Part shown: positions 1 through 64,000 of the stretch, one piece after another
Layout of the letters: every line of letters starts with the position of its first letter
How positions within the stretch are numbered: position 1 is the first letter of the stretch
Origin: Hormiphora californensis
Taxonomy: Eukaryota; Animalia; Ctenophora
Direction: 5' to 3'
Assembly: GCA_020137815.1 (NCBI GenBank)
Contig: CM035351.1
Coordinates: 6,634,001-6,698,000 of the forward strand
Length of the DNA: 64,000 nucleotides
Position numbers and translations under genes: made by a program
Notes under the pieces: generated by a model
Told to the model about the DNA's origin: nothing
What the model saw: the letters and a program-made list of their open reading frames with translations, nothing else
Database searches by the model: none

Positions 1-345
1 ATAATGTTACTGATATTAGCTATTGATTACTATTTGTGGTCAGTGCCCGCTATTCTAAGAGGATAATCTTTCAGCTTATGTTTGTGGACAAATTAAAAAC
101 ACAAATATTATATCATTGTCAGCTTTCAACAAATTAGATAAAATTAAACTGTAAAATCAAGAAGCGTTTGTTGTGTTGATTATATTTATTAAACTTGAAT
201 GACAATTCAGCATTTCGTGTCACAAAAAAAAGCATATTAGAACCAGGGACCAGGGTGATGAAAGGGAAATTTAGTGATATGGAGTGAATTAAAAATGCTG
301 TTCACAATTTGTAATGTTAATCACAATCCGGCCTCATAGTTCATT

Positions 346-3300
346 TTAAACACTGGTTAAACTCTCAGATTGTGGAGTGTCCGTACACACGTTAACCAGC
401 CGATGGGGAATATCTGGCTCCGATTTGTAGCGAGGTGGGGGAGATGAAGTTGCAATCTCCGAGTAGGCAGGGGGTAATCGCTGTATCTCTTCATGGTTTA
501 GTCCGCGGTGTTTTTTGTGGCAGTGGCGGAAAATGGTGAAGATGAGAAGGACAGAGATAACTGAAACACACCCGGAGATCGATGTTGCAATAATGATAAC
601 AGTGGTTAGGTTGCTACACGTCTCTGGAGAATCTGATGGGGGGGGGGTTGTCATGTTTAACTGCATCCTTTGAGAGAATGTCACGAGATGCCCTTTTACT
701 TTGAGAAAGGGAGAAACATTAAGAAAGTGAGAGATGGAGAGAGGGCCAATAATTATGAATAGTGGAGAATTCGAGTGGCGAGAGTAGGCCCTAAACGATT
801 AGTTCTAAGAGGGATTAGAAAGTTCAACTTCGCGTGTTTTCTATGCTACTGAAATTATACGAATATTACAGGAGCCAAGATTATCCTGATAAGGAGGTAT
901 GAAAATATCCTCGTGATCAGGGGTAACTCGAGAAGATAATGGAGGATTAGAGGGGTGCAAAAGTTATTAATCGAGCCTGAATTACTACGACCATTATCAA
1001 AAAGTCGAAAAGTCTGTGTGTCTTAATTTTGAATATCAACTGACCTAGGCACGTAGTTGAGTTGCAGATATTACAGTTGGTTTCATCTAGTCCGTTAGGG
1101 CAGTCACTAAACCCATCGCACACTAGAGAACACGATAAACATCCAGATCCGCACTTGAACTGTTCAGCTCCACATGTATACGCTGTAGAAAGACATGTGT
1201 GTGTGTGTGTGTCAACACAATTCAAGATTCCTGGCTAACTAACAAGTTACAGAACTACAATTTAGACTTTGCTGTAACTATAATTTAGACTCGGGTGTGT
1301 AATTCCTGACTTACAGCAGTTTTGTTCATCAGACTTGTCAGTACAGTCGGCAACTCCGTCACATAACCAGGAATCAGGGATGCACCTTTTATCGCAGGTG
1401 GAGTAGCCAGAGGAGCAGTTACCTGAATTTGGAGCGTGAGTAGTTGCTATATTGTGCAGTGTACTACAAGGTACAAGCCGAATATATATTGGGTGCGATA
1501 CCTATATTATGTATACTAGTAAGCCCGCTCGCCCTACGGGCGAATGTCGGGGATGGTCATACAGTAAACTAAGTAAATAGTGTAGTATCATTTGAAATTT
1601 TTTAAATCAGTAAGTTTATCAGGTAAATTAACCACAGGGATTCTTTCGACAGAAAAACCACGGGTCCTCTTTTGCCAGGTCCTGAAGTATTTTATGAAGG
1701 AGCACATTTGTAAAATACTTTCACTTTGCATCCTCAAATCAGTACTCATTCAAATTCGAGGCTACCGAGGGTCTCTACCATTCTATCCTGATCTAATAGA
1801 TATGAATCTAGTACCTTTATTCCTTTTATAAATCACGTTATTAGTATAACCTATTTCTATATATTTTGCGAGATGTTGTATAACATGACATTATAAATTT
1901 GTTCTATCTTTTCCCTGAAAAAAATACTTTCACGTATTACTTTCATTTCTTATTAGTGCCATTGATACTTTGTTATTACGTGTGTTGACAACAATTTTGA
2001 ATAATAATCACCTCTTTTGTAGGATTCTATCACGTAGTCTATAGGCGTCAGCGCCAGTTTGGGACATAGGGCTCCTTCAAACTCGCTGGCGATTGTGTTG
2101 AAGTTGAGTAGTCATGTTCACGAAACGTGGTGAACAGATCAAATCGAGGAAACGATCAATCACACAACCGGCAGAGAGATGAATCAAGGATGCACGTGCA
2201 GTTTAAGGCTCAAGCTGGCAGGTTGCCAGGGTCCCTCTAGGGACAACACGTGCAAAAGGCCATTTCCAGGAATTGTGTGCCATATTTGGTTAAAAAAACG
2301 GGACACAGGATTTCCCTATTTGCTTTAATAATAGTATGATTGGCTATTGAAAATATATTACAATGATATTGTAATAAAAGAAATACATCCCTTGACTCAA
2401 GGCTTGAGAGGTCAAAATTATGCGATTAGTAAAAATAACCTCACCGTCACCTCTTTTTAGCACACCTCTCACCTGCACAGTTCTCCTCATCGCTACCATC
2501 GCTGCAATCAGAAACACCATCACACAGCTTGTGGTGCTCTATACAGTGCCCCTCTAATCCACAGGGCAGCAATCCTGGTGCACAAATGTGTCCCACGGCC
2601 TTATCTGAGGAGGGCGTTGCCATGGTTACTAGGTTTTTAGAAACCTCTTTGCTTAGTTTATTATCATCACTAATTATATGATCATCACTAACACGGTCGC
2701 TTGTAGTGGGAAAACGGTAATGGAAAACGAAGATACAGTAAGACGACGCGCAACCGTGACCAATAAGGGCGCTAGTACGTGCTGACACATGAACTTTTTG
2801 CCGCGCGTTATGCACCGTGCGTGTCTCCTTACTGTATTTTGCGTTACCGTATTTTGACTGCAAGCAGCACTGTAATTATGATTAATTATGGGAGGTTATA
2901 AACAAGTAGGTTCCCACTCCCTGAACTTACCACCACACATGAGTTTAGACTCGTCAGTCCAGTCCCCGCAATCATTCACACCATTACACTTCGTCAGGTG
3001 GTCCACACATCGGCCGTTGGAGCACGTGAAATCCGAACAATCTGACGTGTTTCCTGGTGTATTAGAGGGAGATAAATTCTTAGAAATCTGAGCCTGTGCA
3101 ATGCCGCTTGTTTGTAGATAAAACCCTACCGAGAGAGGGTGAGAGAATTATTACTACCAGCGAGGTAAATACACCTACATATGCCCCCTCCAATATTATG
3201 GGCATGTCTTTATGTTTACGTCAGATGCCGTTTGAACCCTGTCCGACACTAATTTGCTGATTGCATCGGGTCACCCCTGTTTTTCTACCCCTCTTCCAGG

Positions 3301-5844
3301 CCGAATTTGCACCGAACACTGATAAGAAAAGCTGAATATATTTCGTGAGCTTAAATTTAGAGACTCTAAGACAATAACATAACACGAATGCAGAGAATAT
3401 GATTCGGCGTATGCCATAAACTTATTTAGCTCCAGCCACTACTAAAATCCATCAGTCATCGCCCAGGCGTGATCTGATAACTGACAATCCATCACAATCC
3501 GGATTGTGATGGATTGTCAGTCGAAATAACCATGGATTAATCCATTGCTATTTCGACGTTTGAGAACTATTTATTGGAAATTTGTAGGTATAATATTCAA
3601 AAGGCAGCCTCCTCCGTGGGAAATGCTCCAGGGACAGGGAAACCCTGGAACTGTGTTAACACACAAACTGATAAGGAGGGACGTGTCAAGTTTCACACAC
3701 ACACACACACATAAGGGGACATGTCCAGGGGTTGTTTTCAATAAACCGCCAGGGGATGTTTTGGAAAAAATCACCGAAAAATTTCAATGAAATTTTAGCT
3801 ATCAACTCTGACTTCTGTAGAACTTTTAATTTCCACCAATCAATATTATACATATCTGCAGTTGTCAAAACCTACTTCATGCCGCTATAGCTAATTCTTG
3901 ACAGAATTGGAGGAAAGGGAAAAGGATAGATAAAGGTTTGTTGAAATAGAGAGACATGAAACAAGGAGAGGATATAGGGAAAACTAAGTGGAGAGAGCTT
4001 TGAGTTATAACGATGTGTAATGACTTAACATGTCGTGGATAAACTTTCCCACGCATCAATATCTTTTCCCTGGCATATCATCATTTTCAGAAAAAGGCAG
4101 TTATGTGGTCCAGATAACTGAAACTTTATGCACTATGTTTATCAGGAAAACCAATTTGTAGACCTCATCTGTGATCTCGGTCCATAGAAAAATCGATTTA
4201 ACAGCCAAGAGATTCTCATATATGACCAGTATAAATTTAATCCAATATATCCCAATTATGGTGATCCTAAACTGATAATCATCCCAATTATGGTCTTCAT
4301 TACCTGAGCCCGTTCCTTCACAGTTGTTCTCATCACTTCCATCTCCACAATCATCATATCCATCACACCTCCAGGTTAGAGCAGAACACTGGCCATTATT
4401 ACAACTCCACTCACTCTCACTACACGCCGCTACCTCCTGGGTGTGGATATGGGGTTAAGGAGTAGGGGGTTTGAGGGGGAGTAAGAGAGGGGGAGTTAGA
4501 ACTGGGGTTAGAGGGGTAGGGGTTAGCGGGATAGGGGAGTAAAAGGAGGAGTAAGAGGGGTTCCCGGTAAATCAGAGCTATTTTGTTGCCTTGCTCGACC
4601 CCCACCACAGGAACGAGTAAAAGGGTGCAAGTTAGAGGGGTAGATGCAGTGCTATTGTGATCTGAGATAGCGAGTCGGAATGAGCAGGAGAGATAGCAGC
4701 TGCATTGTTGACCCAGATTTTAATTGTAAAGGAGGTCTGTTTTTTGAGGGTGCGGCCCCATTTTTGTTCTGCAGAAATTGAAAATATTAAAGCTGCTGAG
4801 TGAATTGACTGAATTTTGTTGAGTCGCCTGACACTGTGTCTGTGCTCTGCACGGATTTTTAGAATAAAAAGAAAGTATGAACAATTCAAGAATTTTGTTA
4901 ATACAGTCGGACCCCGATTTAACGGCCCCCGATTTAATGGCACCCCGATTTAACGGCAGGATAATCTTCCCCCGATATAGGAAATTAACATTATTTGACC
5001 CCGATTTAGCGGACACCCCGATTTAACGGACAAACCCCCGAGGGTGCCGTTAAATCGGGGTCCGACTGTACCACAGTGTGGTGAGGGGGGAAACCTTTTT
5101 ACAAAAGATTTGTCGCGTGCTGGGGTACTATATACACGCTCTCTCTTTCTTTCCAACGCAGCTCGAGGGGGAAACTAGAACATTAGAAAGTTAAGCATTT
5201 CCGGGGACTTTCTAGCCGTAGTAGTAGTCCTCTTAGAGGATGGAAAAGAGAGGGAGGGAGGGAGAGAGAGAGTGAAGAGAGAGAATGGGCTTTGTGCGTG
5301 AGTGTAAATGAAAAAACACACACACTCTCTCTCGGCGTAAGAAGACCTAATCGTTCTAGTAGTAGCATAAACAGAAGACTTTACTTATTAACTATGGCAT
5401 ATTTTATAAACGATCAAGGCCATTAATTCGGAATTCTTAATAACCCGGCTGCATTGGTCCGTACTCCGTAGCTTAAATAATGAGAGAGAGAGCGCGTCTA
5501 ATGGCCCAATGTGGCACATGATTCGTTTCAAAGTACTATACCCATGATACAAAACAAGTGGTGAGAGCTGCATGCAACCAATAGAGCTGGTCACCATGTG
5601 TGCAATGCATTTATACATGGGAGGATAGATAAAGGGAGAGATGTGAATATTGGGCATTCATGACATCCTGATATTATTTGCCACCCAACTTGGCACATCT
5701 TACAACAAGACGTAGGTTCGATAAGATCCAAGCAAACAAAAGAAAAAGACCGGGTAAATGATTGTCTCACAAAAGACTGTACTCTCCGAACCGGGCCGAT
5801 ATTACAGCTTCAGTGCCTGATCAGGTTTTTCGAAAAGTAAATTT

Positions 5845-5875
<31 letters not shown>

Positions 5876-7713
5876 GGTTGGAGAGGTGATAAACTGACAC
5901 TCATTCTCATCCGTCTTGTCATAGCAATCATAATTAGTATCACAGTGCTCTGTGAACTTGTAGCACTGTCCACTCGCACAAGTGAGCTCTGGGCAGCTGT
6001 TACACCCTGAGAATATCTCCTCTCCATTCAGTGAAAACAGGTACTTCCCTCGACTCTCCTAGGGGTGGGTGGTTGAGTGGGTTACAATAAAATCCTGGGT
6101 GGGTGGGGTTAACATTAATTAAGATTTGTAAAGTTGGTTGACTTCAAGAAGATACTTGATCTTGCAATCTTGATAAAGACTTGAGCTATGCGCCTTCTTC
6201 TTCCATTAGGATAGATCAAAGATAAGTTGTCATGTTTAGAACCTCCACAATCAAATCCTATATATCACTCCCTTGTCAAGCAAGTAATAATTATCAAGTT
6301 ACCACGTACCGAAGGGTAGAAACAGTTTATTTCAATTTCTATGTTCTGACGAAGAAAGAAATCTGAGTATTCGTACCATGTTGACATTGCACACGATGTA
6401 CAATCAACATTATTCATTTTCCTGAAATGATAAAACCATATTTTCATCAATACTGTGCATAAATCATTTATTGCACAATACCCTAAACGAGTGCATTAAT
6501 TTTCACTTTATCACTCTCTCTCGCTCTCTTTCTCTCTCTCCGGCCCTCCCTCTCTCCCTATCAAAGTTTTTATGTTTTCCGATCTCTTTTTTCATTTTCA
6601 TTGTCCTCTAAACATGGATGCATGCAGAGAGTTTCTCTCTCCCCATTTATGTGTGCAGTAGCAACAAATGTCAAATAGTTTCGACATGTTCCTGTCAAGT
6701 ATTTCACCTACACAGTCTTCAAAGTTTCAATGTGTTCCACTGACTCGTAGGGGAGGCCGGGAAGTGCAATGTTGTTTCTCAGGTCCCTGCAATAAGAAAT
6801 GGGCTTACTGGTTCAATGTTTATGTGTGTGTGGGTTTGTGCAACTAGGGTTTACAGTGAAATCTCCCATGACAGGGCGGACACACACATACAACTATGTG
6901 ATTGAGTAAGTACAGTTACAGGTCGTTTCCTGCTCTTCAATAATACAGACCAGGCATGAGGGAGATCAAGAGGTGAGAATGAGGGATTGCATATAACACT
7001 GCAATGACCGGTACTCCAATATCGCCATGTGACACACATGTGGGAGCTGCATGGGTTTGTTCACGTGCAGTTACCGGAAGGGAAGGGGACAATCTCAGGT
7101 TACTTACAAGTTGATAAGGTGGCTATTGTAGGAGAAAACTCCATCAGGGAGAGTACTGATAACGTTGTTTGAGAGATTTCTAGAGGGGGATAGAGCTGGG
7201 TTAGGGGCGGAAAGAATGCAGCTCGGATAAGAGACAAATCGGAAAATACAAATTAAACTCACAGTGTTTGAAGTAAGTAGTTTTGTGAAAACGCATTCTT
7301 ATCTACCGTTTTAATACGGTTCTGGTCAATATACCTGAAGAATAACTGTATGTAATAATCTGGATTGACCTTAAAGACTGTCATAAAAAGTATGTTGCTA
7401 ACTTACAAATGTGTTAAGTTATGAAACCGGGAAAAGGTGTCCCTTGTCAATGTTGACAATCTGTTTTTCGATAGGATTCTGAAAAGATAACCGTTAGTTG
7501 GGATAGCCAGCTATTATAACAGTGAGTAATTCATTAGTAAAAAGACTGTCTCAGCGACACTCACAGTGTTTTGGTGTTTGATGGGATATCTAAGGGAAGT
7601 GAGTCAACTCCCGCACTAGAGCAGGACACATGGTCCGTTTCGCAGGAACAAACTGTCGGACAACTCCTTACAACTCGGGATATCAATGAAACAACGAACA
7701 GATAATATAACAT
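346..7713 (-). CDS. Multi-exon type I membrane receptor: signal peptide, LRRNT, about 4 LRRs, about 6 LDL-receptor class A repeats, TM, cytoplasmic PPxY motifs
   Basis: Hand-spliced GT-AG exons: 7565-7713 ([33 protein letters not shown]...[12 protein letters not shown]), LRR exons about 7407-7478, 7263-7334, 7108-7179 and 6712-6786, LDLa exons about 5900-6006, 4305-4418, 2932-3060, 2473-2600, 1315-1422 and 1044-1184 (CDGxxDCxDxSDExNC), and last exon 346-623 ([33 protein letters not shown]). Joining the LRR and LDLa halves into one gene is inferred. Confidence 0.7.
1516..2339 (-). mobile_element. Non-autonomous Helitron (intronic)
   Basis: Minus strand begins A|TCATACTATTATTAAAGC and ends with hairpin GCCCG-N9-CGGGC followed by TTACTAG|T: 5' TC, 3' hairpin plus CTAG, inserted between A and T, no TSD. 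Confidence 0.75.
4819..4889 (+). repeat. Short dispersed intronic repeat, copy 1 (others at 12298-12348 minus and 54164-54229 plus)
   Basis: TTGAGTCGCCTGACACTGTGTC...TATGAACAATTCAA recurs three times, in introns of three different genes. Confidence 0.7.
4904..5068. mobile_element. Tc1/mariner-pogo-like MITE, 165 bp
   Basis: TIRs CAGTCGGACCCCGATTTAACGGC / GCCGTTAAATCGGGGTCCGACTG, TA on both sides, internal CCCCGATTTAACGG repeats. Confidence 0.85.
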
Positions 7714-7860
7714 GGCATCATACAGCTGGAAAATTTAGCTGTAAAAAGATTAACATTTAAAATGTTTAGTACGGTTAAGCTCAATAGGAATCCGACTAGA
7801 GACTCTCTCTTGGAGAGCAAATAATGTTAAATTTTCAATAAACATTTCCCTGCTTTACTA

Positions 7861-8114
7861 ATCACACCGAGATCTTCGAAGCAATTTCTTCGAAGAACCG
7901 ATCACAATCACACCGGGTTGGTTGGGTTGGTGCTTGCATGCGTATGACTATGTCTACACTCTACAATTTGTTCGTGTGTCATCCGCGCTCAGCTGTTCTC
8001 TCTAATTTCTAAAGTGTGTCATACGCGTGCAAGCACCAACTCAACCAACCCGGTGTGATTGTGATCCGTGCTTCGAAGAAATTGCTTCGAAGATCTCGGT
8101 GTGATCACGCCCTG
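7861..8114. mobile_element. Foldback MITE of the CAGGGCG(C/T)GATCACACC family, left end truncated
   Basis: Inverted arms of about 90 bp (ATCACACCGAGATCTTCGAAGCAATTTCTTCGAAG... and its reverse complement ending GTGATCACGCCCTG). Termini are shared with 28682-29128. It lies about 150 bp upstream of the LRR-LDLa start codon. Confidence 0.7.
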
Positions 8115-8454
8115 ATTGATCAACATCATTTGACGTTGGCGTATAGTGTATACTAGGCTGTGAACAAAGAAACGCCAAGTCGGATTTCAATTTGTCCACC
8201 CACCCTCGATTTGACACAAATTGTATCTGAGATATCGTCGGTCCTAGTAAGTTGGAAGATAGAGATTTAAAATTTCGAGGTTATGAAGAACTTGAAATGT
8301 TATTTCTAACCCTTAAAAGATTAGTCTCTACCTTATCAGAGGGTGGAGCTACAACCTGCAGGCTGCAATGCAAACAGAGACGGACAGTTTCAAAAAAGTC
8401 AAGAACTTCGAAAATTCAAAAAATTTGAGAATTCAACTTTTTTATTTTTTAAAA

Positions 8455-9230
8455 AGATAATTCGCGCGCCGCGGCACCAAAATGCCGCGTTCAAAAAAAT
8501 ATCTCGCGCGTCACGTCATTCTGTTCTGTTCTGTTCTGTTCTGTTCTGTTCTGTTCTGTTCTGTTCTGTTCTGTTCTGTTCTGTTCTGTTCTGTTCTGTT
8601 CTGTTCTGTTCTGTTCTGTTCTGTTCTGTTCTGTTCTGTTCTGTTCTGTTCTGTTCTGTTCTGTTCTGTTCTGTTCTGTTCTGTTCTGTTCTGTTCTGTT
8701 CTGTTCTGTTCTGTTCTGTTCTGTTCTGTTCTGTTCTGTTCTGTTCTGTTCTGTTCTGTTCTGTTCTGTTCTGTTCTGTTCTGTTCTGTTCTGTTCTGTT
8801 CTGTTCTGTTCTGTTCTGTTCTGTTCTGTTCTGTTCTGTTCAGGTTCTGTTCAGTTTCTGCTCAGGTTCTGTTCAGGTTCTGTTCAGGTTCTGTTCAGTT
8901 TCTGCTCAGGTTCTGTTCAGGTTCTGTTCAGGTTCTGTTCAGGTTCTGTTCAGTTTCTGTTTAGGTTCTGTTCAGGTTCTGTTCAGGTTCTGTTCAGTTT
9001 CTGTTCTGTCCAGGTTCTGTTCAGGTTCTGTTCAGATTCTGTTCAGGTTCTGTTCAGGTTCTGTTCAGGTTCTGTTCATGTTCTGTTCAGGTTCTGTTCA
9101 GGTTCTGTTCAGGTTCTGTTCAGGTTCTGTTCAGATTCTGTTCAGGTTCTGTTCAGGTTCTGTTCAGGTTCTGTTTAGGTTCTGTTCAGGTTCAGCTCAG
9201 GTTCCGTTCAGGTTCTGTTCTGTTCTGTCA
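8455..9230 (+). repeat. Repeat element: GC-rich head plus (CTGTT)n satellite grading into (CAGGTTCTGTT)n
   Basis: Head GATAATTCGCGCGCCGCGGCACCAAAATGCCGCG, pure (CTGTT)n 8521-8840, 11-mer array to about 9215, ending CTGTCA. An inverted homolog lies at 13703-18700. Confidence 0.8.
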
Positions 9231-11108
9231 GATCTAGCTCGGCCTTCAGTCATGCAGTCTCTATCTCTTGCTCCACGTTAGAATTAGATTTGTGGCCTGT
9301 TTAATACACTCTGAGTATGACATGATAGTGGTTACAAATTGTAACTAACTGCTCAGTGGTTACACTTCTTCACCGACTTCTCGCCTTCTCCTACTCCTCC
9401 CTCTTTCTTTGACAATGTGAGGGATTGTGGCAGCCTTCATTGGCTGATTGCGGGGGCGTGTATATCATCACGTGGGAGAAAATCATGCATCTCCTGATCC
9501 CCTCTCCACTCTCTCTCCACTCTCCATGTGTGTTTAAACACAACTAAGTGCACGTTTATTTGCAATAGATCTAGATACACGCTTCGTTTAGGATGCATTA
9601 TATGACCTGTTGAGTTACTACTCTCTAGTTACAATATCTGCAGCAATCAAGTACGTTACCTTGAGTATCAAGGCACTACCTCGTACCCTGTTTTGCTCGA
9701 TCTCTGCTTTGAGAAAGAGAGAAGCAGTCAGAGTGTGTCAATCTCAATCTCATATTGCCCCTCATTACATCAGACTTGAGATTCGCAGTGTATTATAGTA
9801 TTATTGAGGATCATGTAACGGCCCGCCGGTGCACTATTATATTAGTTCCAGCTGCAAACTATCATTTCCACTGCGTTGTCAGCTGGCTGCAGCAGAGCCT
9901 TTTTTGTTGTTGTTTGTGCCTCCCACTTCCAACCCACAGCTGCTTCATGGTCCAGCGTGACCAGATCATCAATCGTAGAAACGTTTCCCAGAATTATCAG
10001 CGTGATACTAGCTGTCCCCCCCCAACCCCACCCCAAGAATCAGAGCGTACCACTCCATGATGGTAATTAGTAACGTATGTTCTATTTCTGTTGCAAGGAT
10101 TAATTTCGGGGGATTAAACCAGTTAGTCTCATCAAAACTGAGCCTACTTTTGCCAACCGGCCGAATGATAAAAAGGGCGTTTTCCTCTTCTTCTAGAACT
10201 TAAAATTCTGGAAGAAGAGGAAAATGATTGCTTCAACTTTTTACTTGAACCAAGTTGGCGATGACCTCTTCCGAACTTTCGGCTTTTGAGAAATGATTTA
10301 TATTATAAATTTTCTTCTACATATTTGAATAACTGACCAAAATTGCGAACACACACGAGGATGCCATTAGAACAGTTGATAGTTATTCTTGTGCTGGTCC
10401 TTTAGAAAATCAAGTAACCCAGACACTGGGGTGCAAAACGCTTAAATATGTGTTTCTCTCTCCCGATGCATACATTATCTTTTAATAATTAGTACACTTA
10501 CTACACTTAGAGTCGCTGAGTGTTGATGTTAAAGTGTTATACCGCTGTTATATAGCTGGTAGAACTTGGGTTGCATGCAATGCATGACAATACAATCAGC
10601 ATCCTAGCTGTATACATTAATGAGCTGTAAAGTTCCGGTAGAGCTAGAGTACGTTGCGGAGAGTTCGAGTGTTACCATGGTAACTAAAGAGTGCGAAACA
10701 TGAACACGGGCTCCTGGGCATGAGTCCCCCTAACTAATGTCTACAGTAATTACATTTAAATGCTAGTTTTGTTCAAGAATAGTTCAAGAATAGTATCATT
10801 CTTAGAATACCGAACAATGATGATTGGTTGCTTTTTCTTTTGCTTTTGCTTAGCTCTTATGTGTATTCTCAAAAGTGGCAAAACTAAAGGAATCCTCTAA
10901 GCTTGAGCTATGTAGAGGGATTGCAAAATAAACAACATCGGTCATTGATTATTCATCTTTTGAAAGATTTTCAAATTTAGGGCTCCCTACCTTTCAGATC
11001 ACTATTCAGTTTTTTGTTCCTTGTTTGCCCTGATAAGAACTTAACCTAGACCTCATTCTGATCTTAGCAGATTGCTGCTGCTATATGGTACTTCGTGGCA
11101 CCTCAAAC

Positions 11109-13064
11109 ATGAACATCGGCAATATGGTGAGTAGTGTACCCTAGTAATTAGACACCTGGAAGGGGTATTATAAGAGGTAGCTTAGGTCCGGAATGATATG
11201 GGATCTCTTTTCTAGTGTACTATCCATGTTGTGACGCGTGTCAGCTCTGAGATCCGACAGACTGGCAACATATTTCAACTTTTTTTTGTACAATTATACA
11301 CTGCAACATGCAACTGATCTTAGTCAATTGTCATGAATCACCCCCCCCCCCCCTTTTCAGTTGTGTGGTCTGAACTGTTCCACGACAGCTGCAAGTGAGG
11401 AGGGTAAGCGGAGAAAGAAGACCCAGCCCCGTCACGAACAATGTGTCAATGTTAGATACGATGGAGCCGGACCTGAGAGATCGTATGTGCCACGACACAA
11501 AATACCCTGGAACACTTCATTCCCCATGTACATCCCAAAACAGGTATCCCGATTGAATTCTAATGTTCGAATGTTTAATGTCAAAAACAAGTCCTTTGTT
11601 GCGATTTTAAAATTTAAAAGCTTCCAATCCAATGATACTATGTTTCAGTATACCCACTATGACGTGCTGCGACAACCAAAGTGGGCCGATCCACCGATGG
11701 ATTCCCACAAAACCAAACAGCCTGAGTACAACTTACTAGATGGGCCAATTGATAGAACCTCATTCGAGGGACACTATGAACTAGAAGAAGGGGTACCAAG
11801 AAACCCAAGGGGTCGGACCGGCATGATAGGTAATATTTTGATTCAATTTGGCTGAACTTGTAGGTACTGCTGCTAAATATGTTTTAGAAGATGTGAATAA
11901 CTTATCTTATCCTCCCTTATAGGAAGGGGAATTCTGGGGCGATGGGGACCCAACCACACTGCCACTCCAATAATAACCAGGTGGGCCCGGGATGAGGAGG
12001 GAATAGCGCAGAGGATTAACGGAAAGGGTGTTCTGGAGGTCCTGGGGGTACAGACTAGTCTGGGTTGGGCTCTACCTTGTGAACTGATAGTCCCTGGCGA
12101 CAGGATAGGTCTTAGTACAAGGAGGGTGCTGTTACGGAATTTGTTAAAGGATATCACGGAACGGTCCGTGGCCAACCAGCGCCTCCTTACTCTGATTCAA
12201 GAGAACTGCTCTGAAACAACTATGTACGAGGTAACAGCTACTCTTTTTCATTGCACCAGCACGATTCCTACTGTAACTGTCTTAGTATAGTTTTTAGTTG
12301 AATTGTTCATACTTTCGGGAGCACAGACACAGTGTCAGGCGACTCAAGTAGGCTTTTTATGAAACAAGAAATCTGCTGATCTGTCGAAAAATTTGTTTGT
12401 GTGCATTCCACAAATCAAGCTGTTAGTTTGATGTGTGTACACACTCTCAGGGCGGTGCATGCACGATGCTCCCACACTGTTCATTCTTCTACAGCTAGAG
12501 CTCCTTTGATCTTCCCACTCTCTAACTACGTTTAACTATCTCACTCTCTATAACTTGATATTCATTCACACTCTCTCTATATCCCGCAACATGCACACAC
12601 GTATGATAACCACATTTCTCAAGAGCTGCTACCACACCGACTCGACCAGTATCTTAACGTGCACCACACCTAGACTGTTCATTGTTTCACCGCCACAAGA
12701 CTTTCTATCGCCCTGTTCGACCCTATCTTGCCGCGCCCCGCACATTTTACAAATGTAAAGAACATAACAAGACTTCTAGAAGAAGTTACCCCACCGTCCT
12801 TATAACCCGCATCTAAATAAATAAAAATTTACAAACTGATCCCATACCTTTCTACAGGGATATGTGGACGATGCTAAGAACACGGATAACGCCTGGCTGG
12901 AAACCATCGCGACCAACTTCCACGACCCCTCCGGTGCTCTCTTTGGACAGTTTCCCTCTGGTGCGGAGTACCGCTGGGTGGCCGCTAACTATGAACTAAA
13001 CTTCTTCTGTCAGCATAAAAACTGGCTCGTCAGAGTAGTGGAATATCACCGGGCTCATTGGTGA
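11109..13064 (+). CDS. NUDT9-like (ADP-ribose pyrophosphatase / TRPM2 NUDT9-H-like) protein with degenerate Nudix box
   Basis: Exons about 11109-11126 (start uncertain), 11361-11543, 11649-11829, 11923-12230, 12858-13064. Motifs [29 protein letters not shown] and GYVDDAKNTDNAWLET..NFHD match NUDT9. Confidence 0.85.
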
Positions 13065-13772
13065 TGATCATATCCCTGATATCTATATCCACAGCAATTA
13101 CATGCAGTGATGTATGAACACTGTTCAGAACAGTTGTGCACATCATGATTCATACAGCCATGATTTTGACCCAGTATTTTTGGGATGTTCAGCTCAATTG
13201 AGCTCAATTGAGATCTCTCACATTGGAATTGTTTGCTCAGAGAGATTCAGTGTTCTTGATGTATTGCAGCCGAAAGAGACAAAAGTAGACGGCGGTAGAG
13301 AAAACGAATTAAAAATTTAAAAACTAGAAGGTTCTAGTAGAAGTTTGCCATCCGGCTATTAGAAATAAAAGAGAGAGACACAGAGAAAGAAAGAGAGACA
13401 CAGAGAAAGAGAAAGGCACAAAAGGAAATTGATCTGCTTTTGCATCTCTTGATCTTGGGTAATGAGAAAAGATGGCATAGGGCAGAACAAATCTTATTAC
13501 TAAAAAAGCTCAGAATCACCTTGTTTTTTGACACTTGACTGCAGATATTTCGTAGCCAAACCATTCCGTGTTTTAATTTGTCAGACAACAGTGGCTGACT
13601 AGTCTAACTATAATCAATGCAAAAAGGACCCAAACGTTGTTGAGCTACTCAGCTCAACAACCCAAATGTGAACTTGATTCATCGACGACTTGTCTGGCGC
13701 TTGACAGAACAGAACAGAACAGAACAGAACAGAACAGAACAGAACAGAACAGAACAGAACAGAACAGAACAG

Positions 13773-14614
13773 TGCGGGGTCACTTATATGTGCCCCCTGA
13801 TTAATTATGGGCATAAATATGTTTTCGGGAATATATATATCATGATTTACATTCATGGCCACACACTTCATCCATTAGTCGTAATGGATATTAATTGGTT
13901 CCATGCACTGGTGCACGGATATAGGACTTCATCATCATATGTGGGGATATGTCCCACAGTAGTATTGTTGTATGATGTGACTAGGTAATCGTGTTTTAAG
14001 TACCGGCCCTAGCTTTCTAGAGGAGTTCATATCTTTCAAGAGGAGTTCCTGAATTACCAGAATTATGGGGATGCTCGTGCTGAAGTTCCTGAGATGGTTG
14101 TCTGTACAAATTGACTCTACAACCTTAGAGGATAGTTGGAGAGATTTGCCAGTTCCCTGTTCCTGCGTCAGAGATCACTGCCGTATGATTAAAACCAAAT
14201 TACAAGAAGAGGTTGGTGGCTGGCGGTGTATCATGTCAGGGGACTTAGTGGTACCAATTATCTGAGTACTAATACTGGACTGCACGAGGAGGAATCGCCC
14301 TCACTTCTTTGGAGCTTGCTTTGTGAACTCACTTCTTTCGGATCTCGCTTTGTGGATTCACTTCTCCTATTTGGACTTTTAGATCTCTAGTGAGCTGTTT
14401 TGTGTACTGCTTCGGTACTTATTTATTTACCCCACATTATATTTCTTGTCGTATTAGTTAATTAAAATATACTAAAAACCACACTTGCATATTTCATTAT
14501 TCGCTCACAGTCACCTCAATATACCCGTGTGAGCAGTACAACGCAATGTCCGATCTAGCCAACCCGGTGCTCAGTCCAACGGTGAAAGGGGGATCCCAAC
14601 AGGGGGGTCTTACA
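13773..14614 (+). repeat. 5' LTR (842 bp)
   Basis: Direct repeat of 17490-18330, TGCGGGGTC...TCTTACA. Confidence 0.95.
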
Positions 14615-15889
14615 AATGGTGCTGACATACCAGGATTTGAACCTGGGAACAATGTGACAGCCGAAGCTTTCGAAAGAAAGCTTGATGATCTTTTGAGAAA
14701 GGAAAATCTTCATGATCTTCCTGAGGAAAACAAACAGGGGATAAAGGCTCTGCTAAAAATGCAGAGAGCTATGGGTGAAAATCATTTCCGAAATTATGGA
14801 AATGATCATCGTCTACTTACCGCGGGTATGAACAGACCGCCGGTGTACTCACCTACCACCATGACTATAAGGCAGTTCATGTGTGGTTATGAAGCCTTTG
14901 TAAAAGGTTTGGGGTTGACTGAGTCAGCCATTATCAGGGGGTTTGTTACATATTTGCCTCCTAAATTGCAGGAGAGAATAACTGAGTCGGTGAACCTGGT
15001 TACTTCGTCATGGGCTGCGTACAAGCAAGGTGTACGGAAGATCCTAGAGGATAGCTCTAGGTATAATGAATTGAAGGCTCGATTCGATATCCTGAAGATT
15101 TGCCAGAAAGTTGGTGAGTCAGTGTATGAGTTCGGAGAGAGACTCCGAGACCTTGGTAACATCGGATTCCCTAATACGGATCCAAATGCGAGGAGTAATC
15201 GCGAATTGGTAATGAAGGATGCTCTAGCTGCGGGCATACTAAATGATGAGGTTAGCTTACAGCTAATCCGGGGCATTAACAGGATGGATTTCGATGAACT
15301 CCTTGAAGAGGCAGTTACCCTCGAGAGTTCACACCAGGCCCGGAACACCATCCGGAAGAAGGATGATGCTGTTGAAGTCTCAGTTCTCAGAACTGAAATT
15401 CCTTGGGGAGGCGGTTACCCAACTGAGGCTGGGAACAATAATGCACTACCTGGTCCCTCGGCCCCATGGCAGTTTGAGGGAGATGATTCTATCCGCGCTG
15501 ATTACCAATATCAGGGTAATAGACCGACACGAAGTTGCTGGTATTGTGGTCGTTCGGGCCACCTAAAGAGGGATTGTATGGATTACTGGGACTCCAGAGA
15601 ATATTACTCTGCAAGACAAGGAGGGTCTGGGTCATCCAATAGTTGGTATGGACCATCAAATGATTGGTCAGGCAATCAAAATAGTTGGTCGAGCAATCGA
15701 AATGATTGGTCGGGGTTCGATAATTACCCTGATAACTTTGCACCGGTGGCGAGTAGAAATCAGGGTAGGAACCAACGGCGGGCAGTTAATATGATTAGTG
15801 AACAGGTGGGCACGAGTAGGAGTAACAATGTTACCCCAGGGACTACTCAAAGAGAGGGAGGAGTAACCCCTTTCTTTTCTTTAAACTAG
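14546..15889 (+). CDS. gag: Gag (capsid-like region plus one CCHC zinc knuckle)
   Basis: 447-aa ORF with Q..GESVYEFGERLRDL (MHR-like) and CWYCGRSGHLKRDC. The ATG lies inside the 5' LTR. Confidence 0.9.
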   Translation: MSDLANPVLSPTVKGGSQQGGLTNGADIPGFEPGNNVTAEAFERKLDDLLRKENLHDLPEENKQGIKALLKMQRAMGENHFRNYGNDHRLLTAGMNRPPVYSPTTMTIRQFMCGYEAFVKGLGLTESAIIRGFVTYLPPKLQERITESVNLVTSSWAAYKQGVRKILEDSSRYNELKARFDILKICQKVGESVYEFGERLRDLGNIGFPNTDPNARSNRELVMKDALAAGILNDEVSLQLIRGINRMDFDELLEEAVTLESSHQARNTIRKKDDAVEVSVLRTEIPWGGGYPTEAGNNNALPGPSAPWQFEGDDSIRADYQYQGNRPTRSCWYCGRSGHLKRDCMDYWDSREYYSARQGGSGSSNSWYGPSNDWSGNQNSWSSNRNDWSGFDNYPDNFAPVASRNQGRNQRRAVNMISEQVGTSRSNNVTPGTTQREGGVTPFFSLN

Positions 15890-15926
15890 GTGTGCCCTCT
15901 AGTAGATCTACAGGGAGCTGGAGGGC
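15880..15926 (+). promoter_or_regulatory. -1 programmed ribosomal frameshift signal (gag to protease)
   Basis: T TTA AAC in gag frame at 15880-15886 directly before TAG, 7-nt spacer, stem GCCCTCTAG/CTGGAGGGC (15894-15926). The protease ORF is in the -1 frame. Confidence 0.85.
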
Positions 15927-16449
15927 TCAACAGGTACGGGAGGCCAAACCGGTGGAAATCTTGAGTGATTTCCTTGCAGGAATTTTTGTTCCTATCAGAA
16001 TCGGGAACCATATGGCGGAAGCCTTGTTAGACACAGGTGCGTGTGTCAATGTAATATCCACGGGTTTGGCGAATAAGGTTCTACGTGTAGTAGAGATGGA
16101 TCCATGTGAGTGGAATCTGGTTGGTATAGCAGGCACTCCTGTTAATTGTACAGGGAGGATAGATGGAATAATGGTAGGGCTAGGTCAACAAGTTGTGAAC
16201 CTTAGGGCAGATTTTGTAGTTGCGGACATTCCGGAGCAACTAATCATTGGCCAGCCCATGTTAGTGAAACATGGTTGTATTGTGGATTTACACTCCAGTC
16301 TCCTTCATGTAGGAGGAAGGAAGATACCGCTCACTGTCAGGTCCCCAGACAGGAGAGCTAATGATATTGACGAAAAGTCCGGAACACGTGGTGGTGGAAA
16401 GTACAATTTGCGGCGAAGTATACAGCCACCGGAGAGATACATCGGGTAA
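15880..16449 (+). CDS. Retropepsin aspartic protease, expressed as a Gag-Pro fusion
   Basis: ALLDTGACVNVI and LIIGQPML motifs, ending in a Pol C-terminal-like tail YNLRRSIQPPERY. Confidence 0.88.
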   Translation, partial: FKLGVPSSRSTGSWRAQQVREAKPVEILSDFLAGIFVPIRIGNHMAEALLDTGACVNVISTGLANKVLRVVEMDPCEWNLVGIAGTPVNCTGRIDGIMVGLGQQVVNLRADFVVADIPEQLIIGQPMLVKHGCIVDLHSSLLHVGGRKIPLTVRSPDRRANDIDEKSGTRGGGKYNLRRSIQPPERYIG

Positions 16450-17489
16450 AAGTTTGAGCAGTGATATGCTGATAAGGGGAGGAGGTAGATGTCTGGGATG
16501 ACACTACCCGGGTGGATGTGTTTTCCACCGGAATTATGAAATGAGTGAGAATATTACGAGATTATGGCCATGGCCCTGTTCGGGAGATTATAAATGAGCG
16601 AGATTATTACGAGATTGAATTGAAACGACTACAGTTTAGCTGTCTAGCAATCAGCTGCTGTGACACAGTGGTACTGTGTAATCGAACAGGGCACAAAGAG
16701 TTTATGGGGATGAATATGCTATGCATTTTTCTCTGGGAGGGGTTGCTCGGACCCACCCCTGTTTGGCACTCCTTCTTGGGAATTAGGTGGGTGTATAGTT
16801 GTGTTGATCTCCATATAGTCTTGATAAACCTCCCCTTTTTCTTCTTTTTCAGCCCTTCTTTCGGCCATTCTGTTATTTAGTGTATGGATAGAGTGATCCA
16901 GTTTACCTGGTTGGCAATGCTAACCTGTGTTCCTTTGGTAACTGTGAGTGTGAGAAAGGCGGGTCAGTTTGACTCAAGCCTTGAATTATTAATTACCGCA
17001 GGCCTGGTAATTAAAGAGGAACTTCCCGGGGAAGATCTTGGTGATATCGCTCTTTCGGCGACATCATTCAATTAGTTGGTGTTTTAAAACTTGGACAAAT
17101 ACAAGTTAATTGCTCGTCCCTGAGAGGCCGAGTGTGCTCCAGACATCCCATGGCTAAACAGCCATGTGCTGGAAATGAATTCTTTGTGCTGGATTCCAAA
17201 AATGAAAGTTCTTTCATCTTCAGTGAGAGCTGTTCTCAAATGAGAGACTCTTGTTCGAGACTCTTGTTCTGATGAGTGTTTATGAATACTCGAACGTCTG
17301 CTAATCCTCTTTTGAAACTTTCTTGGAGAGAGAGGTGGTTGCGGGGTCACTATTATGTGCCCCCTGGTCATATATCTCAGTCCCACATGAGTGGAACTAC
17401 CGAATTGGCTTGTGAATGATTTGGCCGAGAAATAGAGACTTGGGCAGGCTCTACTCCTTCTTGGAAACTTCCTTGGAGAGAGAGGTGGA

Positions 17490-18330
17490 TGCGGGGTCAC
17501 TTATATGTGCCCCCTGATTAATTATGGGCATAAATATGTTTTCGGGAATATATATATCATGATTTACATTCATGGCCACACACTTCATCCATTAGTCGTA
17601 ATGGATATTAATTGGTTCCATGCACTGGTGCACGGATATAGGACTTCATCATCATATGTGGGGATATGTCCCACAGTAGTATTGTTGTATGATGTGACTA
17701 GGTAATCGTGTTTTAAGTACCGGCCCTAGCTTTCTAGAGGAGTTCATATCTTTCAAGAGGAGTTCCTGAATTACCAGAATTATGGGGATGCTCGTGCTGA
17801 AGATCCTGAGATGGTTGTCTGTACAAATTGACTCTACAACCTTAGAGGATAGTTGGAGAGATTTGCCAGTTCCCTGTTCCTGCGTCAGAGATCACTGCCG
17901 TATGATTAAAACCAAATTACAAGAAGAGGTTGGTGGCTGGCGGTGTATCATGTCAGGGGACTTAGTGGTACCAATTATCTGAGTACTAATACTGGACTGC
18001 ACGAGGAGAATCGCCCTCACTTCTTTGGAGCTTGCTTTGTGAACTCACTTCTTTCGGATCTCACTTTGTGGATTCACTTCTCCTATTTGGACTTTTAGAT
18101 CTCTAGTGAGCTGTTTTGTGTACGGCTTCGGTACTTATTTATTTACCCCACATTATATTTCTTGTCGTATTAGTTAATTAAAATATACTAAAAACCACAC
18201 TTGCATATTTCATTATTCGCTCACAGTCACCTCAATATACCCGTGTGAGCAGTACAACGCAATGTCCGATCTAGCCAACCCGGTGCTCAGTCCAACGGTG
18301 AAAGGGGGATCCCAGCAGGGGGGTCTTACA
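17490..18330 (+). repeat. 3' LTR (841 bp)
   Basis: Direct repeat of 13773-14614. Confidence 0.95.
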
Positions 18331-19110
18331 ACAGAACAGAACAGAACAGAGAACAGAGAACAGAGAACAGAGAACAGAGAACAGAGAACAGAGAACAGAG
18401 AACAGAGAACAGAGAACAGAGAACAGAGAACAGAGAACAGAGAACAGAGAACAGAGAACAGAGAACAGAGAACAGAGAACAGAGAACAGAGAACAGAGAA
18501 CAGAGAACAAAGAACAGAGAACAGAGAACAGAGAACAGAGAACAGAGAACAGAGAACAGGACAAAAAAGCCGGAGACACAACAGAAAACAGAACAGAACA
18601 GGACATGGCGCGCTTTGTTGAGTAGTTGAATTATACGTAACGCGCGAGATAGGTTTTGTAATGCGGCATTCTGGTGCCGCGGCGCGCGATTTATCATGTT
18701 TCTGATCTTAAAAACAAACTTTCAAACATTTGTTTTTTTAAGTTTTGATTTCTAATTTTTTCAGTTTTGCGTTATCATCCCACAGTACCGAGGTGTTTGT
18801 AGCATATGGCGATTAAATTAATTAAGCCCTAACCAAAAAAGCCCTGGAAACTTAGGGGGTGAAGTAATAATTGCGTGAAATTTTACATAACCGGAGTGGA
18901 GGGCCTTTTTAGTTAGGGTTTTACTTTAGGTTTTCTGTTTTCCACTTTGGAAGTTAGAACCAAAAATATGGCTCGCTTTGGAGCTTAAGCCAAATAAAGT
19001 TTTATACCTTTTATTTTTACAGGCTCAATTCTCAAATGACCCCTCTTTTTTAGGATAAAACAAAATGTGACTCAGAGGATGACTGTCGAGAGGGTTGACG
19101 GGGGCCTAGG

Positions 19111-25171
<6,061 letters not shown>

Positions 25172-25623
25172 TAATCAGTGTGGGAACACTCTATATAATT
25201 GATGTTGAATGGGAATTTAAAGATATGATTGTGTGTGTGTGGTAATGATATTTGAAAGTGCGATAGGTACTGGAGTGAAAACAGTCCTGTTTTGAGAGTG
25301 AGAGAGAGTTTGTGAGAGAGAATCAATTGAATTTAGGAAGATGGTTTATTAGGATAAATCGCTAATTGCATTTTTGAATCTTTTGGATGCTATTAAAAAA
25401 TGAGTTTTGGTAGTTTTAGAGAAACAGTCCAGTACATCGAAACCAGTCATTTGTTCAATGTTCCTGATCCCGTTCCTTCCGTCCTTCATATTTCTCATTC
25501 TCTCATTCTCGCTCTCTCGAGTCTCATTCTTTCTCTCTCTATCATTTCTCTCTCTCTCTCTCTCTTCTCTCCTCGTCATTCTCTCTCGTCTCGATCCTCC
25601 ATCTCTCATCTCTCGTCGTCGTC

Positions 25624-25705
<82 letters not shown>

Positions 25706-25774
25706 GTCGTGTCTCTCGCTTTATTGAATAACATCATCGTGTAATGAGGCGAGGCCATTGTCTATATGTACAGA

Positions 25775-25816
<42 letters not shown>

Positions 25817-27099
25817 ATAACGTCTTAGAATTTAACAGTACTTACAGCCGAAGGGCGTGCCTATAAAACACTCACTTTACACACAATCTCACAGACTGTC
25901 TTAGAACCTTCTTTCCTGACTCGTTTTGATGGGTATTTGCCTGGCCTCTTTTTGGAACGACACAATAGAACCCAACACAGAGGCTCTAACATTGTCCACG
26001 AGACAAACCTCTGCATGTCTTTCAGGCATCACGCTGGTCCGTTCTTGCATGTTTCGCTCCCGAGAACAGAGAACGGAGCGAAGAGAGCGGCCAGGCATCG
26101 CACTGACAAATCTTCTAGACCTTGACTCAATCCTTAAAAAAGGCAGAATGCCAGAATAGTTTAATACTTTGGACTATGAAGTATGAATGGGATCAGTACA
26201 GTGCATACAGCACATTTCTCTCTTTCTCCTGTACTATCTCTTTCACCAATTCTCCAATGACTTTGTGTGTGTGTGTTGATGAATTACGGGCAACAAAAGT
26301 CTTGACGGAGAGATCCAAGTGATCTAGTGGGAGAGAGTCACAGAGAAAGAGACAGTGAAGGAAAGAGCGAGACGAAGGAGAGAGAGAGAACTGGTACCAA
26401 TTTCTGCTATTGTTTGATCAACACCACGTGCTTTACCTGTCTCTGGACCAATCACTGTATCCAGATTTCTCTACCTTCTTCACCCTTCATTCGTGGCTAT
26501 CATAATTCCTGCGAGTCTTGAGAGGGACTGAGAGAGAGAGAGAGAGTGTGTGTGTGTGAGAGAGAGAGAACAGATCGCTCAGCGACGAGTGTAGAAAACC
26601 CGACCAAAATGATGAAGAAAGGGAAAGATGAAGATAGACAGGGAGAGAAGGAAAGAAAGAGAGAAGCAGAGAGCGAGTGGTCGAAGCTATTATGCGACAC
26701 ACAGATGGTCCCAAAGCCACGCCCTCTCTCAGATTCCGCGCGCGCTCAACTTTTATCTGTATGCAAAGTACACAATTGTGATCGCTACATAAACACTGAA
26801 CCATGTGGGCGCGCGCCGTTTGTACATAAAATGTATTCCTAGACTATACATTTTATGTATTTGCACAGAAACGAACAAACACCTTAACTTGTTGATTGTG
26901 AAAATGGCAATGGCTATCAAATTTTAAATATTCATTCTGGCGATATACCGCAACTGTCTGACATGCCCTCAGTTCTCTTATTCGACACTCTAACTGTGTC
27001 TCCCAGGCTCTCTACAGCATTCGAGAACATTTAGAACATCCGATTATCATGTCTCATGTTATCTATCACATTCTATAACCCCACAAAGTTCACACTCTT

Positions 27100-30000
27100 C
27101 AGTTCTCTGCTTCACTTCCTTCCTCTTCGTCTTCCTCATCTTCAGAGAATTCTGCCCCACCCTGAACAACCCGCATTCCTGGAGAGAGGAGGAGGATTAT
27201 AGAGACAGAGAGAAAAGGGAGGAGGAAGATTGTCATGGGATGCTGATAAGTGTATGATAATTTAGTCTTGATTGACTGTAGATGCAGTCAGCTAGAAATG
27301 GTACAGTATATATAGTACATAACGTTCTGCACGCAGTGCAAGCGCGCCATATACGCTCTGCACTGCAGAGCGTATATGGAGGTGAAATGCACGACAGCGG
27401 AGCTGGAGTGCATTTCACATCTATATTGCACGAGTGAAACGAGTGCGATATAGGACCGCTTGCACATGCCGTGCAGGACGTTATTGAGTATATATTCCGC
27501 GAGAAAACACATGACAAGCAAAACAATCATAATTTTGGGTGATTACACACAGAGAGATGTGACAAAACAAGGTACAAACTAAGCAAAACTAGACAAAATA
27601 CACTTCTACACCGGTTACACACAAGGGAGAGAAGGTCTGATAGTTTGAAACAGTGAAAAGAAGAGAGAGATAAAGAGAGAGATGCGAGAGAGGGAGATTG
27701 GAATTCTTGGAAATAGCAAACAACAAAACGTGTAAGGGGATAATTAGTGAGAGAAAGAGGGAGAGTGAGTGTAAAATGGCAGACTGTGTGTCGTGTAGTA
27801 CCTTGTCAGTCATATTCTGTGTGTTTGTGTGTGAATAAGGTGTAAAAACACATTTCTCACTTATATCCCGCTACCTCTATATCTGCACGCTCCCGCGGAA
27901 GCACAGTGCATATTTCAGCGTGCAAATGGTCGCGCACAGCGGGAGTGATATGTGCACTCGCGGTATATATATGCCATATAAATAAAGGCCCAATAAAAGG
28001 CCTGTCAGAGCATTTTCCTGACAGTAAAAGGCCGAGAAGTAGTTGAACAGACGCCAGATGGTCACGTATAATAGACTACTAGGCCAGAAGACAATATCAA
28101 CTTCCACTGGAAGTTCCAGAGTGAGAAAGGTGTGGTCGTGAATGGTTTTGAAGAAAGAGTCAGTGAGGGCGCCAGGTGTATGGCCACTGATATTGGCCAC
28201 ACTCGATCTGAGATAGAGTTAACATAGGGCCTGAAAACCTGACTGACTATTATTCAAAAATTGTTTGATCTACCGAGCCCTCACAGAGCGGGCTATTATA
28301 TAAATTGCAGTGTGAGCCAAGACAAAAAGTTTTGTGTGATTGGGTTCATTCAGGTTTTCACTCTTTCTTCAGAATAGAAAAAACAATATCCAGTGAACAC
28401 TAGCTAAATGGCTATAAAAACTATACTAGCTAAATGGCTATAAAAACTTACTGGGGGATTCGACATAGAAGTCGGGCGTTGATCTCTCACTAGCGCAACC
28501 AGAAGCAGGGGTACATCGTGGTTCTCTACTCTCCCCGTCCGGTAACCACAGCACTGATACCCCCCACTTCCTGTGAATGGGTGAGTCCACCTTTCGAGCC
28601 TGAAATAAAAAGGAGTTACGTCATGTTGTGGTACAAAGAATTTCAAGGAATGGTACAGGAAATCATGAACCAGATCCAACTGAGGGCGCGATCACACCAG
28701 GATCTTCGAAACAGTTGCTTTGAAGAACCAAGTTGAATCACACACAGATCTTTCCTTAAGTTGGTGCAAGTACGATCCTTATATGGAGCGAGCTCGCTCT
28801 CTCCAATCTTATCCCCTCTTTCGAGCTCTCTCTCCCACTCGCTCTTTCTCCCCATATAAGGGATAATTGCGCGGGAGAGAGTGAGTGCGAGAGAGAGCTC
28901 GAAAGAGGGGATAACATTGGAGAGAGCGAGCTCGCTCCATATAAGGGATAATTAAGCGCGAGAGAGAGTGAGTGCGAGAGAGAGCTCAAAAGAAGGGATA
29001 ACATTGGAGAGAGCGAGCTCGCTCCATATAAGGATCGTACTTGCACCAACTAAAGGAAAGATCTGTGTGTGATTCAACTTGGTTCTTCGAAGCAATTGTT
29101 TCGAAGATCCTGGTGTGATCGCGCCCTGAATAACTAAAATACTTCGAGTTGCTGGGTGAATGGATGTTTATAGTACCCACTGCCCACTGAATCCCACTCA
29201 CCCAGCTTAAGGGTACACCTGGCGTTTTTCATCATCGAGTGCCCAACCAAATGACTTCACCAGGGTTTAGGTCATACAAAATGGACCTCAAATATGCAAT
29301 TTTAGCCCTAAAGTCGAATTCATATTTTTGCTACAGCCTATTTTCAAAGTGGCGTTTTTTCAATTTTTGTTGGAATTTTTAACCTCAGGACCACCTTTTT
29401 TGAGATAGAAACATTAAATTCTTAGAATTTGAAGAGAATATAAAGGTGAATAAGCCCAAAGAAGGATTTTTGAAATGGAGCTTATTTCTGGCCATGAGAA
29501 CGGTTTACTTTTTTGCTTCTTTGACACGCTGGCTGAGAATGTTCCCATGCTTCATTAGAGATGAAAATCTGGAAATAGTTGCTCAAAACGATCATCTATG
29601 TGGCCCAAAAATTTTGGAACTTTCCCACCAAAGATGCGGTGTACAGAGCTTGTTTTGTGAAACCCGTCTTTTTGAAAAAGAGGGAAACTCCCTGTATCTC
29701 AAAAACGGATGGTCGTAGAGACCTGCGACCAAGCTTAATCGATTCAAAAGGTCCGATTTTGGGGGGGTCTTCTGAGAGACATTTGCTCCTACTCCAACCG
29801 TTTTTGCTGTAATTGCAAAAAACCAATTCTATGAAAAGGGGGAACAACTCTATTCCAGTAGCCTGCTTCGGGCTGATTTCCCCCTTACTTGCTGATACCT
29901 TTTTCACAATTACAGCGAAAACGGTTGGAGTAGGAGCAAAATGTCTCTCAGAAGACCCCCCCCCCCAAAATCGTACCTTCTGAATCGATTAAGCTTGGTC

Positions 30001-30566
30001 GCAGGGCTCTACGATCATCCGTTTTTGAGATACAGGGAATTTCCCTCTTTTTCAAAAAGACGGGTTTCACAAAACAAGCTCTGTACACCGCATCTTTGGT
30101 GGGAAAGTTCCAAAATTTTTGGGCCACATAGATGATCGTTCTGAGCAACTATTTCCAGATTTTCATCTCTAATGAAGCATGGGAACATTCTCAGCCAGCG
30201 TGTCGAAGAAGCAAAAAAGTAAACCGTTCTCATGGCCAGAAATAAGCTCCATTTCAAAAATCCTTCTTTGGGCTTATTCACCTTTATATTCTCTTCAAAT
30301 TCCAAGAATTTAATGTTTCTATATCAAAAAAAGTGGTCCTGAGGTTAAAAATTCCAACAAAAATTGAAAAAACGCCACTTTGAAAATAGGCTGTAGCAAA
30401 AATATGAATTCGACTTTAGGGCTAAAATTGCATATTTGAGGTCCATTTTGTATGACCTAAACCCTGGTGAAGTCATTTGGTTGGGCACTCGATGATGAAA
30501 AACGCCAGGTGTACCCTTAATGTTGTGTGATTGAATCTGCATATCAATTACCAATTCTTGTTCCAT
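27100..30566 (-). CDS. Putative small multi-exon gene of unknown function
   Basis: In-frame GT-AG splices give MEQEL (30552-30566) | LGEWDSVGSGYYKHPFTQQLE (29143-29205) | LDLVHDFLYHSLKFF... (28452-28679). Further candidate exons lie at about 27980-28207 and an acidic terminal exon at about 27100-27178, but downstream phases could not be reconciled. Confidence 0.35.
28682..29128. mobile_element. Foldback MITE of the CAGGGCGCGATCACACC family
   Basis: Inverted arms of about 130 bp or more, with an internal duplicated unit of about 85 bp. Termini match 7861-8114. No clean TSD. Confidence 0.75.
29211..30516. mobile_element. Kolobok-like foldback element, copy 2 (opposite orientation)
   Basis: TTAA TSDs 29207-29210 and 30517-30520. 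Highly similar to 22848-24150 with the central spacer reversed. Confidence 0.85.
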
Positions 30567-32345
30567 AAAACTATGTTTATGTAACTACGGACATGTCCTT
30601 GCCGAACATCAATGACATCATTGGTGCACGAGAAAAGTTTATTGGAGCAACCCTTCTCGGAGCCAATACACGCCATGGACACAATGGTATTTGTTCGGAA
30701 ACAATGGATATGCGCGGGGAATAACAAAACCTAGCTGATGTATAACTTCACATCACCAGGGACTGTTGCGGTTTTGTTGACGAAGGAGTTGCACTTTCCG
30801 GTATCATCCCGTCCTACATATTTTACCCGACACACGAGTCTCACTGTATCGAATATTCCTAGGCCTAAATCATATTTCTTATTCTATTTTTCTAACACAG
30901 ATTTCTGACGATATGATATCGTACAAGATCTGCATTTTTTATTGTTTGTTTTCCCAATACGTTGAGCACATGTTTTATATCGATCAGTCGTTGTTTTTCT
31001 TAACCCATCCCCCCTCTCGTTCTCTCACTCAGCACTCTCCTTCCCATTCTCTTTCTCTTGATATGACTCAATTATGGGGGATAAACCCGGGGTTGTTGAA
31101 CAAGGTAGAAGCTAAGGCCCGTGGAATAACAAGCCCGCCTAATAGACGCGATATCTCTCTCAGATGACGGCGTCGCTTTTTGTCATTCGTGCACTTTGTG
31201 TGTTTTCCCGAACTCCCTCAGACGCTCTTTCCCGCACCGGCGCATTGTATGAATAAATCAAGAACTCACCTCTTCTCCGCTATAAATTAACGTGAAAAAC
31301 GCGGCAGAGACAGCACAAAAGTGATCACATAATATCCCATTGATATGGATCTATTATATGTGGTGGCCAGTATAGCTCTGATCAACTTTCATTAAAGTGA
31401 CTCTAGTCGACTCTCGCCTCACTTCTAGCTGTATATGTCCTGTAGAAGCACAATCAACAAGCAGTTTCACAACCGCTTTTCCAGTCTACCCGGCGCTTTA
31501 TAACACACACACGTGTCTGTATTGTGAGAACTATCTTGGAAAATTTCAATAACTTCAGTTCCAACAACATGTAGTTTAGTAACTTTATCCAGCTCCATCA
31601 TCATCCACCCTTGTCGGCACTTTGAATAGTTGGATATTAATGCAGCTTTTGTAGCCTATAGTTACTAGGGGGTTATGACAAGCAGCGTAATCCGGCACTG
31701 TGGTCTCCTAACACACGGGCAGCATGCAGCAGACTCGTGGAGGGGTGAGTGTGTGGTCTGGAATAGTATGTGAACTCAGCACCAGTTTGAATGGTCTTTT
31801 AACGATCTTTTAATGGTCTGTCACAACTATATATTGAATAAGTCCGAGATTCATTTTTAGGTTGGTATTAAATCTGCCTACTGCTGCTGCATGAGGCGTG
31901 ACATTCAAATAGAGTTCAACTTCATTCATTCCCAATCCCAGCTGCGGTTTCTTAATTTGCCTATCTTCCCATTGTTTCTTTTGTCATTGCTTCTTTGTAT
32001 TCTCTCGTCACAAGCTGTGGCTAAGCACTGTTACTGTTTAACAAGCTCTGTCGTGAGAAGGGAGATATAAAAACGAGATCATTCAATTCCATATTATCAT
32101 AGGTGCCTACTTGTTATATTAGCATCATTGCATAGTGTGCTGCAGTACACAGGATTTATTCAAGGATTTTTATAGAATATATGTTCTCACTATAAAATCA
32201 AATCTTTGAATAAACCCCCAGTCAGAGAATAAGGATCGGTTGATTGTTTATTAGCCGCATATCAGTGAGAAAGTTTTGTTTTCTCCTGGACAAAATGAGT
32301 AGACGGGGTTTTTATTTTAGATTTTATTGTAATCCCCAGTCAGTA

Positions 32346-35300
32346 ATGAAATTGACGTGTTTGGTATTCCTCCTTTTTGCTGCAGCACCTGCCGAGACTC
32401 GGGTGTTGTCTGTTCCAGTGAAAGATGCTTTCCAGAATACTCTCAAACGGTGGTCTATTGAAACAACCGGTTCAATAGATCTCAAGTAAGAACACTACAA
32501 ACAGACTCAAACTACTGAGACTAAAAACACTAACAGCTTGCTCTAAGCTGGATCCCTTTTTTAGGGAGCGGTGGTTACGGTTCCAGAAGTCGGTTGAAAG
32601 TGTGGAACAAACCTCAATGGGAAGCTTGGACAGCCTGAATCGATTCACAGTTATGGTAAGAACTAGTGAGTAGTGGCCAACAACAATTGTGTAACTGTAC
32701 CAAGTTAGTATAAATTATGGTCTTCGAATTTTCTATGGGTGGACCAACGAAGAAAATCGAAGATAACATAAGTTTGGTTTTCAATTGCTCATGAAATCGA
32801 AGCACATAACATAACCCTTCTCTTTCAGAACAATATGGAGTATGAATCCCTTGAAAGAAGACTTCTCGGTAACAATGCGACTGCTGAAACACCTGATTTC
32901 TTCAAAGATGCACGTCAAATGAAGCTACCCGGGCGATCACGACGTACAACCTACGATAACAACACATTCTGGACAGAAACAGTTGGTTTCAATGCAGCTA
33001 AAGATCAGCTCAGTTGCGGTTCCTGCTGGAGTTTTCCCACGGTGGGTACTATGGCTACTGCACTGCTAGATATTGTATTGGTTACTAAGTTAGAGGGTGT
33101 AGGTGTGGTGTCTGTATAGTAAGATAGGGGGACAAATTGGGAACAATGATCTAAACAATGATCATTAATGACCAAGTTCGACTCTAGAGATGATCGCTTC
33201 GAGACTAACCAGGTTTATGTATTAGGGAGCAATGAAAAAGTTTCTAGGAATTCCTAGGAATTTCTAAGTAGGAAGATGTGTAGGAAGATGTGTACATGAA
33301 TTGTACTGCAGTATATCAGGCACTATACCAGGGTTCATGCAGGCACCAGTTTTTCTCGCTTATCTCACGTGCACATAAAATGTTGGTCAGCTTTGTTAAC
33401 CACAGCGGTGGTTTTATTATACCACACAGTTCGACGTAACGTGAGAAACGGTTCACCTCATCTAGTTTTAACTTTCCATTGATAGACTCAATGGAAAGAG
33501 AAAGCGACGTTAATATATCAGCGGTTAGGTTGCGGTTAATGCATGCACTGCAGAGAGACAGCGTTAGACACACTGGAGAGACATTTAGACGCGAAGTAAC
33601 TAGTAACAAGGGCGGCAAAACCTTTTATCCGCTCAGAACAATCGAATATAATGGTCGTGGGAAGGATCTTTTAATAATCCCGAACCTCGTTTATTTACAG
33701 ACTGCCCTGTTTGAAGTAAAAACGAAGAATATATCTGGAGAGGTGATATCTTTTTCGGAACAGCTGTTTGTCGACTGTACCTTTACTTTTGACGGTTGTG
33801 GAGGCGGACTTGCTAGAGATGGGATAAAGATAACAGGGGACCGACAGTATTTAGTTACGACAGAAGACTACCCTTACACCGCGTATTGTAAGTACAGTCC
33901 CTGCAGCATGGTGACATGATGTTTTTAGCACGCACGGTGGGCGGACTCTTCTTCTATAGTACTAACGAAATCTGTTAGGTATAGAGTCCACTGAAGAATG
34001 TAGCACTATAAGAGTCCGCGCACCGTTCGAGACCGAAGTCACGCACTATGCAGTTTCTGTATTGATTCGAATTAAATTGGAATTATGTATCTACATTGCA
34101 GACAAAAATAAAATTTCTTGGGCTTCATAATTATGAAACATCATGGTTCAGTTTTACACACGGTACACGCTTCAAATATTGCACGATAAATATCACGTGT
34201 ATTTTGTGTATAAACATTAAACAGTGCTCGCTATAGCGTCGGTATAAGAGATGCAGTGGTAGAGGGTTTAAAACCAGTAGAGAAAGATAGAGATATTGAT
34301 ATCGCGTGCAGAAAGAGAGGGCAATGTGTGAAGAACAGACATATACTAACTCAGCTGTATATATGCATCTAACTTCTGTAGAAACATAAACCCTAGGTAC
34401 AACAGATGACTCCTTCTCTTTACAGATGTGACATGCCCCATTGCCTCTGATATCGCGGATGGAACAAACAACGCCATGACTAAAATTTGGATGAGCAGCT
34501 ATAATGCCTTGCCTATGACCTCAGAAGATTATATGTTGCCCGCACTGGAAGTATCCCCTGTTACATTTGTAATAGCCATCAGTACCAACTGGATGGCTTA
34601 CTCAGGAGGTTAGGGTGAAGGGTGATTGTATAGTAATCGAGGGTTAATACCAATTGCTAATTGTGAGTTCAGAGTTCAGCGAGGAAGGGTATTGGGCAGG
34701 ACAGGGAGTTTTACAAACTAGAATTAAACAATAGCATCTCACACATGTCCCCCTCATGCTTCAGGTATATATGAAGACACTACATGCTCCACGGACCCCA
34801 ACTCTCATGTCATACTCTTTGTAGCATACGACGCTGACTCTTACACCATGCGAAACAGGTACCAATTAGCAGGTTAAGTTTGATTGACTAATCAACTAAT
34901 TGACTGATGGCCCATTATTTTAGTTATGGAGCAGACTGGGGAGAGGACGGCTACGTTCGGTACAAGAGGGGTTCGAGCCACTTCTTCGCTTGTACTGTAG
35001 GAAACGGGTATACCATCCACGCCGTGGAGAGACGAGGTTTGTGCAGATCTTCTTGGACATAGAAGAAACCAAGACAGGGAGCCTGCAGTGAGGGTTCGGT
35101 AGATCAATTGGAGCTGCAGTAACTCATATAGGGCTCATAATTCATATATTAATCAACTTTCAGTTCTGACACACAATAACCTTCCTATACAGAGCTCGAG
35201 TACGCCTACTGTAACGACAAAACAGTGTCTACATTCTCTGAGTGTCAAGCGAGTTGTGAGGCTATGAACACGGGTGATGTTGCTGGTTGGACTCTGGCGG

Positions 35301-37670
35301 TTATACCCTCCCTGAAGCACAACATGATTGTAGCGAATAAAGTGAACGGAGATTACCCTGGGGTAAAGGGAAATGACAAGTTCAACTACGTTTGGATGGG
35401 ACTCTCGTAAGTGCAATAATGTGCATTTAGTGCATGCAATAGCTTCCAGCTCCGATCTGATCATCTCCATAATTTATCACGTTTCCGATCCCCAGCTCCA
35501 TGTTATAATTTATCCCCTTTCTAAACCGAACTGTAAACCTATACACCTATATCCAACACTACAGGGACGAGTCTAAGACGTTCGACTTTGTCTGGGCAGA
35601 TGGAGTTACTCCCTATCAGTACACGAACCAATCTGATTACTCCTCTACTGGAAAATGGGGCATGATCAACAAAAATACTGGCGAATGGATTATGAAGAAC
35701 AGTGATACTTACACAGCTAGAGGAATGTGTAGTAGACCGAGTAAGTTGTAGATCTTATCAGTTGTTTTTATCTCTAGACTAATGAATTTGGATTCCAATT
35801 GTCTTAAGTAACTAATATCTTACCCCAATAGTAGCCGGTCACCACCCCCAAAGCCTTGTCAAGTAGCTGTATCATCCCATTATTCCCAATATTAGCTCAC
35901 CACCACACCCCGTCTCAGTTACGTGTTTTGATATAAGTAGCAGTGTGGAGTATGGCGATGTTAGCTACAGCAACTCATCCCGGTATCTCGGCACCACGGC
36001 CACGGTTTCCTGTGATACTGGCTCCACCATGACTGTAGGAACAGGGGCTGCCGCGACCTTAACTTGTGTTGCTGGTTTCTGGGATGCAGATCTGCCTTCT
36101 TGCAGCCAGGGTTAGTTTCCAATGGAAACTTTCCATGGATACAATTCATTTCCAAAGATAGTTTTCAAAGATATTTGCTGAATAATTATCTCCCTCATCA
36201 CCCCTTGCCTCCTTTTAATTATTACCCCTTGCTCCTAGGCACTGTCAACTGTACCGCAATGACCGTTGGTAATGGTACAGTGAGCCCCTCTGGCTCAGTA
36301 TCGGATGGGACTGTAGTTGATATCACCTGCAACTCTGGATACTACATGTCCAGTGGCAGCCCTGAGAGGACCTGTTCCAGTGGCTCCTACAGCGGGACAC
36401 TGCCAACGTGTGACGAGGTGGTGGAGCAGTGTTCAACTCTCAGTGTGACTGACGGGGTGGTGTCCGGGGCAAGTCAACCCACCTCTACTGGAGATGTGAT
36501 AACGGTGACGTGTAATGATGGGTACACACTAACTGGAGATGATATTCTCCTCTGCAATGGTATGGACCACCTGTCAGGCCAATGCTCTGACCACAGTTCT
36601 CGCGCGCTCCGCTATTTGAGAGAAACGAGAATGGGTCAGGCCAATGCTCTGACAGTGGACCACAGAATATTTCAGAAAAATCGTCCAATTAACATATGAA
36701 CTGTGACCAGACACACAGTTAGTAATATATTGACTCAAATTACAAGTAATATTCTACTGAAAGATGTATCCCAGGGACCCATTTCAATGGTACCGTCCCC
36801 ACCTGTGGGGAGTGCAACGAGCTGACAGTAGAAAACGGAATATTAACAGAGGCCAGCGAGACTGAGGTACTCACAGATTTGGAAATTCAGATTCTAGATA
36901 ACTTTATCTAGGGCTTACTGTTTTTTCTACAATTTCTACATTTTTCTACATTGTTGTGATTTTCTACCCAAAGGAACTTTCAATTACAAAACTCTGCAGG
37001 TAATGGTGGCGTGTATTTCCAATGCATACGAGCTAATTGGCACCAACTCCCTGACGTGTGAGCGGTGTTTGGATGACTTTACTCATGACACACTCCTGTG
37101 CAAGAGCCCTTCATTCGACCCTCTCACGGTGCCCAAATGTAGACTTATACCAGGTAACATATGCCAAGCTATAGAGATGCGTGTTCCATGTTGAATAGGC
37201 TGCCCTCATAGCTGTTAATTATCAAGTCAAGTTTTTGAACGATCAGTATGTCCCTAGTCTCCTGGTAGGTCTAGCTAGTAACACCCTAGTGACACCCTAG
37301 TAACACCCTAGTAACACCCTGTATCAACAGGAACTTGTCCGGGAGGAACGTACAACACAGAGGATGGGTGTGCTACATGTCCAGAGAACCACTGGTTACC
37401 AGCTGGAGCTAACAGCCCCATTGGAGGTACGTAGTTACCATGACAACAACTGCATTTCAATACGGTTACCATGGTTACACACCCGTATAACACCCGGTAA
37501 CTACTGTAACAGCCCCCTCCCTCTCTTTACTAGGTTGTAACAAATGTCCTGGTACCAGGACATCTTCAGCGGGTTCCAGCAGCGTGTCTGATTGCCGATA
37601 CACACTGTGCACGTGCAAGGTCGTTAGTGCAGGGGGAACCAAATACAAGAGCAGTTGCAACTGCCTCTGA
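32346..37670 (+). CDS. Secreted mosaic protein: papain-family (C1A) cysteine protease, C-type lectin, about 4 CCP/sushi domains, Cys-rich ephrin-receptor-like repeat
   Basis: Signal peptide MKLTCLVFLLFAAAPA. KDQLSCGSCWSF (Cys at 33024), FSEQLFVDC..GCGGG, SHVILFVAY, RNSYGADWGEDGY. Lectin FSECQASC..WTLAVI..VWMGLS..FVWADG. CCP exons 35920-36560 and 36775-37152. CPGGTYN..CATCP and CNKCPGTRTS..SDC. Stop TGA 37668-37670. Confidence 0.82.
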
Positions 37671-37708
37671 GAGGGATTAAATGATACCATTTTGAGAGTG
37701 TATCTCGT

Positions 37709-38083
37709 TGGTGTAAGGGGGTCAGTGATATATTCTGGGGCGTTACCGATGATTACCGATCCGAGAGACTAAGTAAACGCAGTGGTTTCGTGGTTTGAAG
37801 TAAAGAATGAAAAGTACCCAGAGTTTACAGAAAGGTTTCTCGTTGTTTCAGAAGTCACCAAATATACTCGTCTTCCCGAAAGGTCACAGATTCAGATTTT
37901 CACTTCAATCTCACCTCTCTCAGAGCGCGCGCACCACCATGCCAATGCATGATGGCGCGCGGCCTAAAAATGCTGTGCTTTCAACATATTCTAGCGCCCA
38001 AAAAGTCTGTTGCTAAGGTAACTACACACTTTTACACACGGGTACATATCTACGCCACTGAGGCTAAGAGCATAACTACACCA
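37709..38083 (-). repeat. 3' LTR relative to gag-pol (375 bp)
   Basis: Direct repeat of 50947-51322. Confidence 0.95.
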
Positions 38084-39349
38084 TCTACCCAAGTACAATT
38101 TCGGCTCCCCGACCACTTCCAATGGAATGGTCGGGGGGCCGCAACTGCCTCAGGAAGGTGGAACATAACTACGCCATCAAGGCACGAAACACACTCGGGG
38201 AAAGAAAACACAGGTATCAGATAAAATACAGGGTGCTAATACTAATTCAGAGGTATTAGGTAAACGACGGGACTGCAATAAGTTACTATTAAATTCAAAC
38301 TGTTCCTCGTGATACAACTAAAAGACATAGAAACTGGGTAAAAAAGATACTCGTCACACTCACACATACACACACGTCACACGCACATACACACACACAC
38401 ACATATACACACACACACTCTCTCTCCCACACTCTCCCACACGCACAGGGTCGGAAAACACGAGTGTTAGGTAAAATACAGAGGTAAGTCGAGGGTAGAA
38501 AACGTGACTGAAATAAACTACTAAATCCAACTGTTTCTCGTTATAAAATTAAAAGAGATAAAAGTGTGTAAAAATAGGCACTCGTCACACTCACTAACCT
38601 CTGGGTATAAAAGATTAAAAATCGGTTCATATCAAAACCTAGGATTATTAAAAACTTCACGTCTCGTGAATACACACATGCAATAAGGTTAAAAGTCAGT
38701 GCTACACTGTATACAATATTAACATTCGTTACTTTTTCTATTTTTCTCTTTTACTAACCGTGTGATTTCGCTTCTCAATCAAAATAGTGTCTTTCTCTCA
38801 CACATCAAAATAGTGTCTTTCTCTCACCCACCAAAATAGTGTCTTTCTCTCACCCGCCACATCACCAGGGGTTATTATAGTTAAGGTTCAGTAAAAATAT
38901 CCTCTGAAGTTCCAAGGGGAGTTATACTGTTACACCGATTTGGCCGATTCCTTCCACTCCGGAACACTGGAACATCTTCTTCAATGGGCGGCGGGTAGGC
39001 TGGTATAGAACACAGGGAGTAATCTAACTGGATCAGACACCGGTATGTCCCACTTTTTTCAAGCTAGTGTCTCAGGGGCAATCATACTCCAGTAATAGCT
39101 GTTCTCGGACGAAATCATTGACTCAGCAATAGATCACTGTTCCTCTTCACTTCCTTACTATCAGGTTTCTCAAGGGACAAACATAGTTTCCGCCTCTTAC
39201 TCGCCTCCTCGTATGAACTGTTCGCCGGTATTGCAGAATGGTATCATGGCACATTGATAGCACTCTCAATCTCGTCATCAGGTATTGCACAGTGGTGTTG
39301 TATCCGGATCAAAAGGGAGATATCAACAGATAAAGTCCACTAGTGTGGT

Positions 39350-39850
39350 TGTCGAGAATACTCAACGTAAATTGGGGAAGTAAAGGGTAGATCTAACGAT
39401 CTTAACTTCCGGAACATGTGAAGTGTTTGGGTGATGTGAACTGTCGAGAGTGCTCAACATAAAATGGAGGTGTACAGGGTAGATCTGACGATCTTAACTT
39501 CCGGAACATGTGAAGTTTTTGGGTGATTGAATTGTCGAGAGTGCTCAACATTGGGTGGGAGAAATAAATATTTAAGTTCCGAAGAACTTTAACTTGGAGT
39601 GTCGAGAATACTCAACATTGGGTGGGAGAAATAAATATTTAAGTTCCGAAGAACTTTAACTTGGAGTGTCGAGAATACTCAACATAGCTGTTTTGAAAAG
39701 AAGTCCGTGGTCGTGAGTTGTCGAGAATGCTCAACATTGTATCGGTGAAATAAATGTTTAAGCCCCGAAGGACCTTAGCTGTTTGTCGAGAATTCTCAAC
39801 TTAAAATAGAAATATAAAGGATAGATCTAATGATCTTAACGTCAGGAACA
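39350..39850 (-). repeat. Array of seven 18-nt hairpin repeats with 34-74 nt structured spacers in the retroelement 3' UTR
   Basis: TGTCGAG-N4-CTCAAC(A) at 39350, 39442, 39533, 39600, 39667, 39719 and 39784. Confidence 0.85.
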
Positions 39851-40110
39851 AATCCGCAGGTGATCCTCAATGGGGAGTTGAATTAATCGGCAGTAGTTAG
39901 AGGTAGGAACAGGAATGGAGATGAAAACAGGCTATGGTAGCAAGTTATTCGCCGCTGGTTGACAGGCAGTACCAGGAGATTCAGAACGGTGTTACAGCTG
40001 TCAAGTTTTAGTTGGCTAATCAAGACAAATCCAGCTGGCCAGCAAATGTTATGAAGTAACATCAGATAGGGCTTGATCAAAGTCAACAAGGTCCAGCGGT
40101 TATAACAGAG

Positions 40111-41722
40111 CTACATAAAGCGTTTCACACCCGTTATGGTTGAGCGTAAACGTCCTCTCCATTCAGGCTCAAGTCTTTCCTCTCGGTCCACGGGGTCATC
40201 TTGCTGCTGAACTGGTATCTGTGACTCCTGTTCTTCGTTCTCAGAAGCCTGGTGTTCATCCTCTTGCTCGGACTCTCTCAGTTCAGGCTCGTCCATGTCG
40301 CTGAGTTGAACTAAACTTTGGTCTAGAGGTGAGTTATCGTGATTGCTCGGTTCTGGGTCTTGTTCTGGAGCGAGGGAAGTATTGTTGCGTCTGAACAGCT
40401 TCAGTTTGGAAACAGCAACGACCTTGTCTTTTCCATCGTGATGAATTCGGTACAGATAGGGACTGATAACCTCCTTGATTCGTAATGGACCGATGTATTT
40501 AGGAGAAAACTTGTGTTCTGGACACGGGATACGAATCATGACTTCGTCCCCTACCGATAACTCAGGGTCATTGAGCCTCTTGTCATGTTGTGTCTTGGCG
40601 TACCCGAAATCTCTGTTGGCGTTCTGACGGACTTTCCAGATCAATTTGTTCCTCTGTTGGGCCATCTCGTGCACCTTGGCGTGGATGTTTGCCCCTTGTG
40701 GGACTCGGGTTTTGGCAAGTTGTTTCATCCGGATGGTTTCTGGGATGTTGGCTTCAAACCCATGGACAAGTCGGAACGGTGTATATCCTGTTCTCCTGTT
40801 CTTTAAATTGTTGAGGACGAATACTGCATCGCTCAGAAACTCATCCCAGTCTTGCGGATACTCCATGAACAATATCTTACGTAGGATATCGTCAACTCGT
40901 TTATTACTGGATTCGGCTCGGCCGGTGCTGCGGGCTAGATAGGGTTGACCTGCGATAACCTTGGTTCCAGCATAAACTTCGAAGTACTCTTTGAACATTG
41001 CACCTTTGAAGCCTTGGTGTTGATCGCACACTATCTCACGTGGATATCCGAACCGATTTATCCAGTGTTTCTCAACCAGTTTTCGGTTCTCCAGACTTGT
41101 TTGTGTTACAGTAGGGACAGCGACGAGGTAATTACTGAAACTGTCTGTCATGGTTAGAATTGATGAGAATCCGTTTTTGGTTGCTCCTTTCTTCTCAGGT
41201 TCAATGTGATCAATCACCAACACAGCATTGAACTCGTGGCAAATAAATTTGCTCAACTCAGCCTGGTACTTCTTTCGTGGTTGATTTACCGCTGCACAAA
41301 CCAGACAAGCTTGCACCGAGGATTTGACGTCGGATTCCATTCTTGGCCAATAGAATAGCTGTCGCAAGCTGTTGAGGGTTGTCTGAATTCCTCCGTGGCC
41401 TGTTGTAACCTCGTGAGCTCTCGTTATTAGTTTGTCCCTGTATTGCCATGGTATTACAATTGGCCACACAACGTCCTCTGTTCTCAAGTCTTTCCATCTT
41501 CTTTGAAGGACGCCATCCTCTATTCTCAGCAATGAAAACTGTCTCCACAACGAATCCAGATCGGGTGGAGCTCTGTTGGCTTGTAAAACGCCTTTCGAAC
41601 CTTCTTTGACCCATGTTCTCACTATCTTCAGAATATCATCTGACTCTTGTGCCGCTTCCCACTCTGACCAGCTCTTTCCCGCGGGGTGATCAATCCCGAG
41701 GTTATGTATAGCTGCAACTTTC
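40111..41722 (-). CDS. Gypsy integrase (HHCC, DDE, GPY/F), separated from upstream pol by +1 frameshifts
   Basis: AQESDDILKIV, AHEVTTGHGG..CLVC, VIDHI, CDQHQGF, RAESSNK, PKYIGPLRI. No chromodomain. Confidence 0.92.
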
Positions 41723-42140
41723 CAGAATTTCTTCGGGAATCAACTCCTCCTCACAAATGCAAGGGTGGTTGTGGTCTTCAGTTGAGTCTGATGCTCCTCT
41801 GTTCAGACAGTCTGACTTCAGCAGACTAACAATATCTTCATCTGGATGCGCATCCTCAATTTTGTCTGAACTTTCCTCTATCTCTTCGCTGGAACGCAAT
41901 GAGATCTCTTCTCCATTCTCGATAGTAGCGAACTCTGTTACAAAGCTTGTCTCCGGATACTGAGTACTCTTTACTGCAAAGATGTACTCTACGGCTGTTG
42001 ACTCTTCACTTGACGAATGTGCTACATCTGACGTGCTGACAAGGGACATGCTGCTGTCTTTATCGTCCAGACCGCTAGAGCTGCGTTCTTCCTGGACAGA
42101 CGAAGATGTTTCCTGGTCCGTGTCACTGGAGTTTGTAGGG

Positions 42141-45100
42141 TCATATCCAATCTGCACCGGGTTGGTGCACATTTGTTATCGTTGGTTCCATTTCAGGTAC
42201 TGTAACTTCATTGACAACCTCGCTAGAGCTGCGACTTTGGTTATCTGTTAGTTCTGGAGCCTGGGTCGGTTCCTCTGACGGTTCTGTTTCTTGCTGCGTG
42301 ATTTCTCCTAATGCCACTGCAAACCAATGGATGCCGCCGTCATCAGAGTTGTTGACGATGAAAAACTTCCGTCCATCTTGGTTCTTGACGTGTTCAAGGG
42401 TCTTGAACCTGAAGGTTGTTAAACTGATGGCATCTTCGACGTTTGCATGGGATGATAAGCTGTTGACAGGGATGTCTGTTGAATGGTACTTCTTCAAATA
42501 TACCGATATCAACCGTAAACATTCTTCAGCGGTAAGGAAGGATGGTTCTTGATGCTGTTCACTAGGCTTTCTCAAAGCAGCGTTGCCTGCAGTGATCATG
42601 TCATCGTCTGGGTCTCCACTGTAGATACAATCATCAAACTGCATGTGTCTATCGAAGCAATCTGGAGTGGAGATCATTTTGGCTAAGACCTTCGCTGCGA
42701 TGTATCCACAACTAGGTCCTTCTTGTGTATTGCCGACTATGGTTCTTACATTGAATCCTTTCTCCTGCAGAAATCCCTGTAAGTCCTTTGACTCTTGGCA
42801 TGGTAGAAAGTCGACAATCACAGCGTTGTGTTTGATTTGTGCTTCTAGAAGATCTGATCTTATTGCCTGCACCTTTGGAGGATCTGGTTCTTTCATCTGC
42901 ACTTTTGGAAGATCTGGTACTCTCTTCTGCACCTCTGGAGGATCTGGTTCTCTCTGCTGCACCTTTTGAAGATCTGGTTCTCTGTGCTGCACCTTTTGAA
43001 GATCTGTCTCCACTGGTGTCTGGGTTTGAGCCTCACTGAAGATCGGTGGGGAGGGGAATCTTGAGAGCCAATCACAAACTTCGTTATCTACTCCACTCAC
43101 ATGGCGTAAGATAAAGTTGAACTCCGCAAGTTTCTGGATCTTGTTTAGTACAGCTGCGTCCGGATGTGTGAAGAGCGTTCCTTCTGCTTTAACTAGCGAT
43201 AAGCAGTCCGTGATGAGAACAAATTCCTTCGTGTTGTACAGGTATATCTTCCAATGTTCAAGCGCTGCACACATGGCTTCAAACTCAAGTCTTGTTTGAC
43301 CCCTAGGTTTCTTGTACTCTGGAACTGCCTTGCTGTAGTAGGCGACTATTCTTCGTTCTCGTCCTCCATCAGTAGTGTCAAGTTCTTGGGACAAAGACGC
43401 ACCCAGACCGTGGATCGATGCGTCAATCGTAACTTGATAGGAGTTGTAAGGGTCAGATGGATCCGGTATTGCCAGTTGAGTGGTTTTGGCAATTAGTCGT
43501 TTCAGTTCCTCATACGCCTCCTTGCATTTCTCAGTCCAGTGAAACTTCTTATCTTTACCTCCACGCAAGGCTGCGTGTATGGGTTTGCTAATGGCGCTGT
43601 AATTAGGTATCCACTTTCGCACATAATTCATAGCGCCCATCACTTGTTGGATTTCTTTTCTGGATCGGGGTTCTCGTAGAGCGAGGAGATCGGCTACTCT
43701 GCTTTCAGTGATCTGGATACCTCCTCCGCTGACTCGAACACCGACGAAGTCCACTGCTTGTCGTAGAAGTTGAGACTTATCTGGCGAAACCTTCAAATTT
43801 GCACTCTTCAGCCTAGATAAGAGCCTTTGTAGTCGGTCAAGATGATCTTTGACAGTCGATGATGACAGAAGTAGATCATCAACAAACTGGACTACTTGCT
43901 CTATCGGCAACGATCCAAGGAGCCTGGACATCATGTCACAAAATGACGGTCCACTTGATCGATGTCCCATCACAGTTTTGGCGTATGCATATTGGGTGTT
44001 TTTGTAGAGAAATGCTGTTATCTGCTTTGAAGCTTCATCATATGGTAACTGCCAATAGCCGCGTGACAAGTCGAAAGAGGAAAAGATTGTGTCCTTTCCA
44101 ATCTTGTCTAGTACGTGGTCTAGATGTGCCAGTGGGAAGTTGGATGGAAGAGAGACCTTGTTGACGTTCCTCAAATCCGCTACGATTCGATAACGTTGTG
44201 GCTGCCCAGGAGGAGTCTTCTTTTTGACGAGAAATGTCGGAGAGTTCCAGTCAGATCGCTCTGGCAGTACTTCGACTACTCCTGTACGTACCATCTCATC
44301 AATATTTCTCTGCATTTCGTCCTCCAGTTTATATGGACATGGGAACGGTGGTGTCCACTGCGGCTCTGCACCTTCTTTTAGCCTGATCTTAGCTGTGTAC
44401 ATTGTGCAGGAACCCAAATCGTAATCGTCATAGCTAAAGCAGTGTCGATGCTCCCACAAAATGTCTTTCAACTCGTGTGCTTGGAGATCGGTCAGGTTCC
44501 TAGTAGCAATATCCACACTCAGACGCTCAAAGAGCTCTTCTTTGGTCCATTTCTCTTTCTCAGATATTTCTGAGCCAATTGCGTATCGGTCTTCCCACTT
44601 AATTCCAGAATGAGGATCGTATTCCGGAACGGGACTGAATTTTGCAGCTCTACTCCCTTGCTTTAATTCGACTTCGTTTTCACTCATGTTGAGGATCTTC
44701 AAGACAACCTTCTCATCGCTTGCTTCACCGATAGCTTCTGCTACGTACACATCGTTGTGTCCTCTGGTTAGGTCAGGAGAGATGAGTCCAATAGATCCTG
44801 TCGGGGTTTCTGCTAAGGATCCTGCCACCAACATCATCGTATGTGGTGGTATACACGTCGTTTCCGACCATTTGATCTGGTGAACTCGTTTTGTGCTGGT
44901 TGGTCTGGGTTGAAATGGAACTGGCTCCGCTCCTTCTATCCTCAACTCTCCGTGGATATAGTCAATGACAACTTGTCCTTTGAAGAACGGATCTCCTAGC
45001 AACAGGTCTGTGTCCAGTCCATCGCAGACGGCGAATGAGTGCCATTTGGACAAACCTCCTATGTTCACTATCACCATGATAGTTCCTCTGCAAGGTATAG

Positions 45101-45689
45101 AGTTTCCTCCGAAATCACGAAGATTCTGCATGGTCTCGTTGACATTTGAAGTAAGTCCCATTTTACACACTGTGGTCCAGTTTATGAGATTGATCTGGGA
45201 ACCGGTGTCTAAGAAACAACGGACTCTGAAGGGTGCCACACTATAGTGTGTAATCTCTCCTTCGACAATCACTTGTTGAGCTCTCTTGACTTCATCCGCA
45301 GTGAGTGTCTTCACTTTCTTCTCACGCTTCTTATTCTGGGTGGCCTTTTTCTTCGGTGTCTCCTGTTTTATCTGTTTCTCAGTGCATGGAACAGTCTCCT
45401 TTGGCTTTGATGCTGGGTCGGTAAGCTTTACCGACTTATCTTCTGGAGCAGTAGTTGCCGGGTGAGTAGGATCTTCTTCTGCTGAGATTGGTTTCTCATG
45501 AATATCTGTTTTCTGTATCGTCTTTCCCTGGTTAGGAGAATCCCAGGGCTTCTGTGCCGGTGGGGTGGAGAGGTCGGCCACCCTTGCCTTTGTCTCCCCC
45601 TCACGCTCCCCCGGCGGCTTGATCTCTGAATCTACTTGCGGTCGAGGTCTCGAGTTTGCCTTCCTGCCCCGACCGCTTGGCCGTTTAAC
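42141..45689 (-). CDS. pol: Pol: aspartic protease, RT, RNase H, 10-aa repeats, inserted cysteine-protease-like domain
   Basis: FLDTGSQINLI, WNSPTFLVKK, YRIVADLRNVN, FDLSRGYWQ, QFVDDLLL, TIDASIHGLGA, LITDCLSL, NEVCDWLSR. The frame is open back to the slippery site at 45683-45689. Confidence 0.93.
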   Translation of the reverse strand, partial: VKRPSGRGRKANSRPRPQVDSEIKPPGEREGETKARVADLSTPPAQKPWDSPNQGKTIQKTDIHEKPISAEEDPTHPATTAPEDKSVKLTDPASKPKETVPCTEKQIKQETPKKKATQNKKREKKVKTLTADEVKRAQQVIVEGEITHYSVAPFRVRCFLDTGSQINLINWTTVCKMGLTSNVNETMQNLRDFGGNSIPCRGTIMVIVNIGGLSKWHSFAVCDGLDTDLLLGDPFFKGQVVIDYIHGELRIEGAEPVPFQPRPTSTKRVHQIKWSETTCIPPHTMMLVAGSLAETPTGSIGLISPDLTRGHNDVYVAEAIGEASDEKVVLKILNMSENEVELKQGSRAAKFSPVPEYDPHSGIKWEDRYAIGSEISEKEKWTKEELFERLSVDIATRNLTDLQAHELKDILWEHRHCFSYDDYDLGSCTMYTAKIRLKEGAEPQWTPPFPCPYKLEDEMQRNIDEMVRTGVVEVLPERSDWNSPTFLVKKKTPPGQPQRYRIVADLRNVNKVSLPSNFPLAHLDHVLDKIGKDTIFSSFDLSRGYWQLPYDEASKQITAFLYKNTQYAYAKTVMGHRSSGPSFCDMMSRLLGSLPIEQVVQFVDDLLLSSSTVKDHLDRLQRLLSRLKSANLKVSPDKSQLLRQAVDFVGVRVSGGGIQITESRVADLLALREPRSRKEIQQVMGAMNYVRKWIPNYSAISKPIHAALRGGKDKKFHWTEKCKEAYEELKRLIAKTTQLAIPDPSDPYNSYQVTIDASIHGLGASLSQELDTTDGGRERRIVAYYSKAVPEYKKPRGQTRLEFEAMCAALEHWKIYLYNTKEFVLITDCLSLVKAEGTLFTHPDAAVLNKIQKLAEFNFILRHVSGVDNEVCDWLSRFPSPPIFSEAQTQTPVETDLQKVQHREPDLQKVQQREPDPPEVQKRVPDLPKVQMKEPDPPKVQAIRSDLLEAQIKHNAVIVDFLPCQESKDLQGFLQEKGFNVRTIVGNTQEGPSCGYIAAKVLAKMISTPDCFDRHMQFDDCIYSGDPDDDMITAGNAALRKPSEQHQEPSFLTAEECLRLISVYLKKYHSTDIPVNSLSSHANVEDAISLTTFRFKTLEHVKNQDGRKFFIVNNSDDGGIHWFAVALGEITQQETEPSEEPTQAPELTDNQSRSSSEVVNEVTVPEMEPTITNVHQPGADWI

Positions 45690-47215
45690 TGATTCTCTTG
45701 TGGTACATGGTTACTGTTGGGTTTGGGACACAATCTTCTGATGTGACCTGGTTCGTTGCAGTTCCAGCAGATAATCTCTGTCTTATCTTTTTGTTGCTGT
45801 CTGCCTCTGGTGGTGTTAGAACTTGCTCCATTGCGTGCTTGATACTTTCGCTCGACCCTGAACTTCCTACATCGGGGTCCAGTGTGTCCTTCTTCGTTGC
45901 ATAGTTGACAGATTTGCTTTTTGAAGCAATCATTGACCTCGTGACCTCTCTTGCCGCAGAATGTACAGTCTGGAATTTCACTCGTTCCTGCACTGTATGG
46001 TGTGGGTTTAGGCATAGTGGTGGGGCTGCTCGTTGCTGTTCCAATAGCGTAGACGTTGAGAGAATTGTCTGTCTTCTTCTCAGTCGTGAAGATTTTGTTT
46101 TTCACAAGCTTCTTATATGCCGCTGCTGCAATGCTCTCGAAATCGATCTTGGGGGTATCGTCACGCCACTTGGATATGGTCTTGGCAACCCTTCTATCGT
46201 ATAATCCGTCCTGAAGCGCATCTAACATCCTGTTGTTCATTAGTTCTAGTTTCAACCGAGGATCTGCTTCGGCATAAGCTTCTTCTGCAAGGTCACGTAT
46301 TCTCTCGAGGAAATCCGCGTATTCCTCGAACTCTCCCTGACGAATGTTAGTCAGCTCCACCCTACATGCCTCTGGTGCAGGCCTCTCGGTCTGGGTAGCA
46401 AGCCTGACGTATTCGATCAGTTTGTCAAGATCTTTTTTCTCTTCCTCAGAGAAGTGAAGTCGTTCGATTTGCCTGAACTTTTCATCACATAATATACACT
46501 CAAGGAGGAGCTTATCGAGGTTCTTTCTTTTTTCCTTGGATCTGATCACATAGTTCTTGAATCGTCTGAGGAAAATGTCAAACTTTTTCTTTCCTCCTTC
46601 AAACTTCGGCGGCCTGGGCTTGTGGCTTTTCTTCGAACGCCGCGGAGCTTTACCGGCAACTCTAGTGCTCTCACTCCCACTTGATAATGATTCACTGCTA
46701 GAGTCCTCTGAAGATTCACGCTTTGGATCACGAGGTTTTGGTCTTCTTACTTTTTCCTTGCTACGGCTAGGGTGGGCTATCATGCTTGCGTCGGATTTTG
46801 TCACTCTCCGAGATTCTGGTTTGACTGACCGTTCACTTTGTGGTGCTGTGCGGAGCGAAGGCTCACTCTGTTGTTGTACCCATTTCTCAAGCCTGTCTCT
46901 GTCAAGTTTCCTTTCCCGCTCTCTTAGAGCCTCTTCGATTTCTGCCGTTAAGCTCCTGTTACTCATTGTTGTGGATGCTTCAGATCTTGGAGGGATGGGC
47001 ATGGGAATGTTTCTTTCAAACTGGGGTCCTGTTGCTCCTGGAAAGGTGTCATTCGCAGGATTTGGCCGTACTGGTCGAACAGAAGTTTTGGAAGGGACCC
47101 TCATAAGCCGGTGTTCTGGTACTTCTCTGCTTGGCAAGGCCGGTTCTGAAATACTTGATCGAATAGGTAACACAGAAGTATTAGAGAGTACCCGTACCAG
47201 TTGCGGTTCTTCCAT
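45632..47215 (-). CDS. gag: Gag with three CCHC zinc knuckles (true start probably further upstream)
   Basis: PPKFEG, IRQGEFEEYADFLERIRDLA, CTFCGKRGHEVNDC, CQLCNEEGHTGPRC, CWNCNEPGHIRRLC. Confidence 0.9.
   Translation of the reverse strand: MEEPQLVRVLSNTSVLPIRSSISEPALPSREVPEHRLMRVPSKTSVRPVRPNPANDTFPGATGPQFERNIPMPIPPRSEASTTMSNRSLTAEIEEALRERERKLDRDRLEKWVQQQSEPSLRTAPQSERSVKPESRRVTKSDASMIAHPSRSKEKVRRPKPRDPKRESSEDSSSESLSSGSESTRVAGKAPRRSKKSHKPRPPKFEGGKKKFDIFLRRFKNYVIRSKEKRKNLDKLLLECILCDEKFRQIERLHFSEEEKKDLDKLIEYVRLATQTERPAPEACRVELTNIRQGEFEEYADFLERIRDLAEEAYAEADPRLKLELMNNRMLDALQDGLYDRRVAKTISKWRDDTPKIDFESIAAAAYKKLVKNKIFTTEKKTDNSLNVYAIGTATSSPTTMPKPTPYSAGTSEIPDCTFCGKRGHEVNDCFKKQICQLCNEEGHTGPRCRKFRVERKYQARNGASSNTTRGRQQQKDKTEIICWNCNEPGHIRRLCPKPNSNHVPQENQLNGQAVGAGRQTRDLDRK
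45638..45689 (-). promoter_or_regulatory. -1 ribosomal frameshift signal (gag to pol)
   Basis: G TTA AAC in gag frame, 6-nt spacer, 10-bp stem GCGGTCGGGG/CCTCGACCGC. pol is in the -1 frame. Confidence 0.8.
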
Positions 47216-49113
47216 TTCCTCAGGTGTTATAGCTGGTTGTACAAGGTTTGTTCTAAAAGGCTGGACCGCAGCTCTATAGGAAAAACTTCGCTCCAGTTGG
47301 GGTTCCGTTATACTACTACTAGAAGATTGAGAAGCGTCAGTCTGTATAGGTCGAAGGTGTTTTTTCCCGGGTTGGTATTTATGTTTTTTCTTTTTGCCAA
47401 CCCGTTTGCCCTTTTTTTTTTGAATGAAGTATTGCCTTTTTTTTAAGTTTTGAGAAAAACGACTTTAAAGTTTTTTTGAGGGTTTTCGGAAAAAATTTTC
47501 ATGAAGCCCAAATAACGTCAAAGATTTTTACTTTTCCACAAAAAATCCCGAAGGAATTTCCCGGACTTCCAAATTTTCACATCATCAAATTTGTCTCAAA
47601 TTTATGCGGCATCAAAATTGATGCCTATCTGTGGTTACTTCACTTTTTTAAAATTTTTTGGGAAAAAACTTCCCTCTAGAATGATTCGACTGAAGCAAAT
47701 TTTTTGTGGTAGATACTTTAATAATACTTACTCAAAAAAAACTTTATCATAATAGCAAAAAAAGCACCCAAAAAGTACTTTTCCCATTACTTCAGTAAAT
47801 TTCTTCATTTCCCAAAAAATATTTTTCAGAAATGTATTTAAAAAGCCTAAAAAAAACTTAATCGAACAAAAAATTTTCAGTGCTTCAAAATCGCAATCTT
47901 ACTTCAAAATTTTGGTAAAATAAAAAACAAGTTAATTTTTTTTAACACGCAGTGGGAAGGATAAAAGTGTTAGAATTCTTTCTAGCTTTAAAGAACTCCC
48001 GAGCACACGCAGACAAAAAGACGACAGACAAACAACGCACAAATTACAACTGCAGCAGCTGCACAGCTGCAAACAGCATAAAGAGGGGGCCGCCCGCCCT
48101 TCGGGCGGAATGTTAAAAACATGGTGTGATAAATGAGCGAAAACGAAAAACGCTATGGCAACCCTCAAACTAAGACGAACCTGCAGATAAAAACTGGAAG
48201 ATTATTGTTCCGGTACAGTCAACTTTTAAATTGGTTTAGTTTGGGTTGTTTTTATCAGAGGAAAAATGGAGATTGGGGATTTAAGAATTTTTTTTCCGAC
48301 CTCTCACAGGTCGTGTTTAAAAAATGACAGACACAAAAACCCGATCACAGGGAAAACAAACAATCACAGACAGACACACAGACAGAACACAGGCCATTCA
48401 ACATGTTTTAAAAACCCCTTGGCGAAACCAGTCACGTGACCCGAATAAAGAGCCGGATTGGTTGTTATTTGGCCCCGGGCGGTTGCTGAAGGGGAGAAAG
48501 GGTTTAAGAGAATAATATCGATGAGAGGGAACGGGAGTGAATTGTCTCCCCTTGGGTTATTTACGAAGAGGGTTTTGTTAAAAGGGGGGAAGAAGGAAGA
48601 AAAGAGGGAAAAATTTTTTTTAAATTTGGAGGACCCTTTCAATTTTTACAAACATTTCAAATTTTAAAATTGAAAAAAGAAAAAGCAGTGGGGGGCCCAA
48701 AAGGGAAGGGGTACAAGGGAGGCAAAAGTGACAGGGGGTTTAAAAATTTGGGGAAAAAGGTGAAAGGGGGAAAAAGGATATAAGGTGCGGCCCTCACTCA
48801 CCCCCCTTCCCAGGTCATTGTTAAAAATTCCCCCGGTCCCTCCCGCCCCCTAACTCACCCCCCCCCCCAGGGGCATCCTGCCCCCAAATCACCCCCCTTT
48901 CCCCCGGGCATCCGACCCCTAAAATAAACCCCTTCCCCAGGTCATCCTGCCTCCTAAAAAAAAGGCAGCGAAAAAAAAACCCCCCCAGGGGGTTTCCTGA
49001 TAACTCCCCCCTAGGGGAAATTTTCCTCCAACTCACCCCCTTCCCCAGGTCATCCTGCCTCCTAACTCACCCCCTTCCCCAGGTCACAAAAAACGGGCGG
49101 GAAATCAGCAGCT

Positions 49114-49186
<73 letters not shown>

Positions 49187-49295
49187 CTCTCCTTCTTGTT
49201 TCTCTCTCCTTCTTGTTTCTCTCGATCTTTCTCCCTAGTCCCTGGCAGGTTCAGCAAAAACATTATATAGGGGGTTAGATTGCAAATATTCACAA

Positions 49296-49370
49296 GCGGA
49301 GATGGTGTAATGGTTAGGGCATTGTCGTATAAGCCTCTGAGGTTCCGGGTTCGAGTCCCCGGTATTTGTA
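49296..49370 (+). pseudogene. tRNA-derived sequence (A and B boxes intact, anticodon arm broken) inside the Gypsy 5' leader
   Basis: GCGGAGATGGTGTAATGGTTAG...CCGGGTTCGAGTCCCCGG followed by T runs. Confidence 0.6.
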
Positions 49371-50946
49371 AAGTATTTTTGACTCTGTCACTTTTAACTC
49401 TATTTTTTCTCTATCTTTTTATCAAATTTGTCTCACTCTTTCTCTTACTTTTTACTCTTTCTTTATCGATATCTCTATAGCATGACAGACCATGACAGAC
49501 CATGACAGACCATGACAGACCATAGTCATAGTCATAGTCATAGTCATAGTCATAGTCAATTAACCCTCGTGGCTCCGAAGTTTCATCAAAAACAGGGTAA
49601 CGTGCTTTTAAATCACGTCCTGATAACAATAATTATTATCATAATAAAAACGGTTTATTGTAATTGCAATAGGAGAGACAAAACGAAACGGGTATACATT
49701 CAATGTACATGGTGGCTAACTAAGCAGCAGCTGCGTGTGGTGGGAGAAATGGCTTACCCTATATTTTTTACTATTTTACAACAAATGTCTGAGAGTGACA
49801 GAAACATTGTACCGCTGCAGCATGATACGATACACACGGATGTCCGTTAGCTACTATTTGAACTCCAGACAGGTTGAGTTTTCAAACCAGCTGCAGCTGG
49901 CCCCCTAGCCTTTCGGAATGATGTAAATTTGAAACCAAACGCTAGGGCAATAACTTATAAAACCTTATGAGGTCAGTGTTTGACAACACTGTTTGTGGTG
50001 TCTCTCTCTCTTTGTCTCAGAGTGACACTCTTACATAGAGATAATCCCAGAATCATGATCACCCCGGCCCCCAGACATCTCTTCTCCACTTGTTGAGTTA
50101 CCTAACAACTGGTTGTGTTGTGTCGTTACGACAGTACGGTACTGGAACATAATGCTACCTTTGAATGTGGGGTTCTAAGTTCGAAGAATGAGATTGGAGT
50201 GACGTAGTTGTGACGGTGAGGATGAGTAATTCGAGATGTGAACGATAATTATAATTACTCAGAATAGAATAATTATTATAGGGATCGCCTCCGTTCGACC
50301 TTCATCATGATGATGCTGCAGCAAAGAACAAATCTTGGAAATTACTTCATTTGGCCGGACTTGTGTTATAAATGGCACATATTATAATAAAAAATGAAGT
50401 ATTCTTAAGTTATGAAGTATTTTTTCTGGATGCGACAAGAAGCATTTGAATTCCACAGATTTATGAAGCATTTTCAAATTGAAGTAAATGAAGTGAAGTA
50501 TCTTCTGATTTGAAAATACTTCAAACAAAATCTGCAACTGATTTATGAAGCATTTTCAAATTGAAGTAAATGAAGTGAAGTATCTTCTGAGTGGACAATA
50601 CTTCAAACAAAATCTGCAGCTGATTGAAGTATTTCAATAGAATTTTTTAAATGAAGCAAACAACTGAAGCAAATTTTTCTGCGGTTATTACTTCTATGGT
50701 AGAAAAGTTTAACGAAGCAGTATTTATTTCCGAATTATATTAGCGAAGCAATTGCCATTTGCTTCACTTTTCTGCAGTTTTTCAAAAATAAAAGTACTTC
50801 ACAAAAAACACTTCACTCTATTTTTTGAAGATTGAGACACGAGACTTAGCCCATCTTGTAGATCTTTTTCTCCTGATCAAGATGGTATAAATAACTCAAA
50901 ATCGCCAAAATTGCAAATACTTCATTCTAAAAAAAAGGGGCAGAGT

Positions 50947-51322
50947 TGGTGTAAGGGGGTCAGTGATATATTCTGGGGCGTTACCGATGATTACCGATCC
51001 GAGAGACTAAGTAAACGCAGTGGTTTCGTGGTTTGAAGTAAAGAATGAAAAGTACCCAGAGTTTACAGAAAAGGTTTCTCGTTGTTTCAGAAGTCACCAA
51101 ATATACTCGTCTTCCCGAAAGGTCACAGATTCAGATTTTCACTTCAATCTCACCTCTCTCAGAGCGCGCGCACCACCATGCCAATGCATGATGGCGCGCG
51201 GCCTAAAAATGCTGTGCTTTCAACATATTCTAGCGCCCAAAAAGTCTGTTGCTAAGGTAACTACACACTTTTACACACGGGTACATATCTACGCCACTGA
51301 GGCTAAGAGCATAACTACACCA
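50947..51322 (-). repeat. 5' LTR relative to gag-pol (376 bp)
   Basis: Direct repeat of 37709-38083. Confidence 0.95.
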
Positions 51323-51462
51323 TCGTGTCAAAAACCAAGAAGCTGCATGTTCCGGCAGTTTTATGTCGAGAATTGGTTCAGAGAGAGATGTTTATTGTTT
51401 TAGCGACCACAGAACATTGAGATTTTGTAGAACTGCAGATTTTGTTAACTTAATTGGAGCAT

Positions 51463-54400
51463 CTAATTTATACAGACTTTTATTAAAACCCGAGTTTTTA
51501 TGTGATCTTTCCATCGGAATATCTTAATTGCTGGGCTTGGTTTGAAAACTGAGGCATCTGGAATCAATGTACCGCATTTGGGGCATTTGGGGCGAGATAC
51601 TGGCTGGTGAGAGTGAAGTGTGAACCTACTACCAAGTGAAATTGACTGGACACCACCATATTGCCACAAAATCCCGGCCTGTACCTGTTCATTGAATGGG
51701 TTATCCACTATTCCATCGTGTAGATACATCCATAGGGGGGTGAAGAGTATAAAATCAAATATGGAAATCTGAAAATAGAGGGTTTTGGTCAAGCTTTTGG
51801 TCAAATGAATAAATCTTCATCGACCATAAAGCTTTTGAAAACATATTAGTCAACTTGAACTAGGGCCTATTATAGGAATGAGTTTTACCTCTCCGGTTTT
51901 CTTGGGATCCAGTTCCGCTATTAACCTCAGTCTGGTGTCCTCGGGAACTGAGGCAGCCCGTAGCTCAATATCCATGGCCTGGGTGGTGAGACGAGGCCAA
52001 CCAAACTCATCACTCTCCGATACACAGTGGAATAATCTCTGTGGATGGGGTTTTAAGGGGGTTTTAGAGGGGGTTAGGGCTGAAGGGGTTTGAAGGAGTT
52101 TAGAGGGGGTGTTTGCGAAAGATACAGCTATATCATTCGGAGAAAAATGGGGGAGAGGAGATTTTAGGTAATGCATACCTTAAGTCGAGGCAAATCATGC
52201 TCCAGTCGTGAGAGATCAACATTATCAAACATTTCCATCGTCTCGGGACTGTGTGAGAAATAAATGTTGAGAAAAAGGAAAACACAAGTATGAAAATTGT
52301 GCAAAAACAAGAATTATTGCATTATGTATTCATAATGCTGTGTTTCCCTGCCCTACCGTTTCACATGTCAGTGACATTGGGTAAGCGGTAAATACTCACT
52401 CGGTTCTTCACATTTTTTGGACGTTTTTGGCCATAACTCAGTCATTTCTTGTCCAATTTGCTAAATCTTGGGCTCATTGGAAAGAAGACATTAAGACCTT
52501 TAAAATGAGCCCTAGAAAATGAAAATCGGCGCAAAATGCGCGGCGCTATGGCGTAAAATGCGCGTTTTCGCCATAGCGCCGCGCATTTTGCGCCGATTTT
52601 CATTTTCTAGGGCTCATTGGAAAGCTTTTAATGTCTTCTTTCCAATGAGCCCAAGATTTAGCAAATTGGTCAAGAAATGGCTGAGTTATGGCCAAAAACG
52701 TCCAAAAAATGTGAAGAACCGAGTGAGTATTTACCGCTTACCGTGACATTGTCACTGCCAACAGGATCAAGGCTTGGTCATAATGTAATGTGAGATGCAT
52801 ACGATCTAGCTGTCAGTATACTTCTCACATAGCTTAGAGTTAGCTAACTCCCAATCACATGACACTTGCTAACCAGCTTTTGACATTCCAACTTAACTAC
52901 TTATCTAACATCTCACACTCGACTCGCAAGATGAAAATGTGTATGTAACACGCGAAACACGCGGCAGAGCATTTCATGTTTTGTTGAGTGGCGCGCGCAC
53001 ACACGTCCATCAAACTGTGTCAATGAGGTGTTTCATGAAGGAGTAGCTCGTCACTGTGCGCGCGGCTCTAGTTGCTACACCGTTGCCCTCGCAACGAAAG
53101 TGTGACCAAACAAGAATTATTGCATTATGTATTCATAATGCTGTGTTTCCCTGCCCTACCGTTTCACATGTCAGTGACATTGTCACTGCCAACAGGATCA
53201 AGGCTTGGTCATAATGTAATGTGAGATGCATACGATCTAGCTGTCAGTATACTTCTCACATAGCTTAGAGTTAGCTAACTCCCAATCACATGACACTTGC
53301 TAACCAGCTTTTGATATTCCAACTTAACTACTTATCTAACATCTCACACTCGACTCGCAAGATGAAAATGTGTATGTAACACACGAAAAGCGCGGCAGAG
53401 CATTTCATGTTTTGTTGAGTGGCGCGCGCACACACGTCCATCAAACTGTGTCAATGAGGTGTTTGATGAAGGAGTAGCTCGTCACTGTGCGCACGGCTCT
53501 AGTTGCTACACCGTTGCCCTCGCAACGAAAGTGTGACCAAAAATGTCCCTCTACCGATTAGTTGGTGACGCGGTCCCCCCTCCACTAGGGCCGCGCGAAG
53601 CGCGGCAAACGAAGCCCGCGAACATAATAGGGGATGTCATCACCAAACCGATTAGTTAGTATACCAAAATGTCGTTTTCGAATTCTAACCCTGCTATGCC
53701 TTTTTACAAAGTAAAAAGGCATCCGGGTGAATGCCTTCGGCATTCACCCGGGCAGGGAAAAAATATTATCTACTTACTAACTTAGTAAGTAGAGAAAATA
53801 CATGGGTAGTACTTACTCTCGGTGCACCATGTGATCAATAAGCGTTGCCATGACAGCGAAAGTGTGGAAAGATATCTTGTTCTTGTTCAGCCCCAGGACC
53901 ACCTCAATAAATTTCATCTGAGCTCGGGATATTTTGGTACACGATTTCAACTGAGATAGGGCTCTCTTCATCTCTGGTTTTGTCAGGAACGGGTACTCGT
54001 TATTTGAGATGTACCCACTGAATATCTTGTAGAGATAATTTTGACGAGTTTTGTCGATAATTGCAAACTTCTCCAAGATCTCCTCCAGACCTTCTAATGC
54101 TGCAGGAGTATAATAGTGGTTTTAGGGTGACATTAAAAAACATTTCTAGGAATATTCCTATCCTTGAGTCGCCTGACACTGTGTCCACGCTGCGAATTTT
54201 AGAATAAAAAGAAATTATGAACAATTCAATCCTATCCTATCACCCTACCCTATAAAAATTACCGCTGTGAGGGGAGTGTTCCCCGTTTTCAGAAGCCTCC
54301 AGGAGGGCTTGTTCCTCTGCTTGCCGAGCTGTTTCCATTGCTTGTTCACGGGACCGCAGCTTCGCCCTAGGTTCAAAGAAACATTTGTTATGAAGTGGGT

Positions 54401-57400
54401 ATACACAAAAGTGGGTATATACAAAATTAGATTGGAGAGAGAAAGGTATAAAAAGTAGAATTTCAGATCAAATGCTCAGTGCACAAAAAAGTTAAAATGA
54501 TAAAAAGCTGTGGCAACAAGCGCTAAGCATCAGTTACAACTGACCAAGAAAAGAGAGAAAATGAGAGAGATCTGCAACGTGGTAACACATCAAGTGCAGG
54601 GGAGTGTAATTGATTTTGACATGTACTCGCTTGTAGGGCGTGCAGAAGTCCTCCGATTGCAATTGTGAGCTATAGATAATATAGTCCAGGAAGTGTCAGT
54701 TCCAAATAGTATAGGGAAATGGATCTCTATCAAGATTGAAATGGATCTCCATCAAGATTGTACAAAGCCATATGTGATCTACAAGGAATCAACCGACATA
54801 CACTCACATTCTAGACAAGTATTGCAATATACTCTGCTTCTTAAGTTTACTGCAGAGCTCAGCAGCTGCCGGGGGGAATAGTTTAAAGTTTTATTTTATA
54901 TATACTGTCGATATGAAGATCGTTTCAATTCTGAATTCACATCATAGGCAGTTGAAAGAAGAGTTTCAGAATCATGCTAGAGAAAGTGCTGCTCTTGTGT
55001 TATAAGAAGTGCTAATCTTATGTTATAAGAAGTATATCTAAGCTGAAAAGGCGACGGTGCAGAACCGGAAGGCCAAAGTTCGGTTGAAGACAAAGGCTAA
55101 TTTTCCAGCCAAGGTTTTTTGCTCGAGAAATGCCGGGGGAAAATGTCAGAATAGATATTTTAAGATCCGATAGTGGTGTGCCGTGTGTACCGCTGCTTAT
55201 CAATTTTCTCCCTTGCATCCTCCTGTTTCTGCTGCAATGCCTCCTTCTCAAAAACACTCATACTCCGTTTAGGAGGTTTCTTGAATCGGGGCGTTTCCGC
55301 CATGGGAGTGGGGTAATCTGGGGGATATGAGGGGATATCAAAACAGTAGGTGCTGTACATCTACCTTTCCATTCGTTGTGCCATCAGTTCACGTCGCTTC
55401 TCTTCCTCTTGTTCGCGGAGGTAGGCACTCTTCCGTTTTGGGGGTCTCGGCAAACTCGCCCTTCGCTCTACAGATGCATCCATTAAACACCGGTTAAATG
55501 TAACATGTACTAGCTACGAACAAACAAACGAACAGACAATCAAACCAAGGACTTCAGGCGGGGAGTCCATCCTCGGTATGGGCGGTGGGCTTGGACTGGG
55601 ACTTGGCGGAGATGGAATTACCATCGGGGGAGGAGGAGTAGGCGTCGGATCTACGGCAAAAATGATGTTCACAATCAGGTGGCGGCTATAATATGAATGA
55701 GTTATTGAGGTATAGCATATTAACTAGACATCATGTATATACTCTTGGCGCTTGAACTAGGGGACTCAACAAGAATTTATCGCTTCAATTACCCTTTGGC
55801 GGCGGTGGGGGTGCGGGTGTCGGTAAACTAGGTATGGTACTGGATCTCTTCGATAGGACCTGCAGGGGGAGGGACAATGAACATTTTCAGTAGATCTCAA
55901 TACACCTTTCAGAAGTTTCGTTTTCTCAAGTATATTATATCGGTGATAGGACGCGGTAATTTTAGTCCCATATTATGGATTATTCATGCTGCGATCCTGC
56001 TGTATCCTACAACATGCACTTGTTAAATCTATCTAAAAATACACGCTGATGTTAATGGTAGATTTCACACTCAGGAGAGAGTGCTCTCTCACATGCAAGA
56101 GGTGCTACATCACAGTTATACAGGGGGATTGAAGAAAGCTTGTTTCACAAAGACAGTATAATCGTCAGATTGGTTGAATCAAAGATCAAATCACCAGGGA
56201 AAGGAGAGAATGGTAAAGATCGCTCACAAGAACTCGACTTCAATGAAGTTTTTCACCTCATCTTCTTCTTCTTCTTCTTCCCCGTCTTCTGCCTCTGCTC
56301 CAGACTCGGGGGAACTGGCCATGAGCAGGGCATTAATCCCCAAAATGTCGTCACTTGGTGCCCGGTAAGATGGCATTTCATCTTCTTCTCCACTATCTTC
56401 TTCTTCTTCAGCTTCTTCTTCTTCATCTTCATCTTCACTCTGTTTATGCAGGAAATCTCTCAAGAGGGGCGACCACAATTTGGTGCCCAGTTTATGAACC
56501 GAATTAATTAAATGGGGGGTTCTAGTTGGATTTGCATAAAATTCATGGGGGTTCAAGAAAAGTAATAAATAGCACAAGATGGGCACTTTCTCAAATAATT
56601 CAAGTGCCTACCCGTACCAGCATGCACTAAAACTAAGATCAGGGAGAGAGAACTAGATTAACCTTCAGGAGTCGAATGGATGGTACCGGATCCGGACTAG
56701 GATCTTTTATGCTTTTCACGGGCTTTAGACACATCCAAAACGGCTGGTTCAGGAGTCGGCTCCTTCGGTGGTGGGTGTTGGGTCACGAGGTTTTGGTGGA
56801 GGTGGTGGGGTCGGGATCCTTAGGTGGAGGTGGAGTTGCACTTTTTACTGGCGCAGCTCGAGGAGTAGGAGGTGGAGGTGGGACGGGTGTCGGAGATTTC
56901 TGGAAGTTTTCATGAGAATTTTGTATGACTAATTAAATACAGCGAACAGAGAAAGAAAATGTTAAAATGAACCTGTTCCTATGTCCTACAAAATATAGTT
57001 GCAATAACAATTGCAATTGATTTCTCAAGAACTTGAACTGCATACCTGCACCGGAGTTGGGGTGGGTGGTGCAGGCTCCACTAACCTCTTCCTCAACCTC
57101 CTCATTCTCTACAACTTCTGGACTTGGTGTAGGTTCCTTCTCATGTTTTTCTGAATGAGCAACAGACTCGATGGGTGCTGGTGTAACCTCGTCCTCCGCT
57201 AAACTGTGCAGCATGGCGGAGCGTTCAGCTATTTCCGTCAGGAGGGTGTGCTGGGAGAACTCAGCTGTATCAGCAGCAGAATCCCATAGCCCAAAACTAT
57301 CGTTACCAAGGGCACTGTCCAGATTTGATCTTCTCCTGCGATAATATTCATACAAGTCAAAAGGGTAGGGTCTTTCCAAATCACTGGGTAAGCCTGAGAT

Positions 57401-58754
57401 TATAAGCCCTAAGCCACTCCGTACTGAGGTACTAAGGGGGGCTAGCCCTACGGGACATAATTCTCAAGTTTGGAAAGAACTATGCTGAGTTTAGTCTTAC
57501 CCCTCGGCACAAGAGCTGGTTTCACCACGGCCCCTCACTTCAAGGGCTCCCTTCAACTCAGAATCCCTCCCTCCGTATTTTATATCCCTCAATGACCGGA
57601 GGAGAGTTGGTCGGTGCTCCTCTAGTATCCTTTTTATCTCAACCTATAAAACACAGTTCAGTGAGCCGGAAGTGGATGACATAGACAGTAGACACTTGAG
57701 CGTGCTAGATCGAAGTTGCACAGTGAATATGTGGTAATGGTACCAAAGCCGAAAGCTGGCCCGACGAGTTATACTTCTCAATTTTAGGGTGAAATATTTT
57801 TGATGTTCTCTGAGAACTTCCTAATACCTCTTTCTGAAGTAAATCCCAATTGATATCTTTCTGGTTTCGTCCAAAGAGCGACTGTCCCAGATCGTACATC
57901 ACTGCCAAGTTAGCTGCTCGTTTTCGTAGAGCTGCCTCGCTCAACATGGAGACAGCCTGGAATGGGTCTCGCAAATCAGTAACCTGCTTTTGAGCTGGTA
58001 GAGTGGGTAATTGGGCTCTTATGCCAACTGCCAGTGCTTTGGGTTTAGGTTTTCCAGTTGACAAACTTGAGATTTTTCTCCGCTTGCTACCCTAGACTCG
58101 AAGTACGACAGTGAGCACAGAACAACAAACAGGTCGACATTCGACAAAGATCACAAATTTAAAAAGATAAGTTCCTAAAACACAAAGGTACTTGATCTAC
58201 CGAATCTTCACAGAGTGAGTTCGAAATAAAATGTGAGCCACACAAAAATGTCGACGAAGATCAAGATCGGAAGATCACAACTGCAAAATAGAAAGGTGTA
58301 CCTGTCTGGGTGGACCATGGTGGTAGTGCCTCCCGGTCTGTAAATCCAACCTCGTCTCACTGATAGCAGTGGGGGACCGGAGAGACTGTCTGACTGCCGC
58401 TGGATGAGAATCCAGATTTGGTAGGAGATCCTTGACGTACCGTTCCAGAAGCTGGGTTTCAAGATCAGACACGGAGGACGCGTGACAGTAGCACTTTTGG
58501 TCCTCATCTGGAGCAAAAAGTTCAAATTTGGAAACCAGTTGTAGCAGATGGATCCGGCATGAATTCTAGTTGGCTCTAACCTGTTTTACCTGTTTAAGTT
58601 TTTACCAACCTAAAGCCCAAATGCCTACTATACCTTGCTGAGCTCGTTTGATCGGTGGAAGTTTTGTGTAATCCCGTTTAGGGATGCGGTACATTCTCTG
58701 TGGAGGTTCCTGGTCTGCACCAGCTGCAGGGACCAGGGAGCGAACTACGCTCAT
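51463..58754 (-). CDS. Uncharacterised multi-exon protein: Pro-rich and acidic middle, degenerate EF-hand-like C-terminus
   Basis: ATG at 58754 (MSVVRSLVPAAG...), about 15 GT-AG exons including ORF fragments 58275-58472, 57705-58064, 56933-57379, 56224-56586, 53813-54076, 51850-52176 and 51463-51804 (ELDPKKTGE|ISIFDFILFTPLWMYLHDGIVDNPF). Confidence 0.65.
52305..53538 (+). repeat. Intronic tandem duplication of about 430 bp (52305-53107 with insertion, 53108-53538)
   Basis: Near-identical units starting AAACAAGAATTATTGCATTATG. Confidence 0.9.
52380..52742. mobile_element. Merlin-like foldback MITE (363 bp)
   Basis: GGTAAGCGG...CCGCTTACC termini, nearly whole-length hairpin, 9-bp TSD GTGACATTG (52371-52379, 52743-52751), empty site at 53174-53182. 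Confidence 0.85.
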
Positions 58755-59116
58755 CTTTTTAAAGAGAAATACAGTTTTGCAAAAGCTGTTCAGTAAAAAC
58801 TACTACTACTACTAGAACATATTCAATCTAGTCTACGAAGAGAAGAATGTAATGAGATGAGGAGAGTTGGCTTCATCAGGTAGCAAAAGAGAGTTCTAAA
58901 ACTCGATTACAGACGGCCCATGTATTTACTAAGCTCTTTACGACAGACTCTTCACGCTAGAACTAAAACTGAAGTGTACTAAAAAGTATACTTGCTACCA
59001 GTACACATATATCGTGTACACGATCAACTCAACGAACTCAATCAGTACAAAAGAAGAAGACGATCAAATGAAAAGGAAGCGATCAAGTTGTACAGATCTA
59101 TAGAACTTGATATATA

Positions 59117-60491
59117 GGGGAGCCACAGGTAATATGGGAAATTTGGTAAAATGGGAAATCGGTGTTTTGAAAAGATTGGCCATGTTACAGGCTCATAAAT
59201 AGTTAATAACTCTTATTAGTGATCTTAGATTAGTTCTGAAACCGTTTATAGCCTTGGTGGGAAGTGTTTAGATGGTACACTAGCACCCTCGTCATCTTGA
59301 AATAAGGAAAGTGAAAAATTAGGCCACTTTTATCATTTGGTACACACGTCTCTGTTTCCTAGAGAACCTATCGATCGGCTTAGTTTATGAACAAGATATT
59401 TATTAGCGATACCTGAAGAGATTAGAGCATCAGAATGAACGTGTTTAATTATAATTAGCTAATTATAGAAACTCATGATTTTGGTATAATGGGATACTTT
59501 TATTTTACTGAAATGGGATACCCCATTTTACCAAAATTTCACTATCCCATTTTTCCAAAACATGTTTTGCAAAAATGGGATAGTGAAATTTTGGATGTTT
59601 AAACGGCCATTTCAAACGCAAATTTCTCAGAACTAACTTTACGAATATTAATAAAGCCTATTTTTGCTCGTAACTCGGAAAAAAAAACTTGTATTCTCTG
59701 AAAAAAATGCACCGAGTGACAACTGCAGAATACGACTACACGTGTGGGTATAATTATTCAATTCTCATTGATCTAATCTTCTATTATAGACACCAAAAGG
59801 TTTCTGGTATCCGTGTAGCTTTCTTAGTTTAGCAAAATTACTAAATATTATCCACATTTATGTGTTAACGATCAACTCTTTGGTCCCCATTTCTTTAGTA
59901 ATTTTTAGAGAATTTTCAAATTTTGGACCTGTCTGGAATTATATACAGGTAGCACCGCGCTAGGAAATGAACCTGTTCACGCTTTTACCCCTTCTGTTGA
60001 AATTAGTAGTGTTAAATGAGGCTTGAACCACCCGTTGGTGAATAAATTAGATATATTGTTTCTAACTTTTCATGATTTCACGGCTGTCGGCTATAGCGTG
60101 AGTCTTCAGACCACTTACTAATAAATAAACAAAACTTAAATACCATCACAAACTAGTTTAATCCAAGCAAAGTGCAATAAAGTTACCATATTCTGACGAA
60201 AAAATAATTTTGATAAAATGGGATACCAATTTTTTGATAAAATGGGATATCCCATTTTCGTTAAAAATGGGTATCCCATTTCACCAAAGTAAAATTTCAC
60301 TGCAAATTTTCAAGGTAATATGGGATAGTGCCAGATCTCCGTTATGGAGCATTCGTTGGGTTAGTTTTGGTGGTAATGTGTTAGCTTGGTCCAAATAAGA
60401 CACACCTATGAAGACGGCGTGACTTTATTGTCATCTGAAAAAAAATTATGGCCAAAAGTTGTTAGGTATCCCATATTACCTGTGGCTCCCC
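59117..60491. mobile_element. Non-autonomous TIR DNA transposon (TA flanks, pogo/Tc1-like)
   Basis: TIR GGGGAGCCACAGGTAATATGGGA / TCCCATATTACCTGTGGCTCCCC, TA on both sides, many internal AAATGGGATA motifs, no ORF. Confidence 0.8.
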
Positions 60492-61381
60492 TACTTTAAA
60501 TACTACTTTTATACTAGCTCTTCTCCCGTCTACTGCTCCTAGTTCTCGCCACAAATCTTCACACAAGATCAATATGCATGAGACTAGTTACCGCACATAG
60601 TATTATAGAGACTGTGATATCAGCATCAATGTAGCGGGGTATAGTGCAATATATGTGCTGCACACACGTATACTGGAAAACTACAGACTTGTACTGCAGC
60701 AGGCTATAGGATCATTGTTTTTTACAAAATAGTACACGCTCCTAACTCGACACCGGTGTGTATACATGGCATGTTCTCTCCGATTCTCTCTCTCTCTCTC
60801 TCGTCTCGATCGTGCATGTCGTGTGTAATTAGCGAGTAGAGCCGGGTTTAAAATCGGACAGGTCGGACGCGAGATACAGGAAAATAATGAGAGATAAAAT
60901 GAGAGCGACAGAAAGTATGGGTGGTGGTATTATATATGCAACATGTTGCTAGTTCTTCAAAGTCTAAAGTAGAAACCGCGGAGCGAATGATATGATTCAT
61001 GTTACTAAATAACAACCTGGTAAAATTTCAAAGGCATTCTGTCAGCTTATAATTCAGCAGGATAAAATAGATACATGCAAGTTCTACTTCTTAAATTCTG
61101 AAATAAAATAAAGAACCAATTTTCTAATGTCAAACTATAAGATCTGGAAAAAGAAGTCATAATAATGTTCGTAACACTAAACGTATATTATGCTGTGGTG
61201 GTACCAGTAGCTCCAGCACACTGTTGTCCCTGATAAACGCTTGGCGGTTTGGGATGGAAGGGGTCGGCTTTCCATGGTTTGAGCAGAGGACCGACCAGTG
61301 ACATGTGCTTCTGAAAAGGATTAGTTTGTGAAAGAACTTATAGTATTGGAATTGGATGCTGATACTAACTTTACGCTACTA

Positions 61382-62385
61382 TTATGTGCCGACCATGGCA
61401 TGGTTTTTATCTAGGTACTCACCGGGATATGTAAGGTTCCTTGAGATAAGCTTAGCGAGAAAGGTCCTAAAACCTCGGTTGGTTGCCGTATAAATCATGG
61501 GGTTCACCAACGCGTTCATAAAGAGGAGCTCATGAGCCGCTATGTAGAACCAAGGGGGAAGGGGAACCCTGGTCACTTGTAGGAGGACTCTCACATTCGT
61601 AGGAATGACGGATATCACAAATGCCCAGGAGACATAACAAACTGTTTTTAAGGCGTTAATCCCAGGGATGCCGCCTCGGGCCTTGGCAACTAACACTAGA
61701 ATGGCCAGATTGGCTGTTATTATGCCAGCCACAGGCACAGAGAGAAAGATAACAGTGGCGACGATTGTGTAAATGACAAATAGCGGCTTTGGGTCCGTTT
61801 GTCCTGACACCTGACAACTGAGCAGATAGGGATCAAAGAAGTAGTACTGGCCCATTGCGAGGGTGCCGAGCATGTACAGAGCAGAGAAGATGGAGAGTCC
61901 GGTCAGGGCTTTGTGGATGGTACCTGGACTAAGTTGGCGACATTCCAGAGGTCGGAATAGAGCATACACCCGATAAAGGGATATCCCCTCCACCAAGGAG
62001 AGCTCAATTAGGAAACAGATAAAACCGATATTTCCCTGGAGAAAACAAATAACTTTTCCTGAAAAGGAGAAAGTGATAAAAATTGCCGAGTCATACATTC
62101 TGCCCTATTTCTATTTCTAATAGCTTTCTTGCAGAGGGCAATCTTCGGTACTTTAATTCGAGAAAAAAAAAGCGAAACAGTCGCCAGCTCAAAATATAAT
62201 TTCAAGTGGACGACTACAGTTACCTAGGACCCAGTGTTGGGATATGATGGTAAGGAGAACAGGGATCATGTAACATAGAGCGATTGTTAGATCCAGAGCA
62301 GCCAACCACTCGATCATGGCCATGGAAACACAATCAACTGTCACCGCCTTGTACTTGACACAACCAACCAAGACCAAACTGTTTC
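61382..62385 (-). CDS. Class A (rhodopsin-like) GPCR, non-opsin; N-terminal exons uncertain
   Basis: GNSLVL (TM1 end), LAALDL (TM2), WVLG|KVIC, ISLYR (DRY position), NPMIY (TM7). Exons about 62224-62385 and 61424-62057. Confidence 0.85.
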
Positions 62386-64000
62386 CTAAAATGGGGTTAT
62401 TTGAAAAAAAGTTGCGAAGTAAATTAGAAGGATATAAATTAGAAGAATATAAATAAGAAGGATATAAAATTACCGATAATAGATTGGAGGGTAGCGAAGG
62501 CATGGTAGATGGTGAGCATGCTATATCCGGCATCACTGAACCCCAGGGTTTCCGGAACAGAAATGGAAAAATTTGACGAGTCAACGAATAAAACCATGCC
62601 AACTGAAAACTGAGATGCGCAAGTCAGATAATTTATAAATAAGAATCACACGGAACTTGGGGCACATTAAACACTAATACAACTAACACCTGGCGAGATG
62701 TACACATGTTAAAACTATGTCATTGACATTGTCAAAAATAACACATTTCTCTAATTGCAAAGGACTTTTGCAATGGGACGAAGAAAAACTTGAACTCCTT
62801 TTTATAGATCGAAACAAAGAAATTACGGGTATTCTGAGCATATTGAGATTGCAAACTACAAGTCATTCTTGTAAGGGTCCCACCCTTACTCAACAAAGTC
62901 ATTCAGTTTATTAGAAATGCTGTCAAGCCAAGTTCAAACGAGAATGTTCTGACAGAAGTAATAACTATCTTTGGTCTCCCTATTTCATTCTCTCGAGCTG
63001 ATAACTATTACTATTGATCATTAGTATCTAAATATAATTATAGCTTATATAATTCACAAACAGAGATTGTGAGTAGTTAGGGACTGGAGGGTAGCCATCT
63101 GGTACTGATAATCCAGACATTATATTGGAAACAGCTGGAATGGAGAAGAATTCTAACAACTAACAACGTGCATAAATAGAAATCACCCCTTGCCTCATAC
63201 TATAAAGATAAAACCAGCTGTAACGACCTCTGTTCGCCACCTCAGTTCCATATTGCTTGGGTACTGTATCATAAGAGGAACCGGATCTGGTAAAATAAAC
63301 CGACTGTTGAAAAATAATAGAAACCAATTGCAGCCTGCGGGGACTAAAGATGAGGTTTCAGACTAAATGATTAAGGCGTTGTTGGGCGTGAGAGGGGGTA
63401 ACAGGTGGATAAAAACCAATCTCGATCATTTTTTTCTCCCCCTCAACCTTTCTCTTCCTCTAACATCTACCGTGGTCTCTCTATAAGTGACAAGGGTGAC
63501 AAGAAAAAAGGTGTCAACAGGGACGAAAGATCTCACATAGGAGAGATCCTTCCACTTCTAATCGACGCGTTGTTGTGCAAGCTGTTTTAGTGATTAAATC
63601 GTTTATCTAGAATAAGGCTTAAAAAAGAAACTGAAAAGTTATCTGGTATCATGTTATTGATACTACTATGTACATATCTGCCTATAGCATCGGTTGGATA
63701 TATCAAAATGTGCTAAAAATTAGACAATGGGCTGAGACATCCCACTATTCCATCGCATATTGTAGGACGACCTTTTGTTCATGTCCGATGAACGGCTGAC
63801 GTATTTGTACGATACCTGCTGATCAGCAAATAGCAATATCTGCGGTGTCAATGATACGGCAGGATAGTGGATACACCACAAAGTACGGCAGATACTTCAC
63901 CCCACATGCCACAAAGTACGGCACTATCAGGAAATATGACACACGGATTACACATCGCATAGGTCGTAATGACTGTAATACCATCAGATAATGACACACG

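Follow-up and report, generated by a model that had tools for sequence, protein, structure and literature searches.

Which protein is encoded by the stretch of about 180 codons inserted into the pol gene of a Ty3/Gypsy retrotransposon in the ctenophore Hormiphora californensis, and what could it do for a mobile element? A sequence-only reading had proposed a circularly permuted cysteine protease of the Ulp1/adenain type (clan CE), encoded in frame between RNase H and integrase. The window analyzed here, i.e. the whole stretch of 64,000 nucleotides, carries an element that is a Ty3/Gypsy LTR retrotransposon by its gag gene, its pol order PR-RT-RH-IN, its LTRs and its target-site duplication. 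The following parts were located:

50947..51322, minus strand: likely 5' LTR, 376 bp, TG...CA, with 7-bp inverted ends
45632..47464, minus strand: gag ORF (stop to stop) with CCHC knuckles (PF00098, E 8.5e-7)
42141..45710, minus strand: first part of the pol ORF, 1189 aa, comprising aspartic protease, RT, RNase H, repeats and the inserted domain
42844..43006, minus strand: 30-nt (10-aa) tandem repeats ahead of the inserted domain, five full 10-aa units visible
42297..42842, minus strand: inserted 182-aa domain, a predicted papain-fold cysteine protease with the order Asp-Gln-Cys ... Asn-His-Trp
41702..42296, minus strand: acidic low-complexity linker with two frame breaks in the window copy
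40111..41739, minus strand: integrase ORF (H2C2, rve, SH3-like; Integrase_H2C2, E 9.9e-16)
37709..38083, minus strand: likely 3' LTR, 375 bp, TG...CA ends

Within the pol ORF, Pfam detected RVT_1 (E 9.7e-21) and RT_RNaseH_2 (E 1.4e-18), while the match to gag-asp_proteas (E 3e-4) remained under the family cut-off. The two LTRs are distinguished by a single indel and flanked on the outside by a 4-bp direct repeat, TCGT, at 37705-37708 and 51323-51326. No primer-binding site was recognized at this LTR pair, which nevertheless probably belongs to the gag-pol enclosed by it; tRNA genes were not found in the 64-kb window. As had been proposed, the insert follows RNase H and the 10-aa repeats in the same ORF as the rest of Pol. 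Ahead of integrase the window copy is frame-broken: the pol frame stops at 42141-42143, a second break occurs near 41700-41742 and there is no read-through to integrase. Other copies of the element, represented by contigs from sequencing runs, differ from the window sequence at the first of these breaks.

All motif blocks and the five residues on which the protease proposal was based could be found on the minus strand, in the order D-Q-C-helix-HW. The residues in question, together with a conserved Asn, are listed below; fractions give the rows of the family alignment in which each residue is kept.

42810..42812, minus strand: Asp11, which closes the first strand and is predicted to be the third catalytic residue, aligned with the catalytic Asp of C48
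42723..42725, minus strand: Gln40, predicted oxyanion-hole residue, kept in 15/16
42708..42710, minus strand: Cys45, predicted nucleophile and first residue of helix 45-58, kept in 16/16 and located at the helix start in the model
42351..42353, minus strand: Asn164, end of the strand ahead of the His loop, matching the Asn of the C48 'PVN', kept in 15/15
42324..42329, minus strand: His172-Trp173, predicted general base and aromatic gatekeeper, kept in 14/15 and 15/15

Standard searches did not recognize the domain. The insert matched 0 families in Pfam, a PDB sequence search with it returned nothing but Pin1 noise (E >= 0.15), and a PDB search with the 18-row family profile gave one unrelated match (E 0.92). 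Homologues were obtained by exhaustive phmmer comparison with 1.84 billion representatives, which yielded 19 matches at E <= 0.001. Two of these (P0040, P0043) were low-complexity repeats and were dropped, leaving 17 genuine homologues. Word-indexed homologue searches found no match among longer proteins and only P0037 when a profile was used, and scans of metagenome and viral contigs for related loci provided no usable locus. Pfam analysis of all 18 members produced three unrelated weak matches, but 0/18 matches to Peptidase_C48 at E <= 10 and 0/18 to OTU.

Conservation of the Asp, Gln, Cys and His residues across the family had been suggested as a check of the protease proposal. Indeed, when only rows covering the respective alignment column were counted, these positions proved near-invariant among the insert and its 17 homologues: in addition to the fractions given above, Asp11 is present in 14/14 rows and Ser44, which precedes the Cys, in 16/16. 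The residue two positions after the His is Phe or Tyr in 14/14 rows printed. The family starts about five residues ahead of the Asp strand, and 10/14 homologues end no more than 18 residues past the Trp, with no conserved acid downstream. Therefore, the third catalytic residue cannot be located downstream of the His.

The insert is also present in several copy types among the sequencing-run contigs, with no indel among the differences listed and a contig depth similar to that over RT. Third codon positions account for 24/38 listed differences inside the insert (binomial p = 1.6e-4 vs one third), a tally of codon positions rather than dN/dS that is drawn from 40 listed differences (2 of them outside the insert) out of at least 55. 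The six key codons show no variant among the differences listed; in the divergent contigs, coverage is evident for the region around the Cys but doubtful for those around the Asp and the His. That the domain is more than a chance resemblance follows from the 17 homologues, which keep exactly these residues, and from the third-position bias among the copies.

The homologues reside in mobile elements of different kinds. Helitron RepHel proteins carry the domain at their C-terminus, as recognized by Pfam for P0026 and P0029 and by helicase tails for P0028, P0034 and the cluster of P0030. In P0032, P0039 and P0044 it is located inside large transposase-like proteins, and in P0033 and P0041 it follows what we take from its motif to be the C-terminus of a non-LTR RT. 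In two homologues the domain comes after what is presumably a 2A-like peptide. Six homologues are fragments or lack context, and none of the 17 is another Gypsy Pol. Thus, the insert is a real conserved domain common to several unrelated mobile-element types.

Structure prediction with AlphaFold using the 18-row alignment gave a pLDDT of 93.2 and a pTM of 0.91; a single-sequence model (pLDDT 39.8) was set aside. The model comprises a strand (4-11), a helix (16-27), a second strand (30-36), the helix 45-58 starting with the Cys, further helices up to residue 154 and finally strands 159-164 and 173-181, with the His placed ahead of the last strand. Foldseek, which had been proposed as a check, detected no protease and no other collinear match at E <= 0.001 in PDB or BFVD when the model was used as is. 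In a VIA-align comparison with 48,161 chains, a single row reached Z >= 5, namely the Legionella OTU Lem27 (LotC, 7BU0; Z 6.4, rmsd 3.9, 124 aligned residues, identity 10%, model 4-180 to chain 10-312), a Z of 7-8 being the typical best score for models without a clear match. It was followed by the M48 tegument DUB (Z 4.8, model 31-182), cathepsin L, Lem27 in its apo form and OTUD2 (4.5), so that 5/5 top rows are papain-fold proteases, while Rossmann-like folds are mixed in below; a Wolbachia OTU is also among the rows listed. An ESM Atlas structure search of the domain reached a TM of 0.32, and neighbors at 0.79-0.90 included C39, IpaJ, Josephin and VTD clusters, which serve as leads only. 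No single score is decisive, but the enrichment of papain folds among the VIA rows together with the conserved residues supports the papain-like assignment. Family conservation, the confident model and the top VIA rows thus uphold the proposed cysteine protease fold, and there is little doubt that the domain is a papain-fold Cys enzyme, as predicted from the model.

A permuted clan CE protease should reveal the two halves of a C48 domain in swapped order. As reference, a C48 profile of 15 bacterial rows was used, most of which are closely related to each other. With hhalign, residues 158-178 aligned to C48 positions 75-98 (E 0.007) and residues 28-47 to 129-149 (E 0.15), i.e. in swapped order, both segments being weak with probabilities under 10%. 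Semi-global profile alignment placed residues 5-58 nearly gapless on C48 106-164, with D11 on the catalytic Asp and C45 on the Cys, and residues 99-178 on C48 25-98, ending on His-Trp, while the middle part (59-98) remained unaligned. The Asp-to-Cys spacing is 34 in 14/14 family rows vs 35 in 10/15 C48 rows, and the conserved Gln precedes the Cys by 5 residues, compared with 6 for the first Gln in the C48 rows.

Shuffle-normalized z scores against C48 were 5.8 for the N-terminal half and 4.8 for the C-terminal half (sum 10.6), whereas 26 natural profile windows serving as background reached at most 2.4, 4.65 and 4.3, respectively. Thus, the CE motif blocks are present with D, C and H in register and the halves swapped, and 0/26 natural windows attain either z. 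On raw scores, 1/26 and 3/26 natural windows match the two halves as well as C48 does, although the block around the His is distinct by itself (z 4.2). A C39 profile, for which 6/17 rows were kept and 11 lacking Cys-Gly and His-aromatic were dropped, gave z scores of 2.5 and 1.3 (sum 3.7), within or near the natural background.

Of the known structures, SENP, Ulp1 or adenain chains did not appear among the best 50 rows of a wide VIA search. An aligner that works sequentially covers no more than one half of a permuted domain. Model residues 2-93 aligned weakly with SseL 233-340 (88 aligned residues, Z 2.8, rank 30), which by its numbering offset would be the part after the SseL His strand; if this alignment starts without a gap, D11 would coincide with the third catalytic residue of SseL. 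The order His-Asp/Asn-Gln-Cys, by which C48 is defined, is replaced by Asp-Gln-Cys-His in all full-length rows, and a permuted domain would lose score against the Pfam model, which may account for the absent C48 match. Collectively, the swapped C48 and SseL matches and the lack of room after the His speak for the proposed opening of the chain between the His strand and the Asp strand, but they do not prove it. With these alignments and the model in hand, we regard a circular permutation derived from clan CE as probable.

The sequence-only reading had overlooked, however, that an Asp...Cys...His threading is already known. In the available portions of PMC7396840 and bioRxiv 2023.01.02.522462 it is described for A20-family OTUs, viral PLP2 and Legionella Ceg23/LotC; the former gives D...C...H for A20-type triads and the latter places D17 ahead of C24 in LotC. 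The domain could accordingly be a divergent, unpermuted OTU of the A20/Lot type that gained a helix-strand insert and the Gln, its CE-like motifs being convergent. Like these enzymes, it has an acid before the Cys and a His-aromatic pair on the last strand. The best VIA row, Lem27/LotC, is collinear, OTUD2 and the Wolbachia OTU are listed as well, and a gapless start of the alignment would pair D11 with LotC D17. Moreover, domains of that kind are common in Helitrons, as stated in the accessible text of PMC11417382. However, the Lem27 match stays below the range typical for models without a clear match, at low identity and high rmsd, and the acid precedes the Cys by 7-8 residues in Lot enzymes but by 34 here, which is near the 35 of C48. 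The Q-x3-S-C-G and N-x5-G-x-H-W motifs also fit C48, and no member matches Pfam OTU. We consider an origin from A20/Lot-type OTUs unlikely. A canonical OTU differs in having Asp, Asn or Glu two positions after the His, where the family has Phe or Tyr.

A second alternative concerns function rather than descent: the papain-fold enzyme might have another job, either as a general or self-processing peptidase or as an acyltransferase resembling YopJ/LegCE. The domain lies within a polyprotein linker here and, in the two homologues mentioned, after the presumed 2A-like peptide, and the C39, IpaJ, Josephin and VTD clusters of the ESM Atlas would be compatible with such a role. CE proteins with His-Trp can also be acetyltransferases, as reported for some members in the part of PMC7391069 at hand. 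On the other hand, most homologues belong to elements without Gag-Pol, 12/12 closest Pols do without the domain, Pol keeps its aspartic protease and the C39 z scores are low, while the invariant Trp after the His fits Gly-Gly substrates. As most carriers are devoid of Gag-Pol and this Pol has retained its aspartic protease, a second Pol-processing protease, which had been one of the suggested functions, is the less likely role, and the alternative as a whole appears unlikely. As for canonical members of clan CA, C39, Josephin and others were rejected because the acid strand after the His is absent, C39 also by its z scores, and VTDs were rejected because their Asp-x-His motif, as defined in the available text of PMC9741609, is replaced by Gly-x-His-Trp.

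Regarding the origin of the insert, the 12 closest Pols, of which the best is 71% identical over RNase H, lack the domain. Contrary to what had been stated, RNase H and integrase are not joined by a short linker in this clade: the linkers of the closest Pols are long and acidic, spanning 122-247 aa in 9/10 relatives measured (one was not measurable by the motif used), and that of the window element comprises about 473 codons. This region tolerates insertions. The best homologue, with 47% identity, is the domain of a Helitron from Pleurobrachia bachei, and two of the Pol relatives come from the same species. In an unrooted tree of 15/18 rows, three rows shorter than 150 aa being left out, the Gypsy domain pairs with this Pleurobrachia Helitron domain (support 99/97; long branches flagged). 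Capture from a Helitron by the Gypsy lineage is the simplest reading and likely, its direction being inferred. That the domain is just a passenger, copied from Helitron RNA by template switching and without role for the Gypsy element, would agree with the closest Pols working without it, the variable, insertion-tolerant linker and the broken frame of the window copy, but is very improbable given that every predicted catalytic residue is kept at 47% identity to the nearest Helitron domain, that the listed differences include no indel and prefer third positions, and that depth resembles that of RT.

We thus favor, with moderate confidence, the reading that the insert is a circularly permuted Ulp1-type protease that the Gypsy lineage likely acquired from a Helitron; the enzyme would release ubiquitin or a ubiquitin-like tag from proteins by cleavage after the terminal Gly-Gly. 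In this permuted enzyme the hairpin that otherwise connects the His strand to the Asp strand would be the site of chain opening. The chain would begin with the former C-terminal half (Asp strand, helix, strand, Gln, Cys helix) and finish with the former N-terminal half ('FL' helix, Asn strand, His-Trp strand), about 40 residues joining the two. His172 would activate Cys45 and Asp11 would orient His172, whereas Gln40 may form the oxyanion hole and Trp173 may restrict P2 to Gly. According to the accessible part of PMC7391069, an aromatic gatekeeper next to the His marks proteases that cleave after Gly-Gly. Cleavage of this kind is predicted here because the gatekeeper Trp is kept in all rows covering it, and on these residues we predict with good confidence that the domain is a Ub/Ubl isopeptidase. 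The domain would be made within Pol, in the long flexible linker, and could either travel with RT and integrase or be released by the aspartic protease. There it may spare proteins of the element from degradation via ubiquitin, or it may reverse silencing that depends on SUMO. In Drosophila, piRNA-guided silencing requires SUMOylation, as shown for Panoramix in the available text of bioRxiv 2021.07.27.453956.

If the predicted activity is true, mobile elements would gain a tool that removes host protein tags. Three or four unrelated element classes at the least, a Gypsy Pol among them, have taken up the domain, which adds to the evidence for removal of ubiquitin or SUMO as a general counter-defense, an idea that becomes testable in an early-branching animal lineage. 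With its small size and well-folded model, the domain should be easily expressed and assayed. Since neither Pfam nor a PDB sequence search nor Foldseek detects it, domains of this kind are missed in transposon annotation. More tentatively, a permuted CE family with A20/Lot threading, forming a bridge between CE and CA, might circulate as an active deSUMOylase or deubiquitinase among Helitrons, non-LTR elements, DDE transposons and a ctenophore Gypsy lineage, the latter then providing the first LTR-retrotransposon Pol with an enzyme of its own against host silencing based on ubiquitin or SUMO.

Accessory proteases are known from transposons. In the consulted parts of PMC2836005, PMC9741609, PMC11417382 and PMC8557442, Ulp1 is described in Ginger1 and Mutator, OTU, VTD, UCH and C48 in Helitrons and a Josephin-like domain in Dualen, and further transposon-borne proteases of the ubiquitin system are treated in PMC6431247, likewise available in part. 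The domain resembles the transposon-borne Ulp1, OTU and VTD enzymes in that each is a papain-fold accessory protease joined to a transposition protein and exchanged among element classes. In contrast to it, those enzymes are canonical and detectable by Pfam, VTDs carry their own His motif, and in the text available none is described inside an LTR-retrotransposon Pol. Open full-text literature, supplements aside and as far as accessible, contains neither a permuted CE family in transposons nor such a protease in an LTR-retrotransposon Pol, and a term search of the accessible text of PMC5408684, PMC5718144, PMC6338049, PMC10175614 and PMC4961225 returned nothing on the domain. Apparently, this transposon-borne papain-fold family is undescribed.

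With C48 enzymes (Ulp1/SENP, SENP8/NEDP1; NopD/XopD, ElaD, SseL) the domain shares the acid strand, helix, strand, Gln and Cys-Gly helix with nearly the same Asp-to-Cys distance, as well as the L-x-x-x-E/Q helix, the Asn strand and the G-x-H-W strand. It differs from them in having the Cys before the His, the Gln one residue nearer to the Cys and about 40 extra residues joining the old termini, in lacking N-terminal variable region 1 ahead of the helix in the usual place, and in escaping the Pfam C48 model. With the A20/Cezanne OTUs and the Lot DUBs (LotC/Lem27, LotB/Ceg23) it has in common the order acid...Cys...His-aromatic with the His strand last. Unlike in Lot enzymes, a helix and a strand lie between acid and Cys, a conserved Gln precedes the Cys and there is no extended helical lobe. 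Permutations of the papain fold are many and already published, as is evident from the part of PMC10318531 consulted, and a relationship by circular permutation is assumed between the MEROPS clans CA and CE, with few known natural intermediates such as EschOTU (PMC7396840, available portions). Like EschOTU, a natural circular permutant, the domain blurs the CA/CE boundary. However, EschOTU is an OTU in His-before-Cys order, whereas the ctenophore domain, if our reading is true, represents the apparent converse, a CE-like sequence in Cys-before-His order.

The likely 5' LTR of the Gypsy element is separated from gag by about 3.5 kb of other repeats (47400-50946), which are delimited by 48-nt arms at 47407-47454 and 50895-50942 that are 77% complementary. 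Contig depth is very high at the gag side of these leader repeats. They probably represent a second element that inserted into the Gypsy leader, and this insertion may have removed the primer-binding site. On the plus strand, a purine-rich tract is located before the right LTR and therefore the orientation of the LTRs (5' versus 3') is less than fully settled. The 3' untranslated part contains tandem repeats of 67-92 nt (39350-39870), whose number differs from copy to copy.

Pol proteins of this Gypsy clade carry a dUTPase-like region between protease and RT, corresponding to ~44500-44950 in the window. PF00692 matched two relatives, P0004 and P0006 (E 1e-3 and 9e-5), and a dUTPase-like region was not detected in the window's Pol. 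The window contains further repeats:

7861-8105: smaller palindrome
13773-14615 and 17490-18331: 843-bp direct repeat, 99.4% identity, spacing 3.7 kb
22841-24157: near-perfect 1.3-kb palindrome, related to 29195-30533
28683-29127: smaller palindrome
29195-30533: near-perfect 1.3-kb palindrome, related to 22841-24157
52366-52760: smaller palindrome

Both 1.3-kb palindromes, which are 94-96% self-complementary and 94-97% alike to each other, are probably foldback or MITE-like elements, and the two copies of the direct repeat may be LTRs that flank a further young element.

In two homologues of the predicted cysteine protease domain of Pol, P0038 and the large transposase-like P0044, the motif D-V-E-x-N-P-G-P, which we take to be a putative 2A-like ribosome-skipping motif, precedes the domain by 5-10 residues. 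Hence, the domain would begin a separate protein. One putative 2A-like motif is also present close to the N-terminus of P0026, a Helitron RepHel protein. Among the protease-domain elements, 2OG-Fe(II) oxygenase (AlkB-like) and GDSL-like domains additionally occur (P0051, P0056, P0032); such accessory modules seem to be exchanged among the carriers of the protease domain.

P0032, P0039 and P0044 are large, Pfam-blank proteins, each with the protease domain near the N-terminus. A PDB sequence search with proteins of this type returned no match. They have ~1300 aa in common (36% identity), including conserved D, D, H and E motifs, and may resemble RAG1/Transib-like DDE transposases.
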